DNA of 64,000 nt, from NCBI GenBank assembly GCA_016794465.1, contig JAEUKA010000024.1, forward strand, positions 7,511 through 71,510, in the 5' to 3' direction. A program made the translations under genes and the position numbers. Below are positions 1-64,000 of this stretch, piece after piece; position 1 is the first letter of the stretch; the number at the start of each line of letters is the position of its first letter. The stretch comes from Myxococcales bacterium (GTDB lineage: Bacteria; Myxococcota_A; Polyangia; Palsa-1104; JAEUJZ01). The notes beneath the pieces were generated by a model. That model was given only the letters and a program-made list of their open reading frames with translations. It searched no databases and was not told where the DNA came from.

Positions 1-438
1 GTGGTCGGGCCGCAATAGAGCAGTCTCTCCGACACGGTGTGGTTCCCGTGCCGACCAAATGAGGACCAGCGCCAAGCACTCTGTCCGCTGCCTGTCCCGA
101 GTATCCACCTCTAGTTCAGGACTAGTCGTGGCTGATGGAGAGAGCTGATGCGCTGTAATATCGCGCCCGTGCTGACGCATCGTTGGGGCCTCGAAGCAAC
201 CATTGTGCCGAACGTGTTTTGTTAGGACTCGTCGAGGAGTCGTTCCAATTGAGCGCGCATTCACTTCGAGGCAGTGAGCGGCAACACAAGGCACTGTGCG
301 GTCCGGTGGTGCGCCAATACTCTCTCCTGGCGAAAGAAGGCGGGCGTGGGTACCAGGCTAGGATAGGCAATCCCTTCATACGAGCCTGAGCAACGGGAGA
401 AAGCATGCTGTCTAGCCAAAATAGTATCACGTTCGATT

Positions 439-485
439 GTGCGCGCAATGTGCGCACGCCGTGCGCACGTGGCACTCTGCGCACA
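439..485. promoter_or_regulatory. Three GTGCGCAC-type palindromes at 11-bp phasing (439, 450, 461) plus a fourth copy (478-485); further copy at 531-540. Candidate enhancer-binding-protein UAS
   Basis: Read directly: gtgcgcgc / gtgcgcac / gtgcgcac spaced exactly 11 bp apart, 80-130 bp upstream of a consensus sigma-54 element. Confidence 0.45.
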
Positions 486-567
486 GCGCGCCTAGCACAG
501 GGTGATATCGAGATGCGCGTCAGTCTCATTGTGCGCGCACAGAGCTGAACGCCTTGGTCCAAGGAGC

Positions 568-583
568 TGGCACCGGGCTTGCT
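568..583 (+). promoter_or_regulatory. Sigma-54 (-24/-12) promoter TGGCAC-N5-TTGCT
   Basis: tggcaccgggcttgct matches the RpoN consensus TGGCAC-N5-TTGCW perfectly; ~100 bp upstream of kinase ATG at 681. Confidence 0.55.
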
Positions 584-680
584 CTACCAAGGACGGCGTC
601 GAGTACCCAACCAATGGTGCTCGCCAAAGACGAGGATCGCGGTGGACAGCGGCGAAGCCACAAACAGTCAACAGGACCCG

Positions 681-2030
681 ATGCTCGGCCGCACCGTGAG
701 TCAGTACCGCGTTGTCCGAAAGATCGCCCAAGGCGGCATGGGTGCGATCTATGAAGCAACGCATCTAGAGTCCGGGATTCGCGCTGCTGTCAAAGTGCTG
801 CTGCCGGAGCTTAGCAGTCGCGCCGATGCCGTCTCACGATTCTTCACAGAGGCGAAGGCGACCAGCATGCTGGAACACCCCGCACTGGTGAAGATCTTCG
901 AGCATGGAAAGAGCCCCGATGGCGAAGCCTTCATTGTTATGGAGTACATCGATGGAGAGTCGCTTCGCCAAGCACAGGACAAGACGTACTTCGGCGGCAG
1001 CGCACTCCTGCTCCTTCATCAGATGGCGTCGGGCCTCGCTGTTGCCCATGGCAAGCGGATCATCCACCGAGATCTCAAGCCAGACAACATCATGCTGGTT
1101 TCTGATCCGTCTGCACCTGCCAAAAGAAGAGTCAAGATCCTCGACTTCGGAATCGCCAAGATGCTTCCAGATGGCAGTGCCAAGGAGGCTGCCAATGCAG
1201 CCACTCGCACTGGGACACTGATTGGCACGCCGATGTATATGTCGCCCGAGCAGTGCCGGGCTTCTGCCCCTCCCGATGAGAAGACCGACGTCTATTCACT
1301 CGGAATCATCCTGTATGAAATGCTCTACGGGGAGCCTCCGTTTACATCGGAATCAGCCGGAGAGCTTTTCGCGCTGCAGATGTTTGCAGATCCACCACGC
1401 CTCAAGCAGCGAGTCCCGGCGATTCCGGACCAACTGGATGAGCTCGTACATCGACTCCTTGCGAAGCAACCTGCAACGCGGCCCAGCATGGTGGAGCTGG
1501 CCACTGCACTGGAGAGTATAACGAGCACCGGCCTTGAGGATGGGGCAGCCCAGGACCGCCCCAGCGTTGCTAGCAGTCGTGCCCGGTCAAACCAGGGTGA
1601 AGAGATTGGCTCCACCTCAGGGATCGTCCGAGCACAGCTTCCCAACAACCCGCGGCGAGCAGACCACGGCGAACGGGTTGCAGCGACCTCGCCTAAGAAA
1701 GGAGGTCTCGTTCTCGTCATTCTGTCGGCAACATTTCTATTGGTTGTGATTGCAGTCCTACTCATCCTGCGAAACAGACAACCTGTTGCACCCCCTCCGG
1801 TAGTGACGAATGGAATCCAGCCTCCACCGCCCTCCGCGGCTATGCCAGACGCAGGGACAAATGCAGGAGCTGGTCCGTCGACAACTCTTCCCGCGAGTCC
1901 TCCCCCCAGCACAGCCACTGATCCTGCTGCAAACGGGAAACACAGCAAGAGCGGAAAGTCTGGAAAGGCGAGCCACAAGGCAGTCAAGACGGGGGCTGGA
2001 AACAAGCTCCAAGTCGATCTGTGGAAATAG
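681..2030 (+). CDS. Ser/Thr protein kinase (PpkA/Pkn-like) with C-terminal TM segment and Pro/Ala-rich tail
   Basis: GxGxxG (AQGGMGAIYEA), AVKVL lysine, HRDLKPDN catalytic loop, DFG, PMYMSPE; start chosen at internal Met 681 (ORF 579..2030). Confidence 0.85.
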   Translation: MLGRTVSQYRVVRKIAQGGMGAIYEATHLESGIRAAVKVLLPELSSRADAVSRFFTEAKATSMLEHPALVKIFEHGKSPDGEAFIVMEYIDGESLRQAQDKTYFGGSALLLLHQMASGLAVAHGKRIIHRDLKPDNIMLVSDPSAPAKRRVKILDFGIAKMLPDGSAKEAANAATRTGTLIGTPMYMSPEQCRASAPPDEKTDVYSLGIILYEMLYGEPPFTSESAGELFALQMFADPPRLKQRVPAIPDQLDELVHRLLAKQPATRPSMVELATALESITSTGLEDGAAQDRPSVASSRARSNQGEEIGSTSGIVRAQLPNNPRRADHGERVAATSPKKGGLVLVILSATFLLVVIAVLLILRNRQPVAPPPVVTNGIQPPPPSAAMPDAGTNAGAGPSTTLPASPPPSTATDPAANGKHSKSGKSGKASHKAVKTGAGNKLQVDLWK

Positions 2031-2031
2031 C

Positions 2032-2997
2032 ATGAGCGGGATTTCCCATCTTCTAACCGGATGTATCGCCGGTGGGTTCTGCCTCGCAGCGCCATGTTGG
2101 GCAGAAGAGGAACAGTCCGAGGAAGAACGAGCGCAGCGATTCAAGATTCAGTATGCCCAGGCCGGAAAGGCGTATGCCGCCGGAGACTTCGCTGCAGCCA
2201 TTCACGCACTACAGGCAGCGTATGCGATACAGCCACTGCCCCCTCTGCTGTTTAATATTGCCCAAGCATACCGTCGCATGGAGCAGTGGAGCTCTGCCCG
2301 CGTCTACTTTGAGCTGTATCGCCACGTCGACCTCAACATGCCCAGAGAGACGTCGCTGTCACTCGACACCTTCGTGGCCGAAGCGCGTGAAAAGGAAATC
2401 CTCGCGTACACGCCGAAAGTCGTCGAAAAAACCAAGCTCCTGTACGTTCAGCAAGAGAAACCTCTGCCGCGTTGGCTTCGACCCTTCGGCATCACGACCG
2501 GCGTGCTGGGACTGGGGGCCATTGGCGCAGGTGCGGGCCTTTGGGGGATTCATGGACGGTGTGTGCAAGACGCCGTGGCTCCCGCGCTAGAGTGTGAGCA
2601 GATCTATCAGACACGGACACCAGGCATTGCAATCGTGGCGACCGGAGGCGTGATGCTCGCGCTTGGAGTTGTGACGTTTTCCCTGTCATTCATCAAGCCG
2701 GCCAAGCCGGTAGTGGCTGCGAGCGCGCCTCCAGATCTGTTTTTGCCAACAATCGACAAGGTGGTAGTTCCGAAGACGAGCTCAGCAAAGGACGGATCCG
2801 GAAGAAAGCCAGTCCACAGACCTGTGCTGATCGTTCCGCCCTCGCCTCCTGCGGTAGAGCCACCGCCAACAGGTACTCAAATGGTTCCCAAGATTCTGGA
2901 AACCGTCGTCCCCCCAAATCCGCCGCCTACAGAGCCACCACCAAAGGGCTTTCGCCTGACTGGACGACGGTCGCATCGCCACGGGGGGCAATTGTAA
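2032..2997 (+). CDS. TPR-like membrane-anchored protein (signal peptide, LLFNIAQAYR motif, TM, Pro-rich C-term); paralog of 34150..34854
   Basis: ATG 2 nt after kinase stop; shares FxxAxxxY...LLFNIAQAYR block with minus-strand ORF 34150..34854. Confidence 0.65.
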   Translation: MSGISHLLTGCIAGGFCLAAPCWAEEEQSEEERAQRFKIQYAQAGKAYAAGDFAAAIHALQAAYAIQPLPPLLFNIAQAYRRMEQWSSARVYFELYRHVDLNMPRETSLSLDTFVAEAREKEILAYTPKVVEKTKLLYVQQEKPLPRWLRPFGITTGVLGLGAIGAGAGLWGIHGRCVQDAVAPALECEQIYQTRTPGIAIVATGGVMLALGVVTFSLSFIKPAKPVVAASAPPDLFLPTIDKVVVPKTSSAKDGSGRKPVHRPVLIVPPSPPAVEPPPTGTQMVPKILETVVPPNPPPTEPPPKGFRLTGRRSHRHGGQL

Positions 2998-3088
2998 CAC
3001 ACACAGCTGAGTCGCAAGATTCGCTGTAGAAGGAACGCTCTGGAGAGACGAAAAGCACTCCACTTCTGGTCGCTGCCTCACCGATTGG

Positions 3089-4540
3089 ATGGTCGCAGCA
3101 AAGGAGTCGTTTGTGGATAGACAAATTGGCCCGTACAAGATCGTTCGGTTGATCGGCAGCGGTGGGATGGGCTCCGTCTACGAAGCAATGAATACCCAGA
3201 TCGAACGCCGAGCTGCGATCAAAGTCTTGAGCAAGGACTTTCAGCAGGACGCAGAGTTTGTCCAGCGCTTCTTTAACGAAGCCCGTGCGGTCAACATCAT
3301 CAACCATCCAAGCGTTGTAACTGTTTATGACTTTGGCACCGCAGAGGATGGCTCGCCCTACATCGTGATGGAGTACTTGGAGGGAGAGACGCTTCGCCAG
3401 CGGATGAACAAGAGCGGACGAACGGACCCCGAGCGAGCGATGAAGACCATCCGGCAGGTAGCATCCGGTTTGGCAGCCGCGCACGCGAAAAAAATTGTGC
3501 ATCGTGACCTGAAGCCCGGAAACATTCTGCTGGTTCATGATTCCGACAACGCTGATGGAGAACGGCCCAAGATCCTCGATTTTGGCATCGCCAAGCTGGC
3601 GGCGGATCCAAGTGCAAAGGCGCTGACTCGTGTGGGCGTGTCGATGGGCACGCCAGCGTACATGTCTCCCGAGTTATGCAAGGACGCTAGAGATGTAACT
3701 GATCGAAGCGACGTCTACGCCCTGGGGCTGATTCTGTTCGAAATGCTGGCGGGCGAGCATCCATTCGCGAGTGCACTGAAGGCAGACAGCGCCATGATGG
3801 CATCACACATCGGCCAACCTGCGCCTTCTCTGGACAGCAAGGTTCCCGGAATAGGATCGGACCTTGTGGGTCTGGTCAATCGGATGCTCGCGAAGCAGCC
3901 GGATGCCCGACCGAGCGCAGCAGAAGTGGCCGCCACGCTGGGAAGGTTAGGAGGGTCGTCCACTGGACTTATGCAGGTGATCGACGCCGGCTCCATACCT
4001 CTGCCATTACACACCAATCGAGCATTGCCCACCGCGGACGCAGCATCGGACGTCGGTCTGTCTGCCGTACTCAAACCGCTGCAGGAAAACCGGGGTCTGG
4101 TCATTGGCGCCGGTGTCATGCTGCTCTTGGGAGTCATCGGGATTGTCGTGATTCTACGAGTGATACTCGCAGGTGCGCCATCCGTTCCCCAGCCGGTCCG
4201 CTGGAGCATTCAAAGTGAACCGCCAGGTGCCGATGTCCTGGATGCCACTGGGCAGATGCTGGGAAAGACTCCTTTTGTCCATCAACACGCTCGTGGAACC
4301 GCAGTCGAAATCTTGTCGATTCGCAAGGAAGGATTTAGCGAAGCACGAGTTCCCTGTGACAGCAGCAAAGACATCAATCAGATGGTGACACTCGTCGCAC
4401 AGGCAAAGCCGGCGGACAAGAAAGTGGAACCAGAGCCCGGTACCGATAGCCACACATCAACCGAGATCAAAAGGCCAAGTTCCCGGCGACACAAAAAGGA
4501 ACGTGCTTCGAAGAAGGAGAAAAAGTCTCGGTCTCACTAG
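3089..4540 (+). CDS. Ser/Thr protein kinase with C-terminal TM and extracytoplasmic domain
   Basis: IGSGGMGSVYEA, AIKVL, HRDLKPGN, DFG, PAYMSPE. Confidence 0.85.
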   Translation: MVAAKESFVDRQIGPYKIVRLIGSGGMGSVYEAMNTQIERRAAIKVLSKDFQQDAEFVQRFFNEARAVNIINHPSVVTVYDFGTAEDGSPYIVMEYLEGETLRQRMNKSGRTDPERAMKTIRQVASGLAAAHAKKIVHRDLKPGNILLVHDSDNADGERPKILDFGIAKLAADPSAKALTRVGVSMGTPAYMSPELCKDARDVTDRSDVYALGLILFEMLAGEHPFASALKADSAMMASHIGQPAPSLDSKVPGIGSDLVGLVNRMLAKQPDARPSAAEVAATLGRLGGSSTGLMQVIDAGSIPLPLHTNRALPTADAASDVGLSAVLKPLQENRGLVIGAGVMLLLGVIGIVVILRVILAGAPSVPQPVRWSIQSEPPGADVLDATGQMLGKTPFVHQHARGTAVEILSIRKEGFSEARVPCDSSKDINQMVTLVAQAKPADKKVEPEPGTDSHTSTEIKRPSSRRHKKERASKKEKKSRSH

Positions 4541-4601
4541 TCAGACAAGCGTTTGAATAATCTCAGGAATCGACTTCGAGTTCGGAGGTTCGTAGTTCCG
4601 G

Positions 4602-7600
4602 ATGGTACTTGGGTGGGCGGTAGCGCTGGACGGATCAGTTGGCACAGGTAGCGAGGCTCCGCGGTTGCCGAGCACTTGGCTCCTTGTCGTGCTGGTGCTC
4701 TTCTTCCTGCTGCTCATTGTAGCCGGCATCGGCTTGATCTATTTGATCTTTCGGCGGCGTGGCCAGACCGAGCGACCGACACAGGGCGGCCAGAATCAAG
4801 CGACCCCCAAGCGACTTCTGTCAATCTGGCGACAGTTCCTTGAGCCACTCCCAGTCAGTGTTCAGGTCGCCATTCAGGACTACGATCACTTCGTCGTCTT
4901 CGGTGATCCGGGAGTTGGAAAAAGTGCGCTGATCAGTCGACGTGTGGACTGGCAAGGGCAAGCCAGTCAGTTTCTGCCAAGCCATACGGCCGATCCGCTG
5001 CTTCAGATCTACCTGGGCAGTCGCACGATTGTCCAAGAGGTTTCCTCAACGCTTTTGCAGGCGGCCAATCGGGAAGCTCACGAGGCCTTTCGAAAGCTGT
5101 GGAAGAGATCACTGCCATCTGCGCTCTTGCCAACGGTTGTCATCGTTCTCAAGATCTCGACCCTGGCGAACAGTAGCCCAGATGTGCTGCGCCAGCAGGC
5201 CAAGCTGATTCGAGGAAAGATCAATCTGCTGGCAGAACTGTTCGGAGCGCCCATCCTGACTCGTTTGTGCCTGACCAATATGGAGCGCATCTCGGGTTAT
5301 TCCGAGTTCTCTCGGTTCCTCCACAAGAACCGGATCCCGCTGCTGCTCGATGCCAGCGGGGATGCCCAAAGTAGCCTTGGAAGCAGTCTTCAGTCCTATG
5401 AAAAGCATCTGCCACGGGCCCTGACCACCATGCCCGTTGGACCCTTTGAGGCTAGCATAGAGGTCCTAAACTCTGCTGAAGAGCTGATGACACCTGTGCG
5501 CAGTTTCATCGCCGCACTGGTCGAAGGCTCGGTGGCTTCGCTGCGCCCTGACGTCCAGAGTGTCTACTTCTTTTCACTCCCCGCCGATGAAGACGTTGGC
5601 AATCCCTTCGAGCCCGTGGTCAATAAAGGGGCGCGAGCACCCTCTCTGTTTCTACGTTGGCTGCGCTGGTTGGCTGGACTTGGCATTCGACCGATCCATG
5701 CACTCCTTAGTCTCTTGTTACTCGCAGTCGGAGTCGGCCCGATTTGGTATGTCAGTCACCGCCATGGCCAGAAGGTTCAGCGCGCTAGCACGATGGCCGG
5801 AGAGTTTGAACGAGCGGTGCGCCGTGCCCAAGAGTCACTCTCCAATCCGAGTGAATCAGACGTAGTGCGTACCAGTGAACGGGCAGCAGAGCAAGCGCTC
5901 TCGCTCGTTTTGGACGAAGAAACTCGCCTGCGCCCTTTGAAACTGCTTCTGCTTCGTGAGAAAAATGAAGCGCGGCAGCACTTTGTGGACGGACTGCGAC
6001 AAGGGTATCTGCGCCCTGTGCTGGAAGCAGGTGTCCGTCAACGAGCACGCGACAAGATCCTCTACAGCCTTGCTACGCTTTACGCCGCGCAAGACAACGC
6101 GCTGGGAACGCTGGTGAAGACGCAGCGCACCGACTTTGCAACGACTCTGGGTCTGCCAGCAGATGTACTGAGTGCATACGTTGAAAATAGCCCGCACGCC
6201 TGGACCGACAAGGCACTGCTGCTGCTTCCTCCTTTGCCATCCGAGTCAGCGCACTGGCCGACTAGCGATCTCCGTCCTTGGCAAGAGTTTGTGCAGACAA
6301 TTGCTCGTGCCATTCCACAGCCTTCGATTGCAGGAGATCAGCTGGAGCGGCTACGCAAGCAGGCAGAACACCTCCGCGAGACGATAGAGCGAGTGCGCAA
6401 GGCGCACGTGATGCGCCGCGTTTATCAGATGCTGGCAGAAGAGACGCCCATCGACATGAACAAGCTGTTTGGTGGAGAGGTCGGTGTGCTCACCCCCGAT
6501 CCGTGGCTCACCGACAACATGGCCAACCTGGAGCTCCTGCTCAAGCTGATCCGTGACAGCTCGGCCCAGTCAGGTCGCCACGACCACCTGAGTCTGTATC
6601 AGCTACTCCGTTGGGTGAATGCACTCGGCGCCAGCAAGGAAGCGCTTGCGCATGGGCCTGGCATTTCTCCGCTGTTCGAAAATGACCTGGTACACTTCGC
6701 ATTCCCGAGCAGCAAGGTGTACGAGATCAGCGAGCGGGGCTGGCTCGATCTGCTCTTGCGCAGCCGCAAGCGCTGGCTCCTGTCGCATCAGATCAGCAAC
6801 GTTCGGCTCCACGACAAACACTCCCATCGACGTCGCTGCTGCGATTGTGTGTCGGAAAGTCGCCGGAAGCGACGGCACTGTGTGCGATGCGAACGGACAG
6901 AAGATGACTCTGAACGGAAGTCATGTTTGCCCCCACGGACGGAGAGTCGCAGAGTGGATTTGCCTCCCTTTGGTCCTGAAGAGCTGCGGCCCAGACTCGC
7001 CAACCTGATGACCAAGGGGGAGACCCCCAACGAGCACCTGGGAGACGAGTACAACCGCGCGGTCTTCGATAATGAAGTTCTACCACTGGTACGTGAGCTA
7101 CGTAAGGCCGTGGCAGAGAGCAAGGCGTTGGGTCCGGAAGAAAAGATCCGGCTGACTCGGCTCGTACGATCGGAAATCGAAGGATATGCGCGGAAGTACT
7201 GCAGTGGGCTCATGCGTTACTACCTGAGCTACCACTTTCACGCGCACGACCAAGGGAGTCCGGTCACTTCTCTGCATTCGGCACTGCTGGATCTGACCAA
7301 GCCCGGCTCTCGCTTTGTATCGCACCTGTCGAGCGTTGCAGAAAACGCAGCACTTGCTGGGCTCGATGATCCATATCTGAAGCCACTGGCAGAGTGTTTG
7401 GCCGAGTTCCGCCCACTCATCAAAGTGGTGAATGCGGATCTGCTCAAGCGGAAGAGTGCGAAGCCAAGTGGAGGGGTGCTGGAGCCAAAAGAAAACAAGA
7501 GCTCAGGCTCAGACAGTCAAGATCGCACCCCAGGGAAGGAGGCCGCAGCAGGTCAAGGGACGGGCAGTTCTCCGGACAAGGAGACCACAGGACGGAAGGA

Positions 7601-8651
7601 CTCTCTTGACCCCCCTGCTCCATCTGAAGACGATCAAAACAAAGGTCTGGATCCCTACCTTGAATCGATTGCGAAGCTGGCCACTGAGCTGGATTCAAAC
7701 TGGGGACCGGCTCCCGGCAAAGGAACAGACAAAGCGACCGAAAAAAGATCAAGCCTTCCAGACCAGCTCGGTCCACTGGGCAAGAGCGCTCTGCTCATGG
7801 CCCGAGAAGACAGCGCAGGAGAGCTCTCTCCTCGCCAGAGTGCGGAAGTCTTCCTCGACAAAACGGGACTGATCGGGTCCATGCGTCGTCCCTTCATCGA
7901 ACCATTCGATGCAGTGTTCAAACGGGGTTCACAGGAAGTAGAGAGTGCGCTGGCCCAGCACTGGGAAAAAGAAACGGTGGCCATGGTAACTCCTCTGTTT
8001 GAACGCTTCCCATTCAATCAAGCGGCAGAAAGAGAAGTCGCACCGGCCGAGCTAGATCTGATCAGCGAGTCCAGCGGAGCCTTCTTTGCGGATGTCAGAT
8101 CGTTTTACGACTACGCCATCGCGCAACAGGGAGGAAACTATGTAAGTCGACGAGGAGCACTGGGCTCGTTTGCGCTTCCCAAGGATCTGCTGCCAACCGT
8201 CAATCGGGTCGCCAAGTTGGCACGATTGTTGTTTGACGGAAAAGGAGCACGCCAGCCGCTGCGTCTGTCTGTTCGAGGTGTACCAGGGAAGAGAGCGGGT
8301 GATGGAAAATCGGTGCAGCCGACCATGGGTTTTTTACAACTGGGGAAGACATCTGTCTTCGGTTTTAACCAGCGCGCAACTGGAGAACAGATCTCCATCG
8401 ACTGGTGGAATCAGGGCGTGGCAGTGGTCGGTATCGAAAGCACTGCAGGTCGGTCTGGACGAAGACACACCCAGACAATCGAAGTGGCGGACTCTTCCTG
8501 GAGCTTATTTCGACTCCTGCAAAAGAGCACGATTGAGGGCGACGGAGAGAGCACCTGGCGAATCAACGACGACGGGGCAGGAGAGGTACAGGTGATTCGC
8601 TTTGCGATTCAGCCCGACCCCTGGAGTCTGTTTCGGATCACGACACGCTGA
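4602..8651 (+). CDS. tssM: T6SS membrane complex protein TssM (IcmF-like)
   Basis: 1,349 aa, N-terminal TM helix then Walker A GDPGVGKSALI, additional TM hairpin, large periplasmic C-terminal region; stop overlaps tssJ start (TGATG). Confidence 0.7.
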   Translation: MVLGWAVALDGSVGTGSEAPRLPSTWLLVVLVLFFLLLIVAGIGLIYLIFRRRGQTERPTQGGQNQATPKRLLSIWRQFLEPLPVSVQVAIQDYDHFVVFGDPGVGKSALISRRVDWQGQASQFLPSHTADPLLQIYLGSRTIVQEVSSTLLQAANREAHEAFRKLWKRSLPSALLPTVVIVLKISTLANSSPDVLRQQAKLIRGKINLLAELFGAPILTRLCLTNMERISGYSEFSRFLHKNRIPLLLDASGDAQSSLGSSLQSYEKHLPRALTTMPVGPFEASIEVLNSAEELMTPVRSFIAALVEGSVASLRPDVQSVYFFSLPADEDVGNPFEPVVNKGARAPSLFLRWLRWLAGLGIRPIHALLSLLLLAVGVGPIWYVSHRHGQKVQRASTMAGEFERAVRRAQESLSNPSESDVVRTSERAAEQALSLVLDEETRLRPLKLLLLREKNEARQHFVDGLRQGYLRPVLEAGVRQRARDKILYSLATLYAAQDNALGTLVKTQRTDFATTLGLPADVLSAYVENSPHAWTDKALLLLPPLPSESAHWPTSDLRPWQEFVQTIARAIPQPSIAGDQLERLRKQAEHLRETIERVRKAHVMRRVYQMLAEETPIDMNKLFGGEVGVLTPDPWLTDNMANLELLLKLIRDSSAQSGRHDHLSLYQLLRWVNALGASKEALAHGPGISPLFENDLVHFAFPSSKVYEISERGWLDLLLRSRKRWLLSHQISNVRLHDKHSHRRRCCDCVSESRRKRRHCVRCERTEDDSERKSCLPPRTESRRVDLPPFGPEELRPRLANLMTKGETPNEHLGDEYNRAVFDNEVLPLVRELRKAVAESKALGPEEKIRLTRLVRSEIEGYARKYCSGLMRYYLSYHFHAHDQGSPVTSLHSALLDLTKPGSRFVSHLSSVAENAALAGLDDPYLKPLAECLAEFRPLIKVVNADLLKRKSAKPSGGVLEPKENKSSGSDSQDRTPGKEAAAGQGTGSSPDKETTGRKDSLDPPAPSEDDQNKGLDPYLESIAKLATELDSNWGPAPGKGTDKATEKRSSLPDQLGPLGKSALLMAREDSAGELSPRQSAEVFLDKTGLIGSMRRPFIEPFDAVFKRGSQEVESALAQHWEKETVAMVTPLFERFPFNQAAEREVAPAELDLISESSGAFFADVRSFYDYAIAQQGGNYVSRRGALGSFALPKDLLPTVNRVAKLARLLFDGKGARQPLRLSVRGVPGKRAGDGKSVQPTMGFLQLGKTSVFGFNQRATGEQISIDWWNQGVAVVGIESTAGRSGRRHTQTIEVADSSWSLFRLLQKSTIEGDGESTWRINDDGAGEVQVIRFAIQPDPWSLFRITTR

Positions 8652-9127
8652 TGAGCCACGCTACACGCTCAAACATAGCAGACCGGCAGCAAGGAAGCCT
8701 CTGGCTCGTGGTCATGCTTGGTCTCCTTGTGTGTGCGCAGACTGGCTGCACGACCTGGCGATTCTTTATTAATCTCCGCGGTATGGAGGACTCCAATCAA
8801 GGACGCCCCCTGCAGGTTTTGGTCCGGAGTGTGCAAGCAGAGAGCTTTCGGACCGAGACCTATGGTGAACTCGCCCAGCTGCTCATAAAACCCGATCCCA
8901 GCGTGCTCAGAGTCGTGACGGTAGAACCCAGTCAAAAGCGTCGACTCTGGATCAGGGCGCCGAGCAACAAGCCGGTGGCGCTGTACTTCCTCTTTAGTGC
9001 GACCACCGGCAGTTGGAAGATGCTCTTGCCCCCACCACTGCCCTGGTCTGTGTCGGTGCCGCTCGGTCGAAACGGTGTGCTGGTTCCTGACGTGAAGGAA
9101 TGTCGGCTCGGTCGAGGTCTGCCATGA
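8651..9127 (+). CDS. tssJ: T6SS outer-membrane lipoprotein TssJ
   Basis: 158 aa, signal peptide with Cys (LLVCAQTGC), RPLQVLVRSVQ...F block resembling TssJ core; immediately downstream of tssM. Confidence 0.55.
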   Translation: MSHATRSNIADRQQGSLWLVVMLGLLVCAQTGCTTWRFFINLRGMEDSNQGRPLQVLVRSVQAESFRTETYGELAQLLIKPDPSVLRVVTVEPSQKRRLWIRAPSNKPVALYFLFSATTGSWKMLLPPPLPWSVSVPLGRNGVLVPDVKECRLGRGLP

Positions 9128-9168
9128 CTATTCCTCAACCAATTCACAGAACCAGCGGGTCCTGCAAC

Positions 9169-9198
9169 GTGCGCACAGCGTGCGCAGATTGTGCGCCC
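9169..9198. promoter_or_regulatory. Three GTGCGCA(C)-type half-palindromes at 11-bp phasing (9169, 9180, 9191); candidate UAS for tssBC promoter
   Basis: cgtgcgcacag cgtgcgcagat tgtgcgcccac; same motif and phasing as 439-468. Confidence 0.4.
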
Positions 9199-9307
9199 AC
9201 ACAACTGAAATACAACATGCTCAATCTCCTCGACGGAGTTCCACAGAGTTTTGCCGCCGTGGTTGTATCGCTGTGGTCAGCATCACTGCAAGCGACCGCC
9301 CGGCGGA

Positions 9308-9322
9308 TGGCATGTTCGCTGC
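9308..9322 (+). promoter_or_regulatory. Sigma-54-like -24/-12 element TGGCAT-N5-CTGC upstream of tssB
   Basis: GG and GC correctly spaced (tggcatgttcgctgc); ~110 bp downstream of the palindrome triplet, 44 bp upstream of GTG start with GGAGG RBS. Confidence 0.35.
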
Positions 9323-9365
9323 TAGAGAGCGTAGCCCCAAACCAGGACCCCCATAGGAGGAAACC

Positions 9366-9911
9366 GTGAAGTCCATTCAACAACTGATCCCGCGTTCTCG
9401 CGTCAATTTGAGTTACCACACCATGGTCGAAGGGCAGCTTAGGGAAGTGGAATTGCCCTTCCGCGTGATCGTTCTGGCCGACCTGTCTCATGGATCGTCC
9501 ACCGACCGCGAGCTGGACATGGAGACGCGTCGCCTGCGAAATCTCGACGGAAAGAACATCGATGAGTTGATGGCCAATATGAAGATCACGCTGAGCCTCA
9601 AAGCAAAGAACTTCATCGATCCCGAAGCCGAGCAGCTCCCAGTCGAGGTTCCCATCAAGGACCGTAAGTCGTTTAATCCTGCGGAGGTCGCAAACGCGGT
9701 GCCGCAGATTCGCGCCCTGCTGCTGCTGCGCAAGCTGCTGCTTGAGATGCAAGCTCAGGTTGATAACCGCAAGGAAGTGCGCAACCTCATGCAGCAGGTG
9801 TTCGCCAACAAGGAAGAGCTTGCTCAGCTCCGCAAGGAACTGGAACCGTACGCCGGTTATCGCCTGCCAGCTCGTAAGGAGCTCGCCCCAGCGAGCGCAC
9901 CAGTCACCTAA
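9366..9911 (+). CDS. tssB: T6SS contractile sheath small subunit TssB (VipA/ImpB)
   Basis: 181 aa; LPFRVIVLADLS motif typical of TssB; GTG start with RBS. Confidence 0.85.
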   Translation: MKSIQQLIPRSRVNLSYHTMVEGQLREVELPFRVIVLADLSHGSSTDRELDMETRRLRNLDGKNIDELMANMKITLSLKAKNFIDPEAEQLPVEVPIKDRKSFNPAEVANAVPQIRALLLLRKLLLEMQAQVDNRKEVRNLMQQVFANKEELAQLRKELEPYAGYRLPARKELAPASAPVT

Positions 9912-9982
9912 CGCAGGGAATGGGCACGACCATTTGAACAGCTGTCGACCTAGTCGGCTGACCATTTGTAAAGGAGAACACC

Positions 9983-11470
9983 ATGGCTGAAACCCAGATT
10001 GCTAAGGAGCCGCGCATCTTGAGTCGGCTCCTCGAAGCCGCTCAGCTTGACAAGCAAGTCAAGAGCCTGACCCCCATGATCAAGGACCGCTTTGTCGCCA
10101 GCCGTGAAGACGTGTCGGACGAGGAAAGACTGCTGTCCGGTCTCGCGGCGATCCTCTACAACCTGGATGAGTCCCAGGAGAAGTACGAGAAGGGCAAGGT
10201 CCTCGACATCGTACGCCGCATTGATCAGACGATCAATGATCAGCTAAATGACATCTTGCATCATCCTACGTTTCAGGATCTTGAAGCGACCTGGCGCGGC
10301 ATCAACGGCTTGGTAGAAAATACGAACTTCGATTCAAACATCCAAATTGCGCTCCTTGATGTCAGCAAAGAAGAGCTCCATCAGGACTTCGACTCGAACT
10401 CGACTGACGTCTTCAGTGGGGCGCTGTTTAGCAAGGTGTACAAGACAGAGTACGATCAGTACGGCGGCAAGCCCTATGGCTGCATGATCGGCCTGTACGA
10501 GTTTAGCACCAACCCATCGGATCTATTCTGGCTGCGCAACATGTCTAAGGTAGCCGCAGCTGCCCACGCTCCCTTTGTCACCGCGGCGAATGCAGCATTC
10601 TTTGGCTGTAAATCGATTGAGGAGGTCGAGGCGATTCGGGACCTCGACGGTGTATTTAACCAGCCGCAGTTCGGACAATGGCAAGCACTTCGCGACACGC
10701 CAGAGGCATCCTACGTCGGACTTGCATTCCCGCGCTATGTGGTGCGACTGCCCTGGAACCCAGAGACAAATCAGAGCCCAGGCCTCCAGTTCACAGAGGT
10801 GACCACGGGTCAGCGTGACAAATATCTGTGGGGCAACTCTGCACTGCTCCTTGGACGCAACCTGATCCGCTCGTTCGAGCAGTCTGGATGGTGTCAGTAC
10901 ATTCGCGGCCCAGCGGGTGGCGGTCAGATCAAGGGACTCCCTGTGGACACCTTCAACGTCCGGGGCGAGCAGGAAGTCCGGATTCCGGTGGAGATGTATA
11001 TTCCGGACTACCGCGAGCTAGAGTTTGCACGAAACGGCATCAGCTCGTTGGTCCATCGCAAGGGAACGGCGGAAGCCGTGTTCTTCAGCGTTCCTGCCAT
11101 TAAGGCGCCGAAGGAATTCCGCGACCCGAAGGACACCGAGAACTCTCAACTGGTGGCCAACCTGGCCTACACGTTCTCTGTCTCGCGCATCGCTCACTAC
11201 TTCAAGAGCATCGTCCGCGACAACATTGGTGACAACTCCGATGCGAAGTCGCTCAAGGAGCAGCTGACAGCGTGGCTGGAGCAGTACATCACCAAGTCGG
11301 TGAGTCCCAATGATGCGACGATGCGTCGCTTCCCCTTCAAGGCTGCAGAGGTTCAGGTCGAGCCAGTGCCAGGACGAATCGGATACTACGACTGCAAGGT
11401 CGCCATCCTGCCGCACAGTCTGTTCGAAGGGATGGACATCGAGTTGCGGCTCGATTCGCGCCTCGGTTAA
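9983..11470 (+). CDS. tssC: T6SS contractile sheath large subunit TssC (VipB/ImpC)
   Basis: 495 aa; conserved TssC blocks (DLFWLRNMSKVAAAAHAPF, RYVVRLPW, ARNGIS); AAGGAG RBS. Confidence 0.9.
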   Translation: MAETQIAKEPRILSRLLEAAQLDKQVKSLTPMIKDRFVASREDVSDEERLLSGLAAILYNLDESQEKYEKGKVLDIVRRIDQTINDQLNDILHHPTFQDLEATWRGINGLVENTNFDSNIQIALLDVSKEELHQDFDSNSTDVFSGALFSKVYKTEYDQYGGKPYGCMIGLYEFSTNPSDLFWLRNMSKVAAAAHAPFVTAANAAFFGCKSIEEVEAIRDLDGVFNQPQFGQWQALRDTPEASYVGLAFPRYVVRLPWNPETNQSPGLQFTEVTTGQRDKYLWGNSALLLGRNLIRSFEQSGWCQYIRGPAGGGQIKGLPVDTFNVRGEQEVRIPVEMYIPDYRELEFARNGISSLVHRKGTAEAVFFSVPAIKAPKEFRDPKDTENSQLVANLAYTFSVSRIAHYFKSIVRDNIGDNSDAKSLKEQLTAWLEQYITKSVSPNDATMRRFPFKAAEVQVEPVPGRIGYYDCKVAILPHSLFEGMDIELRLDSRLG

Positions 11471-11556
11471 GCAAGAGAGACGGACCGCGTTGGAGCACGG
11501 AGACGCGGTCAGCACAAAATTGAATCAGAAACACGAGCACACAGAAGGAGTTAGGA

Positions 11557-12159
11557 ATGTTTGTATTTAATAAGCAACTCTCACCTGAGCAGGCCATCAA
11601 TCACAAGCCAAACTCGAAGGCCCCTTTTGGTTATATGGTCAAGATGGATCTGACTGGTGCCACCCCCACGACACCGATGATCTACTGCAAGGATCCAACG
11701 GTCGCAGCCGCAACACCCGGTGTCGAAGCAGCCGGTACCGTGAACGCAGTGGCACTGCTCACTCGACTCCGCTGGGACCTTGGCGCGACCGATCCTCTGA
11801 TCATCGAAGGCTTGGTTCCCATCGTTTTGAAGCAGGCCATGGTGTCCGCACTGTACGCAAGTCTGACGGACATTACGGTCAACTTCGGACTCCGGGTTTT
11901 TGAGTACGATCCGGTAGCAGCACAAAAGAAGTACTATCCCTGCTTCGATGCCATCACTCTCGTTGGCAAGATTCTCAAGGAAGGAGACCGCGAGCTGGCA
12001 ATCGAGCTCAACGACAACGATGAGCTGACGATTCAGGACAACTCCTTTTACTCTTTCTCCATCAAGGTGGTGCCGTTTGGCCTAAACCAGACCATTCTGC
12101 TGGCGGCCAAGTCGCTTGCGCCGATCACCAAGATGTGGGGCCGCACGAACGCTGTGTAG
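11557..12159 (+). CDS. Hypothetical protein in the hcp position (possible divergent tube protein TssD)
   Basis: 200 aa, strong RBS, between tssC and tssK where hcp normally sits; no clear Hcp signature, so call is positional only. Confidence 0.3.
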   Translation: MFVFNKQLSPEQAINHKPNSKAPFGYMVKMDLTGATPTTPMIYCKDPTVAAATPGVEAAGTVNAVALLTRLRWDLGATDPLIIEGLVPIVLKQAMVSALYASLTDITVNFGLRVFEYDPVAAQKKYYPCFDAITLVGKILKEGDRELAIELNDNDELTIQDNSFYSFSIKVVPFGLNQTILLAAKSLAPITKMWGRTNAV

Positions 12160-12164
12160 TACCG

Positions 12165-13409
12165 ATGAGCACCATCAAGACCGCTCCGGTGCGCTGGTTT
12201 CTCGGGCAGACTGTCCTGCCCGAGCACCTTCAGGCCTTGCAGTCCCACGGCGATGCCGTTGCAGACCTGCGCTCACGTTTCATGGGGCGCCCCTGCTACG
12301 GCGTTGCCGAGCTGTCTTGGAGTGAACCTCTGCTCGCGGATGGAGTTCTCAGCATCAGCTCGCTGACCATCATTCTTCCTGATGGTCAGGTTGTGAGTGT
12401 TCCCGGCAATGCAACCATTTCACCACTCTCTCTGCGAGCCACAGCAGCGACTCAACTACCAGTGTATTTGCACCTCACGGATGAACAGGTCGGACGCGAA
12501 GGGAATCGCGTGTATGACAAGGACCCGCGAGTGGTCGAGCGAGTTCTCCATCGCGCCTATCTGAGCATTAGCGACAAGCACGATCGCGCTGTCGGAACTC
12601 TCAAACTGGGAGATTTTCGCAAGGAAGCAGATAGCAGCTGGCGACTTGCCCCCAACTATCTGCCGCCACTTTTGCAAGTCAGTGGGGCTCCCTATCTTCA
12701 CGGGGTACTCTCAGACTTAGAAGCCCGCATTAGCAATCTAGAGCCTCAGATGGTTGGTCAGCTTCAGGACACGTTTCTGCGTCCGGAGCGCCTGCAAGCC
12801 ATGCGGAGGGCTCTCGCTTCGATGTATGAGACCCTATCGGTACTAGCAGATTTACGGCACCGAACTCCACTCGCTCCCTATGATCTGTTCTCTTTGTTGC
12901 GCAGGCTCCTACTGGAGCTATGCACGTTCCACGAAGTGGTTCCAGACCGTCCCAATCTGCCGTATCAGCATGATGATCTAGGACTCTGCTTTGGCGTCCT
13001 CCTCAGTGAATTGAATCGCCACCTGCGTCCTGTATACACACGCTCGACTCACCTTCGGTTCCTCAAGAGCAACGGTCTGTTTTCGTTGAGCGGATTACCC
13101 GAAGAAGTCAAAGACTCCCAAGAGGTCTACCTGCTCATTCAACGAGCCACACTGCACGAGCGCATTGACATCACAGAGGTGAAGGTCTCGTGTACGTCGC
13201 GACTCGCACTGGTCCATCGGTTGGTTCTGCGAGGCGTTCCATTCCGACACGTCGAGCGTCCTCCCTTTCAACATACGTTTGGCCCTGAAGTAGACTTCTA
13301 CCAGCTGCAGTCCGGGGAAGAGTGGAACCACGTTCTCCGTGAGTCCACGATCGCTTTTTATGTTCACCCGATCCTCGAGAAAGCCAACGCCTTTCTGTTC
13401 TGGCGTTAA
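12165..13409 (+). CDS. tssK: T6SS baseplate protein TssK
   Basis: N-terminal PVRWFLGQTVLPEHLQ matches TssK W-x-EGM-x-L-x-P-x-HFQ signature; ~415 aa. Confidence 0.7.
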   Translation: MSTIKTAPVRWFLGQTVLPEHLQALQSHGDAVADLRSRFMGRPCYGVAELSWSEPLLADGVLSISSLTIILPDGQVVSVPGNATISPLSLRATAATQLPVYLHLTDEQVGREGNRVYDKDPRVVERVLHRAYLSISDKHDRAVGTLKLGDFRKEADSSWRLAPNYLPPLLQVSGAPYLHGVLSDLEARISNLEPQMVGQLQDTFLRPERLQAMRRALASMYETLSVLADLRHRTPLAPYDLFSLLRRLLLELCTFHEVVPDRPNLPYQHDDLGLCFGVLLSELNRHLRPVYTRSTHLRFLKSNGLFSLSGLPEEVKDSQEVYLLIQRATLHERIDITEVKVSCTSRLALVHRLVLRGVPFRHVERPPFQHTFGPEVDFYQLQSGEEWNHVLRESTIAFYVHPILEKANAFLFWR

Positions 13410-13420
13410 CCGGAGCGTCG

Positions 13421-13807
13421 ATGTCGTTCCTCAACCGCTTTCTCCCAGAAAAACCTCAAGACGACGAGTTCCGGAGTGTCGTCCGGAATCTCCTGTATCT
13501 ACTCAACTCACGCCGCGGATTCGGATCACTTTTATGCAGCTTCGGAGCTGCCGACTACCTTCGCGACTTGAGTGGACGGACGACGGCACAAACACTGCTT
13601 CGTGAAATCACAGATACCATTCAGATCTACGAACCGCGGCTGCGGGTCCTCAGTCTGAAGACGGTAGGACGTGACAGTGCGTTACGACTCTTTATCGAGC
13701 TGCGCGGGACACTCCTCCTAAACTACTGGGGCGTTCCCTGTCGGCTTCTCATCCTTTTCCACATGCCAACGGGCGCCGTGACCATTGAGGGGAGCGATGG
13801 ATCGTAA
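13421..13807 (+). CDS. tssE: T6SS baseplate protein TssE (gp25-like)
   Basis: 128 aa; VRNLLYLLNSRRG gp25/TssE-like block. Confidence 0.7.
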   Translation: MSFLNRFLPEKPQDDEFRSVVRNLLYLLNSRRGFGSLLCSFGAADYLRDLSGRTTAQTLLREITDTIQIYEPRLRVLSLKTVGRDSALRLFIELRGTLLLNYWGVPCRLLILFHMPTGAVTIEGSDGS

Positions 13808-16800
13808 ATCGTTCGGGAAGGAGCCACCAACGCTTGATGAGGAGCTAGCCGGTGAGACCCCACGCTTTCACGAAAAGCTGGGATTTGTCTTCGAGATTGT
13901 CCAGGTCGTTCCGCTGATGGTCGCGCCTGGTCCGCCTCCGCCTCCGGTCGTTCTGACCGAGATGGACAACATTGAGCTGGCGACCAAGCCCCCGAACCGA
14001 CCTCCCCCTGGGGCCGTGCAGACCGGGAGTCCCATCATGCCGCCTTTCCTCGGCCAGCTCCCGCCGATCAAGATAGAGGGCCACGACATCACGTCACTGT
14101 CCGTAGACATGGCTACACACGGCTTCACCGGCCGGATGCGATTCCGGGTCTCGGAGACCAAGCTTCTCGGTGATGTGAAGGACAAGGACAAAGTCGCGAA
14201 GGCCTTTCGTAGCCAAAACATCTTGATGTTCAAGCTGTGCATACGGCCCGAGCATAGTGATCTCCGCGGACTGGCACCGCTTACTCCCGTGATGGTTCCG
14301 CAGGTCGTGACGCAGATACCGGTGCCCGTAGTCGTTCCGGTCAATGAGAGCATTCCACTGGAGCTGCAGCTACTGCAGCAGCTCCCCGCAGAGCTAGCGC
14401 TCGAACTGCAACAGCAGCGGACGCTGATCCAGCAACAGCTCCTGGTGGTGCAACAGCAGCTCCTGGTGAATCAGCAAGAGCGGATGGCGATTATGCAGGA
14501 GTCGCACCCTCCCGCAGGTTCAGTTGAAACTCCGCAGAACCTGCAGATACTCGCAAAGCAGCGCCAACTGGATCTGGCTGCCAATGCCAAGAAGCAGCAG
14601 GAGCTGATCAAGCAGCAGCAAAGATACATTGAGGAGCTGTCAAGCCTGGCGAATCCCCCAAACAACAGCGCACTGCTTGCGGCTCTCCAAAACATCGCTC
14701 CACCAGGCGTACTCCCCCCCAAGCTCGATCCGGTCATCGCGCCGATTCCGGCCATCGTAGGGACTCCGACGCTGCTGGAGCCTGGAATCTCTCCCAATGG
14801 TCCTCTGGTGCCGATTGAGATGCTGCTGACGGGAGTCATCACTTCTCATACGGTTTCCGAACATACCAGCTATGAGGCCTCCGACATCATCGTTAGTTTT
14901 CGGGAATACTGCATCGAATTTGGTGACCCTGCCCAGGCGCTATGGAAGGAACACTTTCCGATCGCACTCTACACGAACAGCTCAGTTTCGGACGTCATCA
15001 AGAAGAACGCCAATCTGCTCATCAATATCAAGGTCAAGAGCAGCCAGCTATCTCAGACTCAGGACCAGATCTTCCTCAGTCTGAACAAGCAGAATCGCCA
15101 AGCGGAACGTGCCAGCTTCTATGACTGGCTCATCTGGCGTCTGGACCAGACCGACCACACCTTGAGTTACGACTACTCCCAGAACATTTATCAAGTGTTC
15201 GAACGACCGAAGCGACCAAAGCCTTTTCAAGTCTTTGCCGCTGACATTGCCAAGATCATCACGACGCGTCCGCTGGGTCGCTTTTATCAAGAGACGCTGA
15301 TGAACGACAGCGCCCGAATCGCAACCACCCAGCCCATTCTCAACCTGCTGGCGCTGTCGCCTTTGCGTCAGGATCGGTGGTTTCACACACCGACACCACT
15401 GGAGTTCGCGACAGAGTATGCCAAGCGGTTTGCCAGCTTCAAGCAGCCATCACCTTCATTTGTACTATACTTTAAGCGATTCCCATCGCGTCCCTTCCCG
15501 CCTGGAGTAGGAATCGACTTTCATCTCGATCCGATCGATTTTCCCAATCATAAATTCGTCATTCCTAAGGATGCGAAGAAGACCAACCGCGTCACCCGGA
15601 TGCAGCTCCAGATTGAGACGACTGAGTCCGACGTCCTGCCACGATTCAAGGGAAGAAGCACCGGAATGTTCCGTTGCTCTCTTGGCGTTCACCTTCAATC
15701 CGGCCGCGATGCGGAGCCACGTCTACCAACGTATACCCAGCCTAGCTATCCGATGGAAGTCGAGGGCATCGTCTACACCATGATTGGAATGCCGGGCACG
15801 CAGGTCTGGGAAAACCAGACCGACCTTCTCACGGGCCAACAGTACTACGTCATTCAGCTTCCGGTGTTTGGTTGTCAGCAGGTCAAAACGCCGTTCGTCC
15901 CGAATCAACAGCCTGGGCAGTTCTTTTTTCCCGCATACCGCAAGGAACGCGTTCTCGTCCAGCTGTACTACGATCGCTCCGAGCTGGCTCGCTATCTAGA
16001 CTGGCGTCCTATGAATACGCTGCCCAGTCAGATTCAGGGCAACCAGCTCATGCTGGGACAGGATTTCACAAATGGGGCCAAACACACCCTCATATACGGA
16101 GGGGATGTCCCAGAATACATCATTCAGCGGCAGCGTTATAGCAGTGTCCAGTTTATTCGATTTTATCAGAGCGGAATCGAACAGAAGTCGGTTGTTCTGA
16201 CTCCCAAGGTTGACCTAGCGATTCAGCGCGCCACCTTGGCAGCGAGTCAGGCGCTTGAGATCCAGTGTGCGGGGGGAGCAGGAGCCATCGCTGGAGGAGG
16301 CGGCGGCGGTGGCGGTGGAAGCGGTGGCGGCGCGAAGGCCGAAGCGAAGTCAACGACCCGGGCTCGAGCAAAGCGAGTGAGCGGGAAGGTACAAGCCAAA
16401 ACGTCCGTACATGCGACAGCCGCCGTAGCAGCGGTCTCAACTGACTTCACCCACTCGAAGCAGATTCCGAAACCCCTGCACCGAACGCCAAGCAAGGCGA
16501 TGCCTCTGGTACAAAACGTTGGCGCTGCTCGGACCATGATGCGGCACGCTGAACAAGCCCAGGCCGAGTCGATGGGCGTCGACGTTGCAGTTGCGGAGCG
16601 TCCCAGAGATGCCGGTCCCAAGGATCTTCCTGGGCGGAAGTCTCATTCGGCGGGCAAGCACTCGCATGCTGATCGCGGCGCGGGCAAAAAGCCACCACCT
16701 CACAAGACCAAGGGAAGAGGAGGAGGCGGCGGCGGTGGCGGCAACCGGGAAGAGTTACCGCCTGCTCCCAGACCGGGTACGCCTACCGAAGGACACCCCG

Positions 16801-19800
16801 AGCAGCCGATGAACTGTCGCTTCGGCATGGACTCTGGTAGTGGCACCGCACTGGAGATGGAGAGTCCAGCTGGTGACGCAAAGCACGCCGTCCTGATCGG
16901 AAAGCAAGGCGTCACGATCGAAACCGAGGTCGCTGGGGCCAAATCGATTTTCGAGCAGCACGGGGACGCCATCTCGATTCGTTGCCGAGAATTTACCATC
17001 GACGCGGACAATATTCGCGTCCGCTCCCAGACCCACTCCAGCTATCAAAGCCTTGGGCACATGACGCTGTCGAGTCTCTCGAACATGACCGTGCAGACTC
17101 CGTCCAGTCTCAATCTCACGGCGATGAACGGAGTGACGCTCAATGCGCTGACTGTACTTATCAATGCACTCCGAACGATTCGCTTGCTCGGACTGACGGG
17201 CGGAATTGGGACATTTGCAGCAGGGCCGGGAGTGCATTCCTTCGGAGCAGAGATCAGCTCGACAGGTCTGCAAAATACAATGACCGGGGTCACGACAAAC
17301 CTGCACGGGGCAACGGTCAAGATCGGTCCGCCTCCCATGAGCTCAGGCCCGGCTGCCAGCTCTGGTTCTGACAGCGAATCAAGCGCTGGCTCGGTTGCAA
17401 ACTCCAGCTTCGACTCAAAGACTGAACAGGGCACTGACAAGGCCTCAGGGTCGCCTGCCAGTCCGCAGGCACCAAGCAATGGCGACCCGGAAACAGACAG
17501 CAAACAGCATGCGGCAGAGGTCTTCCCTTTCGATCCAGAACATGGCTTTGCGGGTCTTGGGGGTCGGATTCACCATCGCAAACACAAGCATCCCCACGGA
17601 CACAAGCATCATCACAAGCGGAATCACGGAGACCAACACCGTCCAGAGGAAGAGCACACACAGTCAACCCTGCCGATCTCACCTTTTGACAAGCCCGGAG
17701 GAGTTCCCAATTCGAGCGTCGATCCGACCGATGAGTCAGTGCCCACTACCGCAGAGGGGTCGGCACAACCAGATCACCGCGCGCAGCACCATGAGAGTTC
17801 GGGACACAGCTCAGAGTCGACGTCCCTCGGTCAAACAAGCGAAGAACCTCCGTCATCCGATGCTTCGATGGACAGTCAGGACTTAAAGCCAAAAGGACCG
17901 CCATCTGCTCGGAATTTTGTACCGTCTGGACAGCGTGATGCCCTCACCCCAATGCCTCCCAGACCGCATGAACCGCCTCGTCCTGTGCGCACAGATCCAC
18001 AAGATCCGGAGCAGACCCCGGCTCTCAAGCAGACTGTATCGGACTCCACCAGCGCTGTAGAGCAAGCGGCCGCCCGCATCGGAGCCTCTCTGTTTGGTCC
18101 TGTTGACCGGGATGGACCTGTGGCTCGTCAAAAGCCAGGCAGTCTGCGTGCACTTGCTACTGAGATCGCAAAAATCGAGGCGATTGTGTCTGCCTGTTCT
18201 TCGGGTCCGAGCAGTTCCTCCACCATTTCCTCTGCTGTGAAGCCACCCTCTGCCAGACCTTCCGACCAGGATGCAACGAAGGGTGCAAATCAGAATCCGC
18301 GAGCTGAGTACACGTCAACAAAGCCGCCAAGCCAGGTCGCAGGTTCCGACCATACGTCAGTCCGCTACTCCGTTCGCACCCCACCCGAGGATGGAACCAA
18401 TCCGCTTCAGGAGGCACCGCATCACCACGGCAGTTCGCGCATTCCTGGGGCAACGCCCCCTGCGGGTCATTCCAATAGTCATCATCGCCACTCGAAGGCG
18501 CATCATCAGCACTCGAAGGCGCATCATCAGAAGGCACACAAAATCGCTCACGACCCAAAACCCCAAACCGCAGCCACAGATCCACAGGTCTCGGCACCTG
18601 AGACAGCACAAGCGCCAACAGCTCCGGCAAGGTCATCTGAGAATCAAGTCAACGCGGGATTGCTACAAGCAGCGGGGTCTCCATCCGCGGCGCTCAGACC
18701 CACCGAGAGTGGCGATGCAGGCGCTGGTGGCAATCACGACCGAGGACTCTTGCAGCGCGGTGCCTCTGCCCAGAGCCCATTCGAAGTATTCCGCAGATTG
18801 ATCTCTCTCTTTTCTCACATGACGTGGGACGGACAAACACCGCTGGGAATGCTGCATACATTTCAATCTGCAGCGGCTGCCGCACCCCGTCCCCTCGCGG
18901 AGATGCACGAGCTACTGCTCGCATTCCAACAGAAATCTGATCATGCCGCCTGGGCTCCTAGCGTGGATTCGGAAGTTCCCCCAGAACAGCTTTTGAGTTC
19001 TCTCCAGCAATATCTGGAGGAGCTCGGACGGAATCTCCCTGCGCATGGTGCAGCAACTCCCCCAGCAGCAGCTTCGACAGCTTCGTCGTCGAATCCAGAC
19101 CGGCAGCCCGAGGACTCTGAGCCCAAACCAACGAAGCCACAGCAGCCGCAGAGCACTGAAGTCCCAGGTCTACAAGCCGCCATGGTGTCAGACCTTCTTT
19201 CCTCTCTGCAATCAGACAGTCTGGATGAACGAATCAACCGGGATCCCTCGCTGATTCCAACCGTGCTGCAAGCAACGCTGGCTGCACAAGCCGGCGCACT
19301 TACACCTGAATTGGGCGCTCCGCTGCTCGTTCTGGCGGAGTCAATCCTCGAATCACGAACCGATGTGGCGGTGCTGCTGGCATTGATGGGAACCGCTGCC
19401 CAAGCCGGGCTACTGCCGAGTGAAATCGCACCGCATGCAATCGCCGGTCAGCAACTGGCGGTACAGAGTAATCTGGATCTTGCAGAGCTGCGCGCTCAAG
19501 TTACCCAGGCCGATACTCCCGGTTCGACCCGAGATACCAAGCCCTCGGATGGTACGAACACAAATCAAAGGTACCAACCGCTGATTGATTTGGCGCTGGC
19601 AGCTGCAGACAATGGCTTCCTACCGAGATCCTCTGCTCTGACGATTGCCGAGAATCCGGGCAGCGGGCTGCTGCGCTTGCCAGAGCTGCTGGCTGTTCGG
19701 GAGGTGTTGCAGTATGCCGCACGCATTGTGGCTGGAAAGCCTCTTCCAGAACCACCAGCCGGTCCCCTCGTTCAGATTCGTAGAAACACGCTCATATCGA

Positions 19801-47554: not shown

Positions 47555-50128
47555 ATGCGAGAAGATCACGGCAAAGATGGACCTGGGCCCGGGGCAAGCT
47601 CGTCGCAGTCATCGACGGATGACGCGCTGGCCGACCTGTCAGCGCTCGCGACGCCGCTGTATGCGGGACGGTACGAGCTGCAAGAGCTGCTCGGGGTCGG
47701 CGCCAGTGGCAGCGTCTATCGGGTGCGCGATGTCGAGCTGGATGAGTTTTTGGCGCTGAAGGTCTTGCGCAAAGAGCTGGTGGGAGACAAGCAGACGATT
47801 GCGCTGTTTCGCAATGAAGTGCGGCTGGCGCGGCGGGTAACCAGTCGCAACGTGGCGCGGGTCTACGACATTGGCGAATATGAGGGCGAAAAGTATCTGA
47901 CGATGGAGCTGATCGAAGGAGAGTCGCTGACTCGCCGGATGACATCCACCGTCGATGGAACACGGCGACCGCTGCCACTACTAGAGATTGCCGAGCTGAT
48001 CGAACAGGTCTGTGCCGGACTCCTCGCTGCGCATCAAAGTGGCGTTGTTCATTGCGATTTAAAGCCAGATAACCTGCTCATTGCCAAAGATGGGCGAGTC
48101 GTCATTACCGATTTTGGGATTGCGCGCGCGCTGCAGCAGAGTGCGCCGGCCAAGCGTGATCCGCGACGGTTTGATGGCACGCCGATGTATGTCGCTCCCG
48201 AGCAAGTGGGCGGAGAGCAGATCGATGCCCGGGCGGATCTGTACTCCCTTGGCGCGGTGATCTATGAGCTGCTGACTGGGAAGCCACCGTTTTCGGGGGA
48301 CTCTCTGCTCGCGATTTTGGCGGCGCGGGTGCTCAGTCCTCCGCCCGATCCGCGCCAGGTCCGTCCCGAGCTGCCAGCGGCGGTTGCAGAGATCGTGCTT
48401 CGCTGTCTGGCGGTACATCCCAAAGAGCGATTCCAGAGCGCAAGCGAGCTAGCCACTGCGCTGCGACAAGCGGTGACAAGTGCCGCCAACGAGCCGACGC
48501 TGAAGCGGTCCGGAAGGAGTCGACAGAGTGACAGAGAAGCGGATGGACAGACTGCTGGTAAGGAGTCCGTAGCCGCACACTCCCAAGTCAGACAGAGTGA
48601 CGTAGGAAGAGCCGCAGAGACTCCGAACGTGGACTCTGTTCAGGGCTATGAATCGGCTCCGGAGTCGACTCCGCTGACAGTGAATGCGAGTCGGACTGTG
48701 GCTGTGATTCCTCTGCTCAATCAGGCTGGTGCAGACGACGAATACTTGGTCTACGGAGTCACACAAGAGCTGATCGATCGGCTGGGTACCCTGCGGACGC
48801 TGCGGGTGTTTGGTCACAGCACGACCGCTTCACCGCAGTTTCGCAACAAAGAGCCTCTGGCCATCGCCAAAGAGCTTGGTGCAGAGCTTGTCCTGACGGG
48901 CTCCCTTTCACGCAGCGGAGATCGACTTCGACTGACGGTGAGCGTGGTTTCGACCAAGGAGCGGAGTCCGCTGTTTTCGGATCAGATCGACTGCTCGCCG
49001 GCCTCTGCGCTCTCGGCTTGTGACACGCTGGTGGCAGCGATTGCGAGAGCCCTGCGGATCGGCCCAACCGGGCAAGACGGACAAGACGGACGGAGCGATC
49101 GAAAAGAGCCGCCGAGCGGAGTCCCAGCAGAGTCCGATACCGTCGAGCTGTATCTGCGTGCGCGCTATCTATATGGTCGCAGCGATGAAGCCAGCTTGAC
49201 CCGCAGTGTGGGTCTGTTTGAGCGTGTGATTGCGCGTGCCCCTGCGGACCCAACGCTGCGGATGAGCTATGCCCTGGCCCTGTCTCGCTTGTGGTTTTAT
49301 GGCGATCCGGGTGCAGCGGAAAAGGCCCTGCCAGCGGCGGAAGCAGTGGTCGCGCAGCTGCCCCTTCACGGAGAGTCCTATCTTGCGCTGGCCGGAGTCC
49401 GCTTTCAGGGTGCCGATCTGCTCGGTGCGGTGCAGGCACTTGCGAAGGCGCTGGCGCTGTCTCCGGATCTTGCGGATGCCCATGAGCTGCTGGGACGAAT
49501 CTTGGTCGAGACAGGACCAATTCGCGACGGACTGATGCGGCTGATTCGCGCACGGAGTCTCGATCCCGGACTGTTCCGTACCCTTGCGGAGCAGGCTCGA
49601 ACGCATGCCCTGCTGGGGGACTTTGAGCGTGCGCACAAGCTGCTGGCCGATCCGGCGCTGGACAGTGGATCGTTTGCGATTCAGTGGATTTTGAGGGGGC
49701 GACTCTGTCTGTGGAATCGGGATCGCAAGCGCGCAGAGGAGTATCTGTCTCATCCAGAGATCACGCAGGGAAAGTATCCACGTGCCAAACTCCTTCTGCA
49801 GGTAGCGGCCGGTCTGCAGCAAATTGATCCGAAGGAAGCACTGAGCGCAGGTCTTGCTTCCGATCGCAGCAGTCCGCGTGGACATACGTTTTTGTTCCAG
49901 ATGCACGCCGAGCTACAGAGTGCCTATGGACAGTATGAACAGGCGGTGCGGAGTGTGGCGCGCAGCGTCGATGCCGGGCTCGCGGATCTGACCTGGATCG
50001 AGCGCTGTCCGCTGCTCCTTCCCATGGCTTCCGATCCACGCATGAGTGCCTTGCGGCGAATTGTCTATGCGCGGGCGTATGCGATTCGCGAAGCGCTGCG
50101 AGCGGTGCCTCCGGTGCTTACGCAATAG
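47555..50128 (+). CDS. Ser/Thr kinase (non-RD: HCDLKPDN) fused to TPR-rich C-terminal domain
   Basis: GVGASGSVYRV, ALKVL, VVHCDLKPDN, DFG, PMYVAPE; C-terminal TPR-like repeats. Confidence 0.8.
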   Translation: MREDHGKDGPGPGASSSQSSTDDALADLSALATPLYAGRYELQELLGVGASGSVYRVRDVELDEFLALKVLRKELVGDKQTIALFRNEVRLARRVTSRNVARVYDIGEYEGEKYLTMELIEGESLTRRMTSTVDGTRRPLPLLEIAELIEQVCAGLLAAHQSGVVHCDLKPDNLLIAKDGRVVITDFGIARALQQSAPAKRDPRRFDGTPMYVAPEQVGGEQIDARADLYSLGAVIYELLTGKPPFSGDSLLAILAARVLSPPPDPRQVRPELPAAVAEIVLRCLAVHPKERFQSASELATALRQAVTSAANEPTLKRSGRSRQSDREADGQTAGKESVAAHSQVRQSDVGRAAETPNVDSVQGYESAPESTPLTVNASRTVAVIPLLNQAGADDEYLVYGVTQELIDRLGTLRTLRVFGHSTTASPQFRNKEPLAIAKELGAELVLTGSLSRSGDRLRLTVSVVSTKERSPLFSDQIDCSPASALSACDTLVAAIARALRIGPTGQDGQDGRSDRKEPPSGVPAESDTVELYLRARYLYGRSDEASLTRSVGLFERVIARAPADPTLRMSYALALSRLWFYGDPGAAEKALPAAEAVVAQLPLHGESYLALAGVRFQGADLLGAVQALAKALALSPDLADAHELLGRILVETGPIRDGLMRLIRARSLDPGLFRTLAEQARTHALLGDFERAHKLLADPALDSGSFAIQWILRGRLCLWNRDRKRAEEYLSHPEITQGKYPRAKLLLQVAAGLQQIDPKEALSAGLASDRSSPRGHTFLFQMHAELQSAYGQYEQAVRSVARSVDAGLADLTWIERCPLLLPMASDPRMSALRRIVYARAYAIREALRAVPPVLTQ

Positions 50129-50147
50129 GCTCAGAATAGGAGTCCTT

Positions 50148-50573
50148 TTGACACGCGCAGCTGATCGCAAATCGGACAGACTCTGGTTCCTTTTGCCATT
50201 CCTATTGGGCTGTGGAGTCTCATCCGGGGGCGGCTGGAAGGGCGCTCCTGATCGCTCCCAAGTGGCCTGTGGCGACAAGCTCTGTCCCGTCGGTCAGACC
50301 TGTCTTGGCGCCTGTTACGGAGTCCCTCCCGAAACCCTGTACTGTGTCGCTCCTCTCGCGGATTCTAGCTGTCCCTTGGGGTCCATGCGCGCCAGGTGCC
50401 GAGGCAGTGGTGGACAGGAAACCCTCGGCTGCCGTCCAGTCGGAAGCTGCGTTCCTGTTCACGATGACTGCTCGACCACCGAGCCAAGCTGCGGCTGCTT
50501 TGACCAGAGTCCGTGTGTCTCGGGCTCCTGCCACGATGAAGCGGGCCGATACGCCTGTCCGCCCTGCGCCTAG
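50148..50573 (+). CDS. Small Cys-rich lipoprotein (LLGC lipobox, ~16 Cys)
   Basis: TTG start with AGGAG RBS; signal peptide LWFLLPFLLGCGVSSGG. Confidence 0.45.
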   Translation: MTRAADRKSDRLWFLLPFLLGCGVSSGGGWKGAPDRSQVACGDKLCPVGQTCLGACYGVPPETLYCVAPLADSSCPLGSMRARCRGSGGQETLGCRPVGSCVPVHDDCSTTEPSCGCFDQSPCVSGSCHDEAGRYACPPCA

Positions 50574-51832
50574 CACGACTCGATCACTTCACCTTCGCGA
50601 CCCCCGGGATGCACCGCATCGAGCGCCGCCAGCAGTCCGCGCGTCGTCTCGACATAGGTCCAGGTCTGCATTCGCTCTGCCGCTGCGACCCCGAGTCTGT
50701 GACGCAGCCCTGCCCCACCGTCTTTGTGACACAGCCGTGTCAGGCAGTCGGTCAGCGCGGACTCGTTACCCGCTGGGAACGTCAGCCCGGTCTGCTCGGG
50801 CAGGACCAAGTCCTCGATGGCACCAACGCGATCCGAGGCAATCACCGGCAGCCCCGCGTGCATCGCTTCGGCAACGACCAGCGCAAACGCCTCACGCTGC
50901 GACGGAACCACCAGCACATCGGCGGCGGCATACAGTTCAGGCAGCTCACTCTGGTTGCGAAAACCAAGGAAGTGGACCTCTGGAATCGCGTCGCGCGCCA
51001 CCTGCGACTGCAATTCCGACCGCAGCGCCCCGTCGCCACACAGGAGCAGCGCCGCCTCCGTTCCCTGCCGACGCAGCCGCGCATACGCACCGACGAGCAG
51101 CCCCGGCGCTTTGACCGGACTGAGCTTGCCGCAAAATAGGACAAGTGGCCGATCATCGGTGATGCCCAGCTCCCGTCGCAGCCGCTGCCGAGCCAGCTGG
51201 ACGAGAGGCCCTGGCAACCGAAAGCGCTGCGCATCCACGGCATAGGGCGCCGCAAAGATCCGCGACTCCGGCACGCCATAGTGACGTAGCAAGCGCCGAT
51301 TGCCCGTCGACACCGCCAGCGCTGCCGCACATGCCCCCACATAGCGCCGCAGCAGCCCGGTCTTGGCCCACAGCCGCAGCTGGGCCAGCCCTCGCGCCTT
51401 GGACTCAACCGCCTCCGCATCGAGATAGCGCACCGAGTCGCCTCGCAGGATCACCGGCAGCCCCGCCGCCCGCGCCGCCAGCAGCGCCAGCGGATAGAGC
51501 GCATAGTTCCAGCCCAAGATCATCACCGCATCAAACTGGGCGCGACGGAGCAGCTGAAACACTTGCAGGCTCGCCACCCCGGCAAAGCGATCGAGCCCCG
51601 GCGCCGGCGAGTGACTTTGCAGCTCGACAAAGCGATGACCCGCCAGCAGATCGATGTCCCAGCGCACCACCTGACCAAAGTCGCGATCCTGCGCCGCCTG
51701 CCGCTGCCCCAAAAGCGAGCCATACAGCACCGTCACATCGAGGCGCGGCTCCTGCGAAAGCTGCGCAAACCACGGCGACAGATACTGAATTGGGTGGGAA
51801 CAGACGATGGCGACGCGGTGCCGAGGCGGCAT
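50570..51832 (-). CDS. Glycosyltransferase family 4 (GT-B)
   Basis: EAFALVVAEAMHAGLPVIASDRVGA motif. Confidence 0.75.
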   Translation of the reverse strand: MPPRHRVAIVCSHPIQYLSPWFAQLSQEPRLDVTVLYGSLLGQRQAAQDRDFGQVVRWDIDLLAGHRFVELQSHSPAPGLDRFAGVASLQVFQLLRRAQFDAVMILGWNYALYPLALLAARAAGLPVILRGDSVRYLDAEAVESKARGLAQLRLWAKTGLLRRYVGACAAALAVSTGNRRLLRHYGVPESRIFAAPYAVDAQRFRLPGPLVQLARQRLRRELGITDDRPLVLFCGKLSPVKAPGLLVGAYARLRRQGTEAALLLCGDGALRSELQSQVARDAIPEVHFLGFRNQSELPELYAAADVLVVPSQREAFALVVAEAMHAGLPVIASDRVGAIEDLVLPEQTGLTFPAGNESALTDCLTRLCHKDGGAGLRHRLGVAAAERMQTWTYVETTRGLLAALDAVHPGGREGEVIESC

Positions 51833-51841
51833 CGCCGCACC

Positions 51842-53230
51842 CTACATGAGCCCGCGCAGCAGCGTAAAGCCGACCGAATAGATGAGGAACAGCAGCATCG
51901 GGTAAAACAGAAACGGCGACAGCTTCGGAAAGCGCTCGATGAAGCCGGTGACCTCGCGCGTCATGCGCTTGGCCAGCGTCGCCGGACACCGCACCGCACA
52001 GCGCCCGTCGATCAGCCGCTGCAGCTCGCCGATCATCTCGATGACGCTCTGGAAGCGCTGGTTGGGATCTTTGTGCAGTCCTTTGGCGACGAAGTGCAGC
52101 AGCTCCGAGCGTGGCACCGGATGCTTGGGATGCCGCAAAAAGATGAGCTGCCAGTAGGTAAACGGCTCGCAGCCAATCGCCATGATCAGCCCTTGCAGCG
52201 ACGTGACTTCGGACAGGTAGTGCCGCAGCGCCAGCAGCTCATGCAGGAGCACCGCCGCGCTGTAGATGTCACTGCGCTCGTCGATCTGGTCGTTTCTTCC
52301 CATCGCCTGCTCGGGCGACATGTAGGCGGGCGTGCCAATCAGCTGGTCGTTGCGCGTCTGAAACAGCCGTGACTGCGCGTCCGGCTTCACCGGCTGGCTC
52401 GGCTGCTCGGGAAGCTTCTCGTTCCCCCGAACCTGCTTGGCGACGCCAAAGTCCATCAGCACCACCTCGCCATACCGCCCGACCATCACATTGGCCGGCT
52501 TGATGTCGCGGTGAACAATTCCCTGGTCGTGGGCGTACTGGAGCGCGCGCAGCAGGCCCATGAAAATTTCGAGCCGGACATCGACGGGATAGCGCTGGTG
52601 GTAGTACGGATCGCCCTCGGCCAGCTTGGTGATGATGTTCTCGAGCGTCTCGCCGTCGACGTACTTCATCACGAAGTAGTAGTTGCCGTTCTCGTCGAGC
52701 CCCACGTCGTGAATCGGCACGATGTTGGGATGCTCGAGCTGTCCGACGGTGCGGACCTCGCTGATAAAGCGCAGCAGGCTCGACTGATCCGCCGTTGGGG
52801 GACGATACAGCCGCTTGAGCGCGACGATGCGACCGATGTCGTTGTCGCGAACCAAGCTGACCTCGCCCATGCCGCCCTTGCCAAGGTCTTTGATCTTTTC
52901 GTACCGAGCATTCGAGCGACGCACCAGCTCGACCTGCTCACCGCGAATCTCGACCAGCGGCAGCACCGTGATCTCGCGCCGAACTTCCCTGGAAGTCGAC
53001 ACCAAGTCTTGGCCCTTCGCGACGTCGGCGGCACCACGATCGGTATCGGCCAAGCCGGCCTGCTCCGCGCCCAGACCCAGATCTCTCACGATCTTGGTTG
53101 GCTCACCCGCGAGCGAGGTAGAGAGGCCGCTCGACGAGACGACCGTCTGCGCGACCGAAAGCGGTGCCATTTGCGTCGGTGTCGCTGAGTTGGCAGGAAC
53201 GACCGGAGGAAACTTACTCATCGCGACCAC
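51842..53230 (-). CDS. Ser/Thr protein kinase with C-terminal TM
   Basis: LGKGGMGEV, ALKRL, HRDIKPANV, DFG, PAYMSPE. Confidence 0.85.
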   Translation of the reverse strand: MVAMSKFPPVVPANSATPTQMAPLSVAQTVVSSSGLSTSLAGEPTKIVRDLGLGAEQAGLADTDRGAADVAKGQDLVSTSREVRREITVLPLVEIRGEQVELVRRSNARYEKIKDLGKGGMGEVSLVRDNDIGRIVALKRLYRPPTADQSSLLRFISEVRTVGQLEHPNIVPIHDVGLDENGNYYFVMKYVDGETLENIITKLAEGDPYYHQRYPVDVRLEIFMGLLRALQYAHDQGIVHRDIKPANVMVGRYGEVVLMDFGVAKQVRGNEKLPEQPSQPVKPDAQSRLFQTRNDQLIGTPAYMSPEQAMGRNDQIDERSDIYSAAVLLHELLALRHYLSEVTSLQGLIMAIGCEPFTYWQLIFLRHPKHPVPRSELLHFVAKGLHKDPNQRFQSVIEMIGELQRLIDGRCAVRCPATLAKRMTREVTGFIERFPKLSPFLFYPMLLFLIYSVGFTLLRGLM

Positions 53231-53446
53231 AGGGAGGAAAGTCCGCCCCCCTCCATCACAAAACGCCAGCAGGCGGCCGCGCCGGTCTGCATCCCGCGCC
53301 GGTCGCAGTCACCGCAGGCCATCATCCCAAGACCGAGTTGGTGCATTTTCTTACTGTACCGTACTCTGCTCCGGGCTGGCGCTTTCCCTCGGGAACGACT
53401 GCGAGGTGCTTGCCCAAACCGCCCTGATTCTTGCAGGCTACAGCTC

Positions 53447-54328
53447 ATGTTAGAGCCTCAGTCTCGGCGGATGTCCCTGTCGACCGGCCTTCGCTACCAT
53501 TTCCTGGAGTGGGGCGGCGACGATCCGACCCTTGATCACACAGTGGTTTTGATCCACGGCTTTCTCGATCTGTCGTGGACGTGGGAGACGGTCGCAGCCG
53601 CAGGACTTGCCGGCAAGTATCATCTTGTGGCGCCCGATCTGCGCGGTCACGGCGACAGCGATCGCGTCGGTGCCGGCGGCTATTACCACTTCATGGATTA
53701 CCTGGCGGATCTCCAAGATCTGATCGATCAAGTCGGGCGCAAGCGCGTCTCGCTGGTCGGTCACTCGATGGGAGGCTCCGTCGCTGCTTACTTCACGGGC
53801 GTCTATCCGACGCGGGTCGCACGCCTGGCGATGCTCGAAGGGCTCGGGCCTCCCGACGGAGAGTGGGCGTCGTGGCCGGATCGCGTCAGCGCCTGGATTG
53901 CCGCCTGGAAGCGGACACGCGAGCGAGGTGGCAGCAAGCGTTACCATTCGCTCGAGGAAGCAGCGGCCCGCCTGCGAATCACCGATCCCAAAATGTCGCT
54001 GGAGCTGGCTCGCCGAATCGCCGAGGTTTCGACAGTGCGCAGCGACGATGGACGCTATCAGTTCAAGCACGACCCGCTGCACCTGACGCCGAGTCCGCAG
54101 CTTTTTATGGTCGATGGCGCGATGGCGCTGTGGCGACGGATTGCTTGTCCGACGCTGCTCGTCGATGCCCAAGAGAGCGAGTTTCGGTACTCACCGGAAG
54201 AAGCACTCCGTCGCCGTTCTGCGTTCGCAAATGCCCGCCACGTCGAGATTGCCGACGCCGGCCACATGATGCAGCGCCATCAGCCGCAGCTTTTGGCCAC
54301 GTTACTCGACGAGTTCTTGCGCCACTAG
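53447..54328 (+). CDS. Alpha/beta-fold hydrolase
   Basis: HGFLD, GHSMGG nucleophile elbow, C-terminal DAGH. Confidence 0.75.
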   Translation: MLEPQSRRMSLSTGLRYHFLEWGGDDPTLDHTVVLIHGFLDLSWTWETVAAAGLAGKYHLVAPDLRGHGDSDRVGAGGYYHFMDYLADLQDLIDQVGRKRVSLVGHSMGGSVAAYFTGVYPTRVARLAMLEGLGPPDGEWASWPDRVSAWIAAWKRTRERGGSKRYHSLEEAAARLRITDPKMSLELARRIAEVSTVRSDDGRYQFKHDPLHLTPSPQLFMVDGAMALWRRIACPTLLVDAQESEFRYSPEEALRRRSAFANARHVEIADAGHMMQRHQPQLLATLLDEFLRH

Positions 54329-54473
54329 CGATCGATGACAGTGGTCCAAAATGCGGCTCCTCGTCGCTACGCGGTTGATTGCAGTTATGCCGCCGTTTTG
54401 TGCGAAGATATTCCAACCTATGCCGTAGCCTAGAAACCTGGGCGAAAACCAAACGCATATAGGACGTGAGCGC

Positions 54474-55085
54474 TTGACCTCCGCAAGCCTGTTTGAAAAG
54501 ACCTGGGATGTTGCCATCAAGCTGTGCCGAGGCGGACAGATCGATGGCCAGCACTTTGTAGTCCGACTCGCCGACGATGCGACCGGCGGCACGCTGCGTT
54601 TTCGGATCTTAACCCGCTCGGGACAGCAGATCTTCGCGCCTCCTCCGGACGACGAAGCAGAGGCTGGCGGGCTGTTTACCGCTGCCCGACGCTTCATCGA
54701 GCTCGAAGAGGCCGAGGCCCGCAGCGTCGAGCCGCCCGAGTTTGTGCCGCTCCAAAAGCGCACCTACAAGGACAGCCTGCGCGAGTGGGGCCTGATGGAT
54801 GCCGAAGGACGCGTGCTCAAAGCCTATGAGTACGATCCCGAGCCGCTCCTCGGATATGTCGTGCGCGTCAACGACGTGTACGCCTATGGCATCGTCAAGC
54901 AGACGGCACTCGCCGAGGGTACGATTACTCCGACGGGAGCCTGCGATAGTCCGGATGAAGCCCGTCGCCGCGCGAGTGAGCTGCTGATGCTCGCACTGGT
55001 CCGAGGAGCCACCGTCATGGGCATGAATGGTGTTCCGGCGGTCATCGACCTCTCCGCCGATCCCGAAGACGACGACGGCCCGTAG
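54474..55085 (+). CDS. Hypothetical protein (203 aa, acidic C-terminus)
   Basis: ORF with TTG start; no recognisable domain. Confidence 0.35.
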   Translation: MTSASLFEKTWDVAIKLCRGGQIDGQHFVVRLADDATGGTLRFRILTRSGQQIFAPPPDDEAEAGGLFTAARRFIELEEAEARSVEPPEFVPLQKRTYKDSLREWGLMDAEGRVLKAYEYDPEPLLGYVVRVNDVYAYGIVKQTALAEGTITPTGACDSPDEARRRASELLMLALVRGATVMGMNGVPAVIDLSADPEDDDGP

Positions 55086-55204
55086 CGGCACGCGCCAGCT
55101 AACATCCCGGATCGGTCCGAGTCTCGTCGAGAAGAAAAATTCCCAACTTTCTCTGTTGACGCGCTATAGGAATCCGACTACTAGATTGCTTCGCACGTCG
55201 CGTT

Positions 55205-55277
55205 GGGGCTGTAGCTCAACTGGTAGAGCGCTTGAATGGCATTCAAGAGGTAACGAGTTCGACCCTCGTCAGCTCCA
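55205..55277 (+). tRNA. tRNA-Ala (anticodon GGC)
   Basis: Cloverleaf folded by hand: G3:U70 Ala identity pair, A73 discriminator, anticodon loop AUGGCAU, TTCGA T-loop; 73 nt, no encoded CCA. Confidence 0.85.
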
Positions 55278-55284
55278 CATCAAA

Positions 55285-55313
55285 CCCCGTCGGTGAAGAC
55301 CGATGGGGTTTTT
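55285..55313 (+). terminator. Rho-independent terminator downstream of tRNA-Ala
   Basis: ccccgtcggt-gaag-accgatgggg stem-loop followed by TTTTT. Confidence 0.7.
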
Positions 55314-55383
55314 GCTTTCTGGGGGGTCGGTTTTGGGCTGTGACCAGCTGTGGACCACTTTTTGTGGACCACAAACGCAACGG

Positions 55384-56496
55384 TCAGGGCGAAGGGGTTG
55401 CTGAGGCTTGCTTGTGCTGGCCCGGTGCGGCAGGTAGCAGGGCGGCAACGGCTCGCTGTTGGTTGGCAGACGCAAGCGACGCGGGCGTGACGTAGTTGGT
55501 CAGCGTGATCGACACTCGCTCATGACCCAGCGCGGCGGCGACTAGGTGAGGGCTGGCCCCAGCGGCTACCGCTGTCGTGGCATGAAAGCCTCGGAGACTG
55601 TGCGCGCATACGATCGGCACTTCGGCCAGCTCACACAACCGCGCCACCTCTTTACGAACCCAACCCCGATCGTGTCTCCGTCCTTTCTTGCTTGGCATGA
55701 GTAGCGCCGTCGGTGCTTTGTCCTTAGCCCGATCCCACAAAAACGGCTGAAGCTGCGCGGGCACTTCGACCGGGCGACGACTTGCCGCTGTCTTTGGCGA
55801 CCAGTCCTCTACCGAATCGACCCATAGGATCGTCCCATCCCGATCCAAGTCGCGCACCGTCCGAGTCACGATCTCGCTCGCCCGCAAACCCATGAGCAGC
55901 GCAAGCAGCACCGACAGCGCACCATCCTCCATCGGGGCAAGCTGCATACACAGCCCGGTCAGTCGCCGGGCTTCGTCGTGGCGTAGCTGCGGTTTTCCCG
56001 TGTTCCGTCGCCCGACACCTTCGATTTTCGTCAGCGGGTTGGTGGTCAGCCGCTTCGTCTTGATGAGCCACTCGCCGAAGGTCCGAGCATCCGCCAGATA
56101 GGCGCGGTGCGTATCGACCGACAGGGGCTTGCCGGTCCGCTCGCTGATTTGCTGGCGCAGCCGTGCATACAGCCCGGCGCAGCGACTTTCCGAAAGCACC
56201 GCAACGGTCTGAGACATCACGGAGACAAAGAAGCGCCGCAGACGAAGCGGCGTGTTGTCGTAGCTGGCCGACTTGTTCCCTTTTTCGATGAGGTACTGCC
56301 GATACTCCGTGATCAGCTCATCGATCGTCGGCGCTTTTGCTCTTTGAAGCTCGACGGCGAGCCGCTGCGCCAGCTTTTCCGCCTGCTTCGGTGTCTCGCC
56401 CATCGGCCCCCAGCGCCGCTGTCCGTCAATGATGAGACGCGATCGGAATTGGCCCGGTCGATGTTCTAGCGGTGCCGTAACACGTATCGAGTCCAT
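55384..56496 (-). CDS. int: Tyrosine-type integrase
   Basis: C-terminal R...HSLRGFHATTA...LGH...ITL..Y catalytic residues. Confidence 0.85.
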   Translation of the reverse strand: MDSIRVTAPLEHRPGQFRSRLIIDGQRRWGPMGETPKQAEKLAQRLAVELQRAKAPTIDELITEYRQYLIEKGNKSASYDNTPLRLRRFFVSVMSQTVAVLSESRCAGLYARLRQQISERTGKPLSVDTHRAYLADARTFGEWLIKTKRLTTNPLTKIEGVGRRNTGKPQLRHDEARRLTGLCMQLAPMEDGALSVLLALLMGLRASEIVTRTVRDLDRDGTILWVDSVEDWSPKTAASRRPVEVPAQLQPFLWDRAKDKAPTALLMPSKKGRRHDRGWVRKEVARLCELAEVPIVCAHSLRGFHATTAVAAGASPHLVAAALGHERVSITLTNYVTPASLASANQQRAVAALLPAAPGQHKQASATPSP

Positions 56497-56504
56497 GATT
56501 CCCC

Positions 56505-57116
56505 CTAAGCAGCCGACGCCAAACCGTACGGCGGCGAAAGCTCACCGGGCTTCGTCGGTAGATCGGTGGTTAGCCCGAGTGCCTGCACTTGCCGCAGTCG
56601 TCGAATGGTCAGCGGGTGCGGTGCGGTGCGTCCGGTTTCGACGTTGCGGACGGTGCCCCATGACAGCTTGGCCAGCGCTGCGACTTCCCATCGGGACAGA
56701 CCGGCTTGCTCTCTGCGATGGCGCAGCACTTCGCCGAAGGTCAGCGACAGATCCGCAGCGGGTTTGCCGTCGGAAACCATCGCCATCATTCGCTGCTTTT
56801 GGTCGAGCGGGAACGACTCCCAACGCATCCCATCGCCAGCCAGCGAGATCTCGACGAGTCCGAACGGCTCATCATGGGGCCATTCCCGCCAAGCTACCGC
56901 GACGAGCAGCACCGTTTCCCGTCTCGCCACAGCCAGCGGCGACCACAGCGGACGGGGGCCGGTCGCAGCCCAGCGCAGGAAGCGTTCCACATAGCGCTCA
57001 CCGGGCTTGTGCAGGTCGAGCAGCGCAGCCGGCTTCGGATGGCCCAATAGCAAGCCCGACGGTGAAAGGGTACGACGACGACGAGAAACACTTGAACTAC
57101 GGACATGGCAAGGCAT
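56505..57116 (-). CDS. HTH (XRE-family) regulator, candidate island repressor
   Basis: C-terminal HTH LSRWEVAALAKLSWGTVRNVETG; divergent from 57105..57857. Confidence 0.55.
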   Translation of the reverse strand: MPCHVRSSSVSRRRRTLSPSGLLLGHPKPAALLDLHKPGERYVERFLRWAATGPRPLWSPLAVARRETVLLVAVAWREWPHDEPFGLVEISLAGDGMRWESFPLDQKQRMMAMVSDGKPAADLSLTFGEVLRHRREQAGLSRWEVAALAKLSWGTVRNVETGRTAPHPLTIRRLRQVQALGLTTDLPTKPGELSPPYGLASAA

Positions 57117-57857
57117 AATCCCTCCGTTCGCGTCGGGCTGGGCTTTGCTAGGGCTTCACAGTCCGGCGCGGGTAAATGGCTCGATTGGCAAAACACCGCC
57201 GACGAGCCTGTTTTGTTTCCGGGTATCGCGACCCGTACCTACTTGTTACCTAATGTTCCCATTGATTGCAATATCACACCACATATCGAGGCGATATTTT
57301 CCCAAGTGGAACGTGAGAGCGTCTGCGTGATACCGGGAAGCGTGGTTCGCGGTCGAAAGAATCCCGACTATCTGGGCTTTCCTTCTCGTCTGAAAAAAGC
57401 GCGCAAGTCTCAGGGTGCAAGCCTGGATACGACGGCGGCCCATCTTTCCGACGGTAAGACGGTCTTTCTACTTGAAGAGCGGCGGCATGTTCCCCGTCTA
57501 GATACCGTCGAAAAGATTGCCCATGCGCTCGGGCTGTCGCCTGCATTCCTGGCATACGGCATCGAAGCGGACGCCAGCCAGCCCACAGCCGGCTTGCGCT
57601 GCGAAGGTGTGGCTTCGCGACTTCGGGAGACTCGCATCCATCGCGGGCTGTCGGTGCTTGCGCTCGCCACGGCTGCGGGGTTGAGCCATACCGCTGTCGG
57701 CAACGTCGAGCGGGGCACCATGCCCAGCATTGCGACTGCCGAAGCGCTCGCGATAGCCCTTGGCGTGTCCCCCGGCTGGCTCGCGTACGGACTCGGGCCG
57801 ATGGAGCTACCAGGGCGGCGACGTGCGGCAGCATCGCCAGCGCCAAGCCACGGCTAG
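57105..57857 (+). CDS. Tandem-HTH (two XRE-like domains) regulator; true start uncertain (possibly internal GTG ~57326)
   Basis: Two HTH_3-like segments (LSDGKTVFLLEERRHVPRLDTVEKIAHALG and GLSHTAVGNVERGTMPSIATAEALAIALG). Confidence 0.5.
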   Translation: MARHNPSVRVGLGFARASQSGAGKWLDWQNTADEPVLFPGIATRTYLLPNVPIDCNITPHIEAIFSQVERESVCVIPGSVVRGRKNPDYLGFPSRLKKARKSQGASLDTTAAHLSDGKTVFLLEERRHVPRLDTVEKIAHALGLSPAFLAYGIEADASQPTAGLRCEGVASRLRETRIHRGLSVLALATAAGLSHTAVGNVERGTMPSIATAEALAIALGVSPGWLAYGLGPMELPGRRRAAASPAPSHG

Positions 57858-57882
57858 ACCGCTCTCCCCCAATCATCGCAGC

Positions 57883-57945
57883 GGCCAACCGGCCAAGTGG
57901 CCAAGTGGCCAAGCGGCCAAGGTCGCGAAGGTTGGCCAGCATCAT
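57883..57945. repeat. Short tandem GGCCAAG/TTGGCC heptamer repeats (4-5 copies) immediately 3' of the ATPase/primase genes; candidate ori iterons
   Basis: cggccaaccggccaagtggccaagtggccaagcggccaaggtcgcgaaggttggcc. Confidence 0.4.
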
Positions 57946-59063
57946 CCCTCCGCCCCCTTTGGCGCCTGCTCCGCAGGCAGTGCCCATGGGTCAGCCCATG
58001 ACAGTATCCCGAGCGCAGCGCGAGCACGCCGAAGGGTTCTATCTGAATGTCCTTCGCGTCTTGCTGCTGCCAGGACTGCCGCTCGGGGCTTCGGGCCATC
58101 GGCCAGGAACTCGCAGAGAAACGCCTTAGCGTCCTCAAGTGCAGATCCGTTCTCGGGTGCCCCGCAAACATCGTCAGCGGTCAGCTCGCACTCATCCATC
58201 CAAACAACTCGCGCCACTTCATGACCGGGCGCGGTTTCGAGTCTTAGCCGCTGTGCCTTGCGCTCGCGGGAAAGGTTGTTTTTCACCTGTGCCAAGACCC
58301 GGTGCTTTCGGTCGTCGGGGTCTTTGGCAAGAAGCATCGCCGTGCGAGCGATGCCAATAAACCCGATCGAACCACCGGCCCGATAGATAGCTGGCCCTCC
58401 CAGCTTCTTGTTTAGGTGCATGACCGCGAGCACCGCGCAGCCGGTACGCTGGGCCAGCTCGACCAGTGGCGTCAGCGCTCGCCGCACGTCTTGATCTCGG
58501 TGCGAGTCGTGCTTGCCCGATAGAAACGACATGATCGGGTCGATCACCACCAGACCCAGCGACAGTCGACGGATTTCCGACTCTAAGGACTCAAGATCAT
58601 CGGGAAAGGTCCGCACGTGGTCGAGCACAAAGACTCGCTGTACATCCACGGCGGCAGCATCAAGCCGGGGCCTTATGGTGTCACCCGGATCGTCTTCAGG
58701 ACAGCACAGCCCACAGACCAGCGGGGCCGCTGGGGTCTGGGCGCCTGGCAACGCTTCCCCGCGACTGAACCTCGCCACGATCTCGCAGGTGAGCGTGCTT
58801 TTGCCAAGTCCGGGGTCGCCAACCAGTAGCGCCAGCTTCCCGGCTGCGAGGTAGCCCGGCCACAGCCAGCGGACAGATTCAGGTTTGATGTCTGCCATGC
58901 AGCGCACTCCTTTGGGCTGTCCTCCAGTGCTCGGGGCTGGGTCCGGTGGCGGCAACTCCGGTGGTAGTTCCACAAGCTCAGCTTCAGGGTCGTAGTTGGT
59001 GCCCAGCTTGCGCCGCTTGTCGTTTTCGTCGGGTCGCTTGGGCGTCTTGGTTGGTTTACCCAT
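57942..59063 (-). CDS. AAA_25/RecA-like ATPase (helicase-type), replication module
   Basis: Walker A GDPGLGKST, Walker B VVIDPI; co-oriented and overlapping with primase gene. Confidence 0.65.
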   Translation of the reverse strand: MGKPTKTPKRPDENDKRRKLGTNYDPEAELVELPPELPPPDPAPSTGGQPKGVRCMADIKPESVRWLWPGYLAAGKLALLVGDPGLGKSTLTCEIVARFSRGEALPGAQTPAAPLVCGLCCPEDDPGDTIRPRLDAAAVDVQRVFVLDHVRTFPDDLESLESEIRRLSLGLVVIDPIMSFLSGKHDSHRDQDVRRALTPLVELAQRTGCAVLAVMHLNKKLGGPAIYRAGGSIGFIGIARTAMLLAKDPDDRKHRVLAQVKNNLSRERKAQRLRLETAPGHEVARVVWMDECELTADDVCGAPENGSALEDAKAFLCEFLADGPKPRAAVLAAARREGHSDRTLRRARAALGILSWADPWALPAEQAPKGAEG

Positions 59064-60204
59064 CGCTCGGCTCCGATGCCTCGATCAACACTCGACAACG
59101 CCCACGCAGAGAGCGGCAGATCGTGTCCCGGTACTTTGTCCCGGCTTCATCGCTATGGGTCTTCACCACGACGCGGTATCCGTTGGGAATGCGGGCGGCC
59201 AGTCCGTCAGACCATGAGCCGCTCAATACCCCCAGCACGCCCGGCGCATCATCGGTGGTGCCGTAGTGCGTGGCGACCGTGAGAAAGTCCGGCGCACCCT
59301 CGGTGATGATGATCGAAGGCGGGTCGCTCCTACGCCACCACTCCGGGGTTCCCTTTTGGATAATGGACAGCGCGAAGGAGTCTGCGAGGAAAAGTCCCTT
59401 GGTTGAATGGCCTGTGGGGAAAAGTCCCTTGGCGATGTCTCCCGTTGGGCTCTCGATGAGCCGAGCATGAACAGAACAGAGACGCCCTTCCACATTCCAC
59501 ATCGGAAGTAGGAGTCTGTGACCCGATTCCCACCATGTTTGTGAACGACAGCGTGCCCAACGGGGAAGCGACCCTGTATGAGGCAGACAGCGAGCAAGAT
59601 CGCGCTCCTCGATGATCGTAGGGTCGAGGCATCGCCCGTGAAGCTGCCGCACCAAGTCGGCATCATCGGTCACCGGCCTAGCGGCAGCCCACAGCGCGCC
59701 GACGCTTTCGACCGGGGGCGGAAGTCGTGGCGCTGGCATCGCTCGACGTTCGGGCGGGCGGTAGCACTGCGCAACCCCACCAGCGATTTCGTTTGCAAGC
59801 TCAAGAATGCGACCGAACTCTCGACGGTTATCGAGAGAATGAGCCGTGGCGATGAGCGACAGCACGTCACCGCCAGCGCCACACGCGAAACAATGCACCG
59901 CGAGCGTCCTGTCCGCTCCGAGCCGAACGGAGCAGGACGGATGGCTGTCGTTATGCCAGGGACAGCGGATCATGTAGCCGTCTGTCTGCCTCCTGGCACC
60001 GTCGAGTAGCCCGAGCCGTCCAAGCACTTGCTCGGGGTTCGTAAGAGCCGATTTGAGCGAACCGGCATCAAGTCGGCGAAGGCTCGGTGTCTGGGAATTT
60101 CGTGGCTCGATGTTTGGGCTTTTGGGGCTCACTTCGCCACCCGCCTTCCTCCGCCGCGAACCTTGGGACGCTTGGCGCTGCGCTTTTGGTTGCGCTCTAG
60201 CCAT
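59056..60204 (-). CDS. DNA primase with CHC2 zinc finger (P4 alpha / DnaG-like N-terminus)
   Basis: CPWHNDSHPSCSV...HCFACGAGGDVLSL zinc-binding motif; real start may be internal. Confidence 0.65.
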   Translation of the reverse strand: MARAQPKAQRQASQGSRRRKAGGEVSPKSPNIEPRNSQTPSLRRLDAGSLKSALTNPEQVLGRLGLLDGARRQTDGYMIRCPWHNDSHPSCSVRLGADRTLAVHCFACGAGGDVLSLIATAHSLDNRREFGRILELANEIAGGVAQCYRPPERRAMPAPRLPPPVESVGALWAAARPVTDDADLVRQLHGRCLDPTIIEERDLARCLPHTGSLPRWARCRSQTWWESGHRLLLPMWNVEGRLCSVHARLIESPTGDIAKGLFPTGHSTKGLFLADSFALSIIQKGTPEWWRRSDPPSIIITEGAPDFLTVATHYGTTDDAPGVLGVLSGSWSDGLAARIPNGYRVVVKTHSDEAGTKYRDTICRSLRGRCRVLIEASEPSDG

Positions 60205-60336
60205 GAGTCAATCCGGGCCTGTTCCGCAGCACTGAGTTCCTCATCGGCCCCCACCTCATCCGGCGACGACTCATCGAGAAGGCCGATAAGCCACGGTCGA
60301 GCAGCGCGCAGCAAGCGATCCGCTATTCGTTCTGAC

Positions 60337-60624
60337 TCACGCCGTGGCATTGGGGGACGCCTCCTCTCGCAATGCGTCAGCCTGACCAGTGGCGAAGGCC
60401 CACCCTGCGTCACCTAGAGCGGCTCGGATGGCGTCCAAAAGTCGCGAAGATGCGCGACGCTCGCCGCTCAGGAAGTAGCGGACGTGGCGTGGACTGATTT
60501 GCGCATCCCGTGCGACTGCTTCGATGCTGCTTCCCCGTAAATCGAGAGCAGCCCGAAGGCGGCGAGGATTAAATGTTGGTTGAGGTGATTTGGTCCGCCC
60601 TGCGGGCGGTCGAATATTGGACAT
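60337..60624 (-). CDS. Small HTH DNA-binding protein
   Basis: 95 aa with HTH AVARDAQISPRHVRYFLSG. Confidence 0.4.
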   Translation of the reverse strand: MSNIRPPAGRTKSPQPTFNPRRLRAALDLRGSSIEAVARDAQISPRHVRYFLSGERRASSRLLDAIRAALGDAGWAFATGQADALREEASPNATA

Positions 60625-60751
60625 GTCCCTATTTGGGCATGCTCAAAGCCGCCGTGCGCGTTAGCCAATAAGCTCCCGAGGAGAAAAACAGAAAAAGCGG
60701 GCGCTGAAATATTTTTATAGGCATTCCGCAAGCCACATAGAGGCAACGCCA

Positions 60752-61282
60752 TCATCCGGGTGGGGCTGGCGTGGTTCCCAGGTACGCGCCGAGTTCTTCT
60801 ACCAGTCTCGCGACGCTTTGCCGTATCGCGGGCGTTGGGTCGGAGCAGCGCAGTAGCGTCACCAATGAGCCGCCGACCGTCGCGACGAGATCGGCGGGGT
60901 TTTGGTCGAGTGTCGGATCGGATGGTGGGACCGATACCAGCGTCGCCGGGGTGGCCAAGCTGCCGTCGATCGTTGCCCGCAGCCTTAGCAGCGCGGCAAC
61001 ATCTCGCAGCTTACCGACGCGGAAGCTGTCGGCGATGGCTACATCACAGGTCGCGAGGTTGCGACTTCGATTTTCCCCGCGCTCGGGCTCAACCCGGACA
61101 CGCCACTGATTCGTGGCCTCGCTGATGTACCGATCGGCGTGCCGTTCGGAAACGCCCCATTGCTGCCGAATCAGTCGCAGCACTTCCGATCGTGAGCGTC
61201 GCTGCGCCAGCCACGCTTCCACTTGGTCGAGCCGCTCTTGATGTTCGACTCGCGTACTCCGGGCTCGCTCTCGCTCTGTCAC
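60752..61282 (-). CDS. Hypothetical island protein (176 aa)
   Basis: ORF with protein-like composition, no recognised domain. Confidence 0.35.
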   Translation of the reverse strand: MTERERARSTRVEHQERLDQVEAWLAQRRSRSEVLRLIRQQWGVSERHADRYISEATNQWRVRVEPERGENRSRNLATCDVAIADSFRVGKLRDVAALLRLRATIDGSLATPATLVSVPPSDPTLDQNPADLVATVGGSLVTLLRCSDPTPAIRQSVARLVEELGAYLGTTPAPPG

Positions 61283-61334
61283 AAACTGACGTTAACAGCC
61301 TGACCCGAGTCAGGCTCGCTCGTCGCTGTGGGAA

Positions 61335-62375
61335 CTAATTCAAATCCATCCAAATCGAACCTTCGTCATTTCGACATTCGACCCGAGAAAAACCTTTACT
61401 TCGCCAACCGGCGATGATTTCTGGTTGCGTTAATTGGTTCATCAGAACACGGCTGCATAATGCGTAGTTAATGCGGAGAATCGTATTTTCTTTACCGACA
61501 GCTTGGACGCTTTTCAGCTCTATTTTTTGATCTAAAAATGTTTGTTCCAATTTATTAGCAATGGCCTTTCTTTCTTCGCGATACCAAACGATCGCAGTGC
61601 GCTTTCTTCGTTCTGAAATTTCATTTTTTATTTTCTCACCACGCTTTGCTTCAGCGGCTCCACTTGGTATCGCTTCCAAGTGTTTTTCTGCTTTTTCTAA
61701 ATCTCCGCCGATCCGGTCTTTTCGATCGAATCCGTACGCCATCGCTAGTTGCGCGGCTGCCAGGTGTTGCGCCGCCGTCAGCGCATTGAAGGCCGCTTGC
61801 TCGGCGTCCACGTTCCTCACCGGCGCCGCCGCTTCTTGCTCTTGTGGCAGCGGGGCTTGCTGGCGCTTGGTAGCGGGGGCAAGCTCCGCGAGCAGCTTTT
61901 GCGCCTCTTGGTACTCGGGCGCAGAACTCGGAATGGCCGCAAGGTGGTCACGGGCACTCGACGGCATGGCCTTACCATCTGCTCGCGCCGCTTCGAGGTG
62001 CTGCGCCGGGGTCATGGCATCAAAGGTCGCTTTCAATCGACCGCCAGAGAGCCCAGCGACCGTCAGCGCAAGAATCGTCACGCTGTATTTCCAGTGACTC
62101 AGCCACACTTTGCTGAGCTGCGCGACCGCTGACGGGGCTTTGGGGTGATACCTGCCAAACAGAACCAGCGCCAGCGTGGCCAAGATCAGCGCTACCAGTA
62201 CCAGTTGCCCGGCGACCGTGGCAGCGAACCACGCGACGCCCCCCGTCCACAGCACACATCCTACGATGATCGCGACGTTGCTTCTGTTCTTTGCAGGGTA
62301 AGGCGTCAGCGGCTCAGGGGTCGGCATGTGAACCTCGCTTATTGGAAGGAAGCGGCTGGCGGGGCAACCTAACAC
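61335..62375 (-). CDS. Membrane-anchored hypothetical protein with internal AQHL repeats; 3' half is low-GC
   Basis: N-terminal TM helices, MTPAQHLEAA / LTAAQHLAAA repeats; AT-rich region 61335-61700. Confidence 0.4.
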   Translation of the reverse strand: MLGCPASRFLPISEVHMPTPEPLTPYPAKNRSNVAIIVGCVLWTGGVAWFAATVAGQLVLVALILATLALVLFGRYHPKAPSAVAQLSKVWLSHWKYSVTILALTVAGLSGGRLKATFDAMTPAQHLEAARADGKAMPSSARDHLAAIPSSAPEYQEAQKLLAELAPATKRQQAPLPQEQEAAAPVRNVDAEQAAFNALTAAQHLAAAQLAMAYGFDRKDRIGGDLEKAEKHLEAIPSGAAEAKRGEKIKNEISERRKRTAIVWYREERKAIANKLEQTFLDQKIELKSVQAVGKENTILRINYALCSRVLMNQLTQPEIIAGWRSKGFSRVECRNDEGSIWMDLN

Positions 62376-62387
62376 CTACTGTGGTAG

Positions 62388-62684
62388 GTGTACAGGTGTA
62401 GGCATGGACGCGGACCATGCCCAGCGGTGGATCTCTCGGCGTTTCAGCGTCGCTTCGCGCTCCGCGTGCGTTCCTTGCGCGAAGCCAGAGGTCTGCGCCA
62501 AGAGGATCTAGAGAACTTCGGGCTGTCGTGGAAGTCCGTGCAGAAGGTCGAGTACGGACAGACAGACCCGAAGGCCAGCACGCTACTCAAGCTGTGCGCC
62601 GCTTTCGAGGTCACGCTGCCCGAGCTGCTTGCGCTCGACTCCCCGACCAGGGAGCTTGCCAAACCAGAGCGGGCCGACAGCTAG
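62388..62684 (+). CDS. XRE-family HTH protein
   Basis: GLRQEDLENFGLSWKSVQKVEYGQTDPKASTLLKLCAAFEVTLPELL. Confidence 0.55.
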   Translation: MYRCRHGRGPCPAVDLSAFQRRFALRVRSLREARGLRQEDLENFGLSWKSVQKVEYGQTDPKASTLLKLCAAFEVTLPELLALDSPTRELAKPERADS

Positions 62685-62726
62685 GCCCTTCGGTCTGGCG
62701 TTGGACGCTGGCCAGCACCGCCCCCC

Positions 62727-63080
62727 CTACCTCATCTGCTCCGCTTCCTGTTCGCCGGGCTGCTCGGCGGCTTCATCGTACCGGCGCAGTCGGCGCTTGC
62801 AGGTCTCGATGATGGCGTGCGGGGTGGCTTGGGTCTTCTTGTGGAACACTTCGGCTATCACGATCGCGTCGGAGTCGAGCCGATAGATGATCCGCCACTC
62901 TGCGCCTGCATCCTTGATCCGTAGCTCATGCACCGCAGGGCCGATCGAGGGCATGGGCCGCGATGAGGGAAGCGACAGCTTATCGCCAAGCTGCAAGCGG
63001 CGTAGCAGGAACCCAGCCTCGCGGCGGGCCTCCAGTGACCAGGGCGGCGTTTTCACTTCGCCATGGAGCCAAACCAGGGG
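62727..63080 (-). CDS. Gp49-like / HigB-RelE-family toxin (addiction-module killer)
   Basis: HELRIKDAGAEWRIIYRLDSDAIVIAEVFHKKTQATP signature; N-terminal start uncertain. Confidence 0.6.
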   Translation of the reverse strand, partial: PLVWLHGEVKTPPWSLEARREAGFLLRRLQLGDKLSLPSSRPMPSIGPAVHELRIKDAGAEWRIIYRLDSDAIVIAEVFHKKTQATPHAIIETCKRRLRRYDEAAEQPGEQEAEQMR

Positions 63081-63151
63081 TTTGTCGGTCGGTGCGTTTC
63101 TCGATGCGATCGGCACGATAGGAAGGCCACAAAGGGGGCCGGGGTGGATGT

Positions 63152-63466
63152 TTACTTGCCCGCGATGGCAGCGGCTAGCTCTTTGCGCGTGGTCCCTAGC
63201 GCGAGCAGTGAGCGCACCAGCAAATCGAGCGACACCGATCCGTCGGCGGCTTCCATCTTGGCGACTCGTGATTGACTCGACCGGATGCGCCGGGCTAGCT
63301 CCGCTTGGGTGAGGGACTGCGCCTTGCGACGCTCGGACAGCACCAGCGCGAGCCGTGCGCGAATGTCGATGAGTAGCGATTCCTCCGGCGACAGTTCGAG
63401 GAAGTCTTGCACCGTACCGACCTTCCATCCCGCTGCCTCTAATCGCTTCTGCTTCGCTTTGTCCAT
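63152..63466 (-). CDS. HigA-like XRE antitoxin
   Basis: AGWKVGTVQDFLELSPEE...LTQAELARRIRSSQSRVAKMEAADGSVSLDLLVRSLLALG. Confidence 0.65.
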   Translation of the reverse strand: MDKAKQKRLEAAGWKVGTVQDFLELSPEESLLIDIRARLALVLSERRKAQSLTQAELARRIRSSQSRVAKMEAADGSVSLDLLVRSLLALGTTRKELAAAIAGK

Positions 63467-63530
63467 GGGCGCTGTCTCCGGTTCCGAGTATGTCAGAAAT
63501 GACATAGGACGCAAGCGGGCCGGGCTGCGC

Positions 63531-63575
63531 GGCCAAGGTCTACAGGTTGGCCGGTTGGCCGTTGGCCGGTTTGGG
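63531..63575. repeat. Second block of TTGGCC/GGCCAA short tandem repeats near attR and upstream of the antitoxin
   Basis: ggccaaggtctacaggttggccggttggccgttggccggtttggg. Confidence 0.4.
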
Positions 63576-64000
63576 CGCTTGAATGAGGCGAAATGATGCG
63601 TCGGTTTTCCCGTCTGAGCGGTGCCCCAAAAATGGCCTTTGGTCACAACGGAAACACCGTCGGGAATTGTGACCGGAATCTACCAGATGTGACCGCTATT
63701 TATTTGGGGTCAGCGACGGGGGATTTCGCCAGCGACGGGAAATGGCATTCAAGAGGTAACGAGTTCGACCCTCGTCAGCTCCACATCAAACCCCGTCGGT
63801 GAAGACCGATGGGGTTTTTGCTTTTCTGGGGTCCGATCGGCCATGTGGAGCGGATGTGGAAGGTCCTGTGCCCCTAACCCAAGCCCAGGGAGGACTGAGA
63901 CTGGCAAGAGGGTGAAAACTGTCTGTCGTGTGGCAAGAACACATTCCATGCAGGGAAAGAAGGCGGTCGGCTTTGTTCGAGCTGTGGCTGCCGAGGCTGG

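Follow-up and report, generated by a model that had tools for sequence, protein, structure and literature searches.

A sigma-54-type promoter with an 11-bp-phased palindrome array, very probably one of three at a type VI secretion cluster of an uncultured myxobacterium

Positions 437-583 of the 64,000-nucleotide stretch of DNA analysed here (the window) very probably hold a real sigma-54 promoter, P_STK, with a phased array of putative activator-binding palindromes. [quoted passage not shown] Judged from the sequence, we consider it likely that the region is a sigma-54 control region whose array serves a divergently encoded AAA+ activator, in a shared T6SS regulon with positive feedback. An earlier note had read the region as a sigma-54 promoter preceded by an array of enhancer sites, and this reading is supported by the sequence comparisons described here.

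The -24/-12 element of P_STK, TGGCAC-CGGGC-TTGCT (TGGCACCGGGCTTGCT), is located at 568-583 on the forward strand, with a transcription start predicted near 594. It agrees with all 11 specified positions of TGGCAC-N5-TTGCT and places GG and GC exactly 10 bases apart, the spacing by which sigma-54 elements are judged. The earlier note called the element perfect; it is the sole 11/11 match in the 64 kb, compared to 0.03 matches per dinucleotide-preserving shuffle. Two of the three matches of at least 10/11 in the 64 kb fall in the STK/activator intergenic region, in divergent orientation. A consensus scan disclosed no sigma-70-like promoter in 1-800 or 8900-9500, and no terminator was found in either intergenic region. 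Likewise, a scan with the IHF consensus gave no site between either array and its promoter; its single one-mismatch match, at 368-380, is at chance level. The only match of the Rfam and tRNA scans was a tRNA-Ala at 55205, which leaves the region without an explanation by any known RNA element.

Upstream of the element, the distal array (439-468) consists of three 8-bp palindromic units, GTGCGCGC at 439-446, GTGCGCAC at 450-457 and GTGCGCAC at 461-468. Their start-to-start distances are 11 and 11 bp, exactly as the earlier note had it. The outer two units are the best conserved, while the middle one is reduced to a GCGC core in relatives. Two further copies, previously placed at 478 and 531, were both found, but the first is a 7/8 unit, CTGCGCAC, that occupies 477-484, 16 bp after the third unit, and the second lies within a perfect 12-bp palindrome, TGTGCGCGCACA, at 530-541. 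The fourth unit keeps its GCGCAC core in relatives, with G81 and C82 invariant, and starts at -92, -90 or -93 relative to the GG in six loci. The promoter-proximal palindrome, whose unit starts at -38, is present in L021, L034, L037 and L025 and absent in L022, L032 and L004. At P_STK itself the units start at -130/-119/-108/-92 relative to the GG. This arrangement of dyad-symmetric repeats roughly 80-150 bp upstream of a -24/-12 element bears out the claim of an upstream activating sequence (UAS) geometry typical of enhancer-binding proteins. Tandem Repeats Finder did not call the arrays in the window; they are phased sites with variable spacers and not simple tandem repeats, unlike the arrays of L011 and L012 described below.

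The genes downstream, taken earlier for a kinase-TPR operon, are the first operon of the T6SS cluster: the kinase and TPR genes are there, but TssM-like and IglE-like T6SS membrane-complex genes belong to the operon as well. All are on the forward strand. The operon opens with STK1 (642-2030; Pkinase E = 8e-46), a Hanks-type Ser/Thr kinase whose counterpart measures 462 aa in both L021 and L022. It is followed by a TPR-like protein with an N-terminal lipobox-like LTGC (2032-2997; weak TPR_2 and TPR_19 matches), with counterparts of 313-321 aa in the same place in those two relatives. STK2 (3089-4540; Pkinase E = 1e-53), the second Hanks-type Ser/Thr kinase, is 62% identical to the L004 kinase, the sole kinase at that position in L004. 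A TssM/IcmF-like membrane-complex protein of 1349 aa (4602-8651; IcmF-related_N) and an IglE-like lipoprotein (8651-9127; IglE_N E = 1e-21) complete the operon. The adjoining genes tssB (9366-9911; T6SS_VipA E = 1e-36) and tssC (9983-11470; VipB E = 2.5e-108) are the first of the sheath/baseplate operon.

The palindrome triplet does recur before tssB, as the earlier note stated. This second array (9169-9198), made up of GTGCGCAC at 9169, GTGCGCAG at 9180 and GTGCGCCC at 9191 with 11-bp spacing, precedes the tssB start (GTG 9366) by 168-197 bp and P_tssB, a GG-N10-GC element, by 111 bp. P_tssB is a sigma-54-like element at 9308-9323 on the forward strand (TGGCAT-GTTCG-CTGCT, 9/11), with a start predicted near 9334. 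Its form TGGCAY-N5-NTGCT is kept before tssB in L002, L021, L022, L039, L042 and L004. At the tssB promoters the units start at about -140/-129/-118 relative to the GG, a geometry resembling that of P_STK.

A third, divergent sigma-54-like promoter, overlooked in the earlier note, faces the activator gene. It occupies 195-210 on the reverse strand (CGGCAC-AATGG-TTGCT, 10/11), with a start predicted near 184, and the block is conserved in L021, L022, L025, L004, L032 and L037.

Comparison of orthologous loci, drawn from about 20 metagenomic Myxococcota contigs, showed that it is chiefly the palindromes and the -24/-12 elements that hold the invariant columns. Among seven orthologous STK-promoter regions, invariance extends to 21 of 30 positions in the array and 14 of 16 in the -24/-12 element, compared to 11 of 183 other positions; five tssB regions gave 18/30 and 11/16, respectively, with 12 invariant positions elsewhere. 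P_STK scores 11/11 in all eight orthologous loci. In five of the eight STK promoters, the units start at -128 to -130, -117 to -119, -106 to -108 and -90 to -93 from the GG. Array and promoter do not keep a strict phase: the interval is shortened by a 7-bp deletion in L021 and L034 and by 21 bp in L004. The same order (activator gene, promoter, array of 11-bp period, promoter, tssB) is found in more distant relatives, with another repeat unit. In nine of these loci (L009-L016 and L018) the activator gene is directly divergent from tssB; a scored GG-N10-GC element faces tssB, TGGCAC-N5-CTGCT (read by eye) faces the activator gene, and GC-rich repeats lie between the two elements. In L011 and L012 these repeats are tandem arrays of 11-bp period.

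The obvious candidate for the cognate activator is the divergently encoded FHA/AAA+/Fis-type HTH protein, its domains being read in relatives. Only the 5' end of its gene (FHA, AAA+ Sigma54_activat, HTH_8) is within the window, at 1-108 on the reverse strand; the first ~36 codons are covered before the gene runs off the left window end. Translated, the minus strand gives ..VDTRDRQRTECLALVLIWSAREPHRVGETALLRPDH, in alignment with the N-terminal ends of L004 / P0121, P0123 and P0126. The likely start is GTG 108-106, while gene callers in relatives chose an upstream ATG at 180-178. A gene with Sigma54_activat and HTH_8 is divergent from the operon in L004, L021, L022-24, L025/26, L029, L031, L032, L034 and L037, and such a gene is divergently adjacent in all relatives. 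When the L004 activator was used as a query against genome contigs, only relatives were found, at 50-57% identity. An exact search with the TssC of the window matched a single 3.2-kb Logan contig, and the sequences WBZX01007272 and WBZX01005294 share about 97-98% protein identity with the window. Neither the identity of the candidate activator nor its missing GAFTGA motif, considered below, had been remarked on in the earlier note.

Full-length homologues match PF00158 with E = 5e-36 (124 bits against a cut-off of 20.2), and the family has Walker A (GESGSGKE) and Walker B (LFLDEIG) motifs. The predicted model of the AAA+ core superposes on NtrC1, ZraR and FleQ (TM about 0.83, rmsd 2-3 Å), with Foldseek matches to 3m0e, 1ny6 and 4lzz at a TM of about 0.83. 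At the C-terminus, the model has three helices of high confidence; HTH_8 scores 21.5 bits in the L004 activator, just under the 22-bit cut-off, and PF02954 is precomputed for many family members.

The N-terminal domain, in its predicted model (pLDDT 81), has an FHA fold, an 11-strand beta-sandwich. All 50 matches listed by Foldseek against the PDB are FHA domains or FHA-like folds, including GarA/OdhI, FhaA and CT664, with target TM values of 0.75-0.79 for the bacterial ones. Profile matches to the FHA domains of GarA are weak (E about 0.5-1.5), and Pfam gave no match for this domain even at E <= 10. We take GR, SxxH and NG to be the residues of the FHA phosphothreonine pocket. In the activator family, G42-R43, S110-R111-x-Q113 and N136-G137 are at least 90% conserved, with the H of SxxH replaced by Q.

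We propose that 437-583 acts as the control region of the first T6SS operon in this uncultured Polyangia-like myxobacterium. RNA polymerase with sigma-54, a factor that Sorangium cellulosum, also of the Polyangia, possesses according to the supplement of one survey (PMC3162934), would bind 568-583, and opening of the promoter would need the activator. The units at 439, 450, 461 and 477, and perhaps 530-541, would serve as binding sites for the Fis-type helix-turn-helix of the activator, whose gene would be transcribed divergently from the same intergenic region as its array. Since the 11-bp spacing places the three units on about one DNA face, bound subunits would lie side by side and could nucleate the active ring. 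The ring would then reach the polymerase, about 100-130 bp downstream, via DNA looping, and its ATP hydrolysis would drive open-complex formation at P_STK. The activator would also act on the equivalent array and promoter before tssB (9169-9323) and on its own sigma-54-type promoter (195-210, reverse strand), and three promoters with one activator would thus form a single regulon with positive feedback. The likely input would be Thr phosphorylation by the operon kinases, since the activator has an FHA-fold N-terminus and the operon starts with two Ser/Thr kinases. From the sequence we infer that these promoters are used by sigma-54 and that the neighbouring AAA+/HTH protein binds the palindromic units; the non-GAFTGA loop of that protein would engage sigma-54, and the kinases would signal to its FHA domain.

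The activator family departs from canonical sigma-54 activators in loop L1. GAFTGA is absent from the family, and N(K/R)(K/R)NFPNPGM stands in its place, in an ungapped alignment to ZraR (1ojl). All 13 locus homologues keep the NFPNPG loop, and it was found again in 106 of the top 120 database matches; the string "NFPNPG" gave no match in the searchable literature or in the supplements of Francke et al. (PMC3162934). GAFTGA is held to be essential for contact with sigma-54, and TyrR, DhaR and HupR, which have no GAFTGA, work with sigma-70 (PMC3162934). The missing motif is the one real reason for caution in reading the protein as a sigma-54 activator. It could instead bind the palindromes as a TyrR/HupR/VpsR-like repressor, as an anti-activator or as a sigma-70-type regulator, with a canonical enhancer-binding protein from elsewhere serving the -24/-12 element and maybe competing or cooperating at the array. 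We regard this as unlikely, though as the most probable of the alternatives. The replacement of GAFTGA by NFPNPG runs throughout the family, and homologues without GAFTGA are classed as non-functional for sigma-54 by Francke et al. (PMC3162934). In addition, a protein bound to the 530-541 palindrome, at -38 from the GG, could get in the way of the polymerase. T6SS genes and GTGCGCAC arrays are both missing in distant family members (L043-L045, L007, L008 and L017), as is any sigma-54-like element upstream of a neighbouring gene, so the link to the T6SS and to sigma-54 promoters could not be extended to the whole activator family. Against this alternative, the activator gene is the only regulator gene found beside the promoters in every T6SS-linked locus, it sits between or beside sigma-54-type promoters, and the window ORFs that were scanned include no second regulator gene. 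The Walker A and B motifs, an arginine-rich segment (RYELKRRFQRE) and the AAA+ fold of enhancer-binding proteins are all intact. Strict conservation of the alternative loop also argues for a conserved contact rather than decay.

A much less probable explanation is that an unrelated factor whose gene lies elsewhere, such as a global T6SS repressor, uses the palindromes as its operator, with the sigma-54 promoter being activated from solution or from other sites. Short GC-rich palindromes are a common operator type, the middle and proximal units are variably conserved, and the neighbouring protein is a putative binder of the units. In contrast, the repeat unit and the recognition segment of the activator HTH differ together across three locus families, in which GTGCGCAC is paired with LN/DISRDQLNRLI, TGCGCGCA with LGMSRHQLNRMI and CTGCTCGCGCA with LGISRHQLNRII. 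Moreover, the array always adjoins the activator gene, and at about 100-140 bp upstream of the -24 it stands where enhancers classically do (PMC7910581).

Chance in GC-rich sequence, or a dispersed REP- or MITE-like repeat of no regulatory role, is effectively refuted as the origin of the pattern: although the window is 60% G+C and shows no excess of the single 8-mer GTGCGCAC (5 copies, 2.7 expected), the triplet lies at two intergenic sites only, each with a sigma-54-type element downstream, and both arrays are kept at orthologous positions while their flanks have diverged. GTGCGC-N5-GTGCGC-N5-GTGCGC occurs twice in the window (439-466 and 9169-9196) and in none of 200 shuffles. With up to three mismatches allowed, there are five overlapping matches, all at the two arrays, compared to 0.32 in shuffles. 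TGCGCRC is not over-represented in the window either (47 observed, 57 expected), and the motif is therefore no dispersed repeat within the window. The earlier note had allowed that the motif might be a ubiquitous repeat unrelated to promoters; this objection fails, with only two arrays in 64 kb and the 7- and 8-mers at chance frequency or below. A pattern scan of JGI metagenomes returned 16 matches, eight of which are STK or tssB promoters in orthologous T6SS loci; the other eight are on unrelated high-GC contigs without GTGCGCAC-like units. The architecture was thus found at these loci only, bar chance-level matches, and the scan gave no further regulon members beyond the two known promoter types.

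That sigma-54 and an enhancer-binding protein can control T6SS clusters is already known. Clusters under RpoN and a cluster-encoded enhancer-binding protein have precedents (PMC8855297, PMC10482370), among them VasH in Vibrio and Aeromonas and Sfa2 for the Pseudomonas H2-T6SS (Bernard et al. 2011, via PMC3804575; PMC8855297; PMC10482370; PMC13584744). The promoter-plus-enhancer reading is therefore ordinary, since sigma-54 with a dedicated activator is textbook for the T6SS of Vibrio and Pseudomonas. As in those systems, the activator gene is in or beside the T6SS cluster, sigma-54-type promoters precede the T6SS operons, and the same logic is expected, whereby one dedicated activator turns on the machine. 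Nevertheless, the two cases differ in several respects. Sfa2 and Sfa3 have a canonical GAFTGA and Sfa2 an N-terminal GAF domain (PMC8855297), whereas the activator at this locus has an FHA fold and NFPNPG in L1. The hosts of VasH and Sfa2 are gamma-proteobacterial, while the host here is a myxobacterium whose first regulated operon starts with Hanks-type kinases. The activator at this locus also seems to drive its own expression through a divergent promoter of the sigma-54 type.

The array itself resembles known enhancers. Nla28 of Myxococcus xanthus recognises tandem 8-bp palindromic half-sites, CT(C/G)CG(C/G)AG, and sites of enhancer-binding proteins typically lie 80-150 bp ahead of sigma-54 promoters (PMC7910581). 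This locus likewise has 8-bp palindromic half-sites in tandem before its sigma-54-type promoters, and one form of the Nla28 consensus, CTGCGCAG, has the TGCGCA core in common with GTGCGCAC. The flanking bases are G...C in the units described here and C...G in the Nla28 sites. Nla28 is a receiver-domain response regulator, whereas this locus has an FHA-type activator and three to five units in a fixed 11-bp register. As at this locus, the sites of NtrC at glnAp2 and other classical UASs of enhancer-binding proteins comprise several dyads on one helix face, some 100-150 bp ahead of a -24/-12 promoter, and further sites of lower strength closer to it. The 6-N5-6 format of TGCGCA-N5-TGCGCA also matches that of the NtrC site TGCACC-N5-GGTGCA. 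Unlike in NtrC sites, each unit here is itself palindromic, which allows neighbouring units to be taken either as direct or as inverted repeats. The distance between the strong units is 22 bp, compared to 32 bp for NtrC.

FHA-domain enhancer-binding proteins of Myxococcus xanthus were reportedly described by Jelsbak, Givskov and Kaiser in 2005. They would share with the candidate activator an FHA domain joined to a sigma-54 activator module in a myxobacterium, implying a Ser/Thr-kinase input. In the Pseudomonas H1-T6SS, Thr phosphorylation involves PpkA, PppA and Fha1 (PMC10482370), so that there, too, a Hanks kinase and an FHA domain are tied to a T6SS cluster. The Fha1 pathway controls assembly post-translationally, whereas at this locus the FHA domain is in a transcription activator and the kinase signal would bear on transcription. 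With an FHA sensor beside two co-regulated Hanks kinases, the locus may hold, at the level of transcription, a parallel to the post-translational PpkA/Fha1 pathway.

The main value of the present analysis is a testable regulon map, with three promoters and one activator, for the T6SS of uncultured Polyangia-like myxobacteria. Less ordinary is the association of perfectly conserved sigma-54 promoters with an AAA+ protein that carries an NFPNPG loop. We give roughly even chances to a broader proposal: that a widespread Myxococcota family of FHA/AAA+/HTH proteins opens sigma-54 complexes via N(K/R)(K/R)NFPNPGM and not GAFTGA, and here couples Ser/Thr-kinase signalling to the T6SS through three promoters with shared 11-bp-phased arrays and positive feedback. 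If this is true, GAFTGA would be no universal requirement for sigma-54 activation. Should the NFPNPG protein be the activator, surveys that discard homologues without GAFTGA would miss a whole class, and the structural rules for engagement of sigma-54 region I would need widening.

Gene starts around P_STK were also considered. A start of STK1 at TTG 579 was rejected, as it is inside the -12 element, and ATG 614 is out of frame. An ORF at 122-562 on the reverse strand was rejected as coding; it spans the promoter and array region. STK1 starts at GTG 642, preceded by the ribosome-binding site GAGGA at 632-636, and the block of GAGGA and GTG is conserved.

A sequence reading of 421–600 placed three short GC-rich palindromes ahead of the kinase operon, GTGCGCGC at 439–446 and GTGCGCAC at 450–457 and 461–468, each unit starting 11 bp after the one before it, as the earlier note had described; the further copies that it saw near 478 and 531 were found as a fourth unit with a 7/8 match (CTGCGCAC, 477–484) and a perfect 12-bp palindrome (TGTGCGCGCACA, 530–541). 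The perfect RpoN -24/-12 element claimed for 568–583 (P_STK; TGGCACCGGGCTTGCT, plus strand, TGGCAC-N5-TTGCT type) scored 11/11 and was the sole such match in the window (0.03 expected from shuffles). As also claimed, the triplet recurs before tssB (GTGCGCAC, GTGCGCAG, and GTGCGCCC, starts 9169, 9180, and 9191), where it is followed by P_tssB, TGGCAT-GTTCG-CTGCT (9308–9323, plus strand; GG-N10-GC, 9/11). A third, divergent element, CGGCAC-AATGG-TTGCT (195–210, minus strand, 10/11), points left to the window edge. Matches of at least 10/11 number three in the window, two of them back to back in the intergenic region between STK1 and the activator gene.

The observed motifs are real and far from random. 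The pattern GTGCGC-N5-GTGCGC-N5-GTGCGC is matched perfectly at two sites in the 64-kb window, namely the kinase-operon and tssB triplets; the exact triplet appeared in 0/200 shuffles, which average 0.32 matches with 3 mismatches allowed. The unit itself is no abundant word there, GTGCGCAC occurring 5 times versus 2.7 expected and TGCGCRC 47 times versus 57, so that within the window it is not the ubiquitous repeat that would have counted against a promoter role.

The "kinase-TPR operon" of the earlier note does contain kinase and TPR-like genes, and it can be extended to the first operon of a type VI secretion system (T6SS) cluster, since TssM-like, IglE-like, and then tss genes follow. According to Pfam, the Ser/Thr kinase STK1 (start GTG 642, plus strand, GAGGA just before) is succeeded by a TPR-like protein (2032–2997), the second kinase STK2 (3089–4540), an IcmF/TssM-like protein of 1349 aa (4602–8651), and an IglE-like lipoprotein (8651–9127). 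Two other STK1 starts were rejected: TTG 579 falls within the -12 element, and ATG 614 is out of frame. The TPR-like protein may be a lipoprotein, as its N-terminus (MSGISHLLTGCIAGG, 2032–2091) carries a lipobox-like LTGC. Past a 238-bp gap come tssB (start GTG 9366), tssC, a 200-aa ORF, tssK, a gp25/TssE-like gene, and a 2632-aa ORF, then TssF, DotU/TssL, and a TssG-like gene. The nearest named relative by TssC similarity is a Polyangia MAG (70% identity).

The arrays lie at classical enhancer distance from their promoters, the last GTGCGC preceding the element by 111 bp at tssB and 101 bp at the kinase operon. Counted from the first G of the promoter GG, units of the kinase promoter start at -130/-119/-108/-92/-38 in the window and, among homologous loci on other contigs, at -128/-117/-106/-90 in L032, L037, and L025 (with -38 in the latter two only), -129/-118/-107/-93 in L022, -123/-112/-101/-85/-38 in L021 and L034, and -109/(-98, degenerate)/-87/-73 in L004. 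At tssB, they start at -140/-129/-118 in the window, L042, and L021 (L002 within 1 bp), -139/-128/-117 in L022, and -143/-132/-121 in L004, which has an extra unit at -25. Conservation is highest in the outer units, which are 22 bp apart, and the middle one is often reduced to a GCGC core. L021 (9560–9781) and L034 (919–1140), both closely related to the window, have lost 7 bp between the fourth unit and the proximal palindrome. This deletion displaces the entire distal array from the promoter by about two-thirds of a turn of the helix, which argues against a strict face-of-helix dependence and shows that array–promoter phasing is not rigid.

When seven orthologous kinase-promoter regions were aligned with MAFFT, 46 columns were invariant: 21/30 in the three units, 2 in the fourth, 14/16 in the -24/-12 element, and 9 in the other ~180 positions. 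In five tssB regions, the corresponding counts were 18/30 in the units, 11/16 in the promoter, and 12 elsewhere. P_STK is 11/11 in 8/8 loci examined. Across orthologous loci, the minus-strand element is preserved as CGGCAY-N5-TTGCW. Gene callers placed ORFs over array/promoter regions in L002 (2106–2357, 83 aa) and L004 (2494–2772, 92 aa); these are probably not genuine genes but regulatory DNA.

No Sigma54_activat domain was found among the window ORFs scanned. The metagenomic relative L004, whose TssC is 80% identical, has a 513-aa gene divergent from the kinase operon, with a Sigma54_activat match of 124 bits and an HTH_8 match near the threshold; positions 1–108 of the window encode a homologous N-terminus on the minus strand (..TECLALVLIWSAREPHRVGETALLRPDH), so the activator gene runs off the window. 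The layout of this gene divergent from STK1-TPR-STK2-TssM-like-IglE-like-tssB-tssC is shared by the closer relatives L021, L022–24, L025/26, L034, and L042; proteins of L034 and L042 are ~97–98% identical to those of the window.

In distant Myxococcales MAGs (L009–L016, L018), the activator is 52–56% identical and its gene directly divergent from tssB; each has a GG-N10-GC element 60–115 bp upstream of tssB and, read by eye, a TGGCAC-N5-CTGCT-like element facing the activator gene. Between the two promoters lie GC-rich repeats, TGCGCGCAC in L009, L013, and L016 and CTGCTCGCGCA in L011, L012, L014, and L015. Tandem Repeats Finder reported those of L011 and L012 as 11-bp-period arrays of 2.5–4.4 copies, so the 11-bp register is preserved despite the changed unit sequence. 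Unit type covaries with the activator helix-turn-helix segment (ISRDQLNRLI, MSRHQLNRMI, or ISRHQLNRII), which suggests that the neighbouring activator reads the units. Distant members of the activator family have no T6SS genes adjoining, and no sigma-54-like element was seen ahead of a gene next to them. Two T6SS-unlinked paralogues, likewise lacking such an element, are preceded by direct repeats of other kinds, TGTACCGAATTGCTC (x2; L007, 9650–9700) and GGTACAC-type repeats (L008, 3320–3420).

The activator is unusual. Its residues 1–185 gave no Pfam match and were modelled as a beta-sandwich (pLDDT 81), for which 50/50 PDB matches listed were FHA domains or FHA-like folds; the GR, SRxQ, and NG residues are conserved. 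NtrC1, ZraR, and FleQ can all be superposed on the AlphaFold model (pLDDT 90), and the AAA+ module is intact apart from its L1 loop, where an ungapped alignment to ZraR places NFPNPG at the GAFTGA positions. N(K/R)(K/R)NFPNPGM occurs in 13/13 locus homologues. Of the 120 best database matches, which reach down to ~41% identity, 106 have this loop or a near variant, the remaining 14 being fragments or missed by the search pattern. Sfa2 and Sfa3 have canonical GAFTGA, whereas the window family has NFPNPG, a string not found in the searchable literature. Francke et al. treated GAFTGA-deviant homologues as not sigma-54 dependent; their supplement includes other variants, e.g., GAFPGA in Sorangium, and 'NFPN' was not found in it (PMC3162934). 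The missing GAFTGA is the main reason to retain the idea that the neighbouring protein binds the array and is not a sigma-54 activator. We consider this unlikely; conservation, geometry, and the adjacent activator gene support the original proposal of a sigma-54 promoter with enhancer-binding-protein UAS geometry, which extends to a putative three-promoter regulon.

Under the sigma-54 reading, the holoenzyme would form a closed complex at each -24/-12 element and the palindromic units would be occupied by HTH subunits of the activator. With their 11-bp spacing, the units would lie on the same helix side, which would help subunits to bind next to each other and the AAA+ ring to assemble; the ring would reach the polymerase through DNA looping. 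The divergent sigma-54-like promoter implies possible autoregulation of the activator, the array then acting in both directions. As the regulated operon starts with two Hanks-type kinases, a loop from Hanks kinase to FHA activator to sigma-54 would be the natural reading. The cis-element is of a standard kind: NtrC sites have a 6-N5-6 format, which TGCGCA-N5-TGCGCA shares. In Myxococcus xanthus, the half-sites of the activator Nla28 are 8-bp palindromes in tandem, CT(C/G)CG(C/G)AG, that have the TGCGCA core in common with the window units (PMC7910581). The system departs from known ones in its myxobacterial host, FHA-fold sensor, and non-GAFTGA L1 loop.

A scan of JGI metagenome contigs for GTGCGC-N7-GCGC-N5-GNGCGC-N{85,115}-TGGCAY-N6-TGC returned 16 loci and no additional regulon members. 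In half (8/16), the match was the kinase or the tssB promoter of an orthologous T6SS locus; the other 8, about the chance number estimated by hand, lie on contigs of 62–72% G+C without a query-protein homologue or GTGCGCAC-like units. In the window, a further GC-rich phased array (GCTCGCGAGCAG/TGTGCGCGCTG/TGCTCGCGCAGC, 36094–36186) resembles the CTGCTCGCGCA arrays of more distant T6SS loci and may be the target of a paralogous activator. About 45 bp past it is AGGCAC-AGGGA-TTGCA (9/11), and 68 bp beyond that element begins a 454-aa ORF (36254–37618) that gave no Pfam match.

The T6SS (4602–31813) is unusual in make-up, with an IglE_N lipoprotein and the IcmF-N-like 1349-aa protein; Pfam recognised no ClpV, Hcp, or VgrG in this region. 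The 2632-aa ORF (13785–21683), without a Pfam domain, and the 200-aa ORF are kept in related loci. The region also holds family-less ORFs (11557, 24483, 26739, 28969, and 29408) and a 574-aa protein with a weak GrpE match. A sharply AT-rich stretch (35930–36040) just upstream of the 36094–36186 array, after a serine recombinase gene (31865–33043, minus strand) and FG-GAP/TIG and TPR genes, resembles the boundary of an island or insertion at the cluster end. Region 55205–63536 is probably a mobile element integrated at a tRNA: tRNA-Ala (55205–55278) directly precedes genes for a tyrosine integrase and two XRE-type HTH proteins, after which come an AAA_25/DnaB-like ATPase, a primase-like gene with a CHC2 zinc finger, and a Gp49-like gene. 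Outside the T6SS cluster, the window also encodes a PP2C phosphatase and a further two Hanks-type kinases, of which one has TPR repeats (39551–40384, 47555–50128, and 51842–53230); all three may also take part in the proposed phospho-threonine signalling.

Follow-up and report, generated by a model that had tools for sequence, protein, structure and literature searches.

A probable sigma-54 control region with a putative phased enhancer upstream of tssBC, paired with a second at a Ser/Thr-kinase operon, in a Myxococcota T6SS cluster

The stretch from 9168 to 9323 of the 64-kb piece of Myxococcota DNA analysed here (hereafter the window) is very probably the control region of the tssBC operon, composed of a sigma-54 (RpoN) -24/-12 promoter and a putative three-box enhancer about 110-140 bp upstream of it. 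A matching arrangement stands before an operon that encodes two Ser/Thr kinases. The explanation we favour as a whole, and which we regard as reasonably probable, is that of a sigma-54 promoter with a phased enhancer which would be bound by a divergently encoded enhancer-binding protein (EBP) and would be shared in kind with the kinase operon. The motifs and their statistics, the conservation, the clade-wise change of the boxes, the gene linkage and the domain content described below were all established in silico.

Two control regions with the same motifs

The tssB control region occupies the 238 bp between the gene of an IglE_N lipoprotein and tssB, which together with tssC forms the first genes of the sheath/baseplate operon (Table 1). 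Reading away from this region, the gene order is tssB, tssC, a 200-aa protein with no Pfam or PDB sequence match, tssK, tssE, a 2632-aa protein, tssF and tssL, with tssG further on. On the other side lie, in order, a Ser/Thr kinase gene (GTG at 642, RBS GAGGA), a gene for a TPR protein, a second kinase gene, a tssM-like gene (4602-8651) and the gene of the IglE_N lipoprotein (8651-9127). The promoter P_kin very probably drives these five as one operon, kinase-TPR-kinase-tssM-like-iglE-like, from GTG 642 to 9127.

Table 1. Coordinates, within the window, of the control elements and of the genes next to them
Feature	Positions	Strand	Remarks
5' end of the FHA-AAA+-HTH enhancer-binding-protein gene	1-180	minus	cut by the window edge; first 60 codons
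P_bEBP, sigma-54-like element cGGCACaatggTTGCT	210-195	minus	points into the activator gene
UAS-1, boxes TTGTGCGCGCAA, TGTGCGCACGC, CGTGCGCACGT, TCTGCGCACAG	437-448, 449-459, 460-470, 476-486	.	cores in 11-bp phase
Extra promoter-proximal box TTGTGCGCGCACAG	529-542	.	26 bp ahead of the -24 element of P_kin
P_kin, sigma-54-type element TGGCACcgggcTTGCT	568-583	+	11/12 consensus positions
UAS-2, boxes cGTGCGCAcag / cGTGCGCAgat / tGTGCGCCcac	9168-9178, 9179-9189, 9190-9200	.	repeat family D2
P_tssB, sigma-54-type -24/-12 element TGGCATgttcgCTGCT	9308-9323	+	read from sequence
RBS AGGAGGA and tssB start codon GTG	9355-9361, 9366-9368	+	invariant block in the near-clade alignment
tssB (TssB/VipA)	9366-9911	+	Pfam T6SS_VipA, E 1.3e-36
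tssC	9983-11470	+	Pfam VipB, E 2.5e-108

Within the tssB control region (9168-9368), the GTGCGC cores of UAS-2 begin at 9169, 9180 and 9191, that is, in 11-bp phase, and the boxes lie 108-140 bp 5' of the -24 element, within the usual enhancer range (roughly 80-200 bp). The first-pass annotation was right about the 11-bp phasing of this triplet but wrong about its limits, since the span it gave (9169-9198) starts one position and ends two positions away from that of the boxes. It had also read a TGGCAT-N5-CTGC element ahead of the tssB GTG and its RBS, and that element is where it was said to be: GG (9309-9310) and GC (9321-9322) are exactly 10 nt apart, and 10/12 positions (TGGCATG-TTCG-CTGCT) agree with the consensus TGGCACG-N4-TTGCW. 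It faces the right way, starting 58 nt and ending 44 nt ahead of the GTG, and would place the transcription start of tssB near 9333.

The kinase control region is built alike. Here the GTGCGC cores of UAS-1 begin at 439, 450 and 461, with 11 bp between each, and P_kin (TGGCACC-GGGC-TTGCT) has its GG at 569-570 and its GC at 581-582, again at the exact 10-nt spacing. A third element, P_bEBP, points away from these genes and into that of the linked activator, which suggests autoregulation of the activator gene from the shared UAS-1.

Chance can hardly account for these patterns. The phased triple GTGCGC-N5-GTGCGC-N5-GTGCGC has 2 matches in the 64 kb (439 and 9169) and had none in all 100 shuffles, the pattern GCGC-N7-GCGC-N7-GCGC has 2 matches against 0.11 expected, and TGGCAY-N5-YTGCW also has 2 (568 and 9308) against a chance expectation of 0.37 per 128 kb, both strands counted. 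The heptamer GTGCGCA alone is not enriched overall in the window (23 matches vs 19.8 expected), and the signal therefore resides in phased clustering and in the pairing with the promoter motif. Box motif and promoter motif co-occur, in the same order and at a similar distance, at exactly two sites in the window, before tssB and before the kinase operon; the strict forms of both match nowhere else in it, in keeping with the earlier claim that the two operons have the same regulatory architecture.

Other candidate signals were sought in the same regions. A simple E. coli-type consensus scan, which may miss promoters of GC-rich Myxococcota, found no sigma-70-like -35/-10 pair in the tssB or the kinase control region, and no terminator was found in either. 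An Rfam gathering scan placed no RNA family near the region, its sole match being a tRNA at 55205. We also weighed an IHF site in the spacer from enhancer to promoter and dropped it, since the near-clade alignment has no conserved block there. Sigma-54-like matches also occur inside tssE (13585-13599) and tssM (6212); these are kept only in 98%-identical loci and are probably due to chance.

Conservation and clade-wise change of the boxes

Related loci were collected through TssB. A scan of genome contigs yielded L001 and L002 (one Myxococcales MAG, 64% TssB identity), a metagenome scan yielded two further loci, of which one came without upstream DNA and L003 was used, and look-ups of TssB homologues supplied most of the comparative material (L005-L021). 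The P0038 locus came without DNA, L014, a frameshift-ridden long-read contig, was counted for motif presence only, and the upstream DNA of L018 is largely masked by N. As all these loci share ancestry, they are not statistically independent.

Some ten related Myxococcota lineages, with TssB identities of 55-98%, have phased boxes with a GCGC core, three or four in number, and a -24/-12 element both before tssB and before the kinase operon, in surroundings that have diverged past alignment. Upstream of tssB the -24/-12 element is found in 13/13 loci across this same range of TssB identity (e.g., TGGCATggtcgCTGCT in L003, TGGCATagccaGTGCT in L008, TGGCACgggcgATGCT in L010, TGGCATggtcaGTGCT in L012, TGGCACgttgcCTGCT in L015, TGGCACgcacgCTGCT in L017, TGGCACgtcggGTGCT in L019, and TGGCACgtcggCTGCT in both L001 and L020). 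In 12 of the 13 the distance from its TGGC-N8-TGC to the tssB start is 54-82 nt; in L016, the locus furthest removed, it is 106 or 121 nt. Wherever the DNA upstream of tssB could be read, it also contains three or four boxes with a GCGC core, repeated every 11 bp. When five near-clade intergenic regions were aligned with MAFFT, the aligned conserved columns were those of the boxes and of the RBS-start block only; the -24/-12 element is present in all five sequences, yet in L008 and L012 MAFFT set it out of register. From the first box core to the GG of the -24 element the distance is 137-141 bp in the five near-clade lineages, and the sequence of the spacer is not conserved.

The kinase side of the cluster behaves in the same way. 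Boxes orthologous to UAS-1 were seen in L005, L008, L010, L012 and L020, and the promoter reads TGGCAC-N5-TTGCT in the window, L005, L008, L010 and L012, and TGGCAT-N5-TTGCG in L020. Proximal boxes like the one at 529-542 also occur in L008, L020 and L017, and counterparts of P_bEBP, aimed into the bEBP gene, in L005, L010, L012, L016 and L020. Within each related locus of about 20 kb, the triple-GCGC pattern is found only upstream of tssB and of the kinase operon, and the strict promoter pattern almost only at the orthologous promoter sites. The repeated architecture first described in the window accordingly has its equivalent in the relatives, where both patterns recur at the two orthologous places and almost nowhere else. 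With the element at the orthologous place in 13/13 loci, flanks that are not conserved and no sigma-70-like pair found, the earlier assignment of the tssB promoter to the sigma-54 type has gained ground, and we consider it highly likely, on these comparative grounds, that P_tssB is a sigma-54 promoter.

The box sequence itself depends on the clade, being TGTGCGCACAG in one form and TGCGCGAGCAA in the other. Lineages of the near clade carry TGTGCGCACAG-type boxes at both promoters, and those upstream of the kinase promoter are of the TGTGCGCACA type in the window, L005, L008, L010 and L012. Ahead of tssB, the boxes of L001, L017 and L018 are of the TGCGCGAGC type; in L015 this box is there too, but inverted. 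In L020, which with L021 is more distant, an identical TGCGCGAGCAA triple box (ACTGCGCGAGCA-ATGCGCGAGCA-ATGCGCGAGCA) stands at both the tssB and the kinase promoter, L020 being the sole alternative-box lineage with both promoters recovered. The occurrence of the alternative form at both L020 promoters is what would be expected of one reader, and it therefore indicates one shared DNA-binding factor.

That one activator serves both operons, as the first-pass annotation had proposed, agrees with this paired change of the boxes and with the presence of a Sigma54_activat gene next to the cluster in five lineages. We regard it as likely that both enhancers are read by a single factor encoded in the locus; this is probably the EBP whose gene stands divergently beside the kinase operon. 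This reading comes with a caveat, namely that the linked activator is without the canonical GAFTGA loop and that the rule drawn from the literature would predict its use with sigma-70.

The linked activator and the competing explanations

The five lineages are L006/L007, L010, L012/L013, L020/L021 and L016; the gene is divergent from the kinase operon in the first four and directly divergent from tssB in L016. In the window, the translation of positions 180-1 on the minus strand (MRQHGRD...TECLALVLIWSAREPHRVGETALLRPDH) matches the N-terminus of P0057 (534 aa) and aligns with the bEBP of L010. The GTG at 108-106 aligns with Met1 of the L010 protein and is for this reason a likelier start than the annotated ATG at 180. 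Among the large ORFs of the 64-kb window there is no Sigma54_activat ORF.

Pfam Sigma54_activat (PF00158) was found in 57/57 family members (E 1.3e-34 in P0057) and HTH_8 in 56/57 (best E 6.3e-8), the latter being marginal in P0057 (20.2 bits vs a cut-off of 22). NCBIfam gave only generic sub-threshold matches for the activator (NorR, NtrC and others). Walker A (GESGSGKE), Walker B (LFLDEIGD) and the arginine-finger region are intact. An AlphaFold model of the activator has a pLDDT of 87, with an N-terminal domain that is beta-rich at high pLDDT. Foldseek matched the AAA+ domain to NtrX, FleQ, NtrC1, ZraR, DmpR and PspF, with a TM-score to the target of about 0.8 for NtrC1, FleQ and ZraR; the search with the full-length model gave AAA+ matches only, and the N-terminal domain was addressed by a profile search. 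In that search, the top 15 PDB matches of the 170-residue N-terminal profile were all FHA domains (aprataxin, GarA, FhaA, OdhI, PNKP), with weak E-values of 0.009-1.6. Pfam FHA is found in 8/57 members (best E 1.4e-4) and in P0057 there is none above the cut-off. An FHA domain is a beta-sandwich that binds phosphothreonine through G-R, S-x-x-H and N-G residues; in the activator, G66-R67, S138-R139-x-Q141 and N164-G165 are invariant or nearly so. Weak as the scores are, they liken the N-terminal domain to a divergent FHA domain. At the other end of the protein, the recognition helix is ISRDQLNRLIRRE (SRDQL) where the boxes are TGCGCA and (I/M)SRHQLNR(L/M)I in L020 and L016, where they are TGCGCG; that the helix tracks the box type is only suggestive, there being three lineage types.

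The L1 loop of the activator is unusual. In place of LFGHEKGAFTGA it reads LFGN[KR][KR]N[FY]PNPGM[ED]ER in nearly all of the 115 homologues with a readable loop, a few of the most distant ones deviating at single positions. The loop region (residues 287-307) is the most conserved block of the protein, where 7 positions are invariant and 9 nearly so in an alignment whose mean identity is 44%, and this argues for a conserved contact with a partner. GAFTGA is regarded as essential for the contact with sigma-54, and EBP homologues that are without it (TyrR, DhaR, HupR, HsfA, PhhR, NtrX, VpsR) act with sigma-70 (PMC3162934, PMC6158489). Francke et al. listed about 110 homologues with deviating motifs, among which a change of Thr4 to Pro was preferred (PMC3162934), and their set may include the NFPNPGM family. 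Our literature searches found no mention of NFPNPG, nor of GAFTGA together with FHA. Because the linked activator was checked for GAFTGA and does not have it, we do not file it as a canonical EBP; this weakens the case for a canonical EBP and leaves untouched the case for a promoter that works in the sigma-54 manner. Either the NFPNPGM loop would contact sigma-54 in a way of its own, or the promoters would be fired by some other EBP, a canonical one. We lean, if only slightly, towards the view that the linked factor itself remodels sigma-54.

The favoured explanation, a sigma-54 promoter with a phased enhancer read by the linked activator, would work as follows. Binding is predicted to begin with each activator HTH reading one GCGC-core box, one helical turn from the next, so that the boxes would set the DNA-binding domains in a row along a single face of the helix, where the AAA+ hexamer would start to assemble. 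The GCGC core is self-complementary, which makes the array a direct and an inverted repeat at once. A DNA loop would carry the hexamer to the closed RNAP-sigma-54 complex at -24/-12, a step that makes the promoters RpoN-dependent by prediction, and ATP hydrolysis would open the complex. The FHA-like domain would take its input from the two co-regulated Ser/Thr kinases; the presence of this N-terminus in the activator and of two such kinases in the regulated operon suggests that phosphorylation on threonine is probably what switches the activator. The resulting positive feedback, acting at P_bEBP, P_kin and P_tssB, would switch on the whole T6SS. Several observations sit uneasily with this explanation. 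There are three boxes, an odd number, whereas the protein would be expected to bind as dimers. The extra boxes at the kinase promoter (529-542 in the window, and in L008, L017 and L020) are too near the -24 element for looping, and NtrX, an atypical EBP, is among the best matches of the modelled structure.

According to an alternative that we judge unlikely, the promoters are sigma-54 dependent and are fired by some other, canonical GAFTGA EBP encoded elsewhere, with the NFPNPGM protein acting as a modulator, a repressor or a sigma-70-type activator, or having no role here. GAFTGA is replaced throughout the linked family, and proteins of this kind by the literature rule do not activate sigma-54 (PMC3162934, PMC6158489). 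Myxococcota have many EBPs, and L020 encodes a second FHA-EBP, with a near-canonical GCFTGA, only 2 kb away; boxes that abut the -24 element, moreover, resemble operator sites more than enhancers. On the other hand, neither the other lineages nor the 64-kb window have a second EBP conserved near the cluster, the variant loop has the canonical length and retains an aromatic residue alongside intact Walker A, Walker B and arginine-finger regions, and the boxes lie at a typical enhancer distance with conserved spacing.

Much less probable, in our view, is that the -24/-12 likeness is fortuitous or vestigial and that transcription depends on a sigma-70-family holoenzyme or on read-through from the kinase operon, the boxes being operators of an ordinary activator or repressor, as with NtrX, VpsR and TyrR. 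The atypical loop of the linked regulator would fit sigma-70-type EBPs (PMC6158489), a scan with an E. coli-type consensus could miss promoters of GC-rich Myxococcota, and read-through into tssB is possible because no terminator was found between the iglE-like stop (9127) and tssB. Such a reading has to contend, however, with GG-N10-GC and its TGGCA and TGC flanks being kept at three promoter positions in intergenic DNA that is otherwise unalignable, with a strict motif that is expected only 0.37 times per 128 kb, and with a scan that found no -35/-10 match. Finally, it is hardly credible that the phased boxes are a generic repeat or low-complexity element (REP-like, or a microsatellite rich in GC) that plays no part in regulation, for while GCGC-rich sequence is common in a GC-rich genome and GTGCGCA alone is not enriched, the phased triple is confined to two promoter regions of the 64 kb and, in all related loci, to the orthologous positions, its copy number (3-4) and 11-bp period stay constant as the unit changes by clade, and L020 has the same changed unit at both sites.

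Significance and comparison with known systems

Since control of T6SS by sigma-54 and EBPs is established in Vibrio and Pseudomonas, a bare promoter call is the expected kind of result in a new lineage. A broader proposal, which we put forward tentatively and would not call probable, is that a Myxococcota EBP family (at least 115 cluster representatives with the NFPNPGM loop or a close variant) activates sigma-54 promoters and couples Ser/Thr-kinase signalling to the transcription of a Francisella-like T6SS through positive feedback on three promoters. Were this to hold, there would be a second way to build the loop that contacts sigma-54, and the threonine-phosphorylation pathway of T6SS would exist in a transcriptional version as well. 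Should the NFPNPGM activator drive -24/-12 promoters, the accepted view of what such a loop requires would need revision, and a whole family would be escaping the tools that set aside EBPs lacking GAFTGA as sigma-70 regulators. The cluster also offers a complete and testable circuit for the T6SS of uncultured Myxococcota, with three promoters, one enhancer type, one candidate activator and two candidate input kinases, and the clade-wise change of the boxes at paired promoters amounts to a natural specificity-swap experiment.

The nearest precedent lies in the T6SS operons that are driven by RpoN with a cluster-encoded VasH or Sfa2 (PMC3439928, PMC10482370; Bernard et al. 2011). As with VasH (Vibrio cholerae, V. 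fischeri, Aeromonas) and Sfa2 (the H2-T6SS of Pseudomonas aeruginosa), a gene of the AAA+ sigma-54-activator family lies in or beside the T6SS cluster, -24/-12 promoters are found in silico before the structural operons, and several operons would answer to one local activator. The hosts of VasH and Sfa2 are Gammaproteobacteria, whereas ours are uncultured Myxococcota (Polyangia-like MAGs) whose T6SS has Francisella-like features. An FHA-like sensor, NFPNPGM in the place of GAFTGA, three 11-bp-phased boxes and an operon with two Ser/Thr kinases further set the present system apart. We claim no orthology to either.

A second comparison is with the EBPs of Myxococcus xanthus, which belongs to the same phylum and with which the promoter consensus (TGGCACG-N4-TTGC(T/A)), short upstream tandem repeats and, by prediction in our case, autoregulated EBP genes are shared. 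FHA-domain EBPs have reportedly been described in M. xanthus by Jelsbak, Givskov and Kaiser in 2005. Their FHA sensor domains, like the one proposed here, suggest an input from Ser/Thr kinases. The M. xanthus EBP Nla28 recognises 8-bp half-sites, CT[C/G]CG[C/G]AG, that occur as 3-5 tandem repeats per promoter (PMC9765219). In our loci the boxes are instead GTGCGCAC or TGCGCGAGCA, strictly phased at 11 bp; the genes targeted are those of a T6SS and not developmental ones, and the L1 loop is non-canonical.

In the T6SS threonine phosphorylation pathway PpkA-Fha1-PppA of P. aeruginosa, Serratia and Agrobacterium, PpkA and Fha1 act post-translationally (PMC10482370). Common to that pathway and to the cluster described here are Hanks-type Ser/Thr kinases encoded with T6SS membrane-complex genes and, on our tentative assignment, an FHA-type domain as the probable phospho-threonine reader. 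The FHA protein of the pathway acts on assembly; here the FHA-like domain is part of a transcription activator, and the signal would accordingly act on transcription. The two kinases, moreover, are found without a separate Fha1 or a cluster PP2C: no stand-alone FHA protein or Fha1 was found in the T6SS cluster and no PP2C inside it, the only PP2C lying at 39551-40384, about 11 kb past the tssG end of the cluster.

The atypical EBPs (TyrR, PhhR, HupR, HsfA, NtrX, VpsR, DhaR) resemble the linked activator in having the Sigma54_activat AAA+ fold and an L1 loop other than GAFTGA (PMC6158489, PMC3162934). The promoters at which they act are of the sigma-70 type, and in several of them the Walker motifs are degenerate or the loop of the protein has deletions. 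The activator described here differs in its full-length and strongly conserved loop, its intact Walker A/B and presumed targets with conserved -24/-12 elements. Set against all of these systems, what appears to be new is the combination of known features together with the non-canonical loop, namely a candidate FHA-like NFPNPGM activator and the predicted kinase feedback.

Activator loop and promoter elements

In nearly all readable members of the activator family (P0052-P0171), the position of the canonical sigma-54-contact loop, GAFTGA, is taken by LFGN[KR][KR]N[FY]PNPGM (residues 287-302 of the 534-aa member P0057), which equals the canonical loop in length; no other block of the protein is as strongly conserved. 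A literature search for this motif returned no match. The window begins within the gene for the cluster's own enhancer-binding protein, whose initial 60 codons occupy 180-1 on the minus strand, with the GTG at 108 a likelier start than the codon at 180. The conserved sigma-54-like element cGGCACaatggTTGCT points into this same gene, which suggests autoregulation.

At kinase-operon promoters of the window and of three related loci (L008, L017 and L020), further palindromic boxes adjoin the -24 element or stand at a very short distance from it. They lie too close to it for looping and may therefore serve in repression or fine tuning. Two GGCAC-N6-TGCT matches on the plus strand, within tssE (13585-13599) and the tssM-like gene (6212-6226), were discounted: they are kept only in 98%-identical loci and are probably due to chance.

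Features in the window and, where a locus is named, in related loci
Feature	Position	Strand	Remark
Sigma-54-like element	210-195	minus
Extra promoter-proximal box, kinase operon	529-542
Same, L008	109-121
Same, L017	3897-3926
Same, L020	9480-9455	minus
Two Hanks-type Ser/Thr kinase genes, with a TPR-protein gene between them	642-4540
Hanks-type Ser/Thr kinase gene	34826-35920	minus
Hanks-type Ser/Thr kinase gene	47555-50128
Hanks-type Ser/Thr kinase gene	51842-53230	minus
Giant ORF, 2632 aa	13785-21683	plus	between tssE and tssF
Serine recombinase (Resolvase + Recombinase domains)	31865-33043	minus
PP2C phosphatase gene	39551-40384		~11 kb past tssG
tRNA gene	55205-55277
Tyrosine integrase	55384-56496	minus	after tRNA gene

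Gene neighbourhoods

Within the most distant relative (L016, 7845-10001; TssB 55% identical), the activator gene is directly divergent from tssB, the kinase operon being absent between the two, and the 560-bp intergenic region carries TGTGCGCGCA boxes, together with sigma-54-like elements that face in both directions. Another locus (L020, 11700-14995) has the activator gene followed by genes for an IpgD-like phosphoinositide phosphatase, which may be a eukaryote-directed effector, and then for a second FHA-EBP, whose loop, GCFTGA, is near-canonical.

The 64-kb window holds five Hanks-type Ser/Thr kinase genes, one apparently truncated to its C-lobe, and a PP2C phosphatase gene. The serine recombinase lies ~3 kb downstream of tssG (ending at 28721), the last identified T6SS gene. 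The tyrosine integrase is accompanied by a pair of XRE-type HTH genes, by genes of the AAA_25 and primase-like kinds, and by one that is Gp49-like, and the stretch 55205-63536 looks like a mobile element integrated at the tRNA.

T6SS gene content

The giant ORF is without any Pfam domain, and its length differs widely from one related locus to another (1497 aa in L001, 2032 aa in L008, >2500 aa in L005 and L006). No ClpV was detected in the T6SS region (8651-28721), and the 200-aa protein encoded between tssC and tssK is without a Pfam or PDB sequence match. The T6SS shows Francisella-like traits: its lipoprotein is of the IglE_N type, a 1349-aa protein is weakly TssM-like, and the genes run tssB-tssC-200-aa protein-tssK, as in iglABCD.
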